From Planctomycetaceae bacterium (GTDB taxonomy: Bacteria > Planctomycetota > Planctomycetia > Pirellulales > UBA1268): a stretch of DNA of 51,509 nt. The stretch covers positions 1-51,509 of the forward strand of contig JBJTRH010000041.1 of assembly GCA_046076065.1 (NCBI GenBank). Direction: 5' to 3'. How positions within the stretch are numbered: the first letter of the stretch is position 1; every line of letters begins with the position of its first letter. Below the pieces are notes generated by a model. That model was not told where the DNA came from. It was given only the letters and a program-made list of their open reading frames with translations, and made no database searches. The translations under genes were made by a program, and so were the position numbers. Shown here one piece after another: positions 1 through 51,509 of this stretch.

Positions 1-163
1 ATCCGAGCGAGAGGATGCCACGATGGCATCCTTGAACGTCCGGCGACGGGGCACTGGCAGCCCCGGGGCCCGGGCAAAACCCGCGTTGCGGGCCGCGCGC
101 GGCCGTCCTACCATCCCGCCCCCGCGCGGGGACTCCGCGCGGAGTCCCCGCCCGCGGTGTGCC

Positions 164-1183
164 ATGGACGACGCGCCAGACGATCGGATCCTCGACCACG
201 GTCGCGACATTCTCCGCGCCGAGGGGGAGGCGGTGCTCCGCGCCGCCGACATGCTCGACGCCTCCTTCTGCCGCGGCGTGCGGCTGCTGCTGGGGTGCAC
301 AGGGAGCGTGGTGGTGACCGGGATCGGCAAGGCCGGCCTCGTGGCCCGGAAGATCTCCGCCACGCTCGCCTCCACCGGCACCCCGAGCCACTTCCTCCAT
401 CCGGCCGAGGCGATGCACGGCGACCTCGGCGCGATCCGCGGCGACGATGTCGTGCTCGCGCTGTCGCAGTCGGGCGAGACGGAGGAGATCACCCGCCTGC
501 TGCCGCACCTCGCCGCGCGACGCGTGGCGATCGTGGCCCTCACCGGGCGGCCCGACAGCTCGCTGGGCCGGGCCGCCGACGTGGTCGTGGCCACGGGCAT
601 ACTCCGCGAGGCCTGCACCCTCGGCCTCGCCCCGAGCACGAGCACCTCGCTGATGCTCGCGCTCGGCGACGCGCTGGCGCTGGTCACCAGCAGCCTGCGG
701 CGGTTCACCGCCGAGGACTTCGCGGCCCGCCATCCGGGCGGCAGCCTTGGTCGCCAGTTGATGCTCGTCGAGGACGTGATGCGACCGCTCGCGGAGTGCC
801 GGATCGCCGGCCCGCACGACACCGTCCGCGACGTGTTCGCGCGGCCGCTGCCCGCGCGTCGCACCGGTGCCGTGATGATCCTCGACGACGCGGGCACGCT
901 CGCCGGCATCTTCACCGACAGCGACCTCGCCCGGCTCTTCGAGCGTCGGCACGACACCGCGCTCGATGCCCCGATCGGCGGCGTGATGACCAGCCGCCCC
1001 ACCACGCTGCCGGCGGGCACGCGGCTCCGCGACGCCGTCGCGATCCTCGAATCGCGGCGGCTCAGCGAGCTGCCCATCCTCGGCCACGACGGCCGGCCCG
1101 TCGGCCTCGTCGACATCGTCGACCTCGTCGGCCTCGTGCCGCCCGAACTGCTCGCCGCCCCCCGGCAGGCGGCGGCCGCCTGA
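164..1183 (+). CDS. kdsD: arabinose-5-phosphate isomerase, KdsD/KpsF family (SIS domain + tandem CBS)
   Basis: Track ORF 23..1183. SIS-type segments VVVTGIGKAGLVARKISATLASTGTPSHFLHPAEAMHGDLG and ALSQSGETEE, plus a C-terminal CBS pair. The in-frame ATG at 164 (MDDAPDD...) gives a family-typical length of about 340 aa. The Arg/Pro-rich 47 codons upstream look non-coding. Followed by kdsC. Confidence 0.85.
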   Translation: MDDAPDDRILDHGRDILRAEGEAVLRAADMLDASFCRGVRLLLGCTGSVVVTGIGKAGLVARKISATLASTGTPSHFLHPAEAMHGDLGAIRGDDVVLALSQSGETEEITRLLPHLAARRVAIVALTGRPDSSLGRAADVVVATGILREACTLGLAPSTSTSLMLALGDALALVTSSLRRFTAEDFAARHPGGSLGRQLMLVEDVMRPLAECRIAGPHDTVRDVFARPLPARRTGAVMILDDAGTLAGIFTDSDLARLFERRHDTALDAPIGGVMTSRPTTLPAGTRLRDAVAILESRRLSELPILGHDGRPVGLVDIVDLVGLVPPELLAAPRQAAAA

Positions 1184-1209
1184 CCCCTCGCGCTCCCATC
1201 CCGCTTCGC

Positions 1210-1752
1210 ATGCCCGACACCCCGGACCTTCAGCGTCGTCTCGCCGGCGTGCAGCTGCTGCTGCTCGACGTGGACGGCGTGCTCACCGACGGGGGTGTGA
1301 CGTACGACGACCAGGGGGGCGAGTCGAAGACATTTCACATCCGCGACGGCCTCGCCCTCCGCGCCTGGCAGCGGGCCGGGCTCCGCGCCGGCATCGTCAC
1401 CGGCCGGACGAGCCGCGTGGTCGAACGGCGGGCCGCCGAGCTCGGCATCGGGATCGTGCGGCAGGGCATCGACGACAAGCTCGCCGCCGCGACCGAGGTG
1501 GTGGCGTCGTGCGGCCTGAGCTGGGAGCAGACCGCCTTCCTGGGCGACGACCTGCCCGACCTGCCGGTCGTGATGCGGTGCGGCGTGGGGGCGGCGGTGG
1601 CCGACGCCTGCGCCGAGCTGCGGCGGGCGGCGGACGTGGTGACCAGCCTCCCCGGTGGCCGCGGCGCGGTCCGCGAACTGATCGAGCGGCTGCTCGACGC
1701 GCGAGGCGGCTGGGAGGCCGTGGTGTCGCACTACGTGGCCCCGCGTTCCTGA
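1210..1752 (+). CDS. kdsC: 3-deoxy-D-manno-octulosonate 8-phosphate phosphatase (HAD family)
   Basis: C-terminal part of track ORF 157..1752, with an in-frame ATG at 1210. HAD motif LLLLDVDGVLTDGGV, then IVTGR and FLGDDLPDLP. About 180 aa, typical of KdsC, and 26 nt after the kdsD stop. Confidence 0.85.
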   Translation: MPDTPDLQRRLAGVQLLLLDVDGVLTDGGVTYDDQGGESKTFHIRDGLALRAWQRAGLRAGIVTGRTSRVVERRAAELGIGIVRQGIDDKLAAATEVVASCGLSWEQTAFLGDDLPDLPVVMRCGVGAAVADACAELRRAADVVTSLPGGRGAVRELIERLLDARGGWEAVVSHYVAPRS

Positions 1753-1775
1753 CCGGCCCCGCGAGCGAGACGGCG

Positions 1776-4700
1776 ATGGAACATCGATTCGGACGCACGC
1801 TGCGGGTGTTTCTCGTCGTGCTCGCGGCGGCGGGCTTCTACCGGCTCGCCGTCGTGCCGGTCGTGGAGCCGCGGGTGCGCGATCCCGCCACCGACCACGA
1901 GATGACGCCGGAGGAGGCCGCCGCGATCCGCGCCCGTGCCGATCAGCGGCTGGCGGCGCTCGGCGACATCTTTCCGCCCGGCTCGTGGGAGCGGGAGAAC
2001 CCGATCATGCTGGAGAGCCGCCAGATGCGGCTGCTCTTCAAGGACTACCACTCGCTGCCCGACGGCCGCGTCAACATCGTGCCCTGCACGCTCGTCGTCC
2101 TGCCCGACCGCAACCGGGTGGCGGGCGACGGTCCGCCGGGCCGCACGCTCGTGCTCCGCGCGCCGCAGGGGGCCGTGCTCGAGTTCGACGAGCCGCTCGA
2201 CCTGCGGCAGGTGCGGCTTGCCAAGCTGGTGGGCGGCAGCCTCCGCGGCCAGGTGACGATCCGCGGCACCCCGACGACGCCCGAGGCCGAGGACGACGTC
2301 GAGATCGTGACCCGCGACATCGAACTCGACGAGCTCGAGGTCCGCACCGGCGAGATGGTGCAGTTTCGCTACGGCCGGTCGAGCGGCAGCGGCCGCGGTC
2401 TCGTCGCCCGCCTCAAGCCCCGCGCCGGCAGCGGCGACCCGAAGCCGACGGGCAACGGCCCCGGCGACAAGGGACCCAACATCGGCGGCGTCGACTCGAT
2501 CCGGCTCGACCGCGACGTGCGGATGCGGATCGAGGGGCTCGCCGGCGGCATGCTCCCGGGCGCCGGCAAGGCGGCCCGCCCCCATCCTGCGCCGGCGGCG
2601 CCGGGGGAACCGCCGCCGGCGGACCCGCCCGTGCTCGTCAGCTGCCGGGGTGCGATGTGCATGAACGTGTCGGCCAACGTGATCACGCTCGAGGACGACG
2701 TCGACGTGGTCCGCGCGCCGGCGGAGGGTCAGACCGAGCAGCTCGCGTGCGATCTGCTCGCGATCGTGCTCGCGCGGAAGCAGCGCAGCGGCGAGGCCGG
2801 CGCCACCGGCGGCCGCGGCGGGCTCGAGCCGGTGGAGATCCAGGCGAAGGGGGCACCGGTGGTCGCCCGCTCGACCGGGGCGCGGCTGGAGGCGCGGGCG
2901 GCCCGCCTCGGCTACGAAATCGCCACGCGGCGGATCCTCCTCGACGGCGAGGATCCCGTGTCGTTCGCGGCCGATGGCACCGAGATGGAGGCGCGGAAGA
3001 TCGACTACTGCCCCGGTCCGCCCGGCGATCCGGGGTCGCTGATGGCCGTCGGCCCGGGATGGCTCCGCGTCGCCTCCGGCACCGCGCCGCCGGCGCGGGT
3101 CCGCTGGCAGCAGTGGCTGCGGATGCGGCCCGACGGCGACGGCCACGTGGTGTCGCTGGCCGGCGACTCCGACGTGACCGTGGACGGGCAGGGACGCCTC
3201 TCGGCCGCCGAGATGCACCTCTGGCTCGAGGTTGCCAAGCGGCCGCAGGCCGCGGCGGCGCGGCCGATGGCCGGGCCCGACCTCTCGGGCGTGCGTCCGT
3301 CGCGGTTGCTTGCCCGCGGCATGGTCGAGGCCGACGCCGAGGAGGTGGCCGCACGGACCGAGCGGCTCGAACTCTGGTTCCGCACGATCGATCCGCCGCC
3401 CCCCCCGCCGCCAGGGCCGGCGGTCGCAGCGCCTGCGGCCCCGGCGCCGGCGCCGGCAGCGTCCGTCGCGGCCGTGGCGCCGCCAGCACCTCCCGCGCTG
3501 CCGCGGCCGGTGCAGCCGCCTCCGCCGCCAGCGGCGAAGGGCCGCGGCAAGATGATCGCGACCGCCGCGCTCGTCCGCGGCCAGGTGACGCTCGCGCCGC
3601 AGGGCAACCAGGTCGACGAGATGTCGATGGAGGGGCAGGTGCACCTCGTCGAGCAGCCCACCGATGCCGGGCCGCAGCCGCCGGGCGCGGCTCCACCCGA
3701 GCCGGGCATCGAGATCCGCGGTGACCAGATGCAGGTGTCGCGGCCCGCGGGACCGGATGCGAAGGCGATCGTGTCGGGGCGGCCGGCGGTCGTGTCCGGC
3801 CGGGGCGTCGATCTCGAGGGCCCGATGGTGGAGTTTGACCGCGGCCGCAACCGGCTCGCTGTGGACGGCGCGGGGCGGCTGTCGCTGCCGATGGCCGCGG
3901 GTGCGGGAGGGTTCGACGCGCTCGCCGTCACCGCCGGCATGCCCGCGGCCCCGGCGGCCCCGCAGGGACCTCCCGGCCGGCTCGACGTCACCTGGAAGGG
4001 ACGGCTCGACTTCGATGGCCGCACGGCGCGATTCATCGACGGGGTCGTCGCGAAGGGGGGCGCCGCCGACGTGCACTCGGGGTCGCTCGACGTGGTGTTC
4101 GATCGGCCGTTCGAGTTCACGGCCGGAGCGCCGCAGCGCGGGGCCGCGCAGCCCGAGGTGGCGCGGATCGCCTGTGGCGCCGGCGTGCGGATCCACAGCG
4201 AGTCGGCCGACGAGACCGGCCAGCCGACCGTCGAAGAGCTCTTCGTCCGCGACCTCGTGATCGATCGCCTCACCGGCGATGTCACGGGCACGGGACCGGG
4301 CCGGCTGACCAGCACCCGCACCGGCCAGGCCCCCGCGATGGCGCTCCCCGCCGGCCCGCCCGGTGCCGGCGGCCCCGCCGTGCAGCCGGTCTCGGCGTCG
4401 CGGAAGCCCGACGGCCTCACCTACCTCGGCGTCGATTTCCAGCGAGGTCTGCGGGGCAACCTCCACCGGCGGACGATGGAGTTCCACCAGCGGGTCGAGG
4501 CGATCTGGGGTCCGATCGCCAGCCGCGGCGACACGCTCGACGCCCACGCCGCCGGCGGCCTGCCCGAGGGGGCCGTGACGGTGAACTGCGACGTGCTCGG
4601 CGTGGGGCAGTCGCCGCCGATTCCCGGCCGGCAGCGGTCGACGATCGAACTCGGCGCCGGCGGCAACGTGCTCGTGGAGGGGGAGTCGTTCACGGCCCGC

Positions 4701-4988
4701 AGCGCGCGGCTGACGTGGAGCGAGGCGAAGGACCTGCTCGTGTTCGAGGGAGACGGCCGCAGCGACGCGCAGCTCTTCCGCCAGCTCAAGGCGGGCGCGC
4801 AGCCCTCGAGCGCATCGGCCGGCAAGATCCTCTTCTGGCCGAGCGCAAATCGGGTGGACGTGGAGGACGCCCGCTTCCTCGACCTCGACCAGCTCCGCGG
4901 CGCGGGTGGTGGCGGCGGCCTCCCTGGCCTGCCCGGCGGTGGCGGCGGCCCGCGCCCGCTCACACCGCCGCGGGTCCCCGGCACCTGA
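1776..4988 (+). CDS. large membrane-anchored hypothetical protein (possible OstA/LptC-LptA-like repeats; Pro/Ala-rich linker; Gly-rich tail)
   Basis: Track ORF 1509..4988, with an in-frame ATG at 1776 (MEHRFGRTLRVFLVVLAAAGFYRLAVVPV, a single N-terminal TM). Coding-like composition throughout. Pro/Ala low-complexity block at about 3391-3545 and a Gly-rich C-terminus. The function is inferred only from its position after kdsC. Confidence 0.6.
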   Translation: MEHRFGRTLRVFLVVLAAAGFYRLAVVPVVEPRVRDPATDHEMTPEEAAAIRARADQRLAALGDIFPPGSWERENPIMLESRQMRLLFKDYHSLPDGRVNIVPCTLVVLPDRNRVAGDGPPGRTLVLRAPQGAVLEFDEPLDLRQVRLAKLVGGSLRGQVTIRGTPTTPEAEDDVEIVTRDIELDELEVRTGEMVQFRYGRSSGSGRGLVARLKPRAGSGDPKPTGNGPGDKGPNIGGVDSIRLDRDVRMRIEGLAGGMLPGAGKAARPHPAPAAPGEPPPADPPVLVSCRGAMCMNVSANVITLEDDVDVVRAPAEGQTEQLACDLLAIVLARKQRSGEAGATGGRGGLEPVEIQAKGAPVVARSTGARLEARAARLGYEIATRRILLDGEDPVSFAADGTEMEARKIDYCPGPPGDPGSLMAVGPGWLRVASGTAPPARVRWQQWLRMRPDGDGHVVSLAGDSDVTVDGQGRLSAAEMHLWLEVAKRPQAAAARPMAGPDLSGVRPSRLLARGMVEADAEEVAARTERLELWFRTIDPPPPPPPGPAVAAPAAPAPAPAASVAAVAPPAPPALPRPVQPPPPPAAKGRGKMIATAALVRGQVTLAPQGNQVDEMSMEGQVHLVEQPTDAGPQPPGAAPPEPGIEIRGDQMQVSRPAGPDAKAIVSGRPAVVSGRGVDLEGPMVEFDRGRNRLAVDGAGRLSLPMAAGAGGFDALAVTAGMPAAPAAPQGPPGRLDVTWKGRLDFDGRTARFIDGVVAKGGAADVHSGSLDVVFDRPFEFTAGAPQRGAAQPEVARIACGAGVRIHSESADETGQPTVEELFVRDLVIDRLTGDVTGTGPGRLTSTRTGQAPAMALPAGPPGAGGPAVQPVSASRKPDGLTYLGVDFQRGLRGNLHRRTMEFHQRVEAIWGPIASRGDTLDAHAAGGLPEGAVTVNCDVLGVGQSPPIPGRQRSTIELGAGGNVLVEGESFTARSARLTWSEAKDLLVFEGDGRSDAQLFRQLKAGAQPSSASAGKILFWPSANRVDVEDARFLDLDQLRGAGGGGGLPGLPGGGGGPRPLTPPRVPGT

Positions 4989-4990
4989 CG

Positions 4991-5764
4991 TCAGGCGATC
5001 CGCCGCGACTCCTGCTCGAGCGCATCGAGCACGAACCGGATCACGTCCGGGGCCACCGCGTCGTAGAAGGCCACGCTGTGGCCGCCGCCGTGCGGCTCGA
5101 GCTTCGCGGTGTGCGGGATGCCGAGCGCCGCGAGCTTGCCGTGCAGCCGTGCGGCGCCGTCGTGCCAGTGCACGTCGGCGGGGTCGCTCGCGAAGAACTG
5201 GTGCCGCGGCCAGTTGAGCGGATGCACGTGGAGGATCGCCGTCTCCTGCCGGGCCCGCTCGATGTCGCCGAACAGCTGCCAGAGCGTGTCGTAGAGTTCG
5301 CCGTCGTCGCGATCACCCGCCTCGCGCATCGCCTGATGGAAGTCGACGGCCGGCGCGATTGCGGCCGCCACCGGAAACACGGCCGGGTGCCGGTAGGCAA
5401 TCCGCAGGGCGCCCTGACCGCCCATGCTCGTGCCGACCAGCGCGATCCCGGGGGGTGACACGCCGAACCGTCGGGCCACCTCGCCCCGCACCGCCTCGAC
5501 CACGAATCGCTCCGGCGTGACCACGCGATCGAAGGAGGGCACGATCTGGTCGAGCCACCAGGAGCGGCCGGTCCGCGGCGCGATCACCGGCAGGCGGTGC
5601 TCCTCCACGAGCCTCGTGAGCGCGGGCATGTCCTGCAGCCAGCGTTCCCGGACGCCGTGCAGGTAGATGACGGCCCGGCCGGGCAGGGGGTCGGGAGGCG
5701 TGTGGAGTTCGCACGGATGCCCGCCGACCTCGATGACGGACCAGTGGGCTCGCGGCGGCGGCAT
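4991..5764 (-). CDS. esterase family alpha/beta hydrolase (putative esterase / esterase D-like)
   Basis: 257-aa ORF. Nucleophile elbow GTSMGG, a YLHG segment, and overall similarity to the 'putative esterase' family. Convergent with the upstream large ORF. Confidence 0.75.
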   Translation of the reverse strand: MPPPRAHWSVIEVGGHPCELHTPPDPLPGRAVIYLHGVRERWLQDMPALTRLVEEHRLPVIAPRTGRSWWLDQIVPSFDRVVTPERFVVEAVRGEVARRFGVSPPGIALVGTSMGGQGALRIAYRHPAVFPVAAAIAPAVDFHQAMREAGDRDDGELYDTLWQLFGDIERARQETAILHVHPLNWPRHQFFASDPADVHWHDGAARLHGKLAALGIPHTAKLEPHGGGHSVAFYDAVAPDVIRFVLDALEQESRRIA

Positions 5765-5884
5765 CGGTGAAGCCGGGGGGCGGGAAAGACCGGCCCTATT
5801 CTAGCCGCAGCCCCGCCCGCTATCCTGCTCGCTTCCCGCCGCGCCTCGCGATCGTCGCGGCATGTCCCGCAGGGCAGCCACACC

Positions 5885-6454
5885 ATGGAAATCCTTCTCT
5901 CTCCCGAACAGCTCGCCGCCGGCATCGGCCGCCTGTCGGACGAGGTCAAGCGCGAGGTCGGCCGCCGGCCGCTCACGGTGGTCGGCGTGCTGACGGGCAG
6001 CATCGTGCTCGTGGCCGACCTGATCCGCAGGCTCGAGGGCCCGGTGATCGTGAGCATGGTCTGGGCGAGCAGCTACCGCGGCACGGCCACGCGACCGGGC
6101 GAACTCGAGCTCCGGCTCGACCTGCTGCCCGACCTCGCCGGACAGGACGTGCTCCTCGTGGACGACATCTTCGACACCGGCCACACGCTCAAGGCGCTGC
6201 TCGCGGAGCTGCGGCAGCGGGGGGCCGCGAGCGTGCGGTCGCTCGTGCTGCTCCGCAAGACCGGCCGGTCGGAGGTCGACATCGAGCCCGACTTCGTGGG
6301 CTTCGAGATCCCCGACAAGTTCGTGGTGGGCTACGGCCTCGACTTCGACGGTGACCTGCGGCACCTGCCGCACCTCGCGGCGCTCGACGACGACGACATC
6401 GCCGCCGCCCGCTCCGCCCAGGCACGATGCACAGCGCCCGCCGACCGCTCCTGA
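5885..6454 (+). CDS. hpt: hypoxanthine phosphoribosyltransferase
   Basis: PRPP-binding motif VLLVDDIFDTGHTL and C-terminal VVGYGLDFDGDLRHLPHLAAL, typical of HPRT. 189 aa with a short C-terminal tail. Confidence 0.85.
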   Translation: MEILLSPEQLAAGIGRLSDEVKREVGRRPLTVVGVLTGSIVLVADLIRRLEGPVIVSMVWASSYRGTATRPGELELRLDLLPDLAGQDVLLVDDIFDTGHTLKALLAELRQRGAASVRSLVLLRKTGRSEVDIEPDFVGFEIPDKFVVGYGLDFDGDLRHLPHLAALDDDDIAAARSAQARCTAPADRS

Positions 6455-7512
6455 TCGCCGTCCGCGGACTCGATCCCGTCGGCACGGGGCGGCAGGCCGA
6501 ACTCCTCGCGCTGGGGCTCCGGGCGGAGGGCCGCGACGTGCACGTGGCGATCACGTCGACCGGAGGCAGCATCGCGGCGCGACTCCGCGCCGGGGGCATC
6601 CAGGTGCACGAGGTGGGCCGCAGGCCGCAGCCCGACGTCGCCGCGGCGGTGCGGCTTGCCGCCCTCGCCCGCCGGCTGCGGGCCGGTGTGCTCGTCTCGT
6701 TCGGCCGTCGGCAGGGGGCGATGGCCGCCACGGCCCGTCTCATCGTGCCCGGCCTGCGCACGGTCGTGCATGCGGCGCACGCCGCGACCACGATCCGCCA
6801 CCGCCGCTCGCTCCGCGCCGCCGATGCCGTGGTGGCGGCGGCGGACGACGTGGCGGCGGCGTGCAGGCGATGTGGTGTGGCGGATCACAGGATCGCGACC
6901 GTGCCACCGGGGATCTCGGCCGACGCGACTGACGCACGCTCGCGGGATGAGGTGGCCAGGCGGCTCGGACTCGATCCGGCCTGCCAGTGGACGCTCTCGG
7001 TGGCGCCGCTGGTGGCCGAATCGCGGCTCGAGCGACTCATCTGGGGCATCGACCAGCTCGGCGTGGTCCGCCGGGGCATGCAGCACGTGCTCGTGGGGAG
7101 CGGGCCGCAGCTCCGCAGGATCCTGCGCCGGGCCCGGGTGCAGGAGCTCGCGGAGCGGCTGTTCGTGGTGCCGCACTGCCCGCTGCTGCCCGACCTCCTC
7201 GGGCAGATCACCTACGTGTGGCAGTCGGGCGACACCGCTTTCGGTGGCGCGATTCTCGATGCGATGGCCCGCGGCGTGCCGGCGGTGGCCGTGGCGAGCG
7301 GCCCGGCGCGGCAGCTGGTGGCCAGCGGCGAAATCGGCTGGATCGTGCCCGCCGAGCCGGAGAGTGAGTTTCCGCGGCGGGCCTTCACGATGCTTGAGGC
7401 GCCGGACACGCTCGCGGCCGTCGGGGCCGCGGCCCGCCGTCGCGCCGTCGAGGTGTTTCCCGCCGACCGGATGGTGGCGGGATTCGCCGCCGCGATCGAC
7501 GCCGTGGCCTGA
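6427..7512 (+). CDS. glycosyltransferase (GT-B fold, GT4-like)
   Basis: 361-aa ORF. The N-terminus LLIAVRGLDPVGTGRQAELLALGLRAEGRDVHV is typical of GT4 N-domains. The C-domain carries GGAILDAMARGVPAVA (E-x7-E region context). It overlaps the hpt 3' end by 28 nt. Confidence 0.7.
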   Translation: MHSARRPLLIAVRGLDPVGTGRQAELLALGLRAEGRDVHVAITSTGGSIAARLRAGGIQVHEVGRRPQPDVAAAVRLAALARRLRAGVLVSFGRRQGAMAATARLIVPGLRTVVHAAHAATTIRHRRSLRAADAVVAAADDVAAACRRCGVADHRIATVPPGISADATDARSRDEVARRLGLDPACQWTLSVAPLVAESRLERLIWGIDQLGVVRRGMQHVLVGSGPQLRRILRRARVQELAERLFVVPHCPLLPDLLGQITYVWQSGDTAFGGAILDAMARGVPAVAVASGPARQLVASGEIGWIVPAEPESEFPRRAFTMLEAPDTLAAVGAAARRRAVEVFPADRMVAGFAAAIDAVA

Positions 7513-7590
7513 GGTCGGCCCGGGCCGCAGCGCGACGCCGAGCAGCCGTACGGCTCACGCCGTGACGCTTCCAGACCGAGGCCGGAGCGA

Positions 7591-8961
7591 TCAGCGAGGG
7601 CCTGCGGGGACGGACGCCTCCGGGCCGACCGCGAAGGGCCAGTTGTCGATGCAGCCCGATCCCTCGCCGTCGCGCACGGTGACGAACAGCCGGTAGCCGC
7701 CGGGCTCGCGCGGGGCCTGCACGACGACGCGACCATCGGTCGTGGCCTCCGCGATGCAGCCCGCCACGAGCGCGGGCTCGCGTTCCCGATCGCCCCCCTC
7801 CCGCCGGTCGTTGCTCTCGCGGCGGACCTCCCACTCGTAGCGGAGGTCGCGGCCCTCGGGGTCGCGATAGCGGGCCGTGGCGGTCATCGTGGCCCCGCCC
7901 GCGAGGGTGCGATTCGCCAGCGGGACATCGGCCTCCTCGAGCACCGGCGCCCGGTTCGCCGGCCACGCGCCCGTCCACGCCTTCGTGACCGCGTCGACCG
8001 TGATCGTCTTCTCGCCCGTCGGCAGGAACATCCCGAACCAGCTCGCGGTGGCCTCCTGCTTGCTGCCCCACAGGAAGGCATAGCTGCCGAGGCATTGCTT
8101 CTCGTCGGCCAGGATGTCGGCCGTGGTCGTGGCGTAGGTGGCCGCCTTCTGCCGGCTGGTGGGCTCGATCGGCGCCTTCCACTCGGTCTGGGCCGTCTCC
8201 CAGGGGCCCGGGAGCCCGTACTCGGTGACGCAGTAGGGCTTGTGCCAGCCCATCCGCCGCGCTGCCTCCCCCACGCCGCCGGCGCCCGCGTAGGCGTTGA
8301 TGCCCAGGATGTCGACCGCGGGGGCGTGCCGGACGATCGCCGCGACCTTGTCGTCGTTGACGTTGGCCACGACCGTCATCACCGGATGGTTGGGATCGAT
8401 CGACGCGATCAGCTCCGCGAGGTGGTTCACCTCCCGCCAGATCTGTTCATTGGCGCCGTTGCTCGTGGGCCCTTCCATCTCGTTGCCCAGGCCCCACGAG
8501 AGGAGCGCCGGGTGATCCTTGAAGCGGCGGACGGCCGCCTCCACGTCGCGCCGCTGCCGCTCGACCTGCACCGGGTCGTCGTAGCGGAAGCCATGCCGTT
8601 CGTGGCCCAGCCAGAGGCCGATCGTGACCGCGATGCCCAGTCGCTGGGCCCGATCGAGGAGCGACTCGCCGTCGGTCTCGCGGGCGGCGCTCTCGGCGTC
8701 CCAGGTGCGGATCGCGTTGCCGCCGCAGGCGGCGAGCACCTCGAGATGGTCGATGCCGGCAGCACCGCGGATCCGAAAGGGCGTGCCGTCGCGCACGAGG
8801 CGATACCCGGTCTCGGCGTCGCCCTCCACCCGGACGACCGAGCCGGCGGCGTGGGCGTCGGCCGCGCTGCCGGCGAGCAGCATGGTGGCGGCCAGCGCGA
8901 CGAGGCCCGTCGAGCGGGGTGTGGATCGCGACCCGCCCGGCGGCGTGGAGAGGGCGAACAT
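7591..8961 (-). CDS. secreted glycoside hydrolase, clan GH-A TIM barrel (GH2/GH5-like)
   Basis: 456-aa ORF with a signal peptide (LVALAATMLLAGSAADAHA). Acid/base-type WGLGNEMEG and nucleophile-type CVTEYGLPG motifs. The family assignment is tentative. Confidence 0.65.
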   Translation of the reverse strand: MFALSTPPGGSRSTPRSTGLVALAATMLLAGSAADAHAAGSVVRVEGDAETGYRLVRDGTPFRIRGAAGIDHLEVLAACGGNAIRTWDAESAARETDGESLLDRAQRLGIAVTIGLWLGHERHGFRYDDPVQVERQRRDVEAAVRRFKDHPALLSWGLGNEMEGPTSNGANEQIWREVNHLAELIASIDPNHPVMTVVANVNDDKVAAIVRHAPAVDILGINAYAGAGGVGEAARRMGWHKPYCVTEYGLPGPWETAQTEWKAPIEPTSRQKAATYATTTADILADEKQCLGSYAFLWGSKQEATASWFGMFLPTGEKTITVDAVTKAWTGAWPANRAPVLEEADVPLANRTLAGGATMTATARYRDPEGRDLRYEWEVRRESNDRREGGDREREPALVAGCIAEATTDGRVVVQAPREPGGYRLFVTVRDGEGSGCIDNWPFAVGPEASVPAGPR

Positions 8962-9034
8962 GAGGTGGCCTCGTGGTGGAGTTCGCGGAGTGTACTGCGG
9001 ATGGGCATGGCTACGGGTGCCCGCGCCCGCGGCC

Positions 9035-10570
9035 TTACGGCCGGTCGGCTTCCACGGGAGCGTCGCTGCCCGAGGCTGTGAGGGCTCGGCCGGCGGCCGC
9101 GCGACGCACGTGGCCGTCTTCCGCCACGAGCACGCCCGCCTTGAACACCTTCGCCGGCAGCGCGAACATCCGCGCCAGGTCGCGGTCCGGCCGGTAGATC
9201 GCGAGATCGGCGTCGGCGCCCGGCCCGAGGTGGCCCTTGGTCGTGAGCCCCGCGATCCGCGCCGGGGCCGCCCGCGTGACGATGCACAGTTCCTGGAGCG
9301 AGTATTCGCGGTCCAGGTCCTTCAGCGGGCTCCGCTTCCGCACCGCGGGATGGATCCGCTCGAAGGCCGCGCGGCGGAAGGCGGCGTCGCCGAGCAGGGC
9401 CATGAGGTGCGGGTAGGCCGTGAAGTGGGCGCCATTGGGATGGTCGGTGGTGAGCGCCAGCCGCCACGGGTCGCTCGCCGTGAGGAACCATTCCAGCCCG
9501 ATCGCCCACTGCCAGGCGTGGATCAGGCTCTTCTCCTTGTAGGCGATCGGCAGGATGCCGCAGCCGCCCGAGAGGTGAAGGTCGTGCGACACCCAGGGCA
9601 CGCCCGTGGCGTGCGCGAGATGCTCGGCGGCCGCGGAGTCGCCGGTCATCGCGACCGTCTCGCCAAACAGCACCTGCCCGACGTCGAGCGTGAGCGACTC
9701 GTGCCGGTTGAAATAGTCGACCAGCGGGGCCACGCCGGAGCCGAACGAGCCCTCGTCGAGATCGCCGCCGGCATAGCTGTGGAACTGCACGTGCGCGAGG
9801 TGGGCCCGGCGGCCGCCGAACGCCTTCATCGTCTCGAGCAGGGTCTGCCAGTTGCCGGGCAGGCCGAGGTTGGCGGTGTGCACGTGGAGCGGATGCGGCA
9901 GGCCGATCGTCTCCACCGTCTCCGCGAGCCGCTGCAGCAGGATGCGGGGCGTGAGGGTCCGCCCCGGCAGGGGCGTGTCGAGGTCGTGGTGATCGCCGCG
10001 GGCCTGCCGCCAGAATGCCGCGCCGCCCGGATTGGCCACCTTCACCGCCCAGCCCCCGCCCGCGCGGATCGCGTCGCCCACGAGCCGCGCGATCTCGCGG
10101 GGGGTGCCGCGATCGAGCGCCTCGAGCACCGCGGCGTCGTCGGCGGCGAGCAGGTAGATCCCCTTGTCGAGAATCGGTAGCTCGGCGAGCTCGAGGTGGG
10201 CCCGTGCCGCCGCCGACGTGGCGATCGCGGCGTCGAACACGGTGGTGTAGCCGAGGGCGGCGTAGGCGGCGCCCGTGGCGTGGATCGTGGGCACGGCGGC
10301 CGGAGCGGCCGCGCGGCGGGCGAGGTGCGGGGCGATCCGTCGGCCGAGGCCCACCTTCGGTCCCGCCACGTGGCTGTGGAGATCGACGCCGCCGGGCATC
10401 ACGACGAGGCCCGTGCAGTCGATTCGCCGAAACGCCGCCGCGTCGGCCGGCCGCGGCACGATCCGGCCGCTCTCGATCCAGAGGTCGTCGATCACGCCGT
10501 CGCGGCCGGTGGCGGGATCGTGGATCCTGCCGCCGGTGAGCACGAGGCGGTCGTGGGAGGCGGTCGTCAT
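9035..10570 (-). CDS. fhcA: formylmethanofuran dehydrogenase subunit A homologue / formyltransferase-hydrolase complex subunit A (amidohydrolase fold)
   Basis: 511 aa. The N-terminus LVLTGGRIHDPATGRDGVIDDLWIESGRIV...VVMPGGVDLHSHVAGPKVGLGRRI matches the FwdA/FhcA pattern. Its ATG overlaps the upstream stop (ATGA at 10567-10570). Confidence 0.75.
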   Translation of the reverse strand: MTTASHDRLVLTGGRIHDPATGRDGVIDDLWIESGRIVPRPADAAAFRRIDCTGLVVMPGGVDLHSHVAGPKVGLGRRIAPHLARRAAAPAAVPTIHATGAAYAALGYTTVFDAAIATSAAARAHLELAELPILDKGIYLLAADDAAVLEALDRGTPREIARLVGDAIRAGGGWAVKVANPGGAAFWRQARGDHHDLDTPLPGRTLTPRILLQRLAETVETIGLPHPLHVHTANLGLPGNWQTLLETMKAFGGRRAHLAHVQFHSYAGGDLDEGSFGSGVAPLVDYFNRHESLTLDVGQVLFGETVAMTGDSAAAEHLAHATGVPWVSHDLHLSGGCGILPIAYKEKSLIHAWQWAIGLEWFLTASDPWRLALTTDHPNGAHFTAYPHLMALLGDAAFRRAAFERIHPAVRKRSPLKDLDREYSLQELCIVTRAAPARIAGLTTKGHLGPGADADLAIYRPDRDLARMFALPAKVFKAGVLVAEDGHVRRAAAGRALTASGSDAPVEADRP

Positions 10571-11517
10571 GCGGGCGGCTCCCGGCGCGCCCCGATCCGC
10601 GCCGCGACCTGCCGCAGCGCGGTCGCGTCGGCGGGCAGCCGCACGACGGCGACGTCGCCTGCGGCCCGGGTGACCGCCGCCTCCACCTCGGGCGTGGCCA
10701 CGCCCGCCACCATCACGCAGTCGACCTCGCGGCGGTCGAGCAGGCGGACGGCGTCAGCCTCGGCCGGCAGAAACCGCCCGCCGTCCCGGTCGGCCCGCGC
10801 GATCGCTCCCGCGGCGCCGAACCGCCACGTGCAGACGTCGATCGCGGCATCGCCGCGCTCGCCGAGTGGAACCTCGAAGGCCGGCTTGCGATGGGCGAGC
10901 GCCCGCACGAGCGACGCGGTGCTCCACGCCGCGAGGCCCACGCCGTCGTGCCGCCAGTCGGTGACGAGCGCCACGGTCGTGGCGGTCATGGCCGCGGACG
11001 CGAGCTCGCGGGCGGCGGCGAGCACGTGAGAATCGGCGGCGAGTTCGTCGATCGGGAGGTCGCGGATCGCGGCCTCGACGACGCGGGCCAGATCGACCGC
11101 GGCGTCGGTTGCGAGTGCGAGATGCCGGTGGTCCGCTCTCGGCACGGCGACGTCGCGCGGGCCCACCGCGATCGTGCGGCGGGCCGCGTCGGCCGGCCCT
11201 GGGGCGGCGCCCGCGGCGACGAGCTCGCCTGCCGACGGCCCGGGATCGCAGAACCAGAACACGACGAGATCAGCCCGGTCGCGAAGCTCGCCGGTGTCCG
11301 CTGTCACCGACCCGATGCGGGCGAGCAGCGGACCGATCGTCCGCGATGTCTCGGGGCTTCCCGGGTCGACTGCCGCGGCCACGGCCTCGGCCACGTCGCA
11401 GGCGGCCGCCGCCGCCTCTGGCAGGGCTCCGACGAGGCCCGTGACGAGCACCCGCCGGGCGGCTGCGAGCATGGCCGCGGCACGGTCGAGGTCGGCGGCG
11501 GATGCGGCGGCGGTCAT
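10567..11517 (-). CDS. fhcB: FwdB/FhcB-like protein (formyltransferase-hydrolase complex subunit B homologue)
   Basis: 316 aa. The N-terminus DLDRAAAMLAAARRVLVTGLVGALPEAAAAACDVAEAVAAAVD resembles the FhcB/FwdB N-terminal region. Translationally coupled to fhcA. The call rests on this resemblance and on synteny. Confidence 0.55.
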   Translation of the reverse strand: MTAAASAADLDRAAAMLAAARRVLVTGLVGALPEAAAAACDVAEAVAAAVDPGSPETSRTIGPLLARIGSVTADTGELRDRADLVVFWFCDPGPSAGELVAAGAAPGPADAARRTIAVGPRDVAVPRADHRHLALATDAAVDLARVVEAAIRDLPIDELAADSHVLAAARELASAAMTATTVALVTDWRHDGVGLAAWSTASLVRALAHRKPAFEVPLGERGDAAIDVCTWRFGAAGAIARADRDGGRFLPAEADAVRLLDRREVDCVMVAGVATPEVEAAVTRAAGDVAVVRLPADATALRQVAARIGARREPPA

Positions 11518-11547
11518 GCGGAGCGGAGCATGATCGCTGGGGCGGCG

Positions 11548-12870
11548 TCAGGCAAGGCCCGTGAGCGGGCCGGCGTTGCAGTAGTCGGGATTGCCGAACC
11601 GCTCGAGGCCCGTGTGGCCCAGCGCGTGGGCGAGCGTGAGCAGCAGCCGGTTGTGCGGCACACCGGGAAACTCCAGGGCCCGGCCGGTCGTGAACCCGAG
11701 CCCGCCGCCCACGAGCACCCAGGGGATGTCGTCCTGGGAGTGCGAGTTGCCCTCGCCGAGCTCGTTGGTCCAGAGGATCGTGGTGTGGTCGAGCAGCGAG
11801 CCGGTTCCGCCCGGCTCGGGCGTCTCGGCGAGCCGCTTCGCGAGCCAGGCGATCTCGCCGGCGTACCAGGCGTTGATCTTCGTGAGCTTCTCCTGCGCTG
11901 ACGCGTTGGAGTTGGGCTCGTGGGAGAGCTCGTGCTGGGCCTCGTCGACGCCGATCCACTTCATGTGCGGCTGGCCGACGGAGTTGGTGTATTGCAGGGT
12001 GGCCACGCGGGTGAAGTCGGCTGCCAGCGCCGACACCACGAGCTCGATCTGCATCCGGCTGATCCGCGGCATCTGGTCGTTCTGCTCGACGACGCCCTGC
12101 TCGAGGACCGGCACGGCGTGCTGCGCCGCGGCCGGTTCCGCCGCGAGGTCGCGTTCGAAGCCGCGAACGAGCGCTGTGTGCTCCTCCAGGATCCGCCGGT
12201 CCTCGGCCGGCAGTGTGGCCGCCACCTTCGCGAGATCCTCGTGGACCTTGTCGAGGATGCTCCGCATGCTCTCGCGGTCCTTCGTCTCGCCGTAGAGCCT
12301 GGCGAACATCTGGTAGGGATCGTCGATCGGCGCCACGGGCTTGTTCGGGCCGGCGTAGACCATCCGCGTCCAGGTGTCGGCCTTGTTGGGCACGAGCACG
12401 CCGAACTCCAGCGATCCGAAGCGGGTGTGCGTGTCGGGCGACGCCTGGAGGTGCTGCCGGATCTCCTGGTCGATCGAGATGCCGCTGGCCCAGCCCGCGG
12501 GCGAGGCACTGCCGCCCTGGACGTTGCCCGGAAACAGTTCGATGCCCGTGAGCAGGCAGCCCATGCCCCGCATGTGGTCGTCGCCGTCGCCGCGGACGCT
12601 GTTGTTCACGCCCTTGAGCGTGAGCAGGCGATCCCAGAACGGCTCGAAGGGGGCGAGGATCCGCGGCAGCTCGCGGTCGGCCAGCGGCCCCGCCTCCGGC
12701 CAGAAGGTCTTCTTCACCACGCCGTCGGGACTGAACACGATCACCAGCCGGCGCTTCGGGAGGGCCGGGGCTGCCGCCAGGCTGGGGAGGTTGCCGAGAA
12801 ACGGGAGCACTGCCGAACCCACGCCGAGTCGGCGGAGCAGGTCGCGGCGGGAGAGCGACGGGCGCGTCAT
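11548..12870 (-). CDS. DUF1552 domain-containing protein with Tat-type signal
   Basis: Last 441 codons of track ORF 11548..16398, with the ATG at 12870. [23 protein letters not shown] (twin-arginine signal), then [11 protein letters not shown] and [25 protein letters not shown]. It is the usual partner of DUF1592/DUF1588-family proteins. ATGA overlap with the upstream gene. Confidence 0.7.
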
Positions 12871-15800
12871 CGCGAGGCCTCCGGTGGAAAAGCCGCCACC
12901 TCCATGATATCGACCATCAGCCGGCGGATGTCGAATCCATCGGCCACGAACGACTCGCGAAGCCGATCGAGCGTGTCGACGCCCCAGGCCCTGACGGGCT
13001 GCCTGACCAGCGCGTGGAACAGGGCCTGCACGAACGCCTCCTGGGCATCGCGGCTCGTCGCGCACCAGGCGCCCAGTTCGTGTGCCCCCCGGAACGCCCC
13101 CGCCGGACCGATTCGCGGAAGGTACGACCCCGATGCGTTGATCGGCTTCTCCATGCCCCCGGCCCGCTCCACGGTGCGGTGCCGGCCGATGGCATCGAAC
13201 TCCTCGAGGGCGAAGCCGAGCGGATTGATCATGGTGTGGCACGACTGGCAGGCGACCGCGGCCGTCTGGGCCGCGACCCGCTCGCGGGTGGTGAGGTCGG
13301 CCGCCTGGTCGGCCGCGAGCGGCGCGATCGCCTGCTTCGGCGGCTTGAGCACGTTGCCGAGGATGCTCCGCGCGAGAAACACGCCGCGGTGGATCGGCGA
13401 CGAGGAGGCCGGGTAGGAGAGCACGCTCATGAGATACGGATGCGAGAGCACCCCGCCGCGCCGGCCCTCGTCGAGCCGCACGGCGGTGAAGGCCGCGTCG
13501 GGGGGCAGGGCGACGCCGTACAGCGGCGCGAGCCGGCCGTTGAGATGCACGTCGTCCGCGGTGAACAGCCGGCGGTAGTCGCCCCCGCGCCGCAGCACGT
13601 CGTCGAGCATGAGCCCGAGGCTCGTCCGCAGGTCGGCGGCCACGTCGGGCGTGAACTCGGGGTGCACGGCCGGATCCTTGGCGAGCTCGGGCCCGAGGTC
13701 GACGCGGAGCCACGCGAGCAGGAACTCGCGGAGCTTGGCCGTCGTGCGGCGATCGGCCAGCATCCGTTCCGCCTGCCCGCGGACGTCGGCGGGGGTGACG
13801 AGCTGCCCGCGGGCCGCCGCCTCGAGGAGCGGCTGGTCGGGAATCGAGTCCCAGAGCCCGAACGACAGCCGGGCGGCCGTGGCGAACGGGTCGGCATCGG
13901 CCGGCGGCTCGCGGAACAGGAATCGCGGCGAGCCGAGCGTGACGAGCAGCGAGCGGCGCAGCGCCGTGTCGAGGTCGGGCGCGTCGGCGAACGGCCGGTC
14001 GACCACGAGCGACCGCTGCTCCGCGGTGAGCGGCCGGCGGAAGGCCCGCTCGGCGAACGCGGCGGCGAACGCCCTTAGCCGGGCTTCGCGATCGGGGGCG
14101 TCGCGGCCGACGTGCGACAGCCGCTCGAGACGTTCGAGCACGTGGTCGGCCGTCTCGATGGCCGCGGCCGTGGCGGCGGAGAACCACTCGGCCGACACCC
14201 CCGTGCCGCGGTCGTAGCCCAGCGAGCGGTCGTCCGGCGGGAAGGGCGTCGTGACCGCGAACACCGGCGGCGACTCCGTCGGCACGAGCACCCGCTCGGG
14301 AATCGTCTCGAGACAGCCGAACGGCGGTTTCCAGAGCAGGCGGATCGACGCGGGCGACTCCTTCTCGTTCTCCTTGTTGTCCACGCCCTGGTTGGCCTTC
14401 GAGAACTCCAGCCGCAGCGGATGGGCCCGTCCGCCGAGCAGGAACACGCGGCCGCGATGCTCGGTGCCGTCCCCCGATTGCACATACGCATCGATGGTCG
14501 CCGGCTGGCCCTCGTCGGCGTTGACCCAGAGTCGGGCGGAGTGGTCCGTGTGGATCACGACGTCGTGCCAGCCTGTCTCGGCGGGCACGATCGACCCGGT
14601 CCAGCGGATGGCGAAGCGATCGGGCTCGATCCTGTCGGGGGCCGGTCCCGCGAGCCCGAAGTCGAAGGCGACGCCCGGGTCGATCCGCTCGAAGACGAAG
14701 CCCCGCCGGCGGCTGAACTCGCGGGTCTTGAAGTACGCCCCGGTCAGGCCGCGGGCGTCGTCGATGGGGGGCTGCGGCCCTCGGAAGCTGCCGACCACGT
14801 CGGCGAGCACGCGCTGATGCTGGCGGACCGTGAGCCGCTGCAGCTCGGCACGGGCGGGCCGATTGCGATCGCGGGCCACCGCGGAATAGAAGGACTCGTG
14901 AACGAAGGCTGCGACCTGCCGCGCGGCCTCGCCGGTGACCAGCGTGGGATCGTCCTCGGGCATGGTCTCGTCGATGTAGGCGGCGAGCTGGTTCACGGAG
15001 CGGTCGCCGACCAGCGGGGCCGGCACGTCTGGCGTGCCGACGCCCCCGTCGCCGTGGCAGCGAACGCAGTGCTCGCGATAGATGACGAGCCCGGGCGATT
15101 CGTCGGGCGGCGCGGCCCCGGCGACGCCGGCGATCAGGAGCACGAACACGAGCCCGGCCACCGCGATCACCGTCTCGAGCACCGTCCATGTCCGCAGCGC
15201 GTCGCGGACCGAGAGCCCGAGGAACCGGCACACCAGCCAGAAGCCCGAGTCGTTGACGTGCGACGCGATCGTGCCGCCGGCCGCGATGGCGATGGTCATC
15301 AGCGCGGGAAACGGCTCCGGGCGGCCGGCGGCCGTCACGAGCGGCGCGACGAGCCCGGCGGCGGTGATCATGGCCACGGTCGCCGAACCCTGCAGCAGAC
15401 GGATGACCGCGGCCACGAGCCACGCGATCACCAGCGGCGGCAGCGCGGCCCCGACGAGCGACTCGGCCACGGCCTTGCCGGCGCCGGAGTCGACGAGCAC
15501 CTGCTTGAACACGCCCCCCGCGCCGGTCACGAGCAGGATCGTGCCGGCCGGCTCGAGCGACCGCTCCGCGATCCGCTGCACCTCGGCGGCGGGCATGCCG
15601 AGACGGATGCCGAGGAACCAGAACGCCGCGAGCGTGGCCAGCAGGAGCGCGGTGAAGGGATGCCCCACGAGCGCGAGCCAGCGGGTTGCCGGGCCGTCGC
15701 CGAAGGACGTGCGGGCGGCCGTGTCGCCCACGATCAGCACCAGCGGCAGCGCGAGCAGCGCGATCACGACGCCGAGGTGCGGCGGCCGCCGGCCGGCCGT

Positions 15801-16463
15801 CCGCGGAGCCGCCGCCGCCGCGGGCTGCTCCGCGATCAGCCTTCCCGGCGCCAGGGGCGCGAGCACCCGCACGCCGATCACCGCCGCCACAGCGAGCGTG
15901 GGCACGCCGGCGGCGATTCCCATCGCGATCACCCAGCCGAGATCGGCGTCGAGCAGCTGGGCCACGGCGGTGGGGCCGGGCGTGGGCGGCACGAAGGCGT
16001 GGGTCACGGCCATGCCGGCGAGCATCGGGAAGGCGAACGTCGTGATCCCGGTGCCGGTGCGGCGGGCGGCGGCCGCGGCCAGCGGGAGGAGCATCACGAG
16101 CGCCACGTCGAGGAACACCGGGATGCAGACGAGAAACCCGACCGCCGCCAGGGCGATCCAGGTGCGGGCCGGCCCGACCACGGCGATCAGGCCACCGGCG
16201 AGTCGCTCCGCCCCGCCCGACTCCTCGAGCATCGCGCCGAACATCGAGCCCAGGCCGACCACCACGGCCACGAAGCCGAGTGTGGATCCCATGCCGCCGC
16301 TGATCGAGGCGATCACCTTGTCGGGCGGCATGCCCGCCGCGAGGCCGACGCCGATCGCCGCCGCGAGCAGGGCCACGAAGGGATGGACCTTCGCCCATAC
16401 GACCGCGGCGACGAGCGCCACGACACCGGCGGCGGCGACGAGCACGAGGTTCAGCGATTCCAT
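12867..16463 (-). CDS. GntP-family permease fused in frame to a cytochrome-c / PA14 / DUF1592-DUF1588-family protein
   Basis: Track ORF 12867..17381. The ATG at 16463 begins [18 protein letters not shown].... The GntP permease portion is about 445 aa and ends ...[44 protein letters not shown]. The same frame then continues without a stop into a CVRCH heme motif (about 15054-15068), a PA14-like segment ([32 protein letters not shown]), and a C-terminal region with [19 protein letters not shown]. The in-frame GTG at 15182 is a possible internal start. Confidence 0.7.
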
Positions 16464-16520
16464 CGGCGACGCCGCGAGGCGCTCCCTGCGAGCCGGCCTG
16501 TAGCGTAGCCTACGCGGGCC

Positions 16521-17582
16521 ATGAAGGCCCTTCTCCTCACCTCGCCGGGCGAGCTGTCGATCGCCGAGGTGGACGATCCCGTGCCCGCCCCCGACGAGGC
16601 CCTCGTGCGGGTGGCGGCCTGCGGGATCTGCGGCAGCGACGTGCACGGCTTCACCGGCGCGACCGGCCGACGGATCCCACCGCTCGTGATGGGGCACGAG
16701 GCGGCCGGCACGGTCGTGGCGGTGGGCGCGGGCGTGTGCGGGCTCGAGGTCGGCGCGCGGGTGGCGATCGACTCCACCGTGTTCTGCGGCGCGTGTGCCC
16801 GCTGCGCGGCCGGCCGTGAAAACCTCTGCTCCCGGCGGCAGGTGCTCGGCGTGTCGTGCGGCGACTACCGGCGTCATGGCTGCTTCGCCGAGTTCGTGGC
16901 CGTGCCCCGCCGCTGCCTGCATCCGCTTCCTCCCGGGCTCGACTTCGTGACGGCGGCGCTGCTCGAGCCGCTCACGATCGCGTTGCAAGCCGCCACGCTC
17001 GGCGCCGCCGGCCCGGCGACGCGGTCGGCGGTGGTCGTGGGGGCGGGCACGATCGGCCTGGCGGCGGTGGCGGCGCTCGTGGCTCGGGGCGTGAGGCGGG
17101 TGGCGGCGATCGACGTCGTGACCGCGCGGCTCGACCGCGCCCGTAGGATGGGCGCCGCGGAGGTGTTCGTGGCCGACCGGCCGGACGTGGGGCGGCTGGC
17201 CGCGGCCTGGGCCAGCGCGACGCCCGACGACGACGGCGCCGACCTCGTGATCGAAGCCGTGGGCACGAGCGACTCCGTGGCGACGGCGGTGGCCGCGGCG
17301 GGCCGGGGCGGCACGGTCGTGCTCGTCGGCAACGTGTCGCCGACGATCGAGCTGCCGCTGCAGGCCGTCGTCACGCGGCAAGTTCGGCTGCAGGGGTCGT
17401 GTGCCTCGGCCGGCTCGTATCCGGAGGCGATCCGGCTGGCGGCGAGCGGCGCGGTCGACCTCACGGGCTTCGTCTCGGCTGTGGCGCCGCTCGTCGAGGG
17501 GCCGGCGTGGTTCGGGCGGCTTCGCCGCGGGGAGCCGGGCGTGGTGAAGGTGGTGCTCTGTCCCGAGGGAGGATTCGCATGA
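16521..17582 (+). CDS. zinc-dependent alcohol dehydrogenase family (L-idonate/sorbitol dehydrogenase-like)
   Basis: 353 aa. Carries the MDR motifs CGICGSDVH, GHEAAG and the structural-Zn CGACARCAAGRENLC. Divergent from the GntP gene across 57 bp. Confidence 0.8.
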   Translation: MKALLLTSPGELSIAEVDDPVPAPDEALVRVAACGICGSDVHGFTGATGRRIPPLVMGHEAAGTVVAVGAGVCGLEVGARVAIDSTVFCGACARCAAGRENLCSRRQVLGVSCGDYRRHGCFAEFVAVPRRCLHPLPPGLDFVTAALLEPLTIALQAATLGAAGPATRSAVVVGAGTIGLAAVAALVARGVRRVAAIDVVTARLDRARRMGAAEVFVADRPDVGRLAAAWASATPDDDGADLVIEAVGTSDSVATAVAAAGRGGTVVLVGNVSPTIELPLQAVVTRQVRLQGSCASAGSYPEAIRLAASGAVDLTGFVSAVAPLVEGPAWFGRLRRGEPGVVKVVLCPEGGFA

Positions 17583-18370
17583 CCGACGTGTCGCTCTTCG
17601 ACCTCACCGGCCGCACCGCCCTGGTGACGGGCGCAAGCCGCGGTCTCGGCCTGCAGATGGCGCGGGCCCTCGCGCGGGCCGGCGCGAACCTCGTGGTCAC
17701 CGCCCGCTCGGTCGACTCGCTCGCCGGCCCCTGCCGCGAGCTGAGAGACCTCGGCCGCACCGTGACTCCCGTCGCGCTCGACCTCCGCGACGAGGCGAGC
17801 ATCCGTGCCGCCGCGGCCGCCGCCCTGGCCGCCGGCCCGATCGACGTGCTCGTCAACAACGCCGGCTGCAATGTCCGCAAGCCGGCCCTCGACGTGACGT
17901 GGGACGACTGGAACACCGTGCTTGACACGAACCTCCGCGGCACGTTCTTCATGGCGCAGGCCGTCGCCCGGCAGATGCTGCCCCGCGGCTGCGGTCGGAT
18001 CGTGAACGTGGGCAGCGTGACGAGCGTGTTCGGGTATGCCGGGCTCGCTCCCTACACCGCGAGCCGGGGCGGCGTGAAGCAGCTGACGATGAGCCTCGCC
18101 GACGAGTTCGGACCGCACGGCATCACGGTCAACTGCCTGGCCCCCGGCTGGTTTCGCACGGCGCAGAACGACGTGCTCTATCGCGACGAGGCCTGGCTCG
18201 CCTACCTCGTGGATCGGATCCCCCTGCGGCGGCCCGGCCGGCCCGACGACCTCGACGGGGCGATCGTGTTTCTCGCGTCGGATGCCAGCGGCTACATCAC
18301 CGGCCAGACGCTGCTCGTCGATGGCGGGATCACGACCGGTGCCACGCGGGCCCTGCCGGCGGCGCGGTGA
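17579..18370 (+). CDS. SDR family oxidoreductase (gluconate 5-dehydrogenase-like)
   Basis: In-frame ATG at 17579 within track ORF 17399..18370. Motifs TALVTGASRGLG, NNAG and YTASRGGVKQLT (YxxxK). ATGA overlap with the upstream Zn-ADH. Confidence 0.8.
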   Translation: MTDVSLFDLTGRTALVTGASRGLGLQMARALARAGANLVVTARSVDSLAGPCRELRDLGRTVTPVALDLRDEASIRAAAAAALAAGPIDVLVNNAGCNVRKPALDVTWDDWNTVLDTNLRGTFFMAQAVARQMLPRGCGRIVNVGSVTSVFGYAGLAPYTASRGGVKQLTMSLADEFGPHGITVNCLAPGWFRTAQNDVLYRDEAWLAYLVDRIPLRRPGRPDDLDGAIVFLASDASGYITGQTLLVDGGITTGATRALPAAR

Positions 18371-18373
18371 GCG

Positions 18374-19387
18374 TCACGCCGGCCGGGCGAACACGAGCCG
18401 GCCGGCCGAGGTCTGGAGCGTGCTCGTGACGCTCGCCCGCACGGTGCTGCCGATCCGGTCGCGGCCGTTCTCCACCACCACCATCGTGCCGTCCTCGAGG
18501 TAGCCGACGCCCTGGTCCGGCTCCTCCCCCTGCTTCACCAGCCGCACGCTCAGGGCGTCGCCGGGCACGAACGTCGGCTTGAGCGCGACGGCCACGTCGT
18601 TGACGTTGATCGCGGGCACGGAGCGGACGCCGGCGAGCTTCGCGGCGCTGCCGTCGATCGTGATCACGCGGCCGCCGAGTTCGCGGGCCAGGTCGATCAC
18701 GCGGGTCTCGAGCGAGACGTCGTCGTGTGACTCCTCGCGCGGGGAGATGACGTCGATGTCGATCGCCTCGTTGGCCCGGAGCCGGGCCAGCACGTCGAGG
18801 CCGCGGCGGCCACGGGTCCGCCGCTGGCGATCGGCCGACTCCGCAGACGTCTGCAGGTCGTCGAGCACGAACGACGGCACCACGAAGCGGCTCTCGAAGA
18901 CGCCGGCCTCGGCGAGATCGGCGATCCTCCCGTCGACGATGGCGGTGGTGTCGAGCACGTTGGGCCGCAGTCCGCGGACGTCGCGGGCGAACTCGACGTA
19001 GGGCAGGATGAAGCGGAACTCGTCGCGGGTCTGCAGCAGGAGGCTGGTGCAGATGTAGCAGAGGATGCTGCCGAGGATCAGCGGCAGCCAGGTGCGGAAT
19101 GGACTGTCGGGGTCGACCGGCAGGATCGGCGTGAGCGCGAGCATCGAGACGTAGGTCAGGAAGGCGCCGATCACGAGGCCGAAGTAGACCGCCGTGATCA
19201 CCGTGAGGTCCTTGTGGCGGATCGAGGTGTCGATGCCGATCACCGCGAGCGTGAGCGCCACCATGCCAGCGAGCACGGCCCACGGCTCCCAGGCCGACGA
19301 AGCCTGCGCCACCTGCGAGCGGAAGATGAGCACGGCGATGCCCACCGACACCATCACGAACAGCGCGCGGAGGACGAGCAGGGCCAT
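18374..19387 (-). CDS. membrane-anchored PIN + TRAM domain protein (YacL-like)
   Basis: 337 aa. N-terminal TM helices, a PIN-like VLDTTAIVDGRIADLAEAG...VPSFVLDDLQ segment, and a C-terminal TRAM-like GDALSVRLVKQGEEPDQGVGYLEDGTMVVVENG. Confidence 0.75.
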   Translation of the reverse strand: MALLVLRALFVMVSVGIAVLIFRSQVAQASSAWEPWAVLAGMVALTLAVIGIDTSIRHKDLTVITAVYFGLVIGAFLTYVSMLALTPILPVDPDSPFRTWLPLILGSILCYICTSLLLQTRDEFRFILPYVEFARDVRGLRPNVLDTTAIVDGRIADLAEAGVFESRFVVPSFVLDDLQTSAESADRQRRTRGRRGLDVLARLRANEAIDIDVISPREESHDDVSLETRVIDLARELGGRVITIDGSAAKLAGVRSVPAINVNDVAVALKPTFVPGDALSVRLVKQGEEPDQGVGYLEDGTMVVVENGRDRIGSTVRASVTSTLQTSAGRLVFARPA

Positions 19388-19468
19388 GGTCGAATCGCAC
19401 GACGAGGAGCGGACGGACGAGGCTCTGATTCTACCACCGCCGCCACCGCCGGCCCATCGGCGGCCGGC

Positions 19469-20626
19469 TCACCCCGCCGCGATCCGCCGGCGGTGATCGA
19501 CCTCGAGAAAGCGGTCGGTCATGCCCGCGATGTAGTCGGCCACGCTCCGCCGCAGGCCGCACGTCTCCGCCCGCTGCCGGAAGCCGGCCGGCAGCGCCTC
19601 CGGATGGGCGGCATACCACTCAAAGAGCTCCGTGAGCTTCTGCTGGGCGGGGATCCGCATGTCGAGCACCCGCGGGCTGCGGTAGACCCTCTCGAAGAGG
19701 AACCGCTCGAGCTCCCGCTTGCCGGCGGCGATGCCCGGGGCGTGGGCCACGATGCGGCGACCGGGCTGGCCCTCGCCGCCGCGGTAGACCTGCCGGACCC
19801 GGGCGGCGGAGTCGACGCCGAGGGCGTGGATCGCCGCTCGCGTTTCGTGAATCAGTTCCGCCACCTGGAAATCGACGAGCTCGTGGAGGATGGCCCGGCG
19901 GGCCTCGATGCCCGCGAGCGGGCCGTGCCGCTTGGCAACCCGGGCGGCCGCGTCGGCCACCAGCGGCAGCTCGCGGAGCTCGTCGAGCGTGACCAGGCCG
20001 AGCTCGATCGCGTCGTCGGCGTCGTGGGTGTCGTAGGCGATCGAGTCGGCGGCATCCACCACCTGCGCCTCGAGGACCGGTGCCGGCGCGGTGCCGTCCT
20101 TCTTCCGCGTCGCCTGGGCGTCGAGCACCTCCCGCGAGAGGTTGAGGCCGGGGAAGTTCGGGTAGCGGGTCTCGAGCAGCTCCATGATCCGCAGCGCCTG
20201 AGCGTTGTGGTTGAAGCCGCCGTCGTCGCGGAGGAGCTCGGCGAGCGTGTCTTCGCCGGCGTGGCCGAGCGGCGGGTGGCCGATGTCGTGGCCGAGGGCG
20301 AGCGTCTCGACGAGATCCTCGTTGAGGCACAGCGCCCGTGCGAGTGTGCGGGCGATGCTCGTCACCTCGAGCGTGTGCGTGAGCCGGCTGCGGTGGTAGT
20401 CGCCGTGGTAGCCGGTGAACACCTGCGTCTTGTGCGCCAGCCGGCGAAACGCCGCCGAGTGCACGATCCGGTCGCGGTCCCGCTGGTAGGGGCTGCGGAA
20501 CTGGTGCGGGGGCTCGGGATGCACGCGGCCCGCGGAGTCGACGGCGTGCATCGCCCAGGGGGCGAGGAGCAGGCTCTCGCGGGTTCGCCAGTCGGGCTGG
20601 CTCCAGCCGGGATCGTCGGCGGTCAT
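19469..20626 (-). CDS. deoxyguanosinetriphosphate triphosphohydrolase-like protein (HD domain)
   Basis: In-frame ATG at 20626 within track ORF 19469..21151. Motifs YQRDRDRIVHSAAFRRLAHKTQVF, HYHRSRLTHTLEV and GHDIGHPPLGH. Confidence 0.8.
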   Translation of the reverse strand: MTADDPGWSQPDWRTRESLLLAPWAMHAVDSAGRVHPEPPHQFRSPYQRDRDRIVHSAAFRRLAHKTQVFTGYHGDYHRSRLTHTLEVTSIARTLARALCLNEDLVETLALGHDIGHPPLGHAGEDTLAELLRDDGGFNHNAQALRIMELLETRYPNFPGLNLSREVLDAQATRKKDGTAPAPVLEAQVVDAADSIAYDTHDADDAIELGLVTLDELRELPLVADAAARVAKRHGPLAGIEARRAILHELVDFQVAELIHETRAAIHALGVDSAARVRQVYRGGEGQPGRRIVAHAPGIAAGKRELERFLFERVYRSPRVLDMRIPAQQKLTELFEWYAAHPEALPAGFRQRAETCGLRRSVADYIAGMTDRFLEVDHRRRIAAG

Positions 20627-21168
20627 GCCGCGTCCTCCGCGGCGGCGCGGGTGAGCTGCTCCCAGAGCGCGTCGAGCGACTGCGGCAGCACCCGCACGCC
20701 GGCGATCGCCGGCATGAAGTTGACGTCTCCCGGCCATCTCGGCACTACGTGCCAGTGGAGGTGGCCGGGCACGCCCGCGCCCGCCACCGCGCCGAGGTTC
20801 AGCCCCACGTTGAAGCCGTGCGCCTGCATCGCCCGCGTCATCCGCCCGCACCACGCCGCGATGCGCCGCTGCAGGTCGAGCAGCACGTCGTCGGCGAGGT
20901 CGCCGAGGCTCGCGTGATGGTCGAGCGGAGCCACGAGGAGGTGACCGTTGGAATAGGGATAGCGGTTGGTGATCACGAGCGACAGCGGTGTCCGCTCGAC
21001 CACGCCGAGGCCGCGAAAGCGGCATGGCTCGACGGCCGCCGCCCGGCAGAGGAAGCAGTCGTGGTCGGCGCCCGGCCGCCATGCAAGCTCGCCGGCCACG
21101 GGCTCCGCCACGGTGTCGCCCTGCACGTAGCCGAGTCGCCAGGGGGCCCACAAACGAGTCTGGTCCAT
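20623..21168 (-). CDS. HIT family protein (Ap4A phosphorylase-like branch)
   Basis: In-frame ATG at 21168 within track ORF 20623..21402. MDQTRLWAPWRLGYV and the histidine triad GHLHWHVVPRWPGDVNFMP. ATGA overlap with the downstream dGTPase-like gene. Confidence 0.8.
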   Translation of the reverse strand: MDQTRLWAPWRLGYVQGDTVAEPVAGELAWRPGADHDCFLCRAAAVEPCRFRGLGVVERTPLSLVITNRYPYSNGHLLVAPLDHHASLGDLADDVLLDLQRRIAAWCGRMTRAMQAHGFNVGLNLGAVAGAGVPGHLHWHVVPRWPGDVNFMPAIAGVRVLPQSLDALWEQLTRAAAEDAA

Positions 21169-21220
21169 GCGTGCGAGTCTACCTGCGAATCCGGCGTTCA
21201 GCGGAGGGCGGGGGTTCCCT

Positions 21221-22063
21221 ATGATTGCGGGCGTCGGGTGCGGATCGTGGATCCTCAGCGGCGCGGACCCGGTGGTCAGGCCAGGCGGCGAGGCGGTCGT
21301 GGAGTTCAAGGTCGCGATCGACGTGTTCTCGGGGCCGATGGACCTGCTGCTGTACCTCGTCAAGAAGCACGAGGTGGACGTCACCGAGGTGCCGATCGCC
21401 ACGATCGCCGCCGAGTTCGTCGCCTACCTCGACGTGCTCGAGAACCTGGCGATCGACCAGGTGGGCGAGTTCGTCGACCTGGCGAGCGTGCTGCTCGAGA
21501 TCAAGGCGCGGGCGCTGGTGCCACGGCCGGAGGAGACCGAGGAGCCGGTGGAACTCGTTCGCGAGGACCTCGTGCGGCGGCTCCTCGAATACAAGCAGTA
21601 TCGCGACGCCGCCACGATGCTCGAGGACCGCGCCCGCCAGTGGGAGCTGCGGTTCGCCCGCCAGGTGGCCGAGCAGCCCGCCGGACGGCCGGGACCCGCC
21701 GAGGTGGCGATCGCCGACGCCCATGCCTGGGATCTGGTGGGGGCCATGACCCGCGTGATGGCCAAGCGGGAGAAGCGGCGGCCCCGGCAGATCGTCCACG
21801 ACGACACGCCGATCGAGACGCACGCCGCCCGGATCGAGACGCTCGTGGCGGAGCAGGGGAGGGTGGCATTCACGAGCCTGTTCGATGACGATATGCCGCG
21901 ATCCCGGATCGTCGGCATCTTCCTGGCGGCGCTGGAGCTCGTGCGTCGGGGCAGGCTCTCGACCCGGCAGGAACAACTCTTCGACGAGATCTGGCTCGAG
22001 CCCGCCCCGCCACGATCGCCCGCCTCCTCCTCTTCCACCACCCCGCCGCCCGACGCCGCATGA
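21221..22063 (+). CDS. scpA: segregation and condensation protein A
   Basis: FKVAIDVFSGPMDLLLYLVKKHEVDVTEVPIATI is the canonical ScpA N-terminus. The start is uncertain: the ATG at 21221 was chosen, the ATG at 21167 would overlap the divergent HIT start, and in-frame GTGs lie downstream. Confidence 0.75.
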   Translation: MIAGVGCGSWILSGADPVVRPGGEAVVEFKVAIDVFSGPMDLLLYLVKKHEVDVTEVPIATIAAEFVAYLDVLENLAIDQVGEFVDLASVLLEIKARALVPRPEETEEPVELVREDLVRRLLEYKQYRDAATMLEDRARQWELRFARQVAEQPAGRPGPAEVAIADAHAWDLVGAMTRVMAKREKRRPRQIVHDDTPIETHAARIETLVAEQGRVAFTSLFDDDMPRSRIVGIFLAALELVRRGRLSTRQEQLFDEIWLEPAPPRSPASSSSTTPPPDAA

Positions 22064-22899
22064 TCGACAACGCCCCGTACCGCACCCTCGTCCACAAGGG
22101 ACTCACCATCGAGGGCTACTCGCGGGCGGCCGTGCAGAGCTGCTGGCGGATTCCCGAGCTCAAGCTCGGCTTCGACCTCGGCTCGCAGCCGTGGGGCTTC
22201 ATGGCCACGGCCACCTGGTTCGTGACCCACACGCATCTCGACCACATCGCGGCGCTGCCGGTGTACGTGGCCCGGCGGCGGATGATGAAGATGGAGCCGC
22301 CCACGATCTACCTCCCCGAGACCGCGATCGAGCCGATCGAGCGGCTGCTCAAGGCCGTCAGCCGGCTCGACCGGGGCCGGCTTCCGTGTCAGCTGCTGCC
22401 CGCGCGGCCGGGCGACGAGATCGAGCTCTCCCGGGAGCACGTCGTTACGGTCTCCTCGACCTGCCATACGATCCCGAGCGTTGGCTACGTGGTCTGGGAC
22501 CGCCGCCGCAAGCTCAAGCACGAGTACCAGGGTCTCCCGGGCGACAAGATCCGGGATCTCCGCCTCTCGGGTGTGGACGTGACGCACGAGATCCGCGCGC
22601 CGCTGGTGGCCTATCTCGGCGACAGCTCGCCGGAGGGCCTCGACCGCTGCCCGGCGATGTTCGAGGCCATGGTGCTGATCACGGAGCTCACGTTCGTGGC
22701 CCACTCGCATCGCAAGGAGAAGATCCACAAGTTCGGCCACATGCACCTCGACGACCTTCTGGCCCGTCGCGACAGGTTTCGCAACGAGATGGTGATCGCC
22801 ACGCACTTCTCGACGCGGTACACCGACGACCGCATCCGCCGGATCCTCGCCAAGAAGATTCCCGACATGCTCGACGGACGGCTGAACATCTGGCTGTGA
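22060..22899 (+). CDS. MBL-fold metallo-hydrolase (RNase Z/ElaC-like)
   Basis: 279 aa. Motif THTHLDHIAALP (HxHxDH). ATGA overlap with scpA. Confidence 0.75.
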   Translation: MIDNAPYRTLVHKGLTIEGYSRAAVQSCWRIPELKLGFDLGSQPWGFMATATWFVTHTHLDHIAALPVYVARRRMMKMEPPTIYLPETAIEPIERLLKAVSRLDRGRLPCQLLPARPGDEIELSREHVVTVSSTCHTIPSVGYVVWDRRRKLKHEYQGLPGDKIRDLRLSGVDVTHEIRAPLVAYLGDSSPEGLDRCPAMFEAMVLITELTFVAHSHRKEKIHKFGHMHLDDLLARRDRFRNEMVIATHFSTRYTDDRIRRILAKKIPDMLDGRLNIWL

Positions 22900-22950
22900 G
22901 CGGAGGCTGACGGCGGCGGGTGGCACCTGCCGGCCGCGAGGAGGACAGCA

Positions 22951-24324
22951 ATGGCACTGGGTAGCGCTCGCTCGAATCACACGGCGAGGGTGGCCGTCGG
23001 TGGGCCACGTGGACTCTGGTGTGCATGGGCCTGCTGGGCGGGCTTCGCCGGCTCGGTGTGGTCGGCCGAGGAGCTGCTCACGCCGGTCACCGAGGCGGTG
23101 GTACGGCATGCGACCGGTTCGCCCGACGGCTCCGCAGCGTTCACGTTTGTGCCGCAGGACTTTGCAGCGCCGACGAACGACCTGCCGGTGGGCGTGTTCG
23201 ACTCGGGGATCGGCGGCCTGACCGTGCTCGAAGCGATCCTCTCGCTCGACGCCTTCGACAACCGCACGCTCAAGCCCGGCGCCGATGGTCGCCCCGACTT
23301 TGCAGGCGAGCGGTTCGTCTACCTCGGTGACCAGGCGAACATGCCATATGGCAACTATCCGCGTGAGGGCAACGAAGCGTATCTCAAGGAGCTGATCCTC
23401 AAGGATGCGGTGTTTCTGCTGGGGCGACGCTTCTGGCCGGCGGCCGACGCACCGCGGCCGTCGCTGGAGAAGCCGCCGGTCAAGGCGATCGTGATCGGCT
23501 GCAACACCGCCACGGCCTACGGCCTCGCGGAGATTCGCGCTGCCATTCATGCGTGGGGCATTCCGGTGTTCGTGGTCGGCGTGGTGGAGGCGGGCGCGCG
23601 GGGGGTGCTCGAGTCGAAACGAGACCTTGTCGCCCGTGACGAGGCGATCGCCGTGCTCGCGACCATCGGCACCTGCAACAGTCGGGCGTACCCAAAGGCG
23701 ATCAACGCCACCTTCGGCCGGGCTGGCCGCCGGGTGCCAGAGGTCGTGCAGCGTGGATTCGCCGACCTTGCCGCGGCGATCGAGGGCGATCCCGCGGTCA
23801 CGGCCCGCACGAGCGTGGCGCAGGCGATCGCCGCCGACCTGCGGGCAATGATGGACGAGTATCGCGCCTCCGGCGGCACGCGGCCGGTGGGCAGCGTCGT
23901 GCTTGGCTGCACCCACTTTCCATTGGTGCGGGAACAGATCCTCGCCGAGCTCGGCCGGCTCCGGCAGGCCGACGTCGATGGCACGCGGCCGTTTGAGACC
24001 CTGATTGCCGAGGATGTCGACGTGATCGATCCGGCGGGCCTCACGGCACGGGAACTCTTTCGAACGCTGGCCCTCGAGCGGCTTCGGGCTCCAGACGCCG
24101 CGGACGGTGCGGCAGCAGGCCCGAACCTGTTTTTCATCTCGGTTCCACGGCCGCATCCCGGCGACGACGCCGCGTGGGCCAGCGCCAGGTTTGCGCGGTC
24201 TCCGGGGAAGCTCGACGTCGAAGACACCCGCGTCGTCCCGATGACGGTCGATCTCCTGCCGGAACCGAGCCTCAACCTGATTCGCTCGCGGCTGCCGACC
24301 GTGTGGCGCAGCCTCGGCCGCTGA
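22951..24324 (+). CDS. murI: glutamate racemase, long form with hydrophobic N-terminal and C-terminal extensions
   Basis: Motifs VGVFDSGIGGLTV, DQANMPYGN, IVIGCNTATA and VVLGCTHFPL (both catalytic Cys contexts present). At 457 aa it is much longer than canonical MurI. The N-terminus LWCAWACWAGFAGSVWSAEE looks signal-like. Alternative in-frame GTGs at 23098 and 23149 would remove it. Confidence 0.75.
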   Translation: MALGSARSNHTARVAVGGPRGLWCAWACWAGFAGSVWSAEELLTPVTEAVVRHATGSPDGSAAFTFVPQDFAAPTNDLPVGVFDSGIGGLTVLEAILSLDAFDNRTLKPGADGRPDFAGERFVYLGDQANMPYGNYPREGNEAYLKELILKDAVFLLGRRFWPAADAPRPSLEKPPVKAIVIGCNTATAYGLAEIRAAIHAWGIPVFVVGVVEAGARGVLESKRDLVARDEAIAVLATIGTCNSRAYPKAINATFGRAGRRVPEVVQRGFADLAAAIEGDPAVTARTSVAQAIAADLRAMMDEYRASGGTRPVGSVVLGCTHFPLVREQILAELGRLRQADVDGTRPFETLIAEDVDVIDPAGLTARELFRTLALERLRAPDAADGAAAGPNLFFISVPRPHPGDDAAWASARFARSPGKLDVEDTRVVPMTVDLLPEPSLNLIRSRLPTVWRSLGR

Positions 24325-24413
24325 TGCGGAGGTCGGTTCATCATGGGCCTCCCCGTTTGACTACGTGGAGAGGTTGCCCCAGACTAAGCGGCTTCCTTGT
24401 GGCAGGCACATGC

Positions 24414-26195
24414 ATGAGTGACACGACCCGCGTCGCGTCCATCAGGGCGACGGAGAAGGGCACCGTCCCGCGACGACCGCGGGTGAGGCCGCGACACCGT
24501 CCCCTCGCCATTCTGGCGGCAGTGGCTGCGGTGCTTGCGGTGTGTTCCATGGGACTGGCCGCCGATCCACCCGTGCCGAAGCCCGTCAGGGGCTACGCCG
24601 CCACGGTGCAGCCTCTGGCCACCCGCGCGGCCCTCGACGCCTTCGCCCGCGGGGGCAATGCCATCGATGCCGCGGTCGCTGCCGGGCTGACGCTCGGCGT
24701 CGTCGACGGGCACAACTCCGGCATCGGCGGCGGGTGCTTCATTCTGCTGCGGCTCGCCGACGGCAGGCTGGTGTGTCTGGATGGCCGCGAGACCGCCCCA
24801 GCGGCGGCGACCCGTGACATGTTCCTTCGCGACGGCCGCGCGGTCGACGCGCTGAGTCGCAACGGTGTTCTCGCCAGCGGCGTTCCCGGGGCGCTCGCGG
24901 CCTACGCGGTGGCGGTGGAGCGGTTCGGACGGCTCCCGCTGGCCGCCGCCCTCGAGGCCGGCATCCGCCATGCCGAGGACGGGTTTTCGATCGACGCCGT
25001 CTACGCCCGCAAACTGAAGGCCACAGCGGGCGATCTGGCGGCGTTTCCCGCCTCGCGGAGCGTGTTTCTCCAGGACGACGGCAGTCCGTGGCCGGAGGGG
25101 CATGTGCTCGTGCAGAAGGATCTCGCCGGCACGTATCGTGCGCTGGCCGCGGACGGTCCGGAGTGGTTCTATCGCGGCCCGTTCGCCGAGGCCACGGCCG
25201 CGTTGATGATGAGCGAAGGAGGTGTGCTCACCGCCGAGGATCTCCGCGACTACAAGCCGCTGGAGCGGAAGCCGCTGGTGTCCACCTATCGCCACTGGAC
25301 CATCGTCGGCTTTCCGCCGCCGAGCTCCGGCGGCATCCACGTCGCGCAGATGCTCAACGTGCTGTCGGGCGTCTCGGAGGACGACCTGAAACCCGGCACG
25401 GCCGGCTTCGTGCACCGCGTGGTCGAGACGATGAAGCTGGCGTTCGCCGACCGCGCCTACTGGCTCGGCGACCCGGCCTTTGTCGACGTGCCGACGGGGC
25501 TCGTGTCGATGGAGTATGCCCGCCAGCTCGCGGCGCGCATCGACCCCGAGCGGGCCACGCCCGTTGCCCGGCACGGCGAGCCTCCCGACTGGCAGAACGT
25601 GCACTTCGACAAGCACACCACCCATTTCGCGGCGGCCGACGAGGAAGGCAACTGGGTGAGCATCACCGCCACGATCAACACCGCCTTCGGGTCGAAGGTG
25701 GTGGTGCCCGGCACGGGCGTGCTGCTCAACAACGAGATGGACGACTTCACCGTGGCACCGGGCGTGCCCAACCACTTCGGGCTGGTGGGGGGCGAGTTCA
25801 ACGCCGTCGCCCCGGGCAAGCGGCCCCTGTCGAGCATGTCGCCCACGATCGTGCTTGACGCCACCGGTGAGCCGGTGATGAGTATCGGTGCGGCGGGTGG
25901 GCCGACGATCATCACACAGGTGCTCCTCGGGCTGATCCACTCGCTCGACCACGGCATGCCGCCCGGCGAGGCTCTCGCACAGCCGCGCTTCCATCACCAG
26001 TGGAGCCCCGACCGGGTGCGGCTCGAGGAGGCGGCCGGCGGGCAGCTGGCCGACGACCTTCGCTCCCGTGGGCACGAGGTGGCCGTGGAGAAGGCGTTCG
26101 GCGCCTGCCAGATCATTCGGCGGCCCCAGGGGGCGTCGTTCGAAGGCGCAAGCGATCCGCGGGTGCCGGGGCTGGCTGCGGGCAGCAGTCCGTAG
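24414..26195 (+). CDS. ggt: gamma-glutamyltransferase
   Basis: In-frame ATG at 24414 within track ORF 24174..26195. Signal/TM segment LAILAAVAAVLAVCSMGLA. Autoprocessing and nucleophile context HTTHFAAADEEGNWVSITATINTAFGSKVVVPGTGVLLNNEMDDF, plus PLSSMSPTIV. Confidence 0.9.
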   Translation: MSDTTRVASIRATEKGTVPRRPRVRPRHRPLAILAAVAAVLAVCSMGLAADPPVPKPVRGYAATVQPLATRAALDAFARGGNAIDAAVAAGLTLGVVDGHNSGIGGGCFILLRLADGRLVCLDGRETAPAAATRDMFLRDGRAVDALSRNGVLASGVPGALAAYAVAVERFGRLPLAAALEAGIRHAEDGFSIDAVYARKLKATAGDLAAFPASRSVFLQDDGSPWPEGHVLVQKDLAGTYRALAADGPEWFYRGPFAEATAALMMSEGGVLTAEDLRDYKPLERKPLVSTYRHWTIVGFPPPSSGGIHVAQMLNVLSGVSEDDLKPGTAGFVHRVVETMKLAFADRAYWLGDPAFVDVPTGLVSMEYARQLAARIDPERATPVARHGEPPDWQNVHFDKHTTHFAAADEEGNWVSITATINTAFGSKVVVPGTGVLLNNEMDDFTVAPGVPNHFGLVGGEFNAVAPGKRPLSSMSPTIVLDATGEPVMSIGAAGGPTIITQVLLGLIHSLDHGMPPGEALAQPRFHHQWSPDRVRLEEAAGGQLADDLRSRGHEVAVEKAFGACQIIRRPQGASFEGASDPRVPGLAAGSSP

Positions 26196-26203
26196 GAGGG
26201 TGC

Positions 26204-27427
26204 ATGGCGCTCCGCCGAACGCGATGGTCGGCCGTCTGCGTGATCGTGTCCGGGGTGTGCGGCGTCGCGACGGGGCCCGCGGTCGCCGACGACGCTCGGC
26301 CCGCGGTGGTCGTCGGCGACGAGGCGCTGCGGGTGCACGCCGAGACCTTCGTGTTCGACGGTCACAACGACCTGCCGTGGAAGCTGCGGACCACCGTCGG
26401 GGGCAGCCTCGATCGCGTCGACTTGGTGGCGGGAGTGCCCGCCTACGCCACCGACATTCCGCGGCTACGGCGGGGCAACGTCGGCGCGCAGATCTGGTCG
26501 GTCTATGCGCCGTCCGAGACGGCTCGGAAGGGCACGGCGCTGCAGACCACGATCGAGCAGATCGAACTCGTCCACGAGCTGATTCGCCGCCATCCCGAGA
26601 CGTTTGAACTGGCCCTCTCCGCGGACGACGTCGACCGCTGCCGTCAGTCGGGTCGGATCGCGTCGCTGATCGGGATCGAGGGAGGGCACTGCATCGAGGA
26701 CTCGCTGGCCAACCTGCGGCGGCTCCACGACCTCGGAGCCCGTTCCATGGCGCTGACGCACGCCGACTCCGTCGGCTGGGCCGACGCGGCGACCGACGAG
26801 CCGCGGCACGGCGGGCTCACTCCGTTCGGCGAGGAGGTGATTCGCGAGATGAATCGGCTGGGCATGCTCGTGGATCTGTCCCACGTCTCGCCCGACACGA
26901 TGCGGCATGCGCTGCGGGTGACGACCGCCCCGGTGATCTTTTCCCATTCCTCGGCGCGGGCGATCGCCGATCATCCCCGCAACGTGCCCGACGACGTGCT
27001 CACGCTCACCGCCGCGAATGGCGGCGTGGTGATGGTGACCTTCTACTCCGGCTTCGTGCATCCGGAGTCGGCACGGAAGCGGGCCGACATGTTCGACGTC
27101 AGTCGCCGGCTGCGGGCGGAGTTTCCCGACGAGGGCGACTACAAGGCGGCGAAGCGTCGCTGGGAGGCCGAGCATCCGATCGACCGGGGCTCGGTGCACG
27201 ACGTGGTCGACCACATCGACCACGTCGTGAAGGTCGCCGGCATCGACCACGTCGGCATCGGGTCCGACTTCGACGGGGTGACGCTGCTGCCGCGGCAGCT
27301 TGAAGACGTGTCGGCGTATCCCGCCATCACGCAGGAACTGCTCAATCGAGGCTACCGTCCGGATCAGGTCGACAGCATCATGAGCCGCAACGTGCTGCGG
27401 GTGTTACGGGCGGCCGGACAGCCGTGA
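26204..27427 (+). CDS. membrane dipeptidase (peptidase M19, renal dipeptidase family) with signal peptide
   Basis: In-frame ATG at 26204 within track ORF 26000..27427. Motifs FDGHNDLPWKLR, LIGIEGGH and VDLSHVS. Starts 8 nt after the ggt stop. Confidence 0.85.
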   Translation: MALRRTRWSAVCVIVSGVCGVATGPAVADDARPAVVVGDEALRVHAETFVFDGHNDLPWKLRTTVGGSLDRVDLVAGVPAYATDIPRLRRGNVGAQIWSVYAPSETARKGTALQTTIEQIELVHELIRRHPETFELALSADDVDRCRQSGRIASLIGIEGGHCIEDSLANLRRLHDLGARSMALTHADSVGWADAATDEPRHGGLTPFGEEVIREMNRLGMLVDLSHVSPDTMRHALRVTTAPVIFSHSSARAIADHPRNVPDDVLTLTAANGGVVMVTFYSGFVHPESARKRADMFDVSRRLRAEFPDEGDYKAAKRRWEAEHPIDRGSVHDVVDHIDHVVKVAGIDHVGIGSDFDGVTLLPRQLEDVSAYPAITQELLNRGYRPDQVDSIMSRNVLRVLRAAGQP

Positions 27428-28466
27428 GCGGTGGTCCGGCCGTTTCGACGCCCAGTACGACAGACTCGTAGGCGTGCAGCGACGGCAGGCCGCCGGTGTG
27501 CAGAAACAGCACATTCTGGTCGGCCGTCCACAGGCCTTCGCGGGCCAGGCCGATGAGCCCTGCCATGATCTTCCCCGTGTAGATCGGGTCGAGCAGGATG
27601 CCCTCGGTGCGGGCAAGCATCCGGACGGCTTCCACCATGCCGTCGTTCGGCAGGGAATACTTCGGCTGCCAGTAGCCGCCGATGCAGCGGACCGCCTCCG
27701 GCGGAATCTCGATGCCAAGTTCGAGCAGGTCGGCCACGGCCTGAGCCTCGGCGCGGACGATGGGTATCTGATCGTGCGGATCCCGGCTCACGCCGATGCC
27801 GAGCAAGGGCACGTCGATGCGATTCCCCAGGAAGCCGGCGAGCAGGCCGCCATGCGTGCCTGAGCTGCCCGAGCCCACTACCACCGCGTCGAACGCCAGG
27901 CCCATCTCGAACCACTGCTGCTGCATCTCCAGCGCGCAGGCCGCGTAGCCGAGACCGCCGAGCGCGTTCGATCCTCCGGTGGGGATGATGTAGCCCGCGC
28001 GGCCCTCCGCGGCGAGTTCATCGGCCACCTCCTGCATGGCCTGCGACAGGCAGCTGCCGCCTGGCACGACGGTGACCGCTTCCACGCCCATGAGGCGGAA
28101 AAGGAACTGATTCCCGCTGGCGTCGATGCGATAGCTGCCCGGGATCCGTTCTTCGATGACGAATCGGCACTTCAGGCCCTCCTTGACGGCCGCCGCCAGC
28201 GTGAGGCGGCAGTGGTTGGACTGCGGTGCTCCCGCCGTGATCAGCGTGTCAGCGCCACGGGCCAGGGCATCGGCCACGAGGAACTCGAGCTTGCGGGTCT
28301 TGTTGCCGCCCGGGAACAGACCCAACATGTCGTCGCGCTTGACCCACACCCGAGGGCCCGAGCCACCCGGGCAACCCGCTGCCAAGGCCGCCGAGAATCG
28401 CGGTAGCGGCTCGATCGGGGTGACGAACGGCGTGTAGCGGCGTCGGGGAAAACTCGACAGGTCCAT
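27378..28466 (-). CDS. PLP-dependent D-cysteine desulfhydrase / ACC deaminase family protein
   Basis: 362 aa. Motifs KRDDMLGLFPGGNKTRKLEFLVADALARGADTLITAGAPQSNH (PLP lysine context) and GSGSSGTHGGL. Its 3' end overlaps the dipeptidase 3' end by 50 nt. Confidence 0.8.
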   Translation of the reverse strand: MDLSSFPRRRYTPFVTPIEPLPRFSAALAAGCPGGSGPRVWVKRDDMLGLFPGGNKTRKLEFLVADALARGADTLITAGAPQSNHCRLTLAAAVKEGLKCRFVIEERIPGSYRIDASGNQFLFRLMGVEAVTVVPGGSCLSQAMQEVADELAAEGRAGYIIPTGGSNALGGLGYAACALEMQQQWFEMGLAFDAVVVGSGSSGTHGGLLAGFLGNRIDVPLLGIGVSRDPHDQIPIVRAEAQAVADLLELGIEIPPEAVRCIGGYWQPKYSLPNDGMVEAVRMLARTEGILLDPIYTGKIMAGLIGLAREGLWTADQNVLFLHTGGLPSLHAYESVVLGVETAGPPLTAVRPPVTPAARCGS

Positions 28467-28517
28467 AGTCGTCTTCCGGCGGGAACGCGTGCGGCTGATT
28501 GGTCGTGTGCGATCGCA

Positions 28518-28538
28518 ACTTGTATATTATATTTGTTC
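28518..28538 (+). promoter_or_regulatory. AT-rich island in the divergent dcyD-family / pckG intergenic region (candidate promoter or operator)
   Basis: acttgtatattatatttgtt stands out from the surrounding GC-rich DNA. It lies about 60 nt upstream of the pckG ATG and contains TATATT/TATAtt-like hexamers. Confidence 0.3.
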
Positions 28539-28594
28539 GCCGCCTGTCATGCGGCGTGTGCATCGCACCATTCAGCCCGTGTGTCGCCGACCCC

Positions 28595-30427
28595 ATGTCC
28601 ACGAAACGCCGCGACGCCTCGATCCCGCTGAGCACCAACAAGCCCCTGCTGCGGTGGGTCAGAAAGATCGCCGAGCTTTGCAAGCCCGACGCGATTCACT
28701 GGATCGACGGCTCGCAGCGGGAGTACGACCTGCTTTGCGAGCAGATGGTCGCCGGCGGCACGCTCATCAAGCTCAACCAGAAGACCTGGCCCGGCTGCTT
28801 CCTGGCCCGCTCGGATGCCAGCGATGTCGCCCGAGTCGAGGAGCGGACCTTCATCTGCGCGCTTTCGAAGGAGGCCGCCGGCCCGACCAACAACTGGGTC
28901 GATCCCTTCGAGATGCGAAAGCGGCTCAAGGGCCTGTTCAGGGGATGCATGAGGGGCCGCACGATGTACGTGTTGCCGTTCAGCATGGGCCCACTGGGGT
29001 CGCCGATGTCGCAGATCGGCGTGCAACTCACCGACTCGCCGTACGCCGTCGTCAACATGCGGATCATGGCCCGCATCGGCAGGAAGGTTTTCAAGCTCAT
29101 CGATCACGATTTCAAGCGGGTCGTGCCCTGCGTGCATTCCGTCGGCGCCCCGCTCAGCAGGGGCCGGAAGGACGTCCTCTGGCCGTGCAATGCGGAAAAG
29201 TACATCGTCCATTTTCCCGAGACTCGCGAGATCTGGAGCTTCGGCTCGGGCTATGGCGGCAATGCGCTCCTCGGCAAGAAGTGCTTCGCGCTCCGGATCG
29301 CCTCCGCGATGGCTCGTGACGAGGGGTGGATGGCCGAGCACATGCTCATCCTCGGCATCGAGAATCCCCAGGGGAAGAAGATCTACGCGGCCGCAGCCTT
29401 TCCCAGCGCCTGCGGCAAGACCAACGTTGCGATGCTGATCCCGCCGCCGCATTTCCGGGAGCAAGGCTGGAAGGTCACGACGGTGGGTGACGACATCGCG
29501 TGGATCAAGCCTGATGCGCATGGCCGTCTGCGGGCCATCAACCCCGAGGCCGGATTCTTCGGCGTCGCCCCGGGCACCAGCGAGAAAACCAATCCCAATG
29601 CGATGAAGACGCTGTCCAGGAACACCATCTTCACCAACGTCGCCCTGACTGACGACGGCGGCGTGTGGTGGGAGGGCATGACGGACGAGCCGCCGGCGCA
29701 TGCGATCGACTGGCAGGGCAACGACTGGACGCCGGTGATCGCGTCGGAGAAGGGCACCAAGGCCGCCCATCCCAACGCCCGTTTCACGGCGCCAGCGAGC
29801 CAATGCCCCACGATCGACTCCGGGTGGGAGAATCCCGCAGGCGTTCCCATCAGTGCCTTCATCTTCGGCGGCCGCCGCGCGACAACCATGCCGCTGGTCT
29901 ACCAGGCGTTCAACTGGTCGGCCGGGGTGTACGTCGGTGCCACGATGGGCTCGGAGATGACCGCCGCCGCCGCGGGCACCATCGGCACGGTTCGCCGCGA
30001 CCCGATGGCGATGCTGCCTTTCTGCGGCTACAACATGGGCGACTACTTCCGCCACTGGATGAACATGCAGCGGAAGCTGAGCGAAACGCCGCGGATCTTC
30101 CACGTGAACTGGTTTCGCAAGGACGCAGACGGCGCGTTCATGTGGCCCGGATTCTCCGAGAACATGCGGGTCCTCGCCTGGATTTTCGATCGCGTACGGG
30201 CGGGAGGTCGGGCCCGCGAGACGCCGATCGGCTGGCTGCCCCGCTACAAGGACATCGACTGGACGGGCCTCGATTTTCCGGAGGAGAGGTTCGATGCACT
30301 ACAGGTGTTCGATCGTGCGGCCTGGCGGGCCGAGGTGCTGAGTCACGAGGAGATCTTCCTGGACCTCCACTCGCACCTGCCCAAGGAGCTTGTCTACGAA
30401 CGCGAACTCCTGATCTGCCGCATGTGA
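28595..30427 (+). CDS. pckG: phosphoenolpyruvate carboxykinase (GTP)
   Basis: In-frame ATG at 28595 within track ORF 28499..30427. Motifs [12 protein letters not shown] (kinase-1a), [17 protein letters not shown] and NWFRKD. Confidence 0.92.
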
Positions 30428-30512
30428 CGACGTGCGGCATGGCCGCTCACGGTATCTTCGTTCCGATCGCCGGTCATCGTGCCGGTGCTGTCATACCTCT
30501 TGCGAGGCCGGC

Positions 30513-31928
30513 ATGGTTTCGTCGACACCTGAGCAAACTATCGCCGCGCCGCACCCCACGGTCGCTTCCGGTGGCGACACATCGGCGCGACGGATCCTCC
30601 TCGGGCTGCTGCTCGGCGCGGTGCTGGGCTTGGGGGCCAACATGCTCCTGCGTCCCGGAGCGGCGGTCGATGGCGTGGCCGCCTGGGACAGCAATGGCGA
30701 CGGGGTGCACGATGGGCTCGACTGGTTCTGCCAGAACGTGGCCACGGTCGTCGGCCGGTTGTTTCTGCGGCTGATGGCCGTGGTGGTGGTTCCGCTCGTG
30801 GTATCGGCTCTCGCGCTGGCCGTGGTGGAGATCGGCGACCTGCGAAGGCTCGGCCGCATCGGCGTGCGCACGCTGCTGTTCAGCGGCATGCTCTCGGCGA
30901 GTGCCGTGCTGCTCGGGCTCACGCTCGTCAACGTGATCCGTCCCGGCGATGCGCTCTCAGCGGACGCGCGGCAGGCGCTCGTGGACCGCAACGCGGCGGG
31001 ATCGGCCGACGTCGCCCAGAAGGCGAGCAAGGCGAAGTCGGTTCGCGACATCGTGATCGACATGGTCCCGGAGAATCCGCTCCAGGAGATGGTCGGAGCG
31101 GTGGATGGAAGCTCGAAGGGCAACGGCATGCTGGCCGTGATGGTGGCGTCGCTGCTCCTTGGAGCTGCGCTCGCCGCGAAGCCCGACGAGTGCCGCGGCG
31201 TGATCGCCTGGCTCGAAGGCTTGAACTCGGTCGCCATGACGATCATCGGATGGGCGATGACGCTCGCGCCGCTCGGGGCGGGCTGCCTGGTCTTCTCCAT
31301 CGTGGCAACGCTGGGATTCGAGGTCCTCGTATCTCTGTTCTGGTTCACCCTCACCGTGATGGCGGGGCTCCTGCTCCAACTCGTCGTGGTCTATCCCCTC
31401 GTGCTCGCGCTGTTCAGCAAGGTGTCGCCGCGGGTGTTTTTCTCGGAGATTGCCGAGGCGATGCAGGTGGCGTTCGGCACGTCGTCGTCGAACGCCACGC
31501 TGCCCACGGCTTTGCGGGTGGCGGAACAGAATCTACGGTTGCCCCGGGAGAAGGCCCGCTTTGTGTTGACCGTGGGAGCGACCGGCAATCAGAACGGGAC
31601 AGCCCTCTACGAGGGGGTGGTGGTGCTGTTCCTCGCCCAGGTATTCGGGGTGCATCTGTCGCTCGCGCAGCAGGTCACCGTGGTCCTGATGTCGATCCTC
31701 GCGGGGATCGGCACGGCGGGCGTTCCCGGCGGATCCCTCCCGCTGATCGTGGTGCTGATGCGGTCGGTCGGCGTGCCCGGCGAGGGCATCGGGATCATCA
31801 TGGGCGTCGACCGTATTCTCGACATGTGCCGCACGGTCCTCAACGTCACGGGCGACCTCGTGGTGGCGACGTGCGTCTCCGGTGCGGCTGCGCATCCGGA
31901 TGGCGAGAGCTTCGCGCCAGGTGCATGA
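30513..31928 (+). CDS. dicarboxylate/amino acid:cation symporter (DAACS, GltP/SLC1 family)
   Basis: In-frame ATG at 30513 within track ORF 30432..31928. Multi-TM protein with AFGTSSSNATLP, NQNGTALYEGV and DRILDMCRTVLNVTGD motifs. Confidence 0.85.
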   Translation: MVSSTPEQTIAAPHPTVASGGDTSARRILLGLLLGAVLGLGANMLLRPGAAVDGVAAWDSNGDGVHDGLDWFCQNVATVVGRLFLRLMAVVVVPLVVSALALAVVEIGDLRRLGRIGVRTLLFSGMLSASAVLLGLTLVNVIRPGDALSADARQALVDRNAAGSADVAQKASKAKSVRDIVIDMVPENPLQEMVGAVDGSSKGNGMLAVMVASLLLGAALAAKPDECRGVIAWLEGLNSVAMTIIGWAMTLAPLGAGCLVFSIVATLGFEVLVSLFWFTLTVMAGLLLQLVVVYPLVLALFSKVSPRVFFSEIAEAMQVAFGTSSSNATLPTALRVAEQNLRLPREKARFVLTVGATGNQNGTALYEGVVVLFLAQVFGVHLSLAQQVTVVLMSILAGIGTAGVPGGSLPLIVVLMRSVGVPGEGIGIIMGVDRILDMCRTVLNVTGDLVVATCVSGAAAHPDGESFAPGA

Positions 31929-31970
31929 GTCGCCGGCATCCGCGTGCAAAAAACGACATATCGCGGGGTG

Positions 31971-31988
31971 AACGCCCAGCCGGGCGTT
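31971..31988 (+). terminator. short GC hairpin downstream of the symporter gene
   Basis: aacgccc-agcc-gggcgtt is a perfect 7-bp stem with a 4-nt loop, about 40 nt after the stop at 31928. No U-tract, so its function is uncertain. Confidence 0.3.
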
Positions 31989-32028
31989 GGGCCTTCGGGG
32001 GTGGGCTGATGGAACGTAGACTAGGGTC

Positions 32029-32739
32029 ATGAAACCATTTTCACAGGCAGGTAGTGCGACACGGTTTGCCCCCGTTGCGGTCGAGTCGCGGCGGGCACTG
32101 CGTCATGAGGTCGCCCGCTGCCTGCTGCTCGAGATTTTTCGCGGGAACGTGCCCGCCGGCACTCGGCTGATCACCCAGAAGCTTGCCAAGCAACTGGGTG
32201 TCAGTGCCACGCCGCTCCGCGAGGCGCTCGTCGAGCTCGAGTCGATCGGCATGGTCGAGATCAGTCACAACCGCGGCGCCGTCGCAGCGGCGTTCGGCCC
32301 CGCCGAGCTTCGCGGCATCTATCAGGTGCGTCGCGTGCTGGAGAGCGAGGCAGCCCGCTGCGCCTGCGGCCGCATCGACCGGGACTTGCTCGAGTCGTTC
32401 CACGCCGAGATGCTCGAGCATGCCGGCCGGCGTGTGAAATCCGCCGCATGGCTCAGGTCCGCAATGGCGTTCGATGCCCGATTCCATGCCTCGATCGCCG
32501 AGGCGTGCCAGAGCCCCAGGCTGGCCCGGGAGATCGATCGCCATGCGCTGCTCATGCAAACCATCAGCGAAGCCATCGGCAACGAGTATCACAGCAAGGA
32601 AGATGGCATCCAGGAGCACCTCGAGATCATCGACGCCCTGCTCGCGGAGGACGCAGATCGGTCGGCCCGTGCCATGGCGAAGCACATCGATGCCACGGCG
32701 AGCCGAGCGTTGGGCGTGATGTTCTCCGCGGCTCCTTAG
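32029..32739 (+). CDS. GntR family transcriptional regulator (FadR-type, FCD C-terminal domain)
   Basis: 236 aa. Winged-helix segment LITQKLAKQLGVSATPLREALVELESIGMVEISHNRG, followed by a helical FCD-like domain. Confidence 0.8.
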   Translation: MKPFSQAGSATRFAPVAVESRRALRHEVARCLLLEIFRGNVPAGTRLITQKLAKQLGVSATPLREALVELESIGMVEISHNRGAVAAAFGPAELRGIYQVRRVLESEAARCACGRIDRDLLESFHAEMLEHAGRRVKSAAWLRSAMAFDARFHASIAEACQSPRLAREIDRHALLMQTISEAIGNEYHSKEDGIQEHLEIIDALLAEDADRSARAMAKHIDATASRALGVMFSAAP

Positions 32740-32828
32740 CGGCCTCCCGCAGACGGGGGGCGTTCGCCATGTCGGCCGTACTTGTTGCGGCCACGTGCAT
32801 CGAAGGCTAGACTTTTCCCCGTGAGGCC

Positions 32829-32843
32829 AATATTTTATCGAAT
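32829..32843 (+). promoter_or_regulatory. AT-rich element upstream of the PEP-CTERM gene array (candidate -10 region)
   Basis: aatattttatcgaat lies about 80 nt upstream of the ATG at 32925 and is the only AT-rich patch in the 185-nt intergenic region after the GntR gene. Confidence 0.25.
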
Positions 32844-32924
32844 CCGAGCGGCGCCGATGGCTGCACGGTGTCGGGGCGATGGTTGCGCACGATTCTGCGG
32901 GGGTCGAAGAAAGGAGCGGGTGCG

Positions 32925-35366
32925 ATGCGAGACGGAGCGGCTCAACGATCGGCGATCGTCTGCGCTATCGTCCTCTCGGCGGCGATGCAGATGCGGGCGG
33001 ACGGCCAGGAGATCGTGACCTACGTCGGCGGCACCGGCGCGACCACCACAAGCCAGCAGAGCTGGACGCAGCCGGGAAACTGGACGTCGGGCTCCATTCC
33101 GTGCGGCCCGACGGTCTGGGCCCAGATCAATCCGGCGGGCGCGGCGGGATCGACGCTACGGATTCTGTACTCGTCGACGTCGCTGGCGGGATTGACGGGC
33201 ACGACGAACGTGCTGAGCGTCGGCGCGATGACATTTCCGCAGACGCTCGTGAGCGCGTCGACGACCTACTCGATCCAGAATAATGGCACCTCCGCCGGCA
33301 CCAAGGGCACGCTGAGGTTCTACGGCGTCGATACGACCATCGGTGGTCAGCCGCGAAGGGTGATCATCGACAACAGCACGACGCTCTCCGACGTCGCGTT
33401 CACCCAGACGAACCAGGGGCAGGAGTTCGAGCTCAACACGTCGGGGGTGATCAATGTCGCCGCGGGCACGCAACTCTCGCTCTCGACGATGGTCAGGCAG
33501 GACGGCACGGCGCGGTCGATCACGAAGGTCGGGAACGGCGTGCTCGCCTTCGCCGGCACCGGCAATCAATCGAGCCTCAGCACCTACACGGGCGGGTTCG
33601 TGCTCGAGGGCGGCGTCGTGCAGTGGGCGCTGAGCGGCACGGCGGCCTCTGGCACCCCGTTCGGAATCGGTTCGTTGACGCTGCGGAACGGCATCCTGCG
33701 GTCGACGGGCACGTCGGGCCGCTCCGTCAACGTGAGTGTCGTGCTCGACGGCACGGCGGAGATCGGGTCCACGTCCTCCGGGCTGACCGGTGGCATCACG
33801 GTGAACAGCGCCGGCGGCAGCCTGGCCACATCCGTGCGACGCGATAGCGTGCTAGCCATCGCGGATGGCCAGTCGACGACGTGGCACCAGGCCACGACCG
33901 GTTCCGGCGGGCTGACGAAGGCCGGTGGTGGTACCCTGCGGTTCTCCGGTGCCGGCGGCACGCTGGCGCACTCCGGCAGCACGGTCGTGCAGTCGGGCAC
34001 GCTGGTGATGGACGCGGTTCTGGCATCGCCGAGCGGCGCCACGATCCTGGCCGGGGCGGCGCTGCTGGGCTCCGGCACGCTCTCGAGTCCGACGACGATC
34101 TCCGGCAGCGCCACGCTTTCTCCCGGCAGCGGCGTGGGTGCCCTTTCGTTCGGGAACGTCACCTGGTCGCCGGGCGTCAACTACAACTGGCAGATTCAGT
34201 CGGGCACCGGCGGGGCAGGCAGCGGCTGGGATCTTGCTTCCGCCAGCGGCACCCTGGCCATCGCCGCGACGATCGGCAGTCCGGTAAAGCTCAACCTCTG
34301 GTCGGTGACGGGCACCACGCCCGACGTGACCGGTACCGCGACGGGCTTCGATCCCGCAGCGAGCAGCTACATCTGGCCCGTGGCCAGCGCGAACCGCGGG
34401 GTCACCGGCTTTTCGGCAGCCAAGTTCGTCATCGACACGTCCGCGGTCAACGGCACCGGTGGCTTCACCAACGACCTCGCCGGCGGTGCATTCAGCGTGG
34501 CTCAGATCGGGAACACGCTGGCGCTCGTGTTCACCTCAACGGCCTCCCGGCCCGTCATCACGATCGGCGTGTCCGGTACGCAGACCCAGGCCCAGACAGG
34601 TTGGCCGCTGCTGTCAGGCACTTACCCCCTGTTCAAGACGGGCACGGGCACGCTCGTGGTCGATCAGGCCAACACGATCACCGGGTCCACCGCCGTTCAG
34701 GCGGGTCGCCTCCAGTTGGCCAATGCAGCCGCGCTCGCCACTAGCCGAGTGGTGCCTCTGGCCGGCGGCACCGTGACCCTGTCGCCTGGGCTCACCACCA
34801 CCGTAGGCGGCCTGGATCCCAGTGCCGGCGGTCTCGTCGATGTCGGAAACGGGTTCGTGACGGTCACTGCGGGCCTGCCCGCCGCCGGCATGCTCGCGGC
34901 TCTGCTTGCCGGTCGCGGCGATGGCTCCTGGAACGGCACGACCGGGATCACGTCGTCTGCAGCGGCGGACGCCATCGCCAAGTCGCTGCCGCGGACGGTC
35001 GGCTGGCTCGACAATGGCGATGGCTCGGTCAGTTTCGCCTTCGCGGCATCGGGCGACACCAACCTCGACTGGAGCGTCGACATCCTCGATGCGGCCAACT
35101 TCTTCGCCGGCGGCAAGTACGACTCCGGCCAGCCGTCGTCGTGGATCGACGGCGATTTCAACTACGACGGCGTCGTTGACATCCTGGACGCCGCCGATTT
35201 CTTCTCGACCGGCCTGTTCGACGCCGGCGGCTACAACCCGCCTCCTGCCGGCGGGGCGGTCATGGCCGTGCCCGAGCCCTCGGTCGGCCTGGGGTGCCTG
35301 GCGGCCGTTGGAATCCTTGTGTGCCGGTGTCGGTTATCCAAGCCCAGATCGTTCGTCGAGGAGTGA
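32925..35366 (+). CDS. PEP-CTERM surface protein with autotransporter-associated beta-strand repeats and a dockerin-like pair (modules A+B)
   Basis: ATG at 32925, preceded by aaggag at 32911-32916. Signal peptide present. Repeats of the type TKVGNGVLAFAGTG / TKAGGGTLRFSGAGG / GTLVM. C-terminus has GDTNLDWSVDILD, GDFNYDGVVDILD and VPEPSVGLGCLAAVGILVCRCR. Confidence 0.8.
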   Translation: MRDGAAQRSAIVCAIVLSAAMQMRADGQEIVTYVGGTGATTTSQQSWTQPGNWTSGSIPCGPTVWAQINPAGAAGSTLRILYSSTSLAGLTGTTNVLSVGAMTFPQTLVSASTTYSIQNNGTSAGTKGTLRFYGVDTTIGGQPRRVIIDNSTTLSDVAFTQTNQGQEFELNTSGVINVAAGTQLSLSTMVRQDGTARSITKVGNGVLAFAGTGNQSSLSTYTGGFVLEGGVVQWALSGTAASGTPFGIGSLTLRNGILRSTGTSGRSVNVSVVLDGTAEIGSTSSGLTGGITVNSAGGSLATSVRRDSVLAIADGQSTTWHQATTGSGGLTKAGGGTLRFSGAGGTLAHSGSTVVQSGTLVMDAVLASPSGATILAGAALLGSGTLSSPTTISGSATLSPGSGVGALSFGNVTWSPGVNYNWQIQSGTGGAGSGWDLASASGTLAIAATIGSPVKLNLWSVTGTTPDVTGTATGFDPAASSYIWPVASANRGVTGFSAAKFVIDTSAVNGTGGFTNDLAGGAFSVAQIGNTLALVFTSTASRPVITIGVSGTQTQAQTGWPLLSGTYPLFKTGTGTLVVDQANTITGSTAVQAGRLQLANAAALATSRVVPLAGGTVTLSPGLTTTVGGLDPSAGGLVDVGNGFVTVTAGLPAAGMLAALLAGRGDGSWNGTTGITSSAAADAIAKSLPRTVGWLDNGDGSVSFAFAASGDTNLDWSVDILDAANFFAGGKYDSGQPSSWIDGDFNYDGVVDILDAADFFSTGLFDAGGYNPPPAGGAVMAVPEPSVGLGCLAAVGILVCRCRLSKPRSFVEE

Positions 35367-35370
35367 CTCC

Positions 35371-36339
35371 ATGCAACGTCGAGGCTTCACGCTCGTGGAA
35401 CTGCTGGTCGTCATCGCGATCATCGCGGTCCTCATCGGCCTTCTTCTTCCGGCCGTGCAGGCGGCCCGCGAGTCGGCTCGCCGGTCGTCGTGTCAGAACA
35501 ATCTCAAGCAGATCGGACTCTCGCTGCTCGGGCATCACGATGCCCGCAAGCGATTTCCCGGGGGCTTCCTCAGGAATGCGGACTACTCCGTCGGCACCTT
35601 CAATGGTCCCGGATGGGGGTGGGGCGCGATGATCCTGCCCCAGATCGAGGAGGCGACGCTCTTCGACAAACTTCGGCCCGCCAGTCGGGATCTCTCCACG
35701 GCCGCCGACATCGTCGCGCTGGCGCAGACGAGGGTGCCGGCGTTTCGCTGTGCGTCGTGCCCCGTGTCGTCGAACCTCAACGAAGCGTTGCCCGGCACGG
35801 CCACCGCGCCGGCGTTCTCGCTGTCGAACTACAAGGGCGTGTTCGGCGATCGCAACACGCAGGCCAAGTACAGCGACCTCGGCAACTGCCCGAACTTTGC
35901 CGGCAGTTGCATCGAGGGGGGCAACGGCATCTTCAGCCCCGGCACGAGGTCCACGGGCGTGAAGATGAAGGATATCACGGACGGTGCCAGCAAGACGCTT
36001 CTCGTCGGCGAAGTGCCGTACGGCCCCAACGGCGCCGAGAACTCGTCGGGCGGCCTCGTGTCGTACCGGGGTGCCGTCTGGGCGGGCGTGATCGCCCAGG
36101 CCGCCGAAAGCAACGTCGCGACCCACCAGACGCTGCGGGGCCTTCTCGCTTCCGGGGCCGCGAGCACCGAGTACATCCCCAACGGCACCAACAGCAATGC
36201 ATTCGGTTCGCACCACACGGCCGGCACCGGGTTTGTTCTGGCCGACGGCAGCGTGCGTTTGCTGACCAGTGCTCTCGACGCGGCCGTGCTCAACCGTCTC
36301 GCCGCCCGCGACGACGGCCAGGTCATCGACGCGTTCTGA
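35371..36339 (+). CDS. DUF1559 protein with prepilin-type N-terminal cleavage/methylation domain and H-X9-DG C-terminal motif
   Basis: In-frame ATG at 35371 within track ORF 34906..36339. N-terminus MQRRGFTLVELLVVIAIIAVLIGLLLPAVQAARESARRSSCQNNLKQIGL and C-terminal FGSHHTAGTGFVLADGSV. Starts 4 nt after the upstream stop. Confidence 0.85.
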   Translation: MQRRGFTLVELLVVIAIIAVLIGLLLPAVQAARESARRSSCQNNLKQIGLSLLGHHDARKRFPGGFLRNADYSVGTFNGPGWGWGAMILPQIEEATLFDKLRPASRDLSTAADIVALAQTRVPAFRCASCPVSSNLNEALPGTATAPAFSLSNYKGVFGDRNTQAKYSDLGNCPNFAGSCIEGGNGIFSPGTRSTGVKMKDITDGASKTLLVGEVPYGPNGAENSSGGLVSYRGAVWAGVIAQAAESNVATHQTLRGLLASGAASTEYIPNGTNSNAFGSHHTAGTGFVLADGSVRLLTSALDAAVLNRLAARDDGQVIDAF

Positions 36340-36362
36340 ACCGGTTGCCGCGGGGCCTCATC

Positions 36363-36818
36363 ATGTCATTGTCCCGAACACGACGAGCGCTCTTGCCGCA
36401 TCTGGGGTCGCTTGCCTTCCTTGCCGGATGCTTCGGGCCGCCTGCGTTGAAGTACGACATGATTCCCGTCGAGGGGATCATCACCCTCGAGGGCACCCCG
36501 CTGGTTGCGGCCGAGGTGATGTTCGATTCCGCGGATGGGCCTCGAGGGTTCGGGACCACCGACGAGTCGGGCAGATTCACGGTCATGACGAGGCAGTTCG
36601 GCGCAGGTCTGCCGGTGGGAACCTATCGAGTGATGATCGCCGGGTCGGAGCGGACGCGAGTCGCCCCGTCCGGCAAGCCCGTCAAACTCTCGCCCCGGTA
36701 TCGGGAATCCGGGGTTGGCAAGGCGACGATCGCAGTCGGAGGCGGACCGCTGCAGTTCGATCTCAAGAAATCTGCTGGGGCCGGCAGCGACGAGTCCGGC
36801 GATACGGCCGAACCCTGA
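36363..36818 (+). CDS. small lipoprotein (carboxypeptidase-regulatory-like beta-sandwich, typical DUF1559 neighbour)
   Basis: In-frame ATG at 36363 within track ORF 35490..36818. Lipobox LAFLAGC. Also GIITLEGTPLVAAEVMF...DESGRFTV...GTYRVMI. Confidence 0.6.
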   Translation: MSLSRTRRALLPHLGSLAFLAGCFGPPALKYDMIPVEGIITLEGTPLVAAEVMFDSADGPRGFGTTDESGRFTVMTRQFGAGLPVGTYRVMIAGSERTRVAPSGKPVKLSPRYRESGVGKATIAVGGGPLQFDLKKSAGAGSDESGDTAEP

Positions 36819-36853
36819 ACGACGAGACTCCAATCGAGCGAGGTTGACCATCC

Positions 36854-38500
36854 ATGAAGCGTTCCCTGTTTATCACGTTCGGGGCGGTGGCCGTTGCGGC
36901 TGTTGTCGCCCTGCATTCCCACCGCGCTGCGGCCCAGACGGTTTCGACGTTCCTCGGTGGCAGTGGCACCACGGAGCTGGCTCAGACCGGCTGGACCACT
37001 GCCGGCAACTGGAACACCTCAACCGTGCCCACGGGCACGGGCGTCTGGCCGCAAATCAACTCCAGCACGGCCACCGCACTGCGGGTCAACTACGGCAGTT
37101 CCGCGGTCGGTACGACGGGCACTCTCACGGTGGGTGCAATCTCGTTCCTGCCGACGCTCACCGTGGCGACCGGGAGCACGTACGAGTTTCGTAACAGCAG
37201 TTCGAGCCAGAGGGGTACCCTGCGGTTCTACGGCGTCGATACGACGGTGGGCGGCGTGCCGAGAAGGGTGATCCTCGACAACCGGACGGCACTCGGCGAC
37301 ATAGGGGTCAGTCAATCGAGCCAGGGCCAGGACTATGAGCTCTATACGTCCGGTGCGATCAACGTCGCCGCCAGCACGTCGCTCACGCTCTCGCCGTTGA
37401 TCCGCGATGGGAGCGGGTCGCGGTCGATCACCAAGGTCGGGCAGGGCGTGCTGTCGTTCGCCGGTGTCGGGTATGCGGCCACGACGACGAACAACTCCGG
37501 CTCGAGCACCTACTCCGGCGGCTTCGTCATGGACGGCGGGATCGTGCAGTGGGCCCTCAGCGGAACGGCCGGAGTCGGCACGCCCTTCGGCCTCGGAGCC
37601 CTGACGCTCCGCAGCGGAACCCTGCGATCGACGACCACGTCCGGACGCTCGATCAACTCCAGCGTGATCCTCGACGGCTTCGCGACGCTCGGCTCCGTGG
37701 ACAGTGGCTTCACGGGTTCGATCACGATCAACAGTTCGGGCGGTGCGCTCACAACGACGGTCGCCAGTGACAGCATTCTCACGGTCGTGGCTGGCGGATC
37801 GACGGCGTGGAACCAGGGGACGAGCGGAACCGGGAGCCTGACCAAGGCCGGGGCTGGGATCCTGCGATTCACCGGAGCCGGCGGAGCGCTCACCCACACG
37901 GGGAGCACGGTCGTGCAGTCGGGAACGCTCATCATGGCGGCCAACCTCTCGTCGTCGAGCCCCGTCTCGGTGCTGAACGCGGCAACGCTCCTCGGCACCG
38001 GCACGGTCGCCGGAGCGGCGTTGATTCAGGCAGGCGGTGTCTTCTCGCCGGGGGCGGTGAGCGGCACGGCGGGCGTGTTCACGTTTGGAAGCGGCGGGCT
38101 CGGCCTCGCGGGCCAGACGATCCTCGAGCTCTCGGGGACCTCTCGGGGCACGTCGTACGACGGCGTCAACATGGCTGGGGCACTCACCTACGGAGGCTCG
38201 CTCCTGCTCCAGTTCTCGGGCACGCTGCCGGAAGGGACGTACAACCTGTTCAGCGGCTTTGCCTCGCAGGTCGGCAGCTTCGCCTCGATCTCGGCCGCCG
38301 GCGGATACTCGGGCTCGCTGACGGAGGCATCCGGCGTGTGGAGCGGGACGTTTGGCCCCCAGACCCTCACGTTCACCAACGCGACGGGGGATCTCGTGAT
38401 CGTTCCAGAGCCTTCCTTGCTGCTCGCGGCGGGCGGGAGCCTTGCGATCGCCATCGGCGGCGTCGTACGCCGGCTGCGCGGTCCCCGGAGGGCGTCGTAG
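36854..38500 (+). CDS. PEP-CTERM surface protein with autotransporter-associated beta-strand repeats (module A paralogue)
   Basis: 548 aa with a signal peptide (MKRSLFITFGAVAVAAVVALHSHRAAAQ). Long near-identical stretches to 32925..35366, for example GTLRFYGVDTTVGGVPRRVILDN. C-terminal VPEPSLLLAAGGSLAIAIGGVVRRLR. Confidence 0.8.
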   Translation: MKRSLFITFGAVAVAAVVALHSHRAAAQTVSTFLGGSGTTELAQTGWTTAGNWNTSTVPTGTGVWPQINSSTATALRVNYGSSAVGTTGTLTVGAISFLPTLTVATGSTYEFRNSSSSQRGTLRFYGVDTTVGGVPRRVILDNRTALGDIGVSQSSQGQDYELYTSGAINVAASTSLTLSPLIRDGSGSRSITKVGQGVLSFAGVGYAATTTNNSGSSTYSGGFVMDGGIVQWALSGTAGVGTPFGLGALTLRSGTLRSTTTSGRSINSSVILDGFATLGSVDSGFTGSITINSSGGALTTTVASDSILTVVAGGSTAWNQGTSGTGSLTKAGAGILRFTGAGGALTHTGSTVVQSGTLIMAANLSSSSPVSVLNAATLLGTGTVAGAALIQAGGVFSPGAVSGTAGVFTFGSGGLGLAGQTILELSGTSRGTSYDGVNMAGALTYGGSLLLQFSGTLPEGTYNLFSGFASQVGSFASISAAGGYSGSLTEASGVWSGTFGPQTLTFTNATGDLVIVPEPSLLLAAGGSLAIAIGGVVRRLRGPRRAS

Positions 38501-38547
38501 TCGCTGCCCACGGGGTTGTGCATCCTTCATCGTCACGGAGCCGATCG

Positions 38548-39864
38548 ATGTGCCTGAGAAGCCCGATGCCCCGTGAAAAGGTGTTCGGTGCAATCGTGCT
38601 CGGTCTGCTGGTGGCGGTCCAGCCAGCTGCGCTCCGGGCCTGCACGACCGCGGTGATCACCGGCAAGGTGACCGCGGACGGCAGGCCGCTCCTCTGGAAG
38701 AGCCGCGACACGAAGAGCCTGCCGCGAAACGAGGTCGTGGTTTACGACGGCGGGAAGTACCGCGTGCTCGCCGTGGTGAACGCCGGCGATCGTGACGAGG
38801 TGTGGATGGGCGTCAACTCTGCTGGATTCTGCATCGAGAACTCGCTGAGTCGCGACCTGGACGTGCAGGGCGAGAAACGAGGGCCTGGCAATGGCGGCAT
38901 CATGAAGGTCGCGTTGGAGACATGCGCCACTGTGGCCGATTTCCGCGAACTCCTTCAGCGGACCAACGGCACGGGCCGCCGGACCGACGGCAACTTCGGC
39001 GTCATCGACGCCGTCGGCGGTGCTGCGCTCTTCGAGGCTGGTCCTCGGACATTCCGGATGTTCGATGCCAACGATCCGGAGGTCGCGCCGCGGGGTTACA
39101 TCGTGCGATCCAACTTTTCGACGACCGCACAGGGCGTGTCGCCGGCGCCCGACCCCGACAGCGTGGAGGGCACATACTCCGGGGATCGCTACGCGCGGGC
39201 ATGCGATCTGATCGATGGGCATCTGGGGGATGGCCTCGGTGTTGCCTACCTCCTGCGCCACGTCTGTCGGGACATGGCCGACGGCAGCGGGCGGCCATTC
39301 ACGGGAACTGTCAACGGCGCCCCTGGGAGCCTTCCGGGGGAGGTGAGCACTGCCGCCACGATCAGCCGCACGACGACCGTGTCGGCAGGTGTGTTTCACG
39401 GGGTGAAGCCGGGCGAGGATCCACGACTGACGACCATGTGGGTGCAGCTCGGAGACCCGAAGTTCTCGATCGCCGTGCCCTGCTGGGTCTTGTGCGAGTC
39501 GTTGAATGAGGCCGTCGCCGGTGAGAATGGCGGGGCGATTTGCTCAATTGCGACGACGCTTCGGGAGTGGAATCTTACCGAGGACCGCGATGGTGTTCGC
39601 ACCGAGCAGTTGCCCCAGGTCTGGGAGGACGTCTGGCCGGTGGAGGCCCGATTGATCGCCGCGGTCGAGAAGGTGCGGCAGCAGTGGGCCCTTTCCCCGC
39701 CCGGCCCGGACGACTACACGGAGACCCATCGGCATCTTGCCACGCAAGCGCTCGACGCGATGCGAGCCGAGTTGGAGGACATGAAGGAGGCGGCGCTGAG
39801 CCTTCCAGCGCCGCCGCCGCCGGTGTTTTCCCCATCATCCTCGGAGCCGGCGCTGGCGCCATGA
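38548..39864 (+). CDS. exported Ntn-hydrolase-like protein (peptidase C45 / C69 / choloylglycine hydrolase-like)
   Basis: In-frame ATG at 38548 (alternative at 38566) within track ORF 37807..39864. The signal peptide ends AALRA|CTTAVITGKVTADGRPLLWKSRD, exposing an N-terminal Cys, as expected for an Ntn nucleophile (or a lipobox Cys). Also MGVNSAGFCIENS, ALETCATVADFRELL and NFGVIDAVGGAALFE. The family call is by motif only. Confidence 0.6.
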   Translation: MCLRSPMPREKVFGAIVLGLLVAVQPAALRACTTAVITGKVTADGRPLLWKSRDTKSLPRNEVVVYDGGKYRVLAVVNAGDRDEVWMGVNSAGFCIENSLSRDLDVQGEKRGPGNGGIMKVALETCATVADFRELLQRTNGTGRRTDGNFGVIDAVGGAALFEAGPRTFRMFDANDPEVAPRGYIVRSNFSTTAQGVSPAPDPDSVEGTYSGDRYARACDLIDGHLGDGLGVAYLLRHVCRDMADGSGRPFTGTVNGAPGSLPGEVSTAATISRTTTVSAGVFHGVKPGEDPRLTTMWVQLGDPKFSIAVPCWVLCESLNEAVAGENGGAICSIATTLREWNLTEDRDGVRTEQLPQVWEDVWPVEARLIAAVEKVRQQWALSPPGPDDYTETHRHLATQALDAMRAELEDMKEAALSLPAPPPPVFSPSSSEPALAP

Positions 39865-40691
39865 CCACCACCATGCTTCCGCGGACTGTCGTCGTCTGCT
39901 GCGTGCTCGGGCTCGTGCTGGGCGGCGCAGCCGACCAGATCGCCGGTGCGGGCGACGAACGTGCGGTCGTGCGGGTCGCGATCTACGACGATTCGGCGGA
40001 AGCCGGCAAGGGCCCGGTGAACCTGCTGAGGATTCTGACGCCCGATGCCGGCTTTTCTTCGCGGCGGATCTCGTCTGGCGAGATCCGTCAGGGCATGTTG
40101 GCCGACTTTGACGTGCTGATCATGCCGGGCGGATCAGGCAGCAAGCAGGCGGAACGGCTCCAGGCGTCGGGCTGCGAGCAGATCCGCGATTTCGTGCGGG
40201 CGGGTGGAGGCTACGTGGGCATCTGCGCGGGGTCCTACCTGGCGAGTTCCCACTACGACTGGTCGCTGGGCCTGATCAACGCCCGCGTCTGGGATCGGGC
40301 CCACTGGGCGCGGGGTGGGGGAGATGTCTCGATCCGGATGTCCGATGCCGGGTGGCAGCTGCTGGGTCGAGGTGGCAGTGTACCCGTGCGATACAACCAG
40401 GGACCGCTCCTGGTTCCGGACGACGAGTCGGACCTTCCGGGCTACGAGGTACTGGCCACCTTCGAGACGGCGGTGGCCGACAAGGGCGCCCAGCCGGGGT
40501 CAATGGTCGGCACCCATGCCATCATCCGGTCGATGTACGGCCAGGGCCGCGTGATCTGCTACAGCCCCCATCCGGAGGCTGCGGGCGGGCCCAATGGCAT
40601 CATCGCGTCCGGCGTTCGCTGGGCGGGCGAGGGCCGCCCGGGACGAGCCGGCCGGCAGCCTGGAAAGCGGGCGAATCCGAGCCCCAGTTGA
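39861..40691 (+). CDS. exported class I glutamine amidotransferase-like protein (BPL_N-type domain)
   Basis: In-frame ATG at 39861 within track ORF 39540..40691, with an ATGA overlap with the upstream gene. N-terminal hydrophobic segment. Motifs VRVAIYDD, FDVLIMPGGSG and the nucleophile-elbow-like GGGYVGICAGSYLAS. Confidence 0.6.
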   Translation: MTTTMLPRTVVVCCVLGLVLGGAADQIAGAGDERAVVRVAIYDDSAEAGKGPVNLLRILTPDAGFSSRRISSGEIRQGMLADFDVLIMPGGSGSKQAERLQASGCEQIRDFVRAGGGYVGICAGSYLASSHYDWSLGLINARVWDRAHWARGGGDVSIRMSDAGWQLLGRGGSVPVRYNQGPLLVPDDESDLPGYEVLATFETAVADKGAQPGSMVGTHAIIRSMYGQGRVICYSPHPEAAGGPNGIIASGVRWAGEGRPGRAGRQPGKRANPSPS

Positions 40692-40752
40692 CCCCGAGAG
40701 AACCCGGTCGCGGCACCGGCCGTAGAACGGGACACCAGCCCTGAGCCCCTCG

Positions 40753-43119
40753 ATGCTCCCCCCACGATCGACCCGCCGCACGTCGCTCGCCGCCCTCGTC
40801 GTCGTGACGCTGGCCGCGCCTGCTGCAGCGGACGCACTCTCGTCAGGCTGGATCACGCTCGGCGGCGGCACGCAGACGCCCTACTACATCCGGACCACCT
40901 CGGTGCCAGGGCCGACGGTCATGGTCACCGGCGGCGTGCACGGCAACGAACCGGCCGGAGCCGCGGCCGCCAACCAGATCCGCACGTGGTCGATCACCAA
41001 GGGCACTCTGATCGTCGTGCCGTTCTGCGCGCCCCAGGCGCTCGACGCGAACACACGGGAGATCGCGGGTGAGGGCAATCTCAACCGTAACTTCCCCGGA
41101 GTCGGTGCCCCGATCACGGCCACGACGGGATCGACGGCGACGGCCCTGTGGGCCTTCGCCCGCCAGGTCATGCCCGGGTGGCACATCGACATGCACGAAG
41201 GCATCGGCATCGCCGGCGATGAAGCATCGACGTCGGTCGGGTCCAGCATCATTCACATGAATGAGTCGGTGACGAACTCGCAGGTCACGAAGATGCTCAG
41301 TGCCGTCAACGCGGGCATCACCGATCCCACCAAGAAGTTCTCGGACCTGGGCAGCACCGGCCCCATCGACACGAGCTTCGCTCGCGCGAGCGTGGCACAC
41401 CTGGGGGCGCGTGGCATGATCGTCGAGACCACCTCGACCGATCAGGTGCTCTCGCTGCGGGTCAATCAGCACCGGACGGCGGTCAGTCAGTTTCTCATGG
41501 ACCAGGGCATGATCGGCAGCGCGTTCGGCGGTCTGCGGAACGGGGTCGTCGACGAGTTCACGTTCGACGAGCCCGAGGGCTCGAGGCTCACGCAGGCCGG
41601 CAACTCCTATCCCAATGGCAATGCCTGGGACGTCTCGCCGTTCAGCACGCGGACCCAAGATGGCCTGTTGAAGATCCAACGCACACAGAGCGGCACGTCC
41701 ACAACGTCCACCGGCCTGCTCGGGGGGGGTGAGGTGCGGGTCCGGCGTGCCGGCGACACTGGCAACGTCGCCACGGACATCGGCGAGGGGTTTGCGACGA
41801 TGGTGGTCGACGGCTGGGATTTTCGCAGCACCCAGATCGGCGAGACGATCAGTTTCGGGTTCCGAAACGCCGTGTCTCCAACGGCCGAGGACACGGCGCA
41901 CATCGTGCTCAGGCGGACGGGGTTGGACGAGGTGTCGATCCTCGGGCAGGGATTCGGCACCGGCAGCGGCACGATCGGTTCCCAAGCCGTGTTTCGTGCC
42001 GTGCAGGACACGCCGGTGCAGTTCGTGCTCCAGCTCAACAAGCAGACCAACCTCAACGGCACGCCGCTGGTCTCCGGCGCCGCTGCGGGCGGCTACTACC
42101 GCGTCTTCTACCAGCCCCTCGGCCAGGACTTCGTCGAGGTCGGTAGCGGCGCGGCGGTGCGGCAGGATCGGAATGGCAATCATCTGACCATGCGGATTTC
42201 CGGGTCGATCGGCGCGAGCGGCGGTTCGTTCGACGTCGACCGCATGGCGTTCAGTTCGGTGCTTCCCGGACTGCTCGTTCCGCCATCCGCGCCCGGCGTC
42301 GTGAACCTGATGTGCACGACGGGCACGTTGACGCAGGGTCGGGCCGGTTTCCCATTTCTGTCGGGAACGACCAGGCTGGAGAAGACGGGCGCCGGCACGA
42401 TGGTGCTCGACGCCGCCAATGTGCTGACGGGGTCCACCACCGTCCTGGCCGGGAGGCTGCATCTGGCGAATGCGCTGGCCCTCCGCGCGAGTCGGGTCGT
42501 GCCGCTCGCCGGCGGCACCGTCTCGGTATCCGCCGGCCTGCAGACGATCGTCGGCGGGTTGGTCACCGACTCCGGCGGTCTGGTCGACCTGGGCAGCGGC
42601 ATGGTGACCGTTGCCGGTGGCCTCTCCGCCTCGAGCCTCGTCGACGCGATTCGGATGGGCAGGGCAGACGGGAGTTGGAGCGGAGCGCGGGGCATCACCT
42701 CCAACGCGGCGGCTGCGGCAGTCTCCCGGAGCGTCCCCCGCACGGTCGGCTGGCTTGACAACGGCGACGGATCGGTGACCGCCGCCTTCGCGGCAGCGGG
42801 CGACACCAACCTGGACTGGACCGTGGATTTGCTCGATGCCGCCAACTTTCTGGCGGGCGGCACGTTCGACGCGGGTTCGTCGGCGACGTGGAGCGAGGGG
42901 GATTTCAACTATGACGGCATCACGGACATTCTCGACGCCGCCGACCTGTTCTCGACGGGCTTGTACGATGCCGGCCCGTACAACGCGTCGGCCGGAGCCC
43001 CGTACGAGGTGAACGCGGTTCCCGAGCCGGCCAGCAACCTGATGGGCATCGCCTGCGCCGCATGCTGGGGGTGGGCCGCCTGTCGCAGGGTGCGCAGTCA
43101 TCGTCGACTCGTCAGTTGA
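40753..43119 (+). CDS. AstE/AspA-type (M14-like) zinc hydrolase domain fused to an unknown beta-rich middle region and the module-B repeat/dockerin-like/PEP-CTERM C-terminus
   Basis: 788 aa with a signal peptide. Motifs VMVTGGVHGNEPAG, GNLNRNFPG, WHIDMHEG and MIVETTS (zinc-ligand and catalytic-Glu contexts of the succinylglutamate desuccinylase/aspartoacylase family). The C-terminal ~260 aa is closely similar to the C-terminus of 32925..35366 and ends VPEPASNLMGIACAACWGWAACRR. Confidence 0.75.
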   Translation: MLPPRSTRRTSLAALVVVTLAAPAAADALSSGWITLGGGTQTPYYIRTTSVPGPTVMVTGGVHGNEPAGAAAANQIRTWSITKGTLIVVPFCAPQALDANTREIAGEGNLNRNFPGVGAPITATTGSTATALWAFARQVMPGWHIDMHEGIGIAGDEASTSVGSSIIHMNESVTNSQVTKMLSAVNAGITDPTKKFSDLGSTGPIDTSFARASVAHLGARGMIVETTSTDQVLSLRVNQHRTAVSQFLMDQGMIGSAFGGLRNGVVDEFTFDEPEGSRLTQAGNSYPNGNAWDVSPFSTRTQDGLLKIQRTQSGTSTTSTGLLGGGEVRVRRAGDTGNVATDIGEGFATMVVDGWDFRSTQIGETISFGFRNAVSPTAEDTAHIVLRRTGLDEVSILGQGFGTGSGTIGSQAVFRAVQDTPVQFVLQLNKQTNLNGTPLVSGAAAGGYYRVFYQPLGQDFVEVGSGAAVRQDRNGNHLTMRISGSIGASGGSFDVDRMAFSSVLPGLLVPPSAPGVVNLMCTTGTLTQGRAGFPFLSGTTRLEKTGAGTMVLDAANVLTGSTTVLAGRLHLANALALRASRVVPLAGGTVSVSAGLQTIVGGLVTDSGGLVDLGSGMVTVAGGLSASSLVDAIRMGRADGSWSGARGITSNAAAAAVSRSVPRTVGWLDNGDGSVTAAFAAAGDTNLDWTVDLLDAANFLAGGTFDAGSSATWSEGDFNYDGITDILDAADLFSTGLYDAGPYNASAGAPYEVNAVPEPASNLMGIACAACWGWAACRRVRSHRRLVS

Positions 43120-43214
43120 GCGGGGCCGTACGCGGCCGACGCGGCTGGGGTGAGCCAGCGCTGGCCGGTCGTCAGGCCGAGGACGATGATCGCCGCTCCC
43201 TCTAGGACGACAGG

Positions 43215-44345
43215 ATGCCATCGCCGCGACACGCCTACGTGCATGTGCCCTTCTGCCGGCATCGCTGCGGCTACTGCGACTTCACGCTCGTTGCGGGCCG
43301 CGATGATCTCGTCGGTCGCTATCTCGCGGCCGTTGAGCGGGAACTCGGGCGAATCCCCTCGCCGCTCGACCTCGACACCCTCTACCTCGGCGGCGGCACG
43401 CCGTCGCACCTCGGGTCCGCCGGCATCGAGCGGTTGCTCGCCATCCTCCGCACGCGGCTGGTGCCGGGGGCCGGGGCGGAGGTCACGGTGGAGGCGAATC
43501 CTCTCGACGTGACGGTCGAGTTCGTGGCCGCCCTCCGGACGGCTGGCGTCACGCGGGTGAGCCTCGGCGGGCAGTCGCTCGATGCGGCCACGCTTCGCGT
43601 GCTCGACCGCGACCACGCCCCTGATGACGTCCGCCGGGCTGCCGGCATGCTGCTCGATGCCGGCTTCGCCGTGAGCCTCGACGTGATGACCGCGGCACCG
43701 GGGCAGTCGCTCGCGGCCGTCGAGGCCGATCTTGATGCCGCCATCGGGCTCGGGGTGCAGCACGTGTCGGTCTACTGCCTGACGTGGGAGAAGGGCACCG
43801 CGTTCGAGTCGCAGCGAGCGAAGGGCGTGCTCCGGCCGGTCGCGGAGTCGCTCGAGCGGGTGATGTTCGAGACGGCGATCGACCGACTCGAGGCCGCGGG
43901 CTTCGAGCACTACGAAGTGTCGAACTTCGCGCGGCCCGGCGCACGGTGCCGCCACAACGAGGCCTACTGGGACTGCCGGCCGTGGGAGGCCTTCGGGCCG
44001 GGCGCGGCGAGATTCGACGGCCGCACGCGGATCACGAACCATCGCAGCACGACCACGTGGATCGCCAAGGTGCTCGCAGGCGACGACGCCACGGGCGACG
44101 TCGACGCGATGACCGACGAGGAGGCGGCCCGGGAACGGCTCGTGGTGGGCCTCAGGCGGCGCGAGGGCATCGCGCGAACCACGTTTCGCGAGGTGAGCGG
44201 ATTCGACGTCGATGCGTTGGCAGGCCCGTCGCTCGCCCGCTGGCTGGATGCGGGGCTCGCTATCGACGACAGCGACCGCGTCCGCCTGACCCGCGAGGGG
44301 CTCCTGGTGTCCGACGCGCTCTGGGCCGACGTGCTTCGGTCCTGA
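43215..44345 (+). CDS. hemW: radical SAM family heme chaperone HemW (coproporphyrinogen III oxidase-like)
   Basis: 376 aa. Motifs YVHVPFCRHRCGYCDF (CxxxCxxC) and LYLGGGTPS, plus a HemN_C-like tail. Confidence 0.85.
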   Translation: MPSPRHAYVHVPFCRHRCGYCDFTLVAGRDDLVGRYLAAVERELGRIPSPLDLDTLYLGGGTPSHLGSAGIERLLAILRTRLVPGAGAEVTVEANPLDVTVEFVAALRTAGVTRVSLGGQSLDAATLRVLDRDHAPDDVRRAAGMLLDAGFAVSLDVMTAAPGQSLAAVEADLDAAIGLGVQHVSVYCLTWEKGTAFESQRAKGVLRPVAESLERVMFETAIDRLEAAGFEHYEVSNFARPGARCRHNEAYWDCRPWEAFGPGAARFDGRTRITNHRSTTTWIAKVLAGDDATGDVDAMTDEEAARERLVVGLRRREGIARTTFREVSGFDVDALAGPSLARWLDAGLAIDDSDRVRLTREGLLVSDALWADVLRS

Positions 44346-44358
44346 CGCCCGCGGCCAT

Positions 44359-44760
44359 CTACTGCACCCGCGACCACTCGATCGTCTTCGACATGATGCC
44401 GGAGCCGGCCACCATCTCGAAGCCGGCCTGCGTCATCCGGATCGTCATCGGCACGAACTGCCCGCGCTTGATCGCGAACACTTCCCCCTTCCACGTGTTC
44501 GTGGTCGAGTCGAACGTGATTCCGCGAAGCATCTCCTTGTTGACGAGTTCCTGGTTGTCAGCCTTGACGATGCCGCCGAGGTACTGGCCCTGGGCCGGGA
44601 AGATCCGCACCGTGACGTTCATGTCGGCCGGCCGCCAGTCGCCCACGATCGCGTCGGCGGGATTCTGGGGCTGCTGTGCACGGATGCGGGGAGCGGCCGC
44701 GGCAACGGCGAGCAGGCAGGCCGCGAGCGCGAAGGAGCGACGGGCGAAGGACGGCATCAT
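44359..44760 (-). CDS. DUF2147-like secreted small protein
   Basis: In-frame ATG at 44760 within track ORF 44359..45228. Signal peptide MMPSFARRSFALAACLLAVAAAAP, then IVGDWRPAD...GQYLGGIV...NTWKGEVF. Confidence 0.65.
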   Translation of the reverse strand: MMPSFARRSFALAACLLAVAAAAPRIRAQQPQNPADAIVGDWRPADMNVTVRIFPAQGQYLGGIVKADNQELVNKEMLRGITFDSTTNTWKGEVFAIKRGQFVPMTIRMTQAGFEMVAGSGIMSKTIEWSRVQ

Positions 44761-44967
44761 GAAGGAAGGCTCCCGTGAAACGGATCGGATGGGCGGGGCG
44801 GGAGGGTAGCAGGGGCGTCGGGTGTCCGGCGATGCCAGTTCGCCGGACCGCCGAAGCGAGCGCCGGCCGCTTCGGGGCCGTTGACTCCCCGCTGGAGGGA
44901 GTCCACTATCTTCTGGGAAAGGGATGACGCATCGGACGTCGGCCTCGGCCGAGGAGAACTCACTGCC

Positions 44968-45981
44968 ATGACGATCGCCACTCTCTTGACCACGGTGCTG
45001 GCGGCCCTCGTGGTCATGTCGGATCTCGAGGCAGCAGGTCAGGCCGCCGAGCCTTTTCCGGCTGCAGCCGCCACGGTCGTCGTTCATCCTCAGCCGAACG
45101 TGACGCACGCCACGCCGACCTACGCTGTCACGGTGCCGGGGCATACGGAACAGGATCGGCGGGTCGAGTCTCTTCTCGACACACCACTGCCGGCGGGCGG
45201 GTTCACCGCGGAAGGGACGTCGCTGCAAGAACTCGCGTCACTTCTGAAGGAGCGTCTTGGCATCGACGTGACGTTCGATACGAAGAGCCTCGAAGGATTC
45301 GATCGGGAAGACCCTGCGTTCTCCGGGCCTCCCGTGGGGGCCACCTACCGTCACATGCTCCGCGCGTGGCTGCGGAGTGCCGACCTCGCCTACCAGGTCG
45401 TGGATGGCGGAGTCTTGGTCACGACCCGTGAAGGCGCGGCGTTGCACCAGGCGATCGCCGTCTATCCGCTGCCGACGGACTGCATGCCGACCGAACTCTG
45501 CAACCTCATCTAGCGGGTTGTCCAGCCAACGACGTGGGATCTCCAGGGCGGCCCCGGCTCCGTCGTGTTCGTCCCCCACACGAATGCGTTGGTCGTTTTG
45601 CAGACCCAGGAAGTGCACGAGGAACTGCTGGACCTGCTCCGACATGGATTCGATCAGGACTTGGGACCGTCGCCAGCTGCCGATCAGGCGGAGAACCGAC
45701 CGCGAGCCGTCCGAGTCCACGCCATTTCCGACGCGACGATCCGTCGCGACCTCGAGGAGGCACTCGTCGAGATCTGCAACACCCACCTCGGGCCCGAAGC
45801 CGATCCCTCCGCGACGGTGCGTACGGTCGGCGACCTTCTGCTCGTCGAGTCGTCGAGCCGACCGTTTCAGGTTCACGCGACGGAGATGATTCGTTCCATC
45901 GTGGGCATCGAGGTCACGCCCCACCCCCTGTGGACGGGCTTTATGGGCGGCGGCGAGGCGGTCGGCGGCGGGAACTTCTGA
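44968..45981 (+). pseudogene. secretin-N/STN-like Planctomycete secreted protein interrupted by a single in-frame TAG (45511-45513)
   Basis: Track ORFs 44881..45513 and 45565..45981 are in the same frame, and TAG at 45511 is the only stop between them. The ATG at 44968 is preceded by gaggag. The reading continues ...ELCNLI*RVVQPTTWDLQGGPGSVVFVPHTNALVVLQTQEVHEELLDLLR, so the stop sits inside a conserved-looking motif. Confidence 0.5.
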
Positions 45982-46265
45982 TGGGTCGCCCGGGATGTGG
46001 ACGGCGACTTCAGTTCGCGTTGGCGTGAGTTCCGGCGGTGATGGCTCATCGCCGCGCCGAGATGGCTGCGGTTCCAGTCCGACGGCCGGGTGGCGCTGAT
46101 TTGCCCGCGAAACGGCTGTGACTGCGAAACGGCGGTCCGATCGATTATTGTGGCGTGGGTCGGGAACGGTCGGTTTCGGTCCGGACGCGGCGAGTGTCCG
46201 GCCGGTGTCCCACGCGGGCGACGAGCCCTGCGGGAGCGGACGCCGGAAAACTGAAGGAGCGCTTG

Positions 46266-47327
46266 ATGATTTCGTTTCGGTTCGAGCACGTCTGCGTTGA
46301 GTCGTTCGGCCTGCACTTTCCCGACACCCTCCTGTCTTCCGCCGAGATCGAGGCCCGGATCGCCCCCGCCTACGATCGGCTGAGGGTTCCGGCCGGCACG
46401 CTGGAGCGGGTCAGCGGCGTGAGCACCCGCGGCATGTGGGCCACCGATGTCACGCCCAGTTCCGTGGCCACCGCGGCGGCCCGGCAGGCCCTCGACCGCT
46501 CCGGCTTGCGGCCGGATCAGATCGGCGCCCTGTTCAACTGCTCGGTGTCGCGAGACTTCTTCGAGCCTGCCACCGCCTGCCTCGTGCACCACAACCTCGG
46601 CATCCCCGAGGAGTCGCTGGTGCTCGACATCACCAACGCCTGCATCGGCTTCAGCGACGGCATGATCATGCTCGCCCACCTCATCGAGGCGGGCACCGTG
46701 AAGGCGGGGATCCTCTGCTCCGGCGAGAACATCTCCAAGGTCGTGCACACCACCTGCGACCAGCTGCTCGGCGACCAGGGCATCACCCGCGAGAAGCTCC
46801 TCCAGATGCTCCCCACGCTGACCCTCGGCTGCGGGGCCGTGGCGGCGGTGCTCTGCCACGACAGCATCTCCTCCAGCCGCCACCGGTTCGTCGGCGGGAT
46901 CGCCCGCTCGGCGTCGCAGCACCACCAGCTCTGCATCGGCAATGGCGACTTCAGCGTGGGGCAGGGGGAGGAGATCGCGCCGATCATGACGTCCGATGCG
47001 GCCCAGCTGATGATCGCCGCCGCCAAGCTCGGCGGCCGCGCGTTTCCCGACGTGACCGCGTCGCTCGGCTGGTCGAAGGAGCACGTCGATCACGTGTTCT
47101 GCCACCAGGTGGGGCGGCAGGTGAACGAGGCCTTCTACCAGGAGATGGGCCTCGACTTCGACAAGGATTTCACGATCTACAAGCGGTATGGCAACATGGT
47201 GTCGGCCGCGCTGCCGGCGGCGCTTGCGATCGGCGTGGAGGAGAAGGGCATCCAGCCCGGCGAGAAGATCCTGCTCACGGCCTTCGGGAGCGGGCTCAAC
47301 ACGCGGTTCCTGGCGTTCGAGTGGTAG
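46266..47327 (+). CDS. oleA: OleA-type thiolase (FabH-like 3-oxoacyl-ACP synthase III family)
   Basis: In-frame ATG at 46266, preceded by gaaggag. Active-site Cys context DITNACIGFSDG and a C-terminal FGSGLN. It is adjacent to the oleBC and oleD homologues. Confidence 0.75.
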   Translation: MISFRFEHVCVESFGLHFPDTLLSSAEIEARIAPAYDRLRVPAGTLERVSGVSTRGMWATDVTPSSVATAAARQALDRSGLRPDQIGALFNCSVSRDFFEPATACLVHHNLGIPEESLVLDITNACIGFSDGMIMLAHLIEAGTVKAGILCSGENISKVVHTTCDQLLGDQGITREKLLQMLPTLTLGCGAVAAVLCHDSISSSRHRFVGGIARSASQHHQLCIGNGDFSVGQGEEIAPIMTSDAAQLMIAAAKLGGRAFPDVTASLGWSKEHVDHVFCHQVGRQVNEAFYQEMGLDFDKDFTIYKRYGNMVSAALPAALAIGVEEKGIQPGEKILLTAFGSGLNTRFLAFEW

Positions 47328-47365
47328 CCGCCGGAGGCGGCCGATGATCGAGGCATGAACGCCCC

Positions 47366-50017
47366 ATGAGCGGAGCCGACGCCAGCGACAGCGGAATCCC
47401 GTTCGCCTATGGCCCGGCTTACCCGTTTCCCTCGCGGTTCGTCACGGTGGGCGGCCACCGGATGCACTACGTCGACGAGGGAAGCGGCCCGGTGGTCGTC
47501 TGCCTGCACGGCAACCCCACCTGGGGCTTCCTGTTCCGGAACATCGTCGCCGGCCTGCGGCACGAGTTCCGGGTGATCGTGCCCGACCACGTGGGCTGCG
47601 GGCTGTCGGACCGGCCACGCGACGCCCTCTTTCGGGCGGCCGACCGCATCGCCCACCTCGAGGAGTTCCTCGACCGGCTCGGCGTCGGGCGATTCGCGCT
47701 CGTCATGCACGACTGGGGCGGGCCGCTCGGCACCGGCCTGGCCGTCCGGCGGCCCGAGAGCGTCGAGCGGCTCGTGTACTTCAACACCACGCTCGCCGAG
47801 ATGGATCTCCTGCCGGCGATGATCCGCCGGGCCGCGTCGCCCCTGATCGGCCGGATGCTCACGCAGCACACCGCCCGATTCGTCTCGCTGCTCACGTCGC
47901 TCGGCGCGGCGCGGCCGCTGCCGGAGGAAGTCTGCCAGGCCTACCACCGCCCCTACCGCACCGCCGAGAGCCGCCGTGCGATCTGGGGATTCGTCCGCGA
48001 CATCCCGTTGTCGGCGAGCCATCCGACGGCGGCCTTGATGGACGATCTCGTGGTCCGGCTGCCGGCGCTGGCGGGCAAGCCGGTGCGGCTCGTGTGGGGC
48101 ATGAAGGATCCCTGCTTCCAGCCCGCGATTCTCGACCGAGTGGCCGCGCGGTTTCCCGACGCCGACGTCATCCGCATCGCCGAGGCCTCGCACCTGGTGC
48201 TCGAGGACGCGGCCAGCGAGTCGACCGCCGCGGTCCACGAGTTCCTGCGGCCGCTCGTGCCCGCCGCGGCCGTCCTGCCGGCGGTCGCGAAGCGGCCGGC
48301 CGCGCCCGTCCCGGAAGCCGTGCCCGCGCCGTCCCGGCCCGCCACCACCGGAAGCGGCCTCTACGGCTCGCTCCAGGCGGCCGCGGCCGCGGCGCCGTGG
48401 GTGTCGGCGGTCACCAAGGTGTCGTTTCCCCGCTGGAGCCGTCGGCCCCGCTACGACGCGATCGACTTCGCCGCCCTCGCCTCCCGGATCGACGCCTACG
48501 AGCGGGGGCTCACCGAGGCCGGGCTGCGGGCCGCCGAGCGGGTGATCATGCTCGTGCGGCCGGGCGTCGACTTCCTGGCGCTCAGCTACGCGGTGATGGG
48601 GCGGGGGGCCGTGCCGGTGTTCATCGACCCGGGCATGGGGGTCGATGCGGTCGTGGCCTGCATGCGGGAGGCCGCCCCGACCGGCTTCATCGGTGTGCCG
48701 CGGGCGCATCTGCTGCGGCTCAAGGCATCCGACGTCTTTCGCTCCCTGCGGTTCTGCATCGTCGCGGGCCGTGTCTCGCTCTTCGGCGCCACGCCGCTGC
48801 GGCGGCTGCGCCGCCCCGCGGCCGTCCGCCCGGCGCCGGTAACGCGGCAGGCCGACGATCCCGCCCTCGTCGCCTTCACGTCCGGCGCCACCGGCAGGCC
48901 GAAGGGCGTGATCTTCACCAACCGCATGCTGACGGAGCAGCTGGCCGTGTTCCGCGGCCAGTTCGGCTTCCGCGGAGGCGAGCAGGATCTGCCGCTCCTG
49001 CCCGTGTTCAGCCTGTTCACGGCGGCACTCGGCGTGGGGAGCATCTTCCCGCCGCTCGACCCCAGCCGGCCGTTGTCATTGGTGCCCGCGCAGATCATTC
49101 GCGTGATGCGCGACCTCGGCAACCAGACGTCGTTCGGGTCGCCGGCGCTGTGGACCAAGCTCGCCGACTACTGCCGGCGGACGGGCACCTCGCTGCCGAA
49201 TCTGCGGCGGGTGTTCATGGCGGGCGCGCCGGTGTCGTCGGCTACCATCGAGCTCGTGCGGAACGCCTGCCCCCAGGCGGAGAGCTTCACGCCCTACGGT
49301 GCCACCGAGGCGCTGCCGGTCACGCTCGCTGCGGCGGCCGACCTCAGCAGCCTGTCGCCGATCACCGCCCTCACCGGCGAGCAGGGCACGCCCGTCGGCC
49401 GCGCGATCGACGGCGTGTCGCTCCGCGTCGTCCTGCCGGTCGGCGATCCCGCTGGCGCGTCGCTTTGCGACTGCCCGAAGCGGGTGATCGGCGAGATCGT
49501 CGTCAGTGGTGGCACGGTGAGCTGCGAGTATCTCGCCCGCCCGGAGGCGAATGCCGCCAGCAAGATTCTCGAGGCCGGCCGCGTCTGGCATCGGATGGGT
49601 GACATGGGCTACCTCGACGACGAGGGACGCCTCTGGTTCTGCGGGCGGAAGGCGCACGTCGTCACGACGCCGGATCGCGTCCACCACAGCGTGCCGGTCG
49701 AGAACGTCTTCAATCGGCATCCCGAGGTGCGGCGCACCGCGCTCATCGCCGTGGAGGGCCGGCCGGCCCTGGCGGTCGAGCCGCGGTCACGACGGCTCGG
49801 CGCCGAGGCCCGCCGCCGCCTCGCGGGCGAACTTCGGGCGATCGGTGCCGCCGACCCGGTCACGGCCACGATCACGCGGTTCTATTTCCACGACTCGTTT
49901 CCGGTCGACGCCCGTCACAACGCCAAGATCTTCCGCGACCGTCTCGCCGAGTGGGCGGCCACGCAGACGCCGGTGGAGGTCGACGGCGGCGGGCCGGTGG
50001 CCGAGGCCCCGGCATGA
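47366..50017 (+). CDS. oleBC: fused OleB (alpha/beta hydrolase, haloalkane-dehalogenase-like) and OleC (AMP-dependent synthetase/ligase)
   Basis: 883 aa. The N-terminal domain has HYVDEGSGPVVVCLHGNPTWGFLFRN and LVMHDWGG. A Pro/Ala-rich linker follows. The C-terminal domain has LVAFTSGATGRPKGV (AMP-binding motif) and WHRMGDMGYLDDEGRLWFCGRK. Confidence 0.8.
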   Translation: MSGADASDSGIPFAYGPAYPFPSRFVTVGGHRMHYVDEGSGPVVVCLHGNPTWGFLFRNIVAGLRHEFRVIVPDHVGCGLSDRPRDALFRAADRIAHLEEFLDRLGVGRFALVMHDWGGPLGTGLAVRRPESVERLVYFNTTLAEMDLLPAMIRRAASPLIGRMLTQHTARFVSLLTSLGAARPLPEEVCQAYHRPYRTAESRRAIWGFVRDIPLSASHPTAALMDDLVVRLPALAGKPVRLVWGMKDPCFQPAILDRVAARFPDADVIRIAEASHLVLEDAASESTAAVHEFLRPLVPAAAVLPAVAKRPAAPVPEAVPAPSRPATTGSGLYGSLQAAAAAAPWVSAVTKVSFPRWSRRPRYDAIDFAALASRIDAYERGLTEAGLRAAERVIMLVRPGVDFLALSYAVMGRGAVPVFIDPGMGVDAVVACMREAAPTGFIGVPRAHLLRLKASDVFRSLRFCIVAGRVSLFGATPLRRLRRPAAVRPAPVTRQADDPALVAFTSGATGRPKGVIFTNRMLTEQLAVFRGQFGFRGGEQDLPLLPVFSLFTAALGVGSIFPPLDPSRPLSLVPAQIIRVMRDLGNQTSFGSPALWTKLADYCRRTGTSLPNLRRVFMAGAPVSSATIELVRNACPQAESFTPYGATEALPVTLAAAADLSSLSPITALTGEQGTPVGRAIDGVSLRVVLPVGDPAGASLCDCPKRVIGEIVVSGGTVSCEYLARPEANAASKILEAGRVWHRMGDMGYLDDEGRLWFCGRKAHVVTTPDRVHHSVPVENVFNRHPEVRRTALIAVEGRPALAVEPRSRRLGAEARRRLAGELRAIGAADPVTATITRFYFHDSFPVDARHNAKIFRDRLAEWAATQTPVEVDGGGPVAEAPA

Positions 50018-51015
50018 GGGCGGTGGTCACGGGCGGGGGCGGCTTCGTGGGGGGAGCCATCTGTGAGCGTCTGCGTGCCGATGGCCATGAGGTGGTCGCG
50101 GTCGGCCGGCGGCCGAACCCCCGGGCCGAGGCCTCCGGGATCGGCAGCGTGGTCTGTGATCTCACCGCCGGCGACGCCCGCCCGCGGCTCGCCGAGGCCT
50201 TCTCGGCCGCAGACTGCGTGTTTCACACCGCGGCGCACGTGAAGATGTGGGGGCCCCGTGAGGCGTTTGTCCGCGGCAACGTCGCCGCGACCGACACCGT
50301 GCTCGCGGCCTGCCGCGACGCGGGAGTGGGCAGGCTTGTGTTCACGAGTTCCCCGAGCGTGGTGGCTGCGGACCACGACCTGCGGGGCGTCGATGAGTCG
50401 CAGCCGTATCCCCCCACATACCCGGCCCTCTATCCCGAGACGAAGGCCGCCGCGGAGCGGGCCGTGCTCGCCGCGCACGGCGCCGAGTTCAAGACGATCG
50501 CCCTGCGGCCGCACCTGATCTTCGGCCCGGGCGACACGAACCTGGTGCCCACGATCCTCGAGCGGGCCCGGGCCGGCCGGCTCGTGCAGGTGGGCGCTGG
50601 GAAGAACCTGGTCGACCTCACGTTCATCGACGACTGCGTGACGGCCCACATCCGTGCTGCCGACGCCCTCGCCACGCGGCCCTCGGCAGGCGGGCGGGCC
50701 TACTTCATTAGCCAGGGCGCGCCGGTGCCGCTCTGGGACTGGATCGGCCGCGTGCTTGCGCTCCATGGCCTGCCGCCGGTGCGCCGCCGCGTGTCGCTGA
50801 CCACGGCCCTCGCCCTGGCAACGGTCGCCGAAACCGTCTGGAACACGCTCGGGCTCCGCTCCGATCCGCCGCTGACACGCTTTCTGGCCGAGGAGATGGC
50901 GACCGACCACTGGTTCGACATCGCCGCCGCCCGCCGGGACCTCGGCTACGAGCCGAGCTGCACCGTCTGGGAAGCGACCGAGCGATCATTTTCCGGCGTC
51001 CTTCAGGAAGCGTAA
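50014..51015 (+). CDS. oleD: OleD-type NAD(P)-dependent reductase (3-beta-HSD / epimerase-dehydratase family)
   Basis: In-frame ATG at 50014 within track ORF 49951..51015, with an ATGA overlap with oleBC. Rossmann motif AVVTGGGGFVGG and YPETK (YxxxK). Confidence 0.75.
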   Translation: MRAVVTGGGGFVGGAICERLRADGHEVVAVGRRPNPRAEASGIGSVVCDLTAGDARPRLAEAFSAADCVFHTAAHVKMWGPREAFVRGNVAATDTVLAACRDAGVGRLVFTSSPSVVAADHDLRGVDESQPYPPTYPALYPETKAAAERAVLAAHGAEFKTIALRPHLIFGPGDTNLVPTILERARAGRLVQVGAGKNLVDLTFIDDCVTAHIRAADALATRPSAGGRAYFISQGAPVPLWDWIGRVLALHGLPPVRRRVSLTTALALATVAETVWNTLGLRSDPPLTRFLAEEMATDHWFDIAAARRDLGYEPSCTVWEATERSFSGVLQEA

Positions 51016-51092
51016 CCGCGTGAGCGGTACGGCTGCGTCACGCAGGGCTTGGCTGCATGCCCGCATCGCTCACGCGATGGCGGCTTCCTGAA
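51002..51092. terminator. composite imperfect inverted repeat spanning the oleD stop codon (possible terminator or regulatory stem-loop)
   Basis: Outer arms: ttcaggaagc (51002-51011) pairs with gcttcctgaa (51083-51092). Inner arms: cgcgtgagcg (51017-51026) pairs with cgctcacgcg (51067-51076). A nested small hairpin ctgcg-tca-cgcag lies at 51033-51045. There is no U-tract. Confidence 0.35.
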
Positions 51093-51095
51093 CAG

Positions 51096-51263
51096 TTCAG
51101 CCCCGCTGAAGAGCCGCCGTGAGATCGCCGCCGGGAGGGCGGCGTGCCCGGCATGGCACACCTTGGCTGTGGCATCGCCGGGCGGAGCGAAAGCCGGGCC
51201 ATGGATGGCCGGCGTCGCGACGACGGCGGTGCTTCAGCCCCGCTGAAGGGCCGCTGTGAGATC
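51096..51263. repeat. 31-nt direct repeat (51096-51126 and 51233-51263), 2 mismatches
   Basis: ttcagccccgctgaagAgccgcCgtgagatc versus ttcagccccgctgaagGgccgcTgtgagatc. The second copy is the real pntB 3' end. On the minus strand both copies translate as DLTAALQRG-stop. Confidence 0.8.
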
Positions 51264-51509
51264 CAGGATCGCCTTCTTCCCGTCGGCGAAGTACATCAGC
51301 GTGTTGTCGGCGGCGAACAGCGGATTGGGAATGCCGGCGAAGCCCGGCGACAGCGACCGCTTCACCACCACCACCGTCTTCGCCTTGTCCACGTCGAGGA
51401 TCGGCATCCCCGCGATCGGGCTCGTGGGATCGGTGCGGGCGGCCGGATTCACCACGTCGTTGGCCCCGATCACGATCGCCACGTCGGTCTCCGGGAACGT
51501 GGGATTGAT
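51234..51509 (-). CDS. pntB: NAD(P) transhydrogenase subunit beta, C-terminal fragment (5' end outside window)
   Basis: The frame is open to the window edge. INPTFPETDVAIVIGANDVVNPAARTDPTSPIAGMPILDV...FAGIPNPLF matches the conserved PntB dIII C-terminus. Stop at 51234-51236. Confidence 0.85.
   Translation of the reverse strand: MNPTFPETDVAIVIGANDVVNPAARTDPTSPIAGMPILDVDKAKTVVVVKRSLSPGFAGIPNPLFAADNTLMYFADGKKAILDLTAALQRG

Follow-up and report, generated by a model that had tools for sequence, protein, structure and literature searches.

A polytopic membrane protein followed by a c-type cytochrome in a single open reading frame is known from Bradyrhizobium japonicum FbcH, the cytochrome b-c1 polyprotein. 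In work attributed to Thony-Meyer and colleagues of about 1989-1991, its precursor is reportedly cleaved into two proteins, and export of the cytochrome is said to rely on an internal signal-like hydrophobic segment. The window analysed here, a stretch of 51,509 nucleotides of planctomycete DNA, has the same layout, with a GntP permease continuing into a cytochrome c / PA14 / DUF1592-type protein. Whereas FbcH unites two subunits of the same complex and is a fixed feature of its lineage, the halves of the window fusion have no known functional link, their join is recent and polymorphic, and cleavage is only proposed. That type I signal peptidase can cleave a polytopic membrane protein has a bacterial precedent in LtaS of Staphylococcus aureus, where, according to PMC12260438, the signal peptidase SpsB cuts after the last helix and frees the extracytoplasmic domain. 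LtaS differs from the window protein in being an unrelated family and a single evolutionary unit, with a membrane part that is not a transporter. The window protein carries the features of an internal signal of the FbcH/LtaS type, namely a hydrophobic segment, a positive N-side and small residues at -3 and -1.

The downstream half resembles the PSCyt3/DUF1592-DUF1552 pairs, planctomycete-specific cytochrome c / PSD proteins for which a link to carbohydrates has been suggested (He et al. 2017, PMC5615132). Unfused pairs from Planctomycetota and Verrucomicrobiota share with the window the order cytochrome c, PA14, PSD5, PSD4, PSCyt3, a translationally coupled DUF1552 gene and the same neighbours, and the shared part is 64-88% identical. 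In contrast, the unfused proteins have their own Sec signal peptide, where the window has a 450-residue transporter instead. An earlier note on this DNA had stated that planctomycete cytochrome-domain proteins normally start with a signal peptide or anchor of their own; an own signal peptide is present in all unfused alleles and in 30 of the 31 GTDB loci where a cytochrome c motif was detected, the remaining locus being fused.

On the minus strand of the window, one frame (12867..16463, stop codon included; 1198 aa) runs from ATG 16463 (MESLNL...) to TGA 12869-12867 with no interruption in the ORF listing and its translation. The open frame and its Pfam matches bear out the reading of the earlier note that a GntP permease passes without a stop into a cytochrome c / PA14 / DUF1592-type protein, and all the peptides quoted there occur in the translation. 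The permease module (residues 1-450, 15114..16463) is complete, including its native C-terminal tail. Pfam GntP_permease covers residues 7-445 and profile positions 3-438 of 440 (PF02447, E 1.9e-129, 432.7 bits against a cut-off of 22.5), and TIGR00791 gntP reaches 395.1 bits (cut-off 292.75). The GntP-family equivalog models all stay below threshold (219-368 bits against 524-744; e.g. 368 against 625). Foldseek matched the AF2 model of this part (pLDDT 75-97) to VcINDY/DASS, TRAP SiaQM and AbgT YdaH/MtrF with target-normalised TM-scores of 0.5-0.64, and the modelled GntP part has the predicted fold of an IT-superfamily elevator transporter; a search for a solved GntP structure found none.

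Past the permease, on the same strand, lies a c-type cytochrome domain (residues 457-521, 14901..15095; Cytochrome_CBB3 PF13442, 33.8 bits against a cut-off of 27), whose CXXCH motif at C466-H470 reads CVRCH and is kept in every fused and unfused relative. A PA14 domain, putatively carbohydrate-binding, follows (residues 570-715, 14319..14756; PF07691), with PDB matches to 6qe7 and 6qdi, the PA14 domain of RsgI3. Pfam then places PSD5/DUF1595 (796-851), PSD4/DUF1592 (859-984) and PSCyt3/DUF1588 (1002-1098) at 13170..14078. PSD4 (PF07631) scores 115.5 bits against 23.3 and PSCyt3 (PF07627) 99.5 against 27, while the PSD5 match, at 28 bits, is below its cut-off of 34.2. A second CXXCH, CQSCH, lies in PSCyt3/DUF1588. 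For the DUF1592 half, AF2 gave a poor model. The DUF1552/HXXSHH partner gene (11548..12870, minus strand, 440 aa; PF07586, 269.6 bits) is coupled to the fusion frame as the earlier note had proposed, by an ATGA overlap at 12870-12867 whose ATG is the DUF1552 start, with GGAGG 7 nt upstream, and this pairing of DUF1592-type and DUF1552 genes is kept in all relatives. The current annotation of the fusion protein reads only 'gluconate transporter', a label that conceals a DUF1592-family protein.

The G+C content of this DNA is 70-76%, and the absence of a stop codon alone carries little weight; the DUF1552 frame likewise lacks a stop over the 3.5 kb that precede its real start (a 1616-aa ORF). 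The observation is significant because two strongly supported families share the frame and because the junction is kept in diverged relatives. Close GntP homologues were 440-470 aa in 116 of the 116 examined, and the window permease is followed by 750 further in-frame residues; standalone relatives stop 3-9 residues past the 'LLIA' motif (P0057 ending in ...IMIAAVAGVL, P0049 in ...LLIAAACGGSPRP). The same junction occurs, in the same frame, in at least eight further independent assemblies from ENA, JGI and GenBank, which derive from different assemblers and samples, are 2-10% diverged and represent three lineages about 10% apart in DNA. These include the fused loci L001 (ENA), L013, L014 and L097 (JGI) and L017 (a GenBank MAG), and orthologous fused proteins of 1199 aa (P0001, P0031, P0033, P0034 and P0039). 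Over 19 kb of synteny, the window and L013 are about 90% identical, with the cassette that carries the permease diverged as much as its flanks. A missed stop, a frameshift or a chimeric join in the contig was possible a priori, as high G+C makes open frames common, but an artefact shared by at least eight other assemblies at this divergence has a negligible chance of being the explanation. Among the three options of the earlier note, therefore, assembly error falls away, whereas a true fusion gains from the conserved junction and from selection on both halves. Judged by these comparisons, the fusion is a genuine, heritable gene.

How the gene arose can be read by setting filled sites against empty ones. 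Neither the cassette nor a GntP gene is present in the unfused alleles (L011, L012 and L010) or in the outgroup L002, and in all four the DUF1592 protein starts with its own cleavable signal peptide, MRIACVLIIGGGLAAAATA/DEPPG (the slash marks the cleavage site). The earlier note had asked whether orthologous loci hold separate genes, with the stop missing only here; the non-fused relatives lack the permease gene altogether. Flanks are 98.4-99.5% identical between unfused L011 and fused L001 and L013, and 97.4-98.3% identical between unfused L012 and fused L017. In the filled sites, a cassette of about 3.3 kb stands in place of about 123 nt, of which 66 nt are spacer and 57 nt encode the signal peptide. 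The breakpoint falls between P453 (15107-15105) and D454 (15104-15102), with an uncertainty of about 3 codons, in the linker A451-S456 (APPDES, 15096..15113, minus strand) defined by the DNA comparison of filled and empty sites; residues 452-455 have AF2 pLDDT <50. Homology with the unfused alleles restarts at D/E-E-P/S-P-G, the mature N-terminus.

In the window, the inserted cassette (about 3.27 kb, 15105..18373; absent from unfused alleles) comprises an SDR oxidoreductase gene (17579..18370, plus strand; 263 aa, gluconate 5-dehydrogenase-like), a Zn-dependent alcohol/polyol dehydrogenase gene (ADH; 16521..17582, plus strand; 353 aa), which overlaps the SDR gene by ATGA, and the divergent GntP gene. 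The divergent ADH/GntP arrangement is also found free-standing in L015. The left flank of the insertion site is a conserved 337-aa membrane / TRAM-domain gene (18374..19387, minus strand), whose stop codon and that of the convergent SDR gene are only 3 nt apart. In E. coli, GntII / idnDOT encodes the Zn-ADH IdnD, the SDR IdnO and the GntP-family IdnT, and the window cassette has the same three protein classes. It differs in having no kinase or regulator and in the fusion of its permease, and none of its genes matched an idnDOT-like equivalog above cut-off (IdnD model 131 against 469; gluconate 5-dehydrogenase 246 against 279).

We therefore reconstruct an ancestor in which a DUF1592-type periplasmic protein with its own cleavable Sec signal peptide was encoded 66 nt downstream of the 337-aa gene. 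The spacer and the signal-peptide codons were then displaced by a sugar-acid utilisation cassette (SDR, Zn-ADH and divergent GntP permease), which cost GntP its stop codon and fused its tail, still in frame, to the start of the mature protein. Such an insertion would also have put the DUF1592 and DUF1552 genes behind the GntP promoter region. The 'lost stop codon' of the earlier note is thus literally the evolutionary origin, since the indel that took the GntP stop also took the spacer and the signal peptide of the DUF1592 protein. On these DNA comparisons, the fusion, its origin and its age can be counted as shown.

Both halves are under purifying selection. For the GntP half, omega is 0.10-0.16 at dS 0.18-0.28 among three fused lineages. 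For the DUF1592 half, it is about 0.20 in all pair types (fused-fused 0.20-0.21, unfused-unfused 0.20-0.24), a value that reflects more than selection on the fused form, since this body recombines with unfused alleles (fused against unfused dS, 0.025 for L013 vs L011 and 0.067 for L017 vs L012). The fusion is limited to one narrow clade of freshwater planctomycetes, where it segregates as a presence/absence polymorphism, and this distribution fits a tolerated accident as well as an adaptive coupling. Under a tolerated accident, the fusion would have destroyed DUF1592 export, and the downstream 750 codons would be a non-functional or degraded appendage that looks intact through youth or through refreshing recombination with unfused alleles. 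That fused and unfused alleles segregate within species, and that their DUF1592 bodies are near-identical (the dS values above), would agree with such refreshing. Besides, planctomycetes hold many paralogous DUF1592/DUF1552 pairs, and the loss of one might be tolerated. However, the fused allele is old, as its GntP dS among the three fused lineages is about that of the flanks. No stop or frameshift occurs in the 750 codons in any of at least nine fused sequences, omega of the DUF1592 half is the same between fused as between unfused alleles, and neither the CXXCH motifs nor the coupled DUF1552 gene (omega 0.12) shows any damage. Furthermore, the breakpoint is in frame and precisely at the signal-peptide cleavage site, as expected if only export-competent joins survived. 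We hence consider a tolerated accident quite improbable.

The arrangement at the junction points instead to an export role for the permease. The last GntP helix (residues 426-450, 15114..15188, minus strand; AF2 pLDDT >90) is the proposed export signal or signal-anchor. Its pre-helix loop carries positive charges at positions 413, 420 and 424, kept across 116 homologues (R413, R420 and R424 in the window), and the helix ends in A448-G449-A450 before A451, with Gly at -5. The window, L013 and L017 share an identical AGA/A motif, followed by a linker that varies. With a positive loop before it and a conserved AGA/A after it, the helix has the layout of a signal sequence; the suggestion of the earlier note that it occupies the position of the signal peptide is well supported. 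The hydrophobic stretch comprises the 17 residues after E430 within a 25-residue helix, which is longer than in a typical cleaved signal peptide and makes cleavage uncertain. From the positive-inside rule and by analogy, we infer that the helix enters the membrane on the cytoplasmic side and leaves it on the periplasmic side. It would do the job of the lost signal peptide and thread the cytochrome c / PA14 / DUF1592 module across the membrane. Haem attachment to CXXCH occurs on the periplasmic side of the membrane, where the module would receive its haem and meet its DUF1552 partner. Export of the downstream module by the last GntP helix is the most likely reading of this layout. The module may stay tethered to GntP, may be cut by signal peptidase I between A450 and A451, or may additionally come from an internal start.

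Other GntP fusions offer a parallel. GntP-cyclase (PF04199) and GntP-SGL/gluconolactonase (PF08450) proteins (P0012-P0028) likewise pass from the last GntP helix, which runs into a signal-peptide c-region, straight to a periplasmic-type domain, with no further membrane segment between them, and they exist in both fused and split forms. They differ in having a lipobox L-V-x-G-C, which implies signal peptidase II and lipidation, in place of A-x-A, and they have other partner domains and occur in other phyla (one relative is from Gemmatimonadales). In 13 of 14 GntP-cyclase fusions, the lipobox Cys is directly past the last GntP helix, and in L098 a split cyclase gene has, for its lipoprotein signal peptide, a duplicate of the terminal loop and helix of GntP. 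In this separate GntP lineage, gene layout shows the homologous helix to be able to act as a signal peptide.

The same lineage bears on the remaining option of the earlier note, two products from one frame, with an internal start at GTG 15182 (V428) or, as a further candidate, GTG 15233 (V411) giving a separate DUF1592 precursor. The GntP terminal loop and helix would then be an ordinary cleavable signal peptide, and full-length GntP a by-product or second product. The GTG at 15182 is indeed present, as are in-frame GTGs at 15233, 15170 and 15161, and a start at 15233 would give a loop, the helix and AGA/A, a good signal-peptide layout. Unrelated GntP-cyclase fusions have a Met at the equivalent loop position (FFNMTV...), and split cyclase genes begin exactly at that Met, with AAGGAG upstream in L098. 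In contrast, none of the four GTGs in the window is preceded by a Shine-Dalgarno-like motif, which the DUF1552 (GGAGG) and SDR (GGGAGGA) genes both have. A start at 15182 would leave an N-terminus with no positive charge and with Glu at position 3, and synonymous sites just upstream of it are free to vary (L013 and the window differ at 4 positions within 20 nt). Conservation of the GTG codons is uninformative, since they encode Val residues conserved in unfused GntPs too (15182 is the Val of TWTV). Internal initiation thus appears unlikely, and it is compatible with export from the full-length fusion; both could operate together. As a whole, a heritable fusion formed by cassette replacement, with the last GntP helix exporting the DUF1592-type module, is in our judgement the probable explanation of this locus.

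A broader proposal is put forward tentatively, as a possibility. The last helix of GntP-family permeases may serve, recurrently and exchangeably, as an internal signal peptide, and the window ORF may be a polyprotein that signal peptidase I would cut between A450 and A451, setting a permease and a periplasmic cytochrome-type protein free from each other, as signal peptidase II would cut the GntP-lipobox fusions. The polymorphism might then be kept because the fusion ties PSCyt3/DUF1552 production to sugar-acid uptake, in amount and regulation.

The locus is a new domain architecture on a known principle. It provides a natural experiment that is both dated and internally controlled, in which near-identical strains carry either an own signal peptide or a whole transporter before the same protein, and both states persist under selection. 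These alleles make it testable whether the last helix of a polytopic transporter can stand in for a Sec signal peptide in vivo, and whether it is then cleaved. The GntP-lipoprotein fusions and their fission suggest a repeatable route by which transporter and periplasmic genes fuse and split. As to the role of the DUF1592/DUF1552 system, the sole clue is that it tolerates placement behind a sugar-acid permease.

On the minus strand, a stop-free frame runs from the ATG at 16463 to the TGA at 12869-12867 and encodes 1198 amino acids. Nearly the whole GntP permease profile (positions 3-438 of 440) is matched by residues 7-445, with E 1.9e-129, and TIGR00791 gives 395 bits, above its cut-off of 292.75. 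A c-type cytochrome domain starts at residue 457, with CVRCH at 466-470, and is followed by PA14 (570-715) and then by PSD5/DUF1595 (sub-threshold), PSD4/DUF1592 and PSCyt3/DUF1588, in that order. The downstream DUF1552 gene starts at the ATG within the ATGA overlap at 12870-12867. The frame, the domains and the overlap are thus as the earlier note had read them. With a G+C content of 70-76%, this DNA often has spurious frames that stay open for over 1000 codons, so a missing stop is by itself weak evidence; the case for a fusion is made by the two family matches sharing one frame and by the comparison with relatives. Both strands contain such spurious, very long ORFs (11548-16398 on the minus strand, and other frames between 10000 and 18500), one of which, of 1616 aa, extends the DUF1552 frame 3.5 kb upstream. 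Being caused by the 70-76% G+C, they should not be read as genes, and open frames alone are no proof of genes in the window.

The earlier note had left a choice among a true fusion, two products from one frame via an internal GTG, and an artefact or lost stop codon. The relatives settle the last of these. Among 5.8 billion proteins searched, P0001 (1199 aa) shows 91% identity over 100% of the query, and its cluster holds four more full-length fused versions (P0031, P0033, P0034 and P0039). The fused gene lies on contig L001 from ENA, on L013 and L014 from two JGI samples, on L097, a further JGI contig, and on L017 from the GenBank MAG 'Pirellulales bacterium MiE-14oct19-63'. The window and L013 share about 90% DNA identity over 19 kb of common gene order, and the GntP region has diverged as much as its flanks. 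On these sequence comparisons, an assembly or sequencing error is excluded and the fusion taken as true, because neither frame nor junction changes among sequences that differ at one position in ten and were built by different assemblers. The annotation of the fused protein is 'gluconate transporter' only, and the combination of GntP with PSCyt3/DUF1592 was found only in one narrow clade.

In the next relatives, the DUF1592 protein is encoded by a free-standing gene (764-802 aa) with no GntP nearby: P0002 on L010 (88% identity), P0003 on L002-L009 (77%), and P0035 on L011 and P0041 on L012, both in the 90% cluster shared with the fusions. The unfused gene order is ScpA, HIT, HD, a 337-aa gene, DUF1592, DUF1552, a 313-aa gene and an amidohydrolase. 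In the window, L001, L013 and L017, the 337-aa gene is separated from DUF1592 by a cassette of an SDR, a Zn-dependent dehydrogenase and a divergent GntP. Alignment of the site shows that, in the empty allele, the 337-aa gene's stop codon is followed by a 66-nt spacer and by 57 nt that code for MRIACVLIIGGGLAAAATA, and that the filled allele has about 3.27 kb in place of about 123 nt of spacer and signal-peptide codons. Homology restarts at GA(C/G)GAGCCGCCCGGG, encoding D/E-E-P-P-G, exactly at the predicted signal-peptide cleavage point of the unfused protein. Nothing is missing from GntP before the join; standalone GntP relatives stop 3-9 residues past 'LLIA' (ending ...IMIAAVAGVL or ...LLIAAACGGSPRP). 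The nearest free-standing GntP, P0049 (81% identity, on L015), ends at a stop codon of its own beside the same divergent dehydrogenase; therefore, related planctomycetes have the cassette as an independent unit.

Base composition gives no sign of a foreign origin for the cassette (G+C 72-76% vs 70-74% in the flanks), and inspection of the called genes and boundary sequences revealed no transposase or flanking repeat. A degenerate GntP-tail DNA pattern, run against a sample of metagenome contigs, found no intermediate with the cassette present and the genes still unfused, and yielded one extra fused locus, L097. At the left edge of the cassette, the convergent stop codons of the 337-aa gene and the SDR lie 3 nt apart in the window (18368-18376) and about 27 nt apart in L013 and L001, which gives the window a 24-nt deletion. 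In L038, a tblastn match seemed to extend back to residue 350, and the gene turned out to be an ordinary unfused one. A different gene, a 409-aa ORF on the opposite strand, is inserted there at the same intergenic site (L038, 4693-6191), and the site between the 337-aa gene and DUF1592 seems to be insertion-prone.

Over the 337-aa gene, the mature DUF1592 part and DUF1552, the unfused L011 is 98.4-99.5% identical to the fused L001 and L013, and the unfused L012 is 97.4-98.3% identical to the fused L017. Therefore, the fusion is polymorphic (present or absent) within two or more lineages at species level, and a third lineage, that of the window, has the fused state. One junction, ending [PA]-P-[DEG]-E-[SP]-P-G, is common to the three lineages, which points to a single origin of the fusion. 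Synonymous divergence of the GntP part among them is 0.18-0.28, close to the value for the flanking genes, and thus the fused allele either has about the age of the lineages or spread among them at an early stage. A scan of GTDB species representatives kept 80 loci, with a cytochrome c motif in 31; GntP and cytochrome share one ORF only in L017, and an N-terminus of their own that resembles a signal peptide is present in the other 30.

Both halves appear constrained. Omega, estimated by the Nei-Gojobori method, was 0.10-0.16 for GntP, 0.026 for its last 100 codons, about 0.20 for the DUF1592 part and 0.12 for DUF1552. All fused sequences are free of stops and frameshifts and retain both CXXCH motifs. 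For the DUF1592 part, omega was 0.20-0.21 between fused alleles, 0.19-0.23 between fused and unfused and 0.20-0.24 between unfused ones. Near-identity of its body between strains of one species with and without the fusion shows that it recombines with the unfused form; the constraint on it therefore does not come solely from the fused state. The constraint on GntP does reflect that state, because at this locus GntP occurs only fused.

The GntP fold matches DASS, TRAP and AbgT elevator transporters. A PDB sequence search with the GntP part gave no match, so its topology cannot be derived from structure, and literature searches found no usable published GntP topology. In the AlphaFold2 (AF2) model of the whole fusion (mean pLDDT 68, pTM 0.46), the GntP half is confident and the DUF1592 half poor; this model says nothing about the arrangement of the halves or the role of the DUF1592 part. 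The last GntP helix is placed at residues 426-450 (pLDDT >90). Positive charges in the loop before it are conserved at 413, 420 and 424 among 116 homologues, and by the positive-inside rule the helix should run from cytoplasm to periplasm. The cytochrome domain starts 7 residues past this helix and CXXCH lies 16 residues past it; haem is attached on the periplasmic side. Free-standing GntPs have a short uncharged tail after the helix. Here, it ends A448-G449-A450/A451, with Gly at -5, a standard signal peptidase I motif; AGA/A is identical in the three fused lineages and the next six residues are variable.

Other GntP fusions, outside the window, and the cyclase loci L098 (848-4783) and L099 (4001-4735) offer independent support. 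In 13 of 14 fusions of GntP to a cyclase (PF04199; P0015-P0028), a lipobox Cys stands straight after the same helix, e.g., ...LLLSLVAGC/APP. Fusions to a C-terminal SGL/gluconolactonase-type beta-propeller (PF08450; P0012-P0014, about 800-830 aa) have a lipobox in one of three, P0013 (...LASLVGC/APP); a periplasmic lactonase would be a functionally sensible partner for a gluconate permease. The standalone cyclase relatives, at 79-86% identity, are lipoproteins whose signal peptides are in some cases classical and in others recognisable as the GntP terminal loop and helix: P0199 starts MTVQQTLKTWTVAEAIIGVAGLGFTLLLSLVVAC, with shorter forms of this GntP-derived signal sequence in P0172 and P0185. 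In L098, a complete GntP ending with this helix is followed by an inserted beta-lactamase-family gene on the other strand and then by the cyclase gene, which starts with a duplicate of the GntP helix (about 90% DNA identity) behind AAGGAG. Therefore, the GntP terminal segment can be a complete export signal. By analogy, this fits a periplasmic C-terminus; that of VcINDY lies in the periplasm, which serves as a lead only. The last GntP helix would thus take the lost signal-peptide role of the DUF1592 protein, and the module would pass to the periplasm.

Judging from its sequence, the 750-residue module may stay tethered to the permease, may be released by signal peptidase I, or may additionally arise from an internal start. 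For a cleaved signal peptide, the 17-residue hydrophobic core is long. Additional translation from within the frame, as the earlier note had considered for 15182, could use in-frame GTGs at 15233, 15182, 15170 and 15161; however, none is preceded by a Shine-Dalgarno motif, which some neighbouring genes have, and all are Val positions conserved across GntPs. Furthermore, initiation at 15182 would leave the N-terminus without positive charge. Reduced synonymous change near the junction was examined as a possible mark of an embedded start signal: comparing the window with L013, the 18 codons of the last helix show zero differences but are too few to mean much, and the 20 nt before this GTG vary freely.

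As read from the gene order, the insertion moves DUF1592, DUF1552 and the genes behind them from the 337-aa gene to behind the 57-nt ADH/GntP divergent region, and their regulation has probably changed. Between 11400 and 19500, a scan found no sigma-70-like sites and found terminator-like sites only at chance level, an outcome that is uninformative for a planctomycete. The divergent region (16464-16520) contains GTAGGCTACGCTAC with short inverted GTAG/CTAC arms, which could be an operator; the cassette has no regulator gene. Downstream of DUF1552 (9035-11517, minus strand) lie a 316-aa gene with weak likeness to formylmethanofuran dehydrogenase subunit B and a 511-aa gene matching subunit A (TIGR03121, 536 bits vs a cut-off of 392.75). 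The order DUF1592, DUF1552, B-like, A-like is kept in all relatives examined, and we know of no described link between the two pairs.

The cassette resembles sugar-acid/polyol catabolic sets such as E. coli idnDOT; its substrate is not assignable because all specific models score below their cut-offs. Our analysis found no functional link between the GntP and DUF1592 halves, and the segregating unfused allele argues against an obligatory one. To our knowledge, no function has been assigned to the PSCyt/PSD proteins or to their DUF1552 partners. In the FbcH cytochrome b-c1 polyprotein, a membrane protein and then an exported domain are encoded in one ORF with an internal signal-like helix. LtaS likewise joins a membrane protein and an exported domain in one ORF and is cleaved by signal peptidase (PMC12260438). 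GntP with PSCyt3/DUF1592 is a new architecture built on this known principle. One study (PMC5615132) has noted that PSCyt/PSD proteins pair with DUF1552 partners, that they have carbohydrate-binding modules, PA14 among them, and that they are predicted to lie in the periplasm or the cytoplasm. Together with this fusion, the GntP-lipoprotein fusions and their fission hint that the end of GntP permeases is a place where genes fuse and split repeatedly, and the value of the present case is that of a dated, polymorphic natural experiment in signal-peptide replacement.

What the first reader, a model, noticed from the sequence alone, without database searches (positions are those of the whole stretch)
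32925..43119. Seven-gene same-strand array combining exosortase-type surface proteins, a pseudopilin-like protein and three exported hydrolases: candidate undescribed surface system
From 32925 to 43119 seven ORFs run on one strand. Gaps between them are at most about 61 nt (4, 23, 35, 47, a 4-nt ATGA overlap, and 61), which looks like an operon. The array sits directly downstream of a GntR/FCD regulator.

Gene order: PEP-CTERM repeat protein (modules A+B), DUF1559 prepilin-like H-X9-DG protein, LAGC-lipobox lipoprotein, PEP-CTERM repeat protein (module A), Ntn-hydrolase-like protein, BPL_N/GATase1-like protein, and an M14-like AstE/AspA hydrolase fused to module B with PEP-CTERM.

Every product carries an export signal. 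I do not recognise this combination of adhesin-like beta-helix proteins with three amidase/peptidase-type enzymes, one covalently built onto the adhesin's own C-terminal anchoring module. It suggests a cell-surface substrate capture-and-cleavage apparatus.
Basis: partly seen in the sequence, partly recalled or inferred. Interest (0 to 1): 0.78.

Follow-up and report, generated by a model that had tools for sequence, protein, structure and literature searches.

The report
Surface-tethered three-enzyme amide hydrolase cassette
A planctomycete carries a conserved seven-gene cassette of exported proteins whose core is three different amide-bond-cutting enzymes; in other bacteria these are found fused to each other, so they very probably work together on an unknown extracellular substrate.

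Summary
Seven same-strand genes (32925-43119) have gaps of 4, 23, 35, 47, -4 and 61 nt. The domain calls are confirmed, although the PEP-CTERM and C45 HMM scores are below threshold.

The array recurs as a discrete cassette in related lake Planctomycetaceae, down to 64% identity of the C45-like protein and with different flanking genes. A four-gene short form (g4-g7) also exists.

The three enzymes are tied together by gene fusions:
- 32 of the 120 best g5 homologues are C45+BPL_N fusions.
- 86 of the 120 best homologues of the g7 catalytic domain are AstE/AspA+BPL_N fusions.
- BPL_N lies directly downstream of the C45 gene in 49 of 62 genomes.
- The BPL_N Cys-His-Glu triad is invariant in 114 of 114 domains.
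- The g5 Cys nucleophile and the g7 Zn and catalytic residues are conserved.
- An unclassified beta-sandwich in g7 is fused to C45 in Stieleria.

The DUF1559+lipoprotein pair recurs near the enzyme pair in several lineages and orientations. The PATR/PEP-CTERM proteins are specific to this clade.

Best reading: an exported, partly surface-tethered multi-amidohydrolase module, possibly for gamma-glutamyl, beta-aspartyl or N-acyl-type amide substrates. Substrate, co-transcription and surface anchoring are inferred. I found no published description.

The parts
32029..32739 (+). GntR/FCD transcription regulator. It is context only and not a constant partner of the cassette.
   Evidence: Pfam FCD 3e-20 and GntR 2e-12. 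It is conserved upstream in L004 but absent upstream of the cassette in L067, L068 and L074.
32829..32845 (.). Conserved AT-rich element AATATTTTATCGAATCC in the GntR-g1 spacer. It is a candidate promoter or operator.
   Evidence: It is an island of identity in an otherwise diverged spacer when the window is aligned with L004. Its function is inferred only.
32925..35366 (+). g1: an 813-aa exported PATR beta-strand-repeat protein. Module A is aa 24-402 (32994-34130). Module B is aa 550-789 (34572-35291) and carries DxNxDG dockerin-like motifs. The tail is PEP-CTERM-like.
   Evidence: PATR 37.2 bits and TIGR02601. The tail scores below threshold against PF07589 and TIGR02595. Orthologues are present in L002-L004, L067 and L074.
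35371..36339 (+). g2: a DUF1559 pseudopilin-like protein with a prepilin N-methylation signal and an H-X9-DG C-terminus.
   Evidence: SBP_bac_10 6e-44, N_methyl 7e-8 and TIGR04294. Copies at orthologue-level identity (54-60%) lie near C45-BPL_N in several lineages.
36363..36818 (+). g3: a 151-aa lipoprotein with an FLAGC lipobox. It has a weak match to the carboxypeptidase-regulatory-like (transthyretin-like) fold.
   Evidence: The sequence is shown. CarboxypepD_reg scores 7.7e-4, below the cut-off. It always accompanies the g2 orthologue: 7 of 7 loci, plus L070 and L074.
36854..38500 (+). g4: a 548-aa exported PATR protein. Module A is aa 24-401 (36923-38056). The tail is PEP-CTERM-like.
   Evidence: TIGR02601 scores 25.3 bits, above the cut-off; Pfam PATR is below the cut-off. 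It is 55% identical to g1 module A. It lies directly upstream of C45 in every cassette of the clade, including the four-gene form in L075.
38548..39864 (+). g5: an exported Ntn-type cysteine hydrolase, C45/C69-like. Cys32 is exposed at the predicted signal cleavage site ALRA|CTTAV.
   Evidence: NF040521 scores 5e-15, below the cut-off. There are 1078 homologues, many carrying PF03417. Cys32 is invariant, and the signal plus C[TS][TS] motif is present in 120 of 120 homologues. The AF2 model has pLDDT 87.9. The best Foldseek match is the C69 dipeptidase 5iau/5img (E 1e-12, TM 0.62), followed by BSH, IAT, PVA, NAAA and acid ceramidase.
39861..40691 (+). g6: an exported BPL_N-type class-I glutamine-amidotransferase-like protein. 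Its Cys122-His237-Glu239 triad lies in the motifs GICAGS and HPE. It is the fusion hub of the module.
   Evidence: BPL_N 1.3e-18. The triad is invariant in 114 of 114 domains taken from C45 fusions and AstE fusions. It lies directly downstream of C45 in 49 of 62 loci. The family has 1072 representatives at E<=1e-10.
40753..43119 (+). g7: a 788-aa exported multidomain protein. It has an AstE/AspA-type M14-like Zn hydrolase domain (Pfam aa 52-231, 40906-41445) and an unclassified beta-sandwich (aa 263-515, 41539-42297). Module B with PATR and dockerin-like motifs follows (aa 523-763, 42319-43041), then a PEP-CTERM-like tail (43018-43116).
   Evidence: AstE_AspA_cat 3e-12 and PATR 1e-6. H63, E66, N111, R112, H148 and E225 are invariant. 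PDB relatives are DoeB, Mlr6093 and AstE-family proteins. The beta-sandwich is predicted all-beta and has no Pfam or PDB relative. It is homologous to the C-terminal domain of the Stieleria C45 fusions. Module B is 64% identical to g1.

Best explanation
The locus is an operon-like cassette, conserved in one clade of lake-dwelling Planctomycetaceae. Its functional core is a set of three exported amide-bond hydrolases that work together.

The three enzymes:
- g5 is an Ntn cysteine hydrolase. Its catalytic Cys becomes the new N-terminus after signal-peptide removal.
- g6 is a BPL_N-type class-I-GATase-like hydrolase with a Cys-His-Glu triad.
- g7 is a zinc AstE/AspA-type (M14-like) deacylase or carboxypeptidase.

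In this clade g7 has been joined to an unclassified beta-sandwich domain. It has also been joined to a copy of the C-terminal PATR/dockerin-like/PEP-CTERM-like module of the neighbouring g1, so it is probably held on the cell surface.

Most likely mode of action (inferred): stepwise breakdown of an extracellular substrate built from non-standard amide bonds next to acidic amino acids. Candidates are gamma-glutamyl, beta-aspartyl or N-acyl-amino-acid-type linkages, as in poly-gamma-glutamate, cyanophycin-type or peptidoglycan-derived peptides. The released amino acids would then be taken up.

The two PATR surface proteins (g1, g4) and the DUF1559 pseudopilin-like protein with its lipoprotein (g2, g3) are accessory envelope components. 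Their role, whether adhesion, retention or transport, is not established.

Shown here: gene layout, domain identities, conserved catalytic residues, cassette synteny, and the fusion and adjacency links among the enzymes.

Inferred: co-transcription, export and anchoring, sequential action, and substrate class.
For: Layout and coding frames are supported; domains.

Cassette conservation with changing flanks:
- L002, L003, L004 and L020.
- L067 and L068: helicase upstream, FtsX/ABC downstream, no GntR.
- L069: C45 and BPL_N fused, followed by AstE-PATR.
- L074: racemase-GGT directly upstream.
- L075: four-gene form g4-g7.

Enzyme linkage:
- BPL_N lies directly downstream of C45, on the same strand, in 49 of 62 Planctomycetota loci.
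- 32 of the 120 top g5 homologues are C45+BPL_N fusions.
- 86 of the 120 top homologues of the g7 catalytic domain are AstE_AspA+BPL_N fusions. Their BPL_N part matches g6 at 1e-59 to 1e-109.
- The g7 beta-sandwich is fused to C45 in Stieleria.
- A different M14 peptidase (PF00246, 837 aa) sits in the C45/BPL_N/DUF1559/lipoprotein neighbourhood of another lineage. In L056 and L057 it lies directly after BPL_N.

Catalytic competence:
- g5 Cys32 is invariant.
- The g6 C122/H237/E239 triad is invariant in 114 of 114 domains.
- The g7 Zn ligands, NR carboxylate clamp and catalytic Glu are invariant.

Folds: g5 is closest to a C69 dipeptidase and other Ntn amidases. The g7 N-domain is closest to AstE-family proteins, DoeB, Csd4, MpaA and CphZ.

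Export signals are present in all seven products and in about 90% of homologues, by a crude heuristic.

Context hints at gamma-glutamyl or acidic amino-acid metabolism:
- GGT, a glutamate-racemase-like gene, an M19 dipeptidase and a GltP-like symporter lie upstream.
- Racemase-GGT lie directly upstream of the cassette in L074.
- GGT lies near the pair in L008 and L025.
- A BPL_N fusion to N-formylglutamate amidohydrolase also exists.
Against: - There is no transcript data. The promoter and terminator scans are uninformative, and gaps of 47 and 61 nt could hold internal promoters.
- g5 fails the curated C45 cut-off and has no Pfam hit of its own.
- The PEP-CTERM tails are below threshold, and no exosortase lies in the window.
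- Most C45-BPL_N loci have none of the other five genes.
- The AstE-BPL_N fusions of Verrucomicrobiota and Phycisphaerales have no C45 gene nearby. The three enzymes therefore do not always act as a trio.
- The substrate proposal rests on family analogies and on loosely linked neighbours. The upstream racemase and lyase could instead belong to cysteate or glutathione catabolism.
- BPL_N could be a non-hydrolytic partner domain despite its intact triad.
Confidence: 0.62

Rival explanations
1. Mosaic reading. Only the C45-BPL_N pair, with or without the M14-like enzyme, is a functional unit. The PATR/PEP-CTERM genes and the DUF1559/lipoprotein pair would be members of very large planctomycete paralogue families. 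On this view they merely sit beside the enzymes, and there is no integrated surface system.
For: - Most of the 66 genome loci carry only C45-BPL_N, with variable neighbours.
- PATR genes occur only in the window's clade.
- L075 lacks g1-g3.
- The AstE-BPL_N fusions stand alone in other phyla.
Against: - The g4-like PATR gene lies directly upstream of C45 in every cassette of the clade, down to 64% identity and despite different flanks.
- g7 physically joins the enzyme to the g1-type anchor module.
- g2 and g3 copies at orthologue-level identity (54-60%, against 30-42% for paralogues) recur next to C45-BPL_N in Pirellulaceae, Planctomycetaceae and Fuerstiella. They appear in upstream, divergent and convergent orientations.
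Confidence: 0.2
2. Envelope-maintenance reading. The enzymes would act on the cell's own envelope and not on food. Examples are trimming of peptidoglycan stem peptides, or processing of PEP-CTERM proteins or lipid-linked amino acids during exosortase-type sorting.
For: - Structural neighbours of the g7 domain include Csd4 and MpaA, which cut gamma-D-Glu-mDAP in peptidoglycan peptides.
- The cassette has three PEP-CTERM-like proteins.
- Published work links PEP-CTERM/exosortase loci to N-acyl amino acid synthases (Craig et al. 2011, as cited in PMC7293339).
Against: - In several lineages the cassette sits beside substrate-responsive regulators typical of catabolic operons: GntR/FCD here, and a XylR-like regulator (Peripla_BP_3+HTH_18) in the second lineage.
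- No cell-wall synthesis or exosortase genes lie nearby.
- The closest fold match for g5 is a dipeptidase.
Confidence: 0.1
3. Lipoamino-acid or acyl-amide hydrolase reading. The module would cleave N-acyl amino acids or related lipid amides, for example signal molecules or surfactants, and not peptides.
For: - Ntn cysteine hydrolases related by fold to g5 include penicillin V acylase, bile salt hydrolase, NAAA and acid ceramidase.
- The AstE/AspA family contains N-acyl-amino-acid deacylases such as aspartoacylase and DoeB.
- Planctomycetes make N-acyl tyrosines (PMC7293339).
Against: - The best full-length structural match for g5 is a C69 dipeptidase (TM 0.62 against 0.3-0.45 for the acylases).
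- The class-I GATase triad of g6 is typical of gamma-glutamyl or glutamine amide hydrolysis.
- No lipid-metabolism genes are conserved in the neighbourhood.
Confidence: 0.08

Closest known systems
Cyanophycin catabolism: cyanophycinase CphB/CphE (S51, GATase1-like fold), with isoaspartyl dipeptidase IaaA (Ntn hydrolase) or CphZ (AstE/AspA family); PMC9974463
   Same: It uses the same three protein folds (class-I-GATase-like, Ntn, AstE/AspA-type zinc hydrolase) on one non-standard polyamide. Secreted versions of the first enzyme exist. CphZ is among the structural neighbours of the g7 domain.
   Different: The resemblance is at fold level only. g6 matches BPL_N, not Peptidase_S51, and has a Cys nucleophile instead of Ser. 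g5 has a Cys nucleophile where IaaA has Thr. The Arg-binding residues of CphZ were not tested. No cyanophycin synthetase or cyanophycinase gene is nearby.
PEP-CTERM/exosortase protein sorting (Haft et al. 2006, PMC1569441)
   Same: Three products end in VPEP, followed by a hydrophobic helix and an Arg-rich tail, after an N-terminal signal peptide. This C-terminus is conserved in g7 orthologues (consensus).
   Different: HMM scores are below the curated cut-offs. No exosortase or EPS locus is in the window. The cargo here includes an enzyme fused to an adhesin-type module.
C69 cysteine dipeptidases and C45/C59 Ntn acylases (5iau, 2x1d, bile salt hydrolases)
   Same: g5 has the predicted alpha-beta-beta-alpha Ntn fold and an N-terminal Cys nucleophile in a C-T-T motif. 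Homologues are annotated as peptidase C45.
   Different: g5 has no significant sequence match to any PDB chain. It has no Pfam hit of its own and is below threshold for NCBIfam C45. It carries a long C-terminal helical hairpin, is exported, and is regularly fused or adjacent to BPL_N.
AstE/AspA-family M14-like deacylases (AstE, aspartoacylase, DoeB/EutE 6twm, Mlr6093 2qj8) and the peptidoglycan amidases MpaA and Csd4
   Same: g7 has the HxxE...H zinc site, the N-R carboxylate clamp and the catalytic Glu. Its Pfam AstE_AspA_cat score is above the cut-off.
   Different: Known members are cytoplasmic or periplasmic single-domain enzymes. g7 is exported and carries a beta-sandwich, a PATR/dockerin-like module and a PEP-CTERM-like tail. 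Its nearest relatives are BPL_N fusions.
Planctomycete DUF1559 (H-X9-DG) pseudopilin-like protein families
   Same: g2 is a typical member, with a prepilin signal, DUF1559 and HX9DG.
   Different: This particular orthologue, with its lipoprotein partner, is repeatedly linked to the C45-BPL_N pair. No function is known for the family, and no T2SS or T4P machinery genes lie in the window.

Membership tests
PEP-CTERM / exosortase substrates | C-terminal PEP motif, then a transmembrane helix, then a basic cluster, scoring above the PF07589 or TIGR02595 threshold | tested here: inconclusive
   The motif is visible in g1, g4 and g7. PEP-CTERM models are the only hits, but they score 11.7-17.1 bits against 20.7, and 14.3 against 16.
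PEP-CTERM / exosortase substrates | An exosortase (EpsH/Xrt) gene in the same genome | not testable with these tools
   None was found among the window genes scanned. The rest of the MAG is not available.
Peptidase C45 (PF03417 / NF040521) | HMM score above the curated cut-off | tested here: not met
   g5 has no Pfam hit. NF040521 scores 55.7 bits against a cut-off of 85. Many homologues at 50-60% identity do carry PF03417.
Ntn cysteine hydrolases (clan PB: C45, C59, C69, C89) | alpha-beta-beta-alpha fold with the catalytic Cys at the mature N-terminus | tested here: met
   The AF2 model has pLDDT 87.9. Foldseek hits to C69, IAT, BSH, PVA, NAAA and ceramidase range from E 1e-12 to 1e-6. Cys32 follows the signal peptide and is invariant. 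This rests on a predicted structure, not an experimental one.
BPL_N (PF09825) | HMM score above the gathering cut-off | tested here: met
   g6 scores 67.3 bits against 24.2.
Class-I glutamine amidotransferase-type hydrolases | Cys in a G-x-C-x-G nucleophile elbow plus a downstream H-x-E pair | tested here: met
   The GICAGS and HPE motifs are present. C122, H237 and E239 are invariant in 114 of 114 domains. The Cys aligns with the PfpI nucleophile. Activity was not tested.
AstE/AspA (PF24827), M14-like zinc hydrolases | HMM score above the cut-off, with the HxxE...H zinc ligands and the catalytic Glu | tested here: met
   g7 scores 46.9 bits against 25. H63, E66, H148 and E225, plus N111 and R112, are invariant. 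Structural matches are 3cdx, 6twm and 2qj8.
CphZ cyanophycin dipeptide hydrolase subfamily | The Arg-binding acidic pair (AbCphZ D222/E223) and clustering with cyanophycin genes (PMC9974463) | not tested
   There is only a fold-level match, ranked 46-50. No cyanophycin genes are in the window.
DUF1559 / H-X9-DG prepilin-like proteins | Prepilin N-methylation signal, DUF1559 domain and HX9DG C-terminus | tested here: met
   PF07596 151.5 bits, PF07963 32.2 bits and TIGR04294 22.8 bits, all above their cut-offs.
Autotransporter-associated beta-strand repeat (PATR) proteins | PATR / TIGR02601 repeats above the cut-off | tested here: met
   g1 scores 37.2 and g7 28.9 (Pfam cut-off 27). g4 scores 24 on Pfam but 25.3 against 19.85 on TIGR02601.
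Dockerin type I | Significant PF00404 match | tested here: not met
   Dockerin_1 scores E 2.4 on g1 module B. Only the DxNxDG motifs resemble it.
Type II secretion / type IV pilus systems | Secretin, ATPase and platform genes encoded with the pseudopilin | tested here: not met
   None was found among the annotated window genes.

The most novel reading that the evidence does not exclude
BPL_N-type GATase-like domains would be a large, unrecognised family of extracellular cysteine amidohydrolases. In PVC bacteria and Bacteroidota they would serve as the common partner of Ntn and zinc amidohydrolases. This cassette would then be a surface-tethered multi-enzyme machine, an 'amidosome': adhesin-like PATR proteins, a dedicated beta-sandwich binding domain and a pseudopilin/lipoprotein pair, all serving to depolymerise and import a non-ribosomal polyamide. 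Candidate substrates are poly-gamma-glutamate, cyanophycin or peptidoglycan peptides released from other microbes in lakes.
Probability: 0.25. Interest if true: 0.72.

Novelty: new variant of a known kind. Interest (0 to 1): 0.55.

Why it matters
Planctomycetes are important degraders of complex organic matter, yet most of their exported proteins have no known role.

This locus links three uncharacterised exported enzyme families through adjacency and independent gene fusions. They are C45/C69-like Ntn hydrolases, BPL_N-type GATase-like proteins, and AstE/AspA-type zinc hydrolases. The BPL_N family alone has about 1000 clusters (at 50% identity) at E<=1e-10.

That linkage gives a concrete, testable entry point. 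The three soluble domains can be expressed and assayed together on gamma-glutamyl, beta-aspartyl and N-acyl substrates.

The locus also gives the first recurring genomic partner for one DUF1559/lipoprotein orthologue. It is also an example of an enzyme recruited onto a PEP-CTERM adhesin scaffold.

If the substrate proves to be a microbial polyamide, this would identify a route of nitrogen-rich necromass turnover in lakes.

Tried and rejected
- Promoter and terminator consensus scan plus folding of the spacers. There were no promoter hits. The three terminator-like hits are intragenic and fewer than in shuffles, so the scan does not inform on operon structure.
- Profile search of the g5 family against PDB sequences. 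Only noise was returned, so structure prediction was needed.
- Pfam and PDB profile searches for the g7 beta-sandwich. Nothing was found.
- The search for homologous proteins with the beta-sandwich alone. It returned no hits even though the parent protein is in the database, so that search was wasted.
- Literature searches for BPL_N/PF09825, DUF1559, C45 with GATase-like, and PEP-CTERM in Planctomycetes. No paper describes this gene combination.
- Tested whether the 226-236 aa ORFs after the verrucomicrobial AstE-BPL_N fusions match the 234-aa ORF that follows BPL_N in the second planctomycete lineage. They are unrelated.
- Considered g7's middle domain as a degenerate BPL_N. Rejected: it is predicted all-beta and has no similarity to g6.
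- Considered the array as a horizontally acquired island. There is no sharp GC change at its borders.
- Dockerin assignment for module B was rejected.


Full report
**1. Observation**

The window has about 70% G+C, so long spurious ORFs abound. A third-position GC frame plot and ORF scoring single out one coding frame per segment on the + strand between 32.9 and 43.1 kb.

The translations give these genes:

| Gene | Coordinates |
|---|---|
| g1 | 32925-35366 |
| g2 | 35371-36339 |
| g3 | 36363-36818 |
| g4 | 36854-38500 |
| g5 | 38548-39864 |
| g6 | 39861-40691 |
| g7 | 40753-43119 |

The spacers are 4, 23, 35 and 47 nt, a 4-nt ATGA overlap, and 61 nt, exactly as reported. A GntR+FCD regulator (32029-32739) lies 185 nt upstream.

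The same-strand run is in fact longer. PEPCK, an SDF symporter and GntR precede the array, and HemW follows it after 95 nt.

**2. Domain identities**

Pfam and NCBIfam results:
- PATR repeats are found in g1, g4 and g7.
- g2 has DUF1559, the prepilin N-methylation signal and HX9DG.
- g6 has BPL_N (67 bits).
- g7 has AstE_AspA_cat (47 bits).
- g3 has an FLAGC lipobox and a weak CarboxypepD_reg match.
- g5 has no Pfam hit and scores below threshold for NCBIfam C45 (55.7 bits against 85).

Other evidence places g5 among the Ntn hydrolases. Its homologues often carry PF03417 and are named C45 or 'carcinine hydrolase/IAT family'. An AlphaFold model with pLDDT 87.9 is an Ntn fold. Its best PDB neighbour is the C69 cysteine dipeptidase of L. 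farciminis (E 1e-12, TM 0.62). Bile salt hydrolases, isopenicillin-N acyltransferase, penicillin V acylase, NAAA and acid ceramidase follow.

The three VPEP tails hit only PEP-CTERM models, but below threshold.

The shared modules are real:
- Module A: g1 aa 24-402 matches g4 aa 24-401 at 55% identity.
- Module B: g1 aa 550-789 matches g7 aa 523-763 at 64% identity (69% at DNA level).

All seven N-termini look like export signals (a crude heuristic). There are four Sec-type signals, one prepilin type and one lipobox. In g5 the signal ends ALRA immediately before the catalytic Cys.

**3. Is the array a unit?**

A scan of one genome per species with a profile of g5 homologues returned 66 loci with 10-kb flanks. 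I mapped all window proteins onto them.

The full array recurs in close relatives: L002, L003, L004 and L020, with C45 at about 75% identity. Metagenome contigs extend this:

| Locus | C45 identity | Layout |
|---|---|---|
| L074 | 80% | All seven genes, preceded by SDF and a racemase-GGT gene, followed by cytochrome genes |
| L067, L068 | 65% | All seven genes, between a DEAD helicase and an FtsX/ABC pair on the opposite strand; no GntR |
| L069 | 67% | Lipoprotein, PATR, a fused C45-BPL_N and AstE-PATR |
| L075 | 64% | Only g4-g5-g6-g7 |

So the cassette keeps its content and order while its flanks change. The GntR gene is not a constant partner.

**4. The enzyme trio is linked far beyond this clade**

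- In 49 of 62 evaluable Planctomycetota loci a BPL_N gene lies directly downstream of the C45 gene on the same strand.
- 32 of the 120 best g5 homologues are single 650-700 aa C45+BPL_N proteins.
- Outside the clade, the closest relatives of the g7 catalytic domain (42-52% identity) are about 500-560 aa AstE_AspA+BPL_N fusions. They come from Verrucomicrobiota, Phycisphaerales and others.
- 86 of the 120 top hits for that domain carry a C-terminal domain that matches g6 at 1e-59 or better.

BPL_N is therefore a hub, fused either to the Ntn enzyme or to the zinc enzyme. Here the three are neighbouring genes.

A third link is g7's middle domain (aa 263-515). It is predicted all-beta and has no Pfam or PDB relative. 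It is fused to the C-terminus of the C45 homologue in Stieleria, at the position where BPL_N normally sits.

A second planctomycete lineage includes Blastopirellula, Bremerella, UBA2671, SH248 and Fuerstiella. Its layout is:
- a divergent XylR-like regulator
- C45
- BPL_N
- a 234-aa ORF
- upstream, a DUF1559 gene plus lipoprotein
- in five loci, an 837-aa Peptidase_M14 of a different subfamily

In L056 and L057 BPL_N directly precedes that M14 gene.

**5. Catalytic competence**

- g5: Cys32 and many surrounding residues are invariant in 25 diverse homologues. All 120 homologues keep a signal-like segment followed by C-[TS]-[TS].
- g6: it carries the class-I amidotransferase signature GICAGS...HPE. 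C122, H237 and E239 are invariant in all 114 BPL_N domains taken from both kinds of fusion.
- g7: the zinc ligands H63, E66 and H148, the N111-R112 carboxylate clamp and the catalytic E225 are all invariant.

The g7 N-domain resembles AstE-family proteins, DoeB, Csd4, MpaA and CphZ. All of these cut amide bonds next to acidic or diamino acids: N-succinyl-Glu, N-acetyl-DABA, gamma-D-Glu-mDAP and beta-Asp-Arg.

**6. Accessory genes**

DUF1559 copies at 54-60% identity to g2 occur within about 3 kb of C45-BPL_N in several genera. Clear paralogues score only 30-42%. Each such copy comes with a g3-like lipoprotein. They are found upstream on the same strand, divergent, or convergent downstream. This argues for retention through rearrangements.

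The PATR/PEP-CTERM genes are restricted to the window's clade. Within it, the g4-type gene always lies immediately upstream of C45.

**7. Mechanism**

My best-supported reading is an exported module of three amidohydrolases that act on one substrate class. One enzyme (g7) is tethered to the surface through a PEP-CTERM-like anchor and carries its own beta-sandwich, which is possibly a binding domain.

The substrate is unknown. Four lines of evidence point, weakly, to gamma-glutamyl, beta-aspartyl or N-acyl-amino-acid-type amides:
- the GATase triad of g6
- the AstE/AspA and Ntn families of g7 and g5
- a BPL_N fusion to an N-formylglutamate amidohydrolase domain
- nearby GGT, glutamate-racemase-like, M19 dipeptidase and GltP-like genes (GGT also in L008 and L025)

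Cyanophycin catabolism is a useful analogue. It uses the same three folds (PMC9974463). Membership of that system is not claimed.

The rival readings are scored in their own section. They are a mosaic of unrelated neighbours, envelope maintenance, and N-acyl amide hydrolysis.

**8. Novelty**

All the parts belong to known superfamilies, and databases annotate them generically. My literature searches found no description of two things:
- the C45/BPL_N/AstE linkage
- this cassette as a unit

The g6 family is large, with 2958 representatives at E<=1e-3 and 1072 at E<=1e-10 in a library clustered at 50% identity. Its architectures are diverse:
- stand-alone proteins
- tandem arrays of two to five copies
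- proteins with T9SS sorting tails
- proteins fused to FGase

I therefore rate the locus as a new variant of a known kind, namely exported catabolic hydrolase clusters with sorting-signal-anchored enzymes. Its function is untested.

**9. Limits**

- There are no expression data.
- No signal-peptide predictor was available.
- Only two structure jobs could be run, so g6 and the isolated beta-sandwich were not modelled.
- Synteny counts are not corrected for phylogenetic relatedness.

Noticed in passing
window 22951-28466: A cluster upstream of PEPCK. It holds a glutamate/cysteate-racemase-like gene (below threshold for MurI and CuyB), gamma-glutamyltransferase (above the TIGR00066 cut-off) and an M19 membrane dipeptidase. 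On the minus strand there is a CuyA-like D-cysteate sulfo-lyase / D-cysteine desulfhydrase (441 bits against a cut-off of 450). It looks like a glutathione, gamma-glutamyl-peptide or cysteate catabolic set. In L074 the racemase-GGT genes lie directly upstream of the cassette.
   Followed up: partly
window 12867-17381 (- strand): A single 1504-aa ORF. It joins a complete GntP permease to Cytochrome_CBB3, PA14 and the planctomycete DUF1595/DUF1592/DUF1588 domains. It may be two genes merged because stop codons are rare at high GC, or it may be an unusual fusion.
   Followed up: no
window 9035-11517 (- strand): Homologues of formylmethanofuran dehydrogenase subunit A (536 bits, above the cut-off) and subunit B. 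These are the C1-transfer genes typical of Planctomycetota.
   Followed up: no
window 32829-32845: The AT-rich element AATATTTTATCGAATCC is conserved between the window and L004, inside an otherwise diverged GC-rich GntR-g1 spacer. It is a candidate promoter or operator of the cassette.
   Followed up: partly
L067 3637-7608 and L068 3019-6990: In these relatives the g1-type PATR/PEP-CTERM ORF runs without a stop codon straight into the DUF1559 gene, giving a called protein of 1323 aa. The join reads ...VPEP-TM-RRARPRRRRQTRARRRG|GFTLVELL.... It could be read-through, a sequencing artefact or a true fusion.
   Followed up: partly
L062 9938-11875 (Stieleria marina) and L061: The C45 homologue is a 645-aa protein in L062; in L061 the corresponding stop-to-stop frame spans 734 codons. 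In both, the C-terminal about 230 aa are homologous to the unclassified beta-sandwich of g7 (phmmer 5e-26 and 2e-28). That domain takes the place of BPL_N.
   Followed up: yes
P0276, P0286, P0275, P0252, P0260 (relatives of g6): BPL_N-type domains also occur in three other architectures: proteins of more than 1000 aa with T9SS Por_Secre_tail sorting domains, tandem arrays of up to five copies, and a fusion to an N-formylglutamate amidohydrolase (FGase) domain.
   Followed up: partly
P0150: A 759-aa relative of g7 combines AstE_AspA_cat, the first part of the beta-sandwich and a Peptidase_S8 (subtilase) domain.
   Followed up: no
L005, L008, L019, L025, L032, L045, L053, L056, L057 (about 1.5 kb downstream of the start of C45): A conserved 230-240 aa ORF with no Pfam match follows BPL_N in the second planctomycete lineage. 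In L056 and L057 it follows C45. It contains a GYGSLMN motif reminiscent of gamma-glutamylcyclotransferase / ChaC-type proteins. That resemblance was not tested.
   Followed up: partly
window 47366-50017: An 883-aa ORF fuses an alpha/beta-hydrolase domain to an AMP-binding (adenylating) enzyme. It lies next to a KAS-III-like gene (46155-47327).
   Followed up: no

Follow-up and report, generated by a model that had tools for sequence, protein, structure and literature searches.

PEP-CTERM/exosortase proteins, in the outline given by Haft et al. (2006), carry a signal peptide and a tail composed of a VPEP motif, a hydrophobic helix of ~20 aa, and an Arg-rich cluster, and they occur in the PVC superphylum (PMC4960237). 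The latter source portrays them as many paralogs with a common tail and different N-terminal domains. The locus described here encodes three proteins with tails of this type and lies in a 51,509-nt stretch of DNA (hereafter, the window), whose source is an uncultured, high-GC planctomycete. Seven genes on the + strand are arranged in the order P1 (32925..35366, 813 aa; ORF with a Pfam PATR match, E 3.1e-9), a DUF1559 protein with a prepilin-type N-terminus (35371..36339; PF07596, E 6e-44; N_methyl), a small carboxypeptidase-regulatory-like lipoprotein (36363..36818; PF13620, E 1e-3, below threshold), P2 (36854..38500, 548 aa), a C45-like Ntn-hydrolase homolog (38548..39864; NF040521, E 5.1e-15, below cut-off), a BPL_N/class-I glutamine-amidotransferase (GATase1)-like protein (39861..40691; PF09825, E 1.3e-18), and P3 (40753..43119, 788 aa).

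The first-pass annotation claimed that an N-terminal module of P1 is common to P2 and that a C-terminal module of P1 is common to P3, an M14 fusion protein. Both claims are borne out. In BLASTP with composition-based statistics, P1 aa 24–402 aligns with P2 aa 24–401 (54.7% identity, 386 columns, 5 gaps, E 4.6e-122), and P1 aa 550–789 aligns with P3 aa 523–763 (64.3% identity, 241 columns, 1 gap, E 8.5e-90), whereas P2 and P3 give no match. The peptides quoted in that annotation are all present in the translations, and its coordinates are right within ~90 nt. The pairs are colinear at the DNA level as well: nt 381–1158 of the P1 gene and nt 360–1155 of the P2 gene are 70.2% identical (module A), and nt 1711–2316 of the P1 gene and nt 1630–2235 of the P3 gene are 69.4% identical (module B). 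A repeat search of the window returns the same colinear pairs at 70–75% (33305–34099/37213–38025 and 34929–35228/42676–42975), and tblastn finds no further copies of the shared modules within the 51.5 kb. We set the boundaries of module A at 32994–34130 in P1 and 36923–38056 in P2, and those of module B at 34572–35291 in P1 and 42319–43041 in P3. The first ~110 aa of module A are far more divergent than its core, and a weaker alignment beyond module B continues through the PEP-CTERM tails.

All three proteins carry PATR repeats (Pfam; E 3e-9, 4e-5, and 1e-6) and have a high content of G, T, S, and A, and the similarity might therefore be put down to Gly/Thr/Ser-rich beta-helix repeats of low complexity. 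We give this reading practically no credence. Each pair yields one colinear HSP with E values from 1e-90 to 1e-122 under composition-based statistics, no off-diagonal or self matches appear, P2 and P3 do not match though both have PATR, and the module boundaries are kept across dozens of orthologs. Self-comparisons of P1, P2, and P3 reveal no internal repeats. The shared spans are thus colinear homologs, and repeats or low complexity do not account for them, contrary to the outcome that the first-pass annotation had itself named as fatal to its claim.

The positions of the remaining parts should be noted. P1 is composed of a signal peptide, module A (aa 24–402, a beta-helix), module M (aa 403–549, a beta-rich domain, 34131..34571), module B (aa 550–789), and a PEP-CTERM-like tail (35268..35363). 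P2 is composed of a signal peptide, module A, module T (38057–38401), and a tail (38402–38497). P3 has a signal peptide, an M14-clan/AstE-AspA catalytic domain (~40834–41532), region X (41533–42318), module B, and a tail (43021–43116). The earlier description of the three proteins as A+B, A+short anchor, and enzyme+X+B holds as far as the mosaics are concerned, but it overlooked the middle module M of P1 and the domain T of P2; the "short anchor" is in fact a conserved domain of ~115 aa. Module M recurs in many other proteins, as M+B or directly ahead of PEP-CTERM, and matches T only weakly in remote comparison (hhalign probability 24%, E 8e-4). Neither module M nor region X gives anything meaningful in Pfam or NCBIfam. 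The P1 and P2 families are the only ones in which module A was found; the full-length orthologs of P1 are 78–83% identical, and the P2-like architecture is conserved in ~30 orthologous clusters of 530–578 aa. In Logan contigs from one freshwater metagenome run, 32000–35089 and 35838–38721 are each covered by one error-free piece, so the architectures are not an artefact of the studied contig.

The C-terminal tails contain the tripartite signal of P-E-P, transmembrane helix, and basic cluster: VPEPSVGLGCLAAVGILVCRCRLSKPR in P1, VPEPSLLLAAGGSLAIAIGGVVRRLRGPRR in P2, and VPEPASNLMGIACAACWGWAACRRVRSHRR in P3. The tail of P1 shows VPEP, a hydrophobic stretch, and an R/K cluster, and its P783-E784-P785 is invariant among 46 homologs. 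The motif behind the first-pass PEP-CTERM calls is thus plainly there, but the scores lie under the curated cut-offs. PF07589 gives 16.4 (P1), 11.2 (P2), and 16.3 (P3) bits against a cut-off of 20.7, TIGR02595 gives 14.7 on P1 against 16, and the PEP-CTERM model is passed by 4 of 48 homologs at E ≤ 1e-5. P1, P2, and P3 are predicted to be secreted, and the tails suggest anchoring at the cell surface. Because no exosortase gene is present among the window genes, the route of anchoring is one that we infer.

The AF2 model of P1 is a right-handed beta-helix (pLDDT 78.7), and its module A is modeled mostly with pLDDT >90 at aa 130–400. The best PDB matches of the model found by Foldseek are autotransporter passengers, Ssp (8e7f, E 1.7e-4), Ag43, IcsA, and pertactin. 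Beta-helices of the P1/P2 type are likely to be exposed on the surface in an adhesin-like manner.

The N-terminal domain of P3 is assigned by PF24827 (E 3e-12, 46.9 bits, cut-off 25). Its fold matches DoeB (6twm), Csd4 (4wck), and MpaA (4axv), with Foldseek E values of ~1e-10 to DoeB and Csd4. H63, E66, H148, E149, R102, N111, and R112 are invariant (36 homologs for H63, E66, H148, and E149), region X is beta-sandwich-like, and P3 orthologs are 57–89% identical. BPL_N is fused to the AstE-like domain in numerous homologs of the enzyme domain from Verrucomicrobiota and Phycisphaerales.

Module B is by no means confined to this locus. Its homologs amount to 2404, 851, and 367 representative clusters at E ≤ 1e-3, 1e-10, and 1e-30, respectively. 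In 130 of 139 full-length matches, no more than 45 aa separate the end of the match from the C-terminus, and P[ED]P follows in 113 of the 139. The partners attached to it include FGE-sulfatase, sulfatase, GHL10, BNR sialidase-like, GH16, PL4, M14, phosphodiesterase, and metallophosphatase domains, and also LTD, BNR_4, and PL8. Within the phylum, B is carried by a wide range of exo-enzymes and also by beta-helix proteins, and it marks probable exo-enzymes of the cell surface. In P1, it is divided into B1, a short PATR beta-helix (34572–34871; PATR at aa 569–598), and B2 (34872–35291), in which a helical linker bearing the conserved motif SWxGxxGITS is joined to two Asp-rich, dockerin-like loops, GDTNLDWxVDxLD and GDFNYDGxVDxLD. 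The Asp positions of the loops are invariant, and the loop region of P1 (aa 709–789) has pLDDT <50 in the AF2 model. The dockerin model PF00404 scores 12.6 bits on P3 and 10.8 bits on P1, under its cut-off of 22.9. When the PDB was searched with a B2 profile, dockerins were the best matches, all below threshold (lowest E 0.024), and at least 6 of the 15 matches at E ≤ 10 were dockerin-bearing cellulosomal proteins. The ~240-aa module is not captured whole by any model of the Pfam and NCBIfam libraries used here, and a dedicated HMM would improve the annotation of protein localisation in Planctomycetota metagenomes. In four metagenome runs, contig depth on B is several-fold above that of the flanks. 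The "joints" between two B copies seen in metagenome contigs have a short side of only 20–41 nt; they were rejected as structural variants and read as other B paralogs.

As mosaics built from common modules, the three proteins show that domain shuffling did produce their architectures, and to this extent the first-pass claim of shuffling or recombination within one locus stands. The event itself is not visible here, where DNA identity is ~70%, four-fold sites are almost saturated, and there is no tract. Identity at four-fold sites is 0.47 for module A and 0.49 for module B, against 0.38–0.40 expected by chance, and this saturation is about that of the orthologs of the window and L006, its closest relative (0.48–0.60). 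Module sharing in the window is confirmed as old, with nothing recent detectable there. A recent recombination or gene conversion that created or homogenised the shared modules would be favored by the arrangement of the paralogs, which lie 1.5–5.4 kb apart on the same strand, and by the P1-A/P2-A conversion and the P1::P2 hybrid contig seen in relatives, as described later. It is nevertheless very improbable for this locus. The synonymous sites are near-saturated, identity stays at or below 77% in every stretch of 90 nt, and P1-A and P2-A have no exact run in common longer than 22 nt. Relative to L006, no conversion tract is found in the window: the longest runs of other-paralog sites comprise only 4–7 of ~480 sites, with a background of 20%. 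The ortholog clades have 100% bootstrap support, and the four metagenome runs holding the strain contain no P1-P2 joint.

Separate phylogenies of the two modules, which the first-pass annotation had proposed, were built by neighbor joining on Kimura distances, not by maximum likelihood. Among the four nearer lineages, P1-A modules form one clade and P2-A modules another, each with 100% bootstrap support, and the two A modules of the window come together in 0% of replicates. In the B tree, the clade of P3-B is supported at 82%, and the P1-B modules are interspersed among B of other proteins; the backbone supports of this tree, 6–30%, leave it compatible with a sister relation of P1-B and P3-B. 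P1-B is as near to B of unrelated proteins as to P3-B. As B is carried by many unrelated enzymes and P1-B is no nearer to P3-B than to these, module B is not the product of an exchange between P1 and P3. For group I, P1 and P2 are colinear, on the same strand, in the same locus, and in reciprocally monophyletic clades, the pattern of tandem paralogs; for the distant group II, which includes the P2 of L014, this pattern is not found: there the A modules of P1-like and P2-like proteins form a joint cluster (99.5%), an intermixing that is not predicted by one ancient duplication in the absence of conversion.

Group II bears on another explanation, in which A and B are in concerted evolution through continual gene conversion within each genome, active in every lineage including that of the window. 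Under such continual conversion, the 55–64% identity would understate the age of the sharing. Besides the group II clustering, P0017 groups with P0067/P0068 at 94.5%, a conversion tract is present in L015–L018, the B modules of P1 orthologs can be more similar to those of other proteins than to those of their own orthologs, and the within-genome identity of P1-A and P2-A stays constant at 52–61% though orthologs differ by up to 50%. Conversely, the paralog clades of group I are cleanly apart at 100%, the sole tract seen is ~52 nt, comparison with L006 detects nothing in the window, and window P1-B and P3-B remain closest to their orthologs (80–83% versus 64–68%). We consider continual conversion unlikely on this balance.

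Among relatives, exchange continues at low frequency. The ~52-nt P1-to-P2 conversion tract occurs in four independent JGI contigs (L015–L018), where, as also in cluster P0024, 15 of 15 consecutive informative sites inside P2 are of the P1 type; the background is ~5% of 594. P1-B of L012 is 79–82% identical to B of non-P1 proteins versus 68–73% to that of other P1 orthologs, whose A modules are 71–84% identical to that of L012. L011 shows the same pattern, and the phylogenies of B and A conflict among P1 orthologs. Six P3 orthologs (P0129, P0133, P0136, P0138, P0139, and P0140) keep B1 without B2. The Logan contig L013 contains one P1::P2 hybrid gene between the GntR and C45-like genes, implying a 4.4-kb deletion. 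In closely related strains, a P1-type tract is present inside P2 exactly at the junction of this hybrid, and L013 equals their P2 for 512 nt rightwards. Given the tract at the junction, L013 could reflect a true deletion through homologous recombination or else a chimera assembled at k=31 across a repeat of ~60 nt, and we down-weighted it as direct proof of recombination.

The whole seven-gene cluster with all three architectures is conserved in at least five other metagenomic lineages (L006, L010, L011, L012, and L014), whose P1 proteins are 45–83% identical to that of the window. In 6 of 6 genomes, the within-genome identity is 52–61% between P1-A and P2-A and 51–64% between P1-B and P3-B. 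The small lipoprotein gene keeps its position in all syntenic loci, as does the C45-like hydrolase gene in syntenic loci. The DUF1559 gene starts 4 nt past the stop of P1, and read-through gives a P1-DUF1559 fusion ORF in several relatives. A GntR/FCD regulator (32029..32739, +; Pfam) lies directly upstream of the cluster in the window, L006, L010, and L012, and was not observed at that position in L011 or L014. Some or all of the genes for Asp/Glu racemase, gamma-glutamyltranspeptidase, M19 dipeptidase, PEPCK, and a dicarboxylate/amino-acid symporter are also found upstream in the window and four relatives. A promoter scan gave no promoter-like sites, and terminator-like sites were fewer than the shuffle mean. 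The search of genome contigs with P1 gave five loci, none long and syntenic. This conservation, often near genes of peptide/glutamate catabolism, makes the cluster a candidate functional unit for experiments.

We regard it as probable that the locus is a mosaic of old reusable modules, in which A was duplicated inside the cluster, B is a generic C-terminal cassette for surface display, and the architectures have been stably kept. A small set of reusable modules accounts for P1 as A+M+B, P2 as A+T, and P3 as enzyme+spacer+B. P1 would have arisen as A joined to the common M+B cassette, P2 as A joined to the different pre-anchor domain T, and P3 as an M14-clan peptidase/deacylase joined to a beta-rich spacer and B. 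On this account, P1 and P2 are old paralogs, their duplication predating the split of the window lineage from the four nearer relatives. The modules may have been joined long ago by illegitimate or homeologous recombination, each architecture being held since by purifying selection, and module B may tether the functional N-terminal part and space it from the cell surface. Ancient sharing, together with module B as a common cassette, speaks for ordinary modular evolution and not for recent recombination at the locus.

A bolder reading is offered only tentatively, and we hold it to be rather doubtful. Module B might be an undescribed phylum-wide display cassette (beta-helix stalk, SWxGxxGITS linker, and dockerin-like Ca2+ module, always followed by PEP-CTERM) that mounts many exo-enzyme classes, possibly by docking to a partner, cohesin-like or polysaccharide, either before exosortase acts or afterwards. 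The cluster might then be a surface-tethered machine for capture and degradation of peptides, perhaps gamma-glutamyl or peptidoglycan-derived ones, with the P1/P2 beta-helices as substrate-binding scaffolds for the M14-type enzyme and its C45-like and GATase1-like partners.

The mosaic is old, stably inherited, and familiar in kind, a largely deflationary answer to the question of recombination; P1–P3 give a clean record of portable modules being assembled into planctomycetal surface proteomes. Unlike PEP-CTERM systems in general, the sorting signal here is preceded by the ~240-aa module B, which travels with it, and the HMM scores are below the cut-offs. The right-handed parallel beta-helix with PATR resembles the passengers of type Va autotransporters (Ag43, pertactin, IcsA, and Ssp; PF12951/TIGR02601), but a PEP-CTERM-like tail replaces the 12-stranded beta-barrel translocator. 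No autotransporter barrel is matched in Pfam or NCBIfam, the C-terminus of P1 is a PEP-CTERM-like helix in the AF2 model, and, with no such translocator in P1, P2, or P3, the proteins have no self-export mechanism. P3 shares its fold and HxxE...H zinc ligands with M14-clan AstE/AspA deacylases and peptidoglycan-peptide carboxypeptidases (DoeB/EutE, Csd4, and MpaA), but differs from these enzymes in its predicted secretion and its ~260-aa beta-rich spacer and B cassette. BPL_N, elsewhere fused to the AstE-like domain, is encoded here by a separate upstream gene. Like dockerins (type II X-dockerin of CipA, 2b59/3kcp), module B has two tandem Asp-rich loop-helix segments near the C-terminus of many hydrolases, and the principle is alike in both, a mobile module that places enzymes on the cell surface. 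The similarity is below threshold, a Trp stands in the first loop at a position that is Gly in dockerins, and the annotated genes of the cluster show no cohesin. Module B also precedes a membrane-sorting signal, while dockerins serve as the terminal anchor themselves. The CTD of T9SS in Bacteroidota and the LPXTG/sortase system are unrelated to module B in sequence and sorting machinery; there too, one C-terminal module is placed on many unrelated secreted enzymes, giving the same kind of mosaics.

The three PEP-CTERM-like surface proteins of the window, P1 (32925–35366, 813 aa), P2 (36854–38500, 548 aa), and P3 (40753–43119, 788 aa), all encoded by plus-strand ORFs, were compared pairwise by BLASTP with composition-based statistics. 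Residues 24–401 of P2 match residues 24–402 of P1 (module A) with 54.7% identity and 5 gaps (E 4.6e-122), and residues 523–763 of P3 match residues 550–789 of P1 (module B) with 64.3% identity and 1 gap (E 8.5e-90). P2 and P3 give no BLASTP match with each other. The first-pass annotation, according to which P1 shares one module with P2 and another with P3, is thus correct at high significance. Since each related pair gives a single colinear HSP and BLASTP self-comparison reveals no internal repeats in P1, P2, or P3, low-complexity or repeat-driven similarity, which the annotation itself had set against its claim, is ruled out. The shared modules are approximately 70% identical as DNA, and tblastn finds no additional module copies within the 51.5-kb window. 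Independent Logan contigs (freshwater metagenome) agree with the window without differences over the whole of P2 and over P1 up to and including most of module B.

Mapping of the window segments onto 240 homologs gives the architectures of the three proteins. P1 consists of a signal peptide, A (residues 24–402), M (403–549), B (550–789), and a PEP-CTERM-like tail, and P2 of a signal peptide, A, T, and a tail. P3 consists of a signal peptide, an AstE/AspA-type M14-clan domain (to approximately residue 260), a β-rich region X (261–522), B (523–763), and a tail. The earlier description of P2 as A plus a short anchor holds for A, but a conserved domain of approximately 115 aa, T, stands where the short anchor was placed. 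Module A is confined to the P1 and P2 families among the homologs found. Module B comprises B1, a PATR β-helix of approximately 100 aa, and B2, a helical linker with SWxGxxGITS followed by two Asp-rich loops, GDTNLDWxVDxLD and GDFNYDGxVDxLD. Dockerins lead the PDB matches of the B2 profile, with the top match (CipA type II dockerin, E 0.024) below threshold, and Pfam Dockerin_1 scores 12.6 bits on B2, below its cut-off of 22.9. The tails of P1–P3 show the canonical order of PEP, hydrophobic, and Arg-rich segments, scoring 11–16 bits, under the Pfam cut-off of 20.7. P1 is predicted to form a right-handed β-helix spanning A and B1 (pLDDT 78.7), and His63, Glu66, and His148 of P3 are invariant among 36 homologs. 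The structure predictions agree with the mapped module layout.

The three genes belong to a seven-gene cluster, in which P1 is followed by a DUF1559 protein (35371–36339) and a small lipoprotein (36363–36818), P2 by a C45-like Ntn-hydrolase (38548–39864) and a BPL_N/GATase1-like protein (39861–40691), and P3 comes last. From the GntR/FCD regulator gene preceding P1 (32029–32739) through P3, all genes lie on one strand with very short gaps or overlaps. The regulator closes an upstream block (22900–32739) that also encodes an Asp/Glu racemase, gamma-glutamyltranspeptidase, M19 dipeptidase, PLP enzyme, GTP-PEPCK, and SDF symporter. This block suggests that the cluster is concerned with the use of peptides or glutamate, possibly in D-Glu or gamma-glutamyl form.

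The cluster is found again in five other metagenomic lineages, and the upstream block, whole or partial, also precedes it in four of them (L006, L010, L011, and L012). P1 is 82% identical to that of the window in L006 (GntR and full upstream set), approximately 61% in L010 and L012 (GntR and all or part of the set), 62% in L011 (most of the set, rearranged; GntR not seen), and 45–50% in L014 (GCA_036681025.1; GntR and upstream set not seen on the contig). All five loci carry all three mosaic architectures, with within-genome identities of 52–61% for P1-A/P2-A and 51–64% for P1-B/P3-B. Module A varies in length among these loci, which counts among the signs of exchange outside the window: P1 of L010, L011, and L012 has an extra β-helix unit of approximately 130 aa, and among the P2 proteins only that of L012 has it. 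DUF1559, PSD4, PSCyt3, and PSD5 domains and a GC content of 65–78% are planctomycetal features of the window, and the related loci come from Planctomycetota MAGs.

Several other features of the region should be mentioned. The BPL_N/GATase1-like gene lies directly upstream of the AstE-like catalytic domain of P3 (40753–41532), and the two domains are fused in a protein of approximately 500 aa in about 90 homolog clusters, including Verrucomicrobia- and Phycisphaerales-labelled MAGs, suggesting that the two products, a Rosetta-stone pair, work together. The DUF1559 start is 4 nt from the P1 stop (35364–35373). In several relatives (protein clusters P0009, P0015, and P0016 and, by domain content, P0014 and the L014 ORF) this stop is missing, and a single ORF of 1260–1440 aa runs from P1 into the prepilin-type DUF1559 protein. 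In the read-through ORFs (L010, 10001–13786; L014, 1646–5968), a (M)RRGFTLVELL leader directly follows the PEP-CTERM tail. Contig depth at 35072–35455, on the N-terminal methylation-motif region of DUF1559, is 480–855x versus approximately 15x in the flanks (four freshwater metagenomes), because many copies of the DUF1559 leader exist in the community. No Pfam family matches the product of 38548–39864, and the NCBIfam model for C45 autoproteolytic acyltransferase/hydrolase does so at E 5e-15, short of its cut-off; a Cys lies close to the predicted signal-peptide end (…LRACTTAVITGK…). The GC content is 70–78% in the first 21 kb and last 3.5 kb, whereas it is 65–71% at 22–47 kb, which holds the cluster and the upstream metabolic genes. 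On the minus strand, 12867–17603 is one stop-to-stop frame of 1578 codons with a GntP permease followed by cytochrome c, PA14, and the planctomycete-specific PSD5, PSD4, and PSCyt3 domains, probably two adjoining same-frame genes.

P1-A and P2-A have an identity of 0.47 at four-fold degenerate sites, taken at identical residues, and P1-B and P3-B one of 0.49; 0.38–0.40 is expected by chance, and window and L006 orthologs reach 0.48–0.60. The P1-A/P2-A alignment stays at or below 77% identity in every 90-nt window, and its exact DNA runs reach at most 22 nt. Forty-eight A modules were placed in a neighbor-joining tree, in which the P1-A and P2-A clades of group I (the window, L006, L010, L011, and L012) each have 100% bootstrap support, and the two A modules of the window never pair in the bootstrap. 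Between the window and L006, the longest runs of other-paralog sites are 4–7 of approximately 480 sites (background 20%). The near-chance four-fold identity, short exact runs, tree, and absence of longer runs against L006 together place the A duplication before the split of the window lineage from L006, L010, L011, and L012, and there is no recent event in the window. In the distant group II (clusters P0015–P0017 and P0064–P0075, and P2 of L014), P1-like and P2-like A modules group together (99.5% bootstrap) and not with their group I counterparts, which could reflect concerted evolution, independent duplication, or a tree artefact.

Module B occurs far more widely than module A. A phmmer search of 1.84 billion representative proteins matches 2404, 851, and 367 clusters at E ≤ 1e-3, 1e-10, and 1e-30, respectively. 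Among the matches listed, 139 are full-length, in host proteins 283–3579 aa long. B ends within 45 aa of the C-terminus in 130 of the 139 (median 23 aa) and is followed by a P[ED]P motif in 113. FGE-sulfatase, sulfatase, GHL10, BNR sialidase-like, GH16, PL4, M14, phosphodiesterase, and metallophosphatase domains lie N-terminal to B; LTD, BNR_4, and PL8 lyase are further partners. Contig depth over B is several-fold that of flanking genes in four metagenome runs. In the B tree, whose backbone is unresolved, the P3-B orthologs group together with 82% support, and the P1-B modules are scattered among those of unrelated proteins. P1-B of the window is 80–81% identical to its orthologs. Its identity to P3-B of the window, 64–65%, is no higher than that to many other B modules. 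These results mark B as a generic cassette and not as the outcome of an exchange between P1 and P3.

Exchange is seen in relatives. Four JGI contigs from separate assemblies (L015–L018), retrieved with a junction-specific pattern, carry normal loci colinear with L012 at approximately 95% identity. In their P2, 15 consecutive informative sites across approximately 52 nt are of P1 type, changing the protein sequence from STTTGGRLIYNNVV to STGTSGRSIYTGVV, on a P1-type background of approximately 5% of 594 informative sites. Cluster P0024 (41 member sequences) shares this patch; the L012 form is found in 17 others. The patch is a short tract of P1-to-P2 gene conversion and is polymorphic between closely related strains. 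A 6.3-kb Logan contig, L013, has a single P1::P2 hybrid gene (2674–4695; compared region, L012 5610–11992) between the GntR and C45-like genes in place of P1, DUF1559, lipoprotein, and P2, with flanks 94–100% identical to L012. Its junction falls at the left edge of the conversion tract, so that the contig could record a genuine deletion of 4.4 kb or be an assembly chimera, and we give it little weight. Module B also varies. B2 has been lost in six P3 ortholog clusters: their enzyme domain and X match those of the window at 68–79% identity and B1 is kept, with a short GSGTV...LSPG segment instead of B2 ahead of PEP-CTERM. P1-B of L012 is 79–82% identical to B of non-P1 proteins versus 68–73% to other P1 orthologs, with whose A modules its own A is 71–84% identical, and P1-B of L011 shares 83% identity with B of P0027. 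A and B are incongruent among P1 orthologs.

The proposal of domain shuffling or recombination within one locus stands in the general sense that shuffling built these architectures, but not as a recent event. A is an old intra-cluster duplication and B a widespread portable anchor cassette used by two genes of the locus, both stably inherited as far back as the cluster is traceable. Three points are new: B is delimited as a recurrent unit without its own model in the libraries searched; the seven-gene cluster is conserved and in most lineages close to peptide and glutamate catabolism genes; and a paralog conversion tract is documented in relatives. The kind of system is familiar, namely modular PEP-CTERM surface proteins with autotransporter-like β-helices. 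The P1 model finds its best PDB matches in the autotransporter passengers Ssp, Ag43, IcsA, and pertactin, and the modelled N-terminal domain of P3 resembles DoeB/EutE, Csd4, MpaA, and carboxypeptidases.

Follow-up and report, generated by a model that had tools for sequence, protein, structure and literature searches.

What does an AstE/AspA-type zinc hydrolase domain do on a protein that carries a signal peptide and a C-terminus of the surface-protein type? The question is raised by an open reading frame (ORF) on a 51,509-nucleotide contig of a Planctomycetaceae bacterium, which was analysed over its whole length (hereafter, the window). A first-pass annotation had suggested a surface-tethered gamma-glutamyl or peptidoglycan-peptide amidase.

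Architecture of the 788-residue protein

The ORF was confirmed as listed, with an ATG start, 788 encoded amino acids and the stop codon included. Its GC3 is 0.86, and GC by codon position follows the usual coding pattern; a promoter and terminator scan returned fewer matches than shuffled sequence and was uninformative. Approximately 30 full-length orthologues (50-85% identity) were found. Full-length orthologues come from lake-named Planctomycetota MAGs, with only 2 among GTDB species representatives, and several are annotated at source only as 'autotransporter-associated beta strand protein'. Literature searches for this domain architecture or for the three-enzyme module described below found no paper. 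The features are collected in Table 1.

Table 1. Features of the M14-like gene and of the cassette that it closes
Feature	Position	Strand	Content or basis
Whole gene	40753..43119	+	signal peptide, M14-like zinc hydrolase, ConA-like domain, PATR beta-helix, dockerin-like pair, PEP-CTERM
Putative signal peptide, residues 1-26	40753..40830	+	basic n-region, hydrophobic core, AAADA end; sequence reading
Catalytic domain, residues 27-258	40831..41526	+	M14 fold; Pfam PF24827 E=3e-12, homologue conservation, profile against PDB
ConA-like lectin/glucanase jelly-roll domain (modelled), residues 259-512	41527..42288	+	AF2 model and Foldseek
Shared C-terminal anchor module, residues 515-788	42295..43119	+	~70% identity to C-terminus of ORF 32868-35366
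Dockerin-like loop-helix pair	42799-42837 and 42898-42936	+	GDTNLDWTVDLLD 683-695, GDFNYDGITDILD 716-728
PEP-CTERM tail	43018-43116	+	VPEP 756-759, hydrophobic stretch, basic cluster
PATR/PEP-CTERM protein	32868-35366	+	carries the same anchor module as the M14-like protein
DUF1559 pseudopilin-like protein	35371-36339	+	cassette gene
Small lipoprotein-like protein	36363-36818	+	cassette gene
PATR/PEP-CTERM protein	36854-38500	+	cassette gene
Exported C45-like Ntn hydrolase	38566..39864	+	NCBIfam NF040521 E=5e-15, below cut-off
Exported BPL_N/class I glutamine-amidotransferase-like protein	39861..40691	+	Pfam PF09825 E=1e-18

The signal peptide proposed at first pass agrees with the sequence: the N-terminus, MLPPRSTRRTSLAALVVVTLAAPAAADA, reads as a basic n-region, a hydrophobic core (Kyte-Doolittle 10-residue maximum 2.87) and an AxA-type end. 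A signal-like N-terminus is kept in all aligned full-length orthologues (n=22).

The ~270-aa region that had been left without assignment found no Pfam or NCBIfam match here either, nor did the PDB yield one, by sequence or by profile. A first full-length AF2 model (22 sequences, pLDDT 59) was used as a hint, and residues 259-512 were re-modelled with a deeper alignment of 40 sequences, giving a pLDDT of 89.1 and a pTM of 0.90. A fold search, the route suggested at first pass, identified a ConA-like jelly roll in this model. Foldseek returned the phage Dit CBM2, the PilC lectin module, Emp46p/47p, ERGIC-53, legume lectins and PL7 lyases with E-values of 3e-6 to 1e-4, at probability 1.00 and a TM of about 0.5-0.57 to Emp46p/47p, ERGIC-53 and legume lectins. 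The same class of matches was obtained from the independent, low-confidence full-length model. As modelled, the middle region is a ConA-like lectin jelly roll that forms a previously unnamed domain family. It shares its fold with ConA-like lectins and CBM-like jelly rolls (Emp46p/47p, ERGIC-53, the phage J-1 Dit CBM2 and the PilC module), but identity is ~10% and no sequence-profile link leads to any solved structure. An exhaustive HMMER search of 1.84e9 proteins found only 34 clusters of this domain; the pairwise fusions described below also define a new lectin-like domain family. Matches to PL7 lyases and to toxin binding domains were obtained as well, and a ConA-like fold is no proof of sugar binding.

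The C-terminal ~265 aa comprise a PATR beta-helix (~535-680), a dockerin-like pair and a PEP-CTERM tail. The identity of the anchor module to the C-terminus of the neighbouring ORF was obtained by blastp with masking off. The beta-strand repeats noted at first pass are borne out by Pfam, which matches PATR above cut-off at residues 542-569, and the beta-helix has a pLDDT of 80-92 in the full-length model. The dockerin-like pair holds as a motif but not as a Pfam domain. Both Ca-binding-type loops carry Asp or Asn at positions 1, 3, 5, 9 and 12 (D684, N686, D688, D692 and D695 in loop 1; D717, N719, D721, D725 and D728 in loop 2), and the model places helices after them at 693-701 and 726-734, in a region of pLDDT <50; Dockerin_1 (PF00404) scores 12.9 bits against a cut-off of 22.9 (E=0.13, profile positions 1-50 of 57), and the window has no annotated cohesin. 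The PEP-CTERM tail divides in the same way. Its motif, helix and basic cluster are present, as VPEP (756-759), then ASNLMGIACAACWGWAAC, then RRVRSHRR to residue 788, with V756, P757 and P759 invariant in orthologues, but the PEP-CTERM HMM PF07589, scored on the C-terminus alone, stays below cut-off (14.6 bits versus 20.7, E=0.035) and is found at E<=0.1 in four of the 22 orthologues.

With PEP-CTERM taken as defined in PMC4960237, which cites Haft 2006, the protein resembles exosortase-sorted PEP-CTERM/PATR proteins of the PVC superphylum in its VPEP motif, hydrophobic helix, terminal basic cluster and preceding autotransporter-associated beta-strand repeats. It differs in its passenger, here an enzyme plus a lectin-like domain, in the HMM score, and in that no exosortase gene was seen within the 51.5-kb window. 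The PATR/dockerin-like/PEP-CTERM C-terminus is probably a surface-sorting module, which would place the protein at the cell surface.

The catalytic domain and its relatives

The assignment of the N-terminus to an AstE/AspA-type M14-fold zinc hydrolase withstood closer inspection. The HxxE, NRNFPG, DMHE and VETT contexts reported at first pass are all present (VHGNEPAG 62-69, NRNFPG 111-116, DMHE 146-149, VETT 224-227), and Pfam AstE_AspA_cat (PF24827) spans residues 52-231 at 46.9 bits against a cut-off of 25, with matches in 22/22 orthologues. By homology, H63, E66 and H148 would be the Zn ligands, R102 the oxyanion residue, N111-R112 a carboxylate clamp and E225 the general base; a flap motif, DTSFARASV (206-214), contains R211. 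All of these residues, together with E149, are invariant in the 22 orthologues. Across 120 homologues H63, E66, R102, N111, R112, H148 and E225 are each kept in at least 97%, and R211 is kept in 93%, being substituted in a minority. At the sequence level H63, E66 and H148 line up with their counterparts in 2qj8 and Csd4, and E225 sits one position off Csd4 Glu222 (ANEAS versus IVETT) in the profile alignment. The catalytic part of the full-length AF2 model has a pLDDT of only 50-80. Whether these residues had been misidentified or substituted was checked by alignment; they are intact here and conserved in the homologues, and as judged from this conservation the domain is not degenerate.

The implication that an exported AstE/AspA-type domain is exceptional did not survive. 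At least 305 loci of an exported M14-like clade occur among GTDB species genomes, and signal-like N-termini are present in 110 of 114 homologues of the catalytic domain. Profile comparisons place the domain in this large clade, which lacks the AstE/AspA hybrid domain and lies between AstE/AspA and Csd4 (M99). Against the PDB the family profile matches 2qj8 (E=2e-13) and, over the whole domain, Csd4 (4wcm, E=4e-12), which is thus matched about as well as the AstE/AspA structures.

The AstE/AspA family (AstE, aspartoacylase, DoeB, CphZ) supplies the best Pfam match, the H-x-x-E...H triad, the Arg/Asn-Arg clamp, the general-base Glu and the best PDB sequence matches (2qj8, 3cdx, DoeB 6twl and 3na6). 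Its members, however, are normally cytoplasmic and carry a hybrid beta-domain over the active site, and their structures align well only with the N-terminal half of the domain. The protein studied here is exported, adds a ConA-like domain and a surface anchor, and lacks the AstE_AspA hybrid domain, as Pfam at E<=1 gives only AstE_AspA_cat, PATR and M99; in the model the ConA-like domain directly follows the catalytic domain. The NCBIfam equivalogs were not reached (DoeB 30.9 bits against 402.7, AstE 14.6 against 170, ASPA 13.8 against 180).

M99 comprises the murein tripeptide D,L-carboxypeptidases Helicobacter Csd4 and Campylobacter Pgp1, in which beta-rich accessory domains likewise come after a secreted M14-like domain. 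The family profile covers the entire Csd4 catalytic domain including the mobile flap: Csd4 R86, N93, R94, H128 and flap 200-208 align with R102, N111, R112, H148 and 206-214, and E222 also has an equivalent. The roles of these Csd4 residues, and its Q-x-x-E...H motif with an atypical Gln ligand, are described in PMC4220969. Peptidase_M99 matches 21 of the 22 orthologues (best E=2e-8), while PF17033 (M99) on the 788-aa protein scores 17.6 bits, under the cut-off of 27. The first metal ligand is Gln in M99 and His here (H63-G-N-E66); the middle beta-barrel and C-terminal Ig-like domains of M99 have no Pfam match in this protein, which carries the ConA-like domain instead; and the partners and the surface-sorting tail differ. 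By these comparisons, the exported M14-like domain is a relative of M99, not a member. MpaA (murein tripeptide amidase) and REP34 consist of a minimal M14-like catalytic domain, and their peptide substrates have a dicarboxylic or basic residue at the end; their similarity is much weaker (5hxd 2e-3, 4oko 4e-4), and MpaA is cytoplasmic.

A conserved cassette with two further secreted hydrolases

The M14-like gene is the last of a conserved same-strand cassette of seven genes (Table 1), with gaps of 4-65 nt for the upstream genes. Five sets of related contigs conserve it, the order being the same in loci L001-L003, L004 and L010 and partial in L011. Two of its products are candidate partner enzymes. 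The C45-like protein has an invariant Cys immediately after the signal peptide (AC|TTAVITGK in the orthologue alignment); sequence and profile searches of this protein against the PDB gave no match. C45 and related Ntn hydrolases, such as penicillin V acylase and carcinine hydrolase, cleave non-peptide amides. The BPL_N partner carries Cys122-His237-Glu239, all invariant, and aligns with PdxT glutaminase at the Cys and the His-x-Glu (HPE). Class I amidotransferases act via a gamma-glutamyl thioester.

The three families are also joined physically. Pairwise fusions of M14+BPL_N, C45+BPL_N and C45+ConA-like domains occur in other genomes, the last among relatives of the C45-like protein of this cassette. 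The BPL_N partner is 37% identical (E=1e-45) to the C-terminal half of an M14+BPL_N fusion (P0060), and in the C45-like family, which has 1138 matches, BPL_N is fused in 32 among the 120 matches listed. The M14+BPL_N fusions of Verrucomicrobia and Phycisphaerae lie in unrelated gene contexts. On this sequence evidence the M14-like gene belongs to a conserved set of three predicted secreted amide-cleaving enzymes. Literature searches found no characterised member of the exported M14-like clade, of the BPL_N partner or of the C45-like family, and the pairwise fusions make an unusually clean bioinformatic case for three abundant 'hypothetical' secreted hydrolases acting together.

Upstream of the cassette lie a signal-bearing MurI-type glutamate racemase, a GGT, an M19 dipeptidase and a DcyD-type PLP enzyme, along with PEPCK, an SDF (Glu/Asp-type) symporter and a GntR/FCD regulator. 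A racemase-GGT fusion stands directly upstream of the cassette in L001/L002, and SDF and GntR genes lie upstream in L010. The racemase/GGT/SDF linkage is found only in the closer clade (72-85% identity) and is absent in the 50% clade (L004, L011), so it could reflect shared ancestry rather than function.

Proposed function and competing explanations

The explanation we favour, to which we give about an even chance, is an exported surface M14-fold zinc amidohydrolase, one of three co-encoded secreted hydrolases that would trim D- or iso-linked acidic peptides. The surface gamma-glutamyl or murein-peptide amidase suggested at first pass has become more plausible because of the Csd4 similarity, the partner enzymes and the upstream racemase, GGT, M19 and SDF genes. 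The enzyme is most likely a surface carboxypeptidase or amidase that acts on iso-linked peptides or peptides with D-amino acids and frees an acidic residue, with peptidoglycan stem peptides as the first substrate candidate and poly-gamma-glutamate as the second.

We infer its location, substrate class and order of action as follows. The PEP-CTERM tail would probably sort the enzyme to the cell surface, where the PATR beta-helix may serve as a stalk that holds it out from the cell and the ConA-like domain probably holds it on a glycan-bearing polymer. By homology, Zn on H63, E66 and H148 would polarise the scissile amide carbonyl, R102 would stabilise the oxyanion, E225 would activate water and N111-R112 would hold the leaving residue by its free alpha-carboxylate; with such a clamp, a C-terminal (or N-acylated) amino acid would be released. 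The flap R211 suggests that the leaving residue bears a second carboxylate, as in Glu, Asp or meso-diaminopimelate. Together with the C45-like N-terminal-Cys hydrolase and the glutaminase-type Cys-His-Glu BPL_N protein, the enzyme would trim peptides containing D- or iso-linked acidic residues stepwise, most likely peptidoglycan stem peptides in the first place, and the freed Glu or Asp would be taken up and catabolised.

A bolder version, which we put forward tentatively and regard as doubtful in its full extent, is that the C45-like, BPL_N and M14-like trio is an extracellular machine, so far unrecognised, with which Planctomycetota, Verrucomicrobiota and relatives dismantle in three steps the peptidoglycan stem peptides, or other iso-linked D-acidic peptides, of environmental wall debris. 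The ConA-like domain and PEP-CTERM would target it in some lineages, and an exported racemase/GGT would feed Glu to the SDF symporter. Gamma-glutamyl material and material derived from peptidoglycan are often said to form a large aquatic organic-nitrogen pool, and both Planctomycetota and Verrucomicrobiota count as important degraders of polymers.

Several observations count against the favoured surface amidohydrolase. The Csd4 similarity is remote (M99 at 17.6 bits, no Gln ligand, no accessory domains); R211 is substituted in some homologues, fusions occur in unrelated contexts and the racemase/GGT/SDF linkage is limited to one clade. The window holds no exosortase gene, PF07589 is below cut-off, and the ConA-like fold does not establish sugar binding.

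The trio might instead degrade poly-gamma-glutamate or other gamma-glutamyl compounds (glutathione-type peptides, folyl-polyglutamates), which we consider rather unlikely. A GATase1-type Cys enzyme would act like gamma-glutamyl hydrolase, in line with the PdxT alignment of the BPL_N partner, and removal of the C-terminal Glu would fall to the M14-like enzyme, with a chemistry close to that of AstE on N-succinyl-Glu. AstE/AspA/DoeB are the closest named families, the N-R clamp and R211 would suit free Glu, and GGT, glutamate racemase, M19 dipeptidase and SDF symporter genes lie nearby, although this context is limited to the closer clade. PghP/PghL, DUF867 and C26 gamma-glutamyl hydrolase were, however, unmatched in the Pfam, profile-against-PDB and partner searches, and on pure polyglutamate it is not obvious what a ConA-like domain or a C45 Ntn hydrolase would do.

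Hydrolysis of N-acyl amino acids, lipo-amino acids or acyl-amide signals and antibiotics, with an aminoacylase and an Ntn acylase serving quorum quenching, detoxification or lipopeptide scavenging, is distinctly unlikely. AstE/AspA enzymes are N-acyl-amino-acid deacylases, DoeB is a deacetylase, and the non-peptide amide chemistry of C45-type enzymes would fit. Planctomycetes produce N-acyl tyrosines (PMC7293339). A lectin-like domain on a surface stalk is nevertheless better suited to a polymeric or particulate substrate than to small amphiphiles, the presence of R211 suggests that the residue is acidic and not aromatic or aliphatic, and the cassette contains no lipid-related genes.

Remodelling of the cell's own peptidoglycan, a Csd4/Pgp1-type morphogenetic role in place of external scavenging, is very unlikely. 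Planctomycetes do have peptidoglycan (PMC4432595), and the whole-domain Csd4 profile similarity and the M99 matches in 21/22 orthologues agree with such a role. PEP-CTERM, PATR stalk and lectin domain point outward and not to the periplasm, the neighbours are catabolic and transport genes rather than wall-synthesis genes, and orthologues in only 2 GTDB species representatives are too sporadic for a core wall function.

The prospect that the genes encode a cyanophycin-degrading pair is slimmer still. In this reading the M14-like part would act as a beta-Asp-Arg dipeptidase similar to CphZ and the GATase1-like part would be cyanophycinase-like, harvesting cyanobacterial cyanophycin; cyanophycinase (S51) has a GATase1-like fold. 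The lake-named MAGs would suit this source, and the SDF symporter and PEPCK would fit Asp use. CphZ, a zinc enzyme of the AstE/AspA family, clusters with cyanophycinase and has the same R, N, R carboxylate clamp, but it needs an acidic D222/E223 pocket for Arg/Lys (PMC9974463), where the flap here carries Arg211. CphZ-type structures match weakly and at the N-terminus only in the profile search against the PDB (3fmc E=0.006, 3lwu E=0.85), the partner is BPL_N with Cys and not S51 with Ser, and S51 or cyanophycin genes are not nearby. A CphZ-type function was judged unlikely because the flap residue is basic, not acidic, and the similarity is weak.

The idea of a degenerate catalytic domain on a protein that is only an adhesin, which the source annotation of several orthologues would allow, was rejected as next to negligible because the metal-binding and catalytic residues are invariant in 22 orthologues and unchanged in at least 97% of the 120 homologues. 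The favoured three-hydrolase hypothesis is directly testable in cultured carriers: Rohdeia mirabilis Pla163 has an M14+BPL_N fusion, and Gimesia maris has a C45 and BPL_N pair.

Domain architecture and catalytic centre

The gene encoding the M14-like hydrolase (see Table) is real and has the architecture first described for it, to which the present analysis adds a ConA-like identity, based on modelling, for the gap in the middle of the protein and an anchor module shared with a second gene. The reading frame opens with ATG and runs for 788 codons to a stop at its annotated end; codon-position GC values of 0.62/0.56/0.86 are coding-like for a window of ~70% GC. All motifs quoted in the first-pass annotation were located where it had placed them: VHGNEPAG (residues 62-69), NRNFPG (111-116), DMHE (146-149), VETT (224-227), two D-x-N-x-D loops (683-695 and 716-728), and VPEP (756-759), after which come a hydrophobic segment and RRVRSHRR. 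The N-terminus has the expected basic n-region, a hydrophobic core (LAALVVVTLAA) and an AAA/DA end and, from sequence and hydrophobicity, reads as a Sec signal peptide. Pfam assigns residues 52-231 to AstE_AspA_cat, with a score that clears the cut-off (E=3e-12), and residues 542-569 to a PATR repeat. NCBIfam also identifies the autotransporter-associated beta-strand repeat, and its DoeB, MpaA, AstE and aspartoacylase models gave only far-sub-threshold matches.

Features of the window discussed in the text
Feature	Coordinates	Strand	Remark
GntP permease, cytochrome c domain, PA14, planctomycete PSD5/PSD4/PSCyt3	12867-17603	-	one stop-free frame, 1578 aa
MurI-type glutamate racemase, then gamma-glutamyltranspeptidase (GGT)	22951-26195		upstream of cassette
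M19 'membrane dipeptidase' and DcyD/ACC-deaminase-type PLP enzyme	26204-27427 and 27378-28466 (-)		adjoining
PATR/PEP-CTERM protein	32868-35366	+	cassette gene 1
DUF1559 pseudopilin-like protein	35371-36339	+	cassette gene 2
Small lipoprotein-like protein	36363-36818	+	cassette gene 3
PATR/PEP-CTERM protein	36854-38500	+	cassette gene 4
C45-like Ntn hydrolase	38566-39864	+	cassette gene 5
BPL_N protein	39861-40691	+	cassette gene 6
M14-like hydrolase + ConA-like domain + anchor	40753-43119	+	cassette gene 7
KAS III-like gene	46122-47327		upstream of next
Alpha/beta-hydrolase domain fused to AMP-binding (adenylating) enzyme	47348-50017		

Approximately 30 full-length orthologues (50-85% identity) were found in metagenomes and Planctomycetota MAGs. 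Residues H63, E66, R102, N111, R112, H148, E149, R211 and E225 are invariant in a 22-sequence orthologue alignment, and the same positions are at least 97% conserved across 120 homologues (93% for R211). Because the metal and catalytic positions are retained at this level, a degenerate catalytic domain is ruled out. Confidence in both the architecture and the catalytic competence of the protein is high.

To place the domain, its family profile was searched against PDB sequences. AstE/AspA-type structures were matched over the N-terminal half only (2qj8, 2e-13; 3cdx, 1e-11; DoeB, 2e-9), and Helicobacter Csd4, the murein tripeptide carboxypeptidase of family M99, was matched across the whole domain (4e-12), in an alignment that takes in the flap (D200-T208 of Csd4, D206-V214 here) as well as the DLHEG/HLHDG metal-ligand strand. 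MpaA, REP34, AstE and ASPA were much weaker matches, and Pfam Peptidase_M99 matches 21 of the 22 orthologues (best E=2e-8). In Csd4 the oxyanion is stabilised by Arg86, and the substrate's free carboxylate at the C-terminus is held by Asn93 and Arg94; Glu222 serves as general base, and the flap closes over meso-DAP (PMC4220969). Their counterparts here are R102, N111/R112, E225 and the DTSFARASV segment. By this correspondence the protein would act as a carboxypeptidase or deacylase releasing a residue whose alpha-carboxylate is free. The position of R211 in the flap, taken from the HMM alignment, suggests a second carboxylate on that residue. The hybrid domain of AstE/AspA enzymes (Pfam) is absent, as are the Gln metal ligand and accessory domains of M99; the catalytic domain is thus related to both families without strictly belonging to either. 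The enzyme is best filed within the M14-fold AstE/AspA-M99 group, as an exported, probably PEP-CTERM-sorted protein that lacks the hybrid domain and carries a lectin-like domain.

The first-pass annotation had also considered export of such a domain to be exceptional. The signal peptide stands; its rarity was overstated: a signal-like N-terminus is present in 110 of 114 complete homologues, so an exported AstE/AspA-type domain is common. Among GTDB species genomes, relatives of the catalytic domain are encoded at 305 or more loci, in Verrucomicrobiota, Planctomycetota, Phycisphaerae, Syntrophomonas, Anaerolineales and others. Only two species representatives among these loci carry full-length orthologues, both of them lake-named Planctomycetota MAGs (ZH-/ZE-3NOV15). 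Syntrophomonas proteins consist of a signal peptide and the catalytic domain alone (253 aa), and most Verrucomicrobia/Phycisphaerae proteins, like that of the cultured Rohdeia mirabilis Pla163 (508 aa), add a BPL_N domain. In Syntrophomonas sp. DTU019 the 253-aa gene lies tail-to-tail with one for a 565-aa protein (locus L060, 10677-12374, minus strand).

The ConA-like domain and the C-terminal anchor

The middle region had been reported as resisting assignment, and residues ~259-512 are indeed covered by neither Pfam nor NCBIfam. An initial full-length AF2 model of low quality (pLDDT 59) already matched legume lectins; a model of the middle domain from a 40-sequence alignment reached pLDDT 89.1 and pTM 0.90, with 14 strands. 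Foldseek placed it in the ConA-like lectin/glucanase superfamily. The matches, at TM ~0.5-0.57, include phage J-1 Dit CBM2, the PilC lectin module, Emp46p/47p, ERGIC-53, VIP36, legume lectins, the botulinum toxin Hc-N domain and PL7 lyases. The family profile found no solved structure by sequence. On the modelled fold, the region is an unnamed ConA-like domain family, for which a binding role would be the natural reading.

In 1.84 billion representatives, searched exhaustively with HMMER, only 34 clusters contain the domain. It occurs also as stand-alone secreted proteins of ~240-290 aa, at the N-terminus of PEP-CTERM/dockerin-like proteins (sometimes in two copies), and in ~650-aa proteins behind a C45-like Ntn hydrolase from the family of cassette gene 5; examples of these arrangements are homologues P0121, P0124, P0126, P0127, P0128, P0134 and P0137. 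In one orthologue (P0030, 759 aa) the domain is cut short and gives way to a subtilase S8 domain followed by Arg-rich sequence of low complexity, probably the product of a chimeric assembly or a frameshift.

Residues ~515-778 are ~70% identical to the C-terminus of the 832-aa PATR protein of cassette gene 1 (blastp, masking off). This module comprises a beta-helix (model pLDDT 80-92), two loop-helix units whose positions 1, 3, 5, 9 and 12 are Asp/Asn, like those of dockerin or EF-hand calcium loops, and a canonical PEP/transmembrane helix/basic tail. The dockerin-like pair and PEP-CTERM tail described earlier hold as motifs and not as Pfam assignments: Dockerin_1 and PEP-CTERM scores both fall under cut-offs, and 'dockerin-like' and 'PEP-CTERM-type' are therefore motif-level labels. 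No exosortase gene was found within the 51.5-kb window.

A conserved cassette and its fusion-linked hydrolases

Seven genes, all on one strand and -4 to 65 nt apart, make up the cassette. Its order is kept beside orthologues of 72-75% identity (loci L001-L003 and L010 of other genomes) and its last four genes beside orthologues of ~50% identity (L004-L006, L011); flanking genes vary among these loci. It lies in a stretch where GC falls to 0.65-0.70 (28-47 kb) from ~0.72-0.76 (1-20 kb and 48-50 kb).

Both partner enzymes retain catalytic features. The C45-like protein has a Cys immediately after the signal peptide, invariant in the orthologue alignment, and the BPL_N protein keeps Cys122 and His237-Pro-Glu239, which align with the Cys and HPE used in catalysis by the glutaminase PdxT. 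The M14-like, BPL_N, C45-like and ConA-like parts are linked pairwise by fusion somewhere, as M14+BPL_N, C45+BPL_N and C45+ConA-like. The M14+BPL_N fusions share 37% identity (E=1e-45) in their C-terminal half with the window BPL_N protein, and C45+BPL_N fusions make up 32 of the 120 C45-like proteins listed among 1138 matches. Cultured carriers of the C45-like family are Gimesia, Blastopirellula, Rosistilla, Rubinisphaera and Bremerella; in Gimesia maris (CP036353.1; L092, 8001-10094) C45-like and BPL_N genes are adjacent, without an M14-like gene beside them. These pairwise fusions are strong evidence that the three hydrolases share one substrate or pathway with BPL_N, seemingly the common partner, as its hub, and a three-enzyme module is probable. 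The chief value of the locus lies less in the single protein than in the new domain family and in these three secreted amidohydrolases, a conserved set joined by fusions.

Upstream genes and candidate substrates

The racemase upstream of the cassette carries a signal-like N-terminus and the motifs VFDSGIGGLTV, GCNTA and GCTHFP; an exported glutamate racemase is unusual. In L001/L002 (1-1369) racemase and GGT form a single 970-aa fusion, encoded immediately upstream of the cassette. The M19 protein is signal-bearing; together with the PLP enzyme and GGT it resembles a small cluster for catabolism of gamma-glutamyl peptides or D-amino acids. PEPCK, an SDF (Glu/Asp/dicarboxylate-type) symporter and a GntR/FCD regulator also lie upstream in the window, SDF and GntR being directly upstream of the cassette in L010. 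The racemase/GGT/SDF link is restricted to the closer clade and may partly reflect shared ancestry.

The exported racemase and GGT, the glutaminase-type partner, the Csd4-like domain with its carboxylate clamp and basic flap residue, and the lectin-like targeting domain together suggest peptides whose acidic residues are D-configured and/or iso-linked. Of the candidates, stem peptides of peptidoglycan are the best fit and are tentatively proposed as the substrate; Helicobacter Csd6/Csd4 are a reported precedent for sequential trimming of stem peptides. The main rival is poly-gamma-glutamate or another gamma-glutamyl compound. Cyanophycin is instructive as a precedent, since CphZ is an AstE/AspA-family enzyme paired with a cyanophycinase (PMC9974463), but it fits poorly: CphZ requires an acidic pocket for Arg/Lys (PMC9974463), and its structural relatives barely match the catalytic-domain family profile.

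Elsewhere in the window, the long GntP-to-PSCyt3 frame represents either an unusual fusion or a pair of genes that happen to share a frame, and the adenylating-enzyme fusion follows its KAS III-like neighbour.
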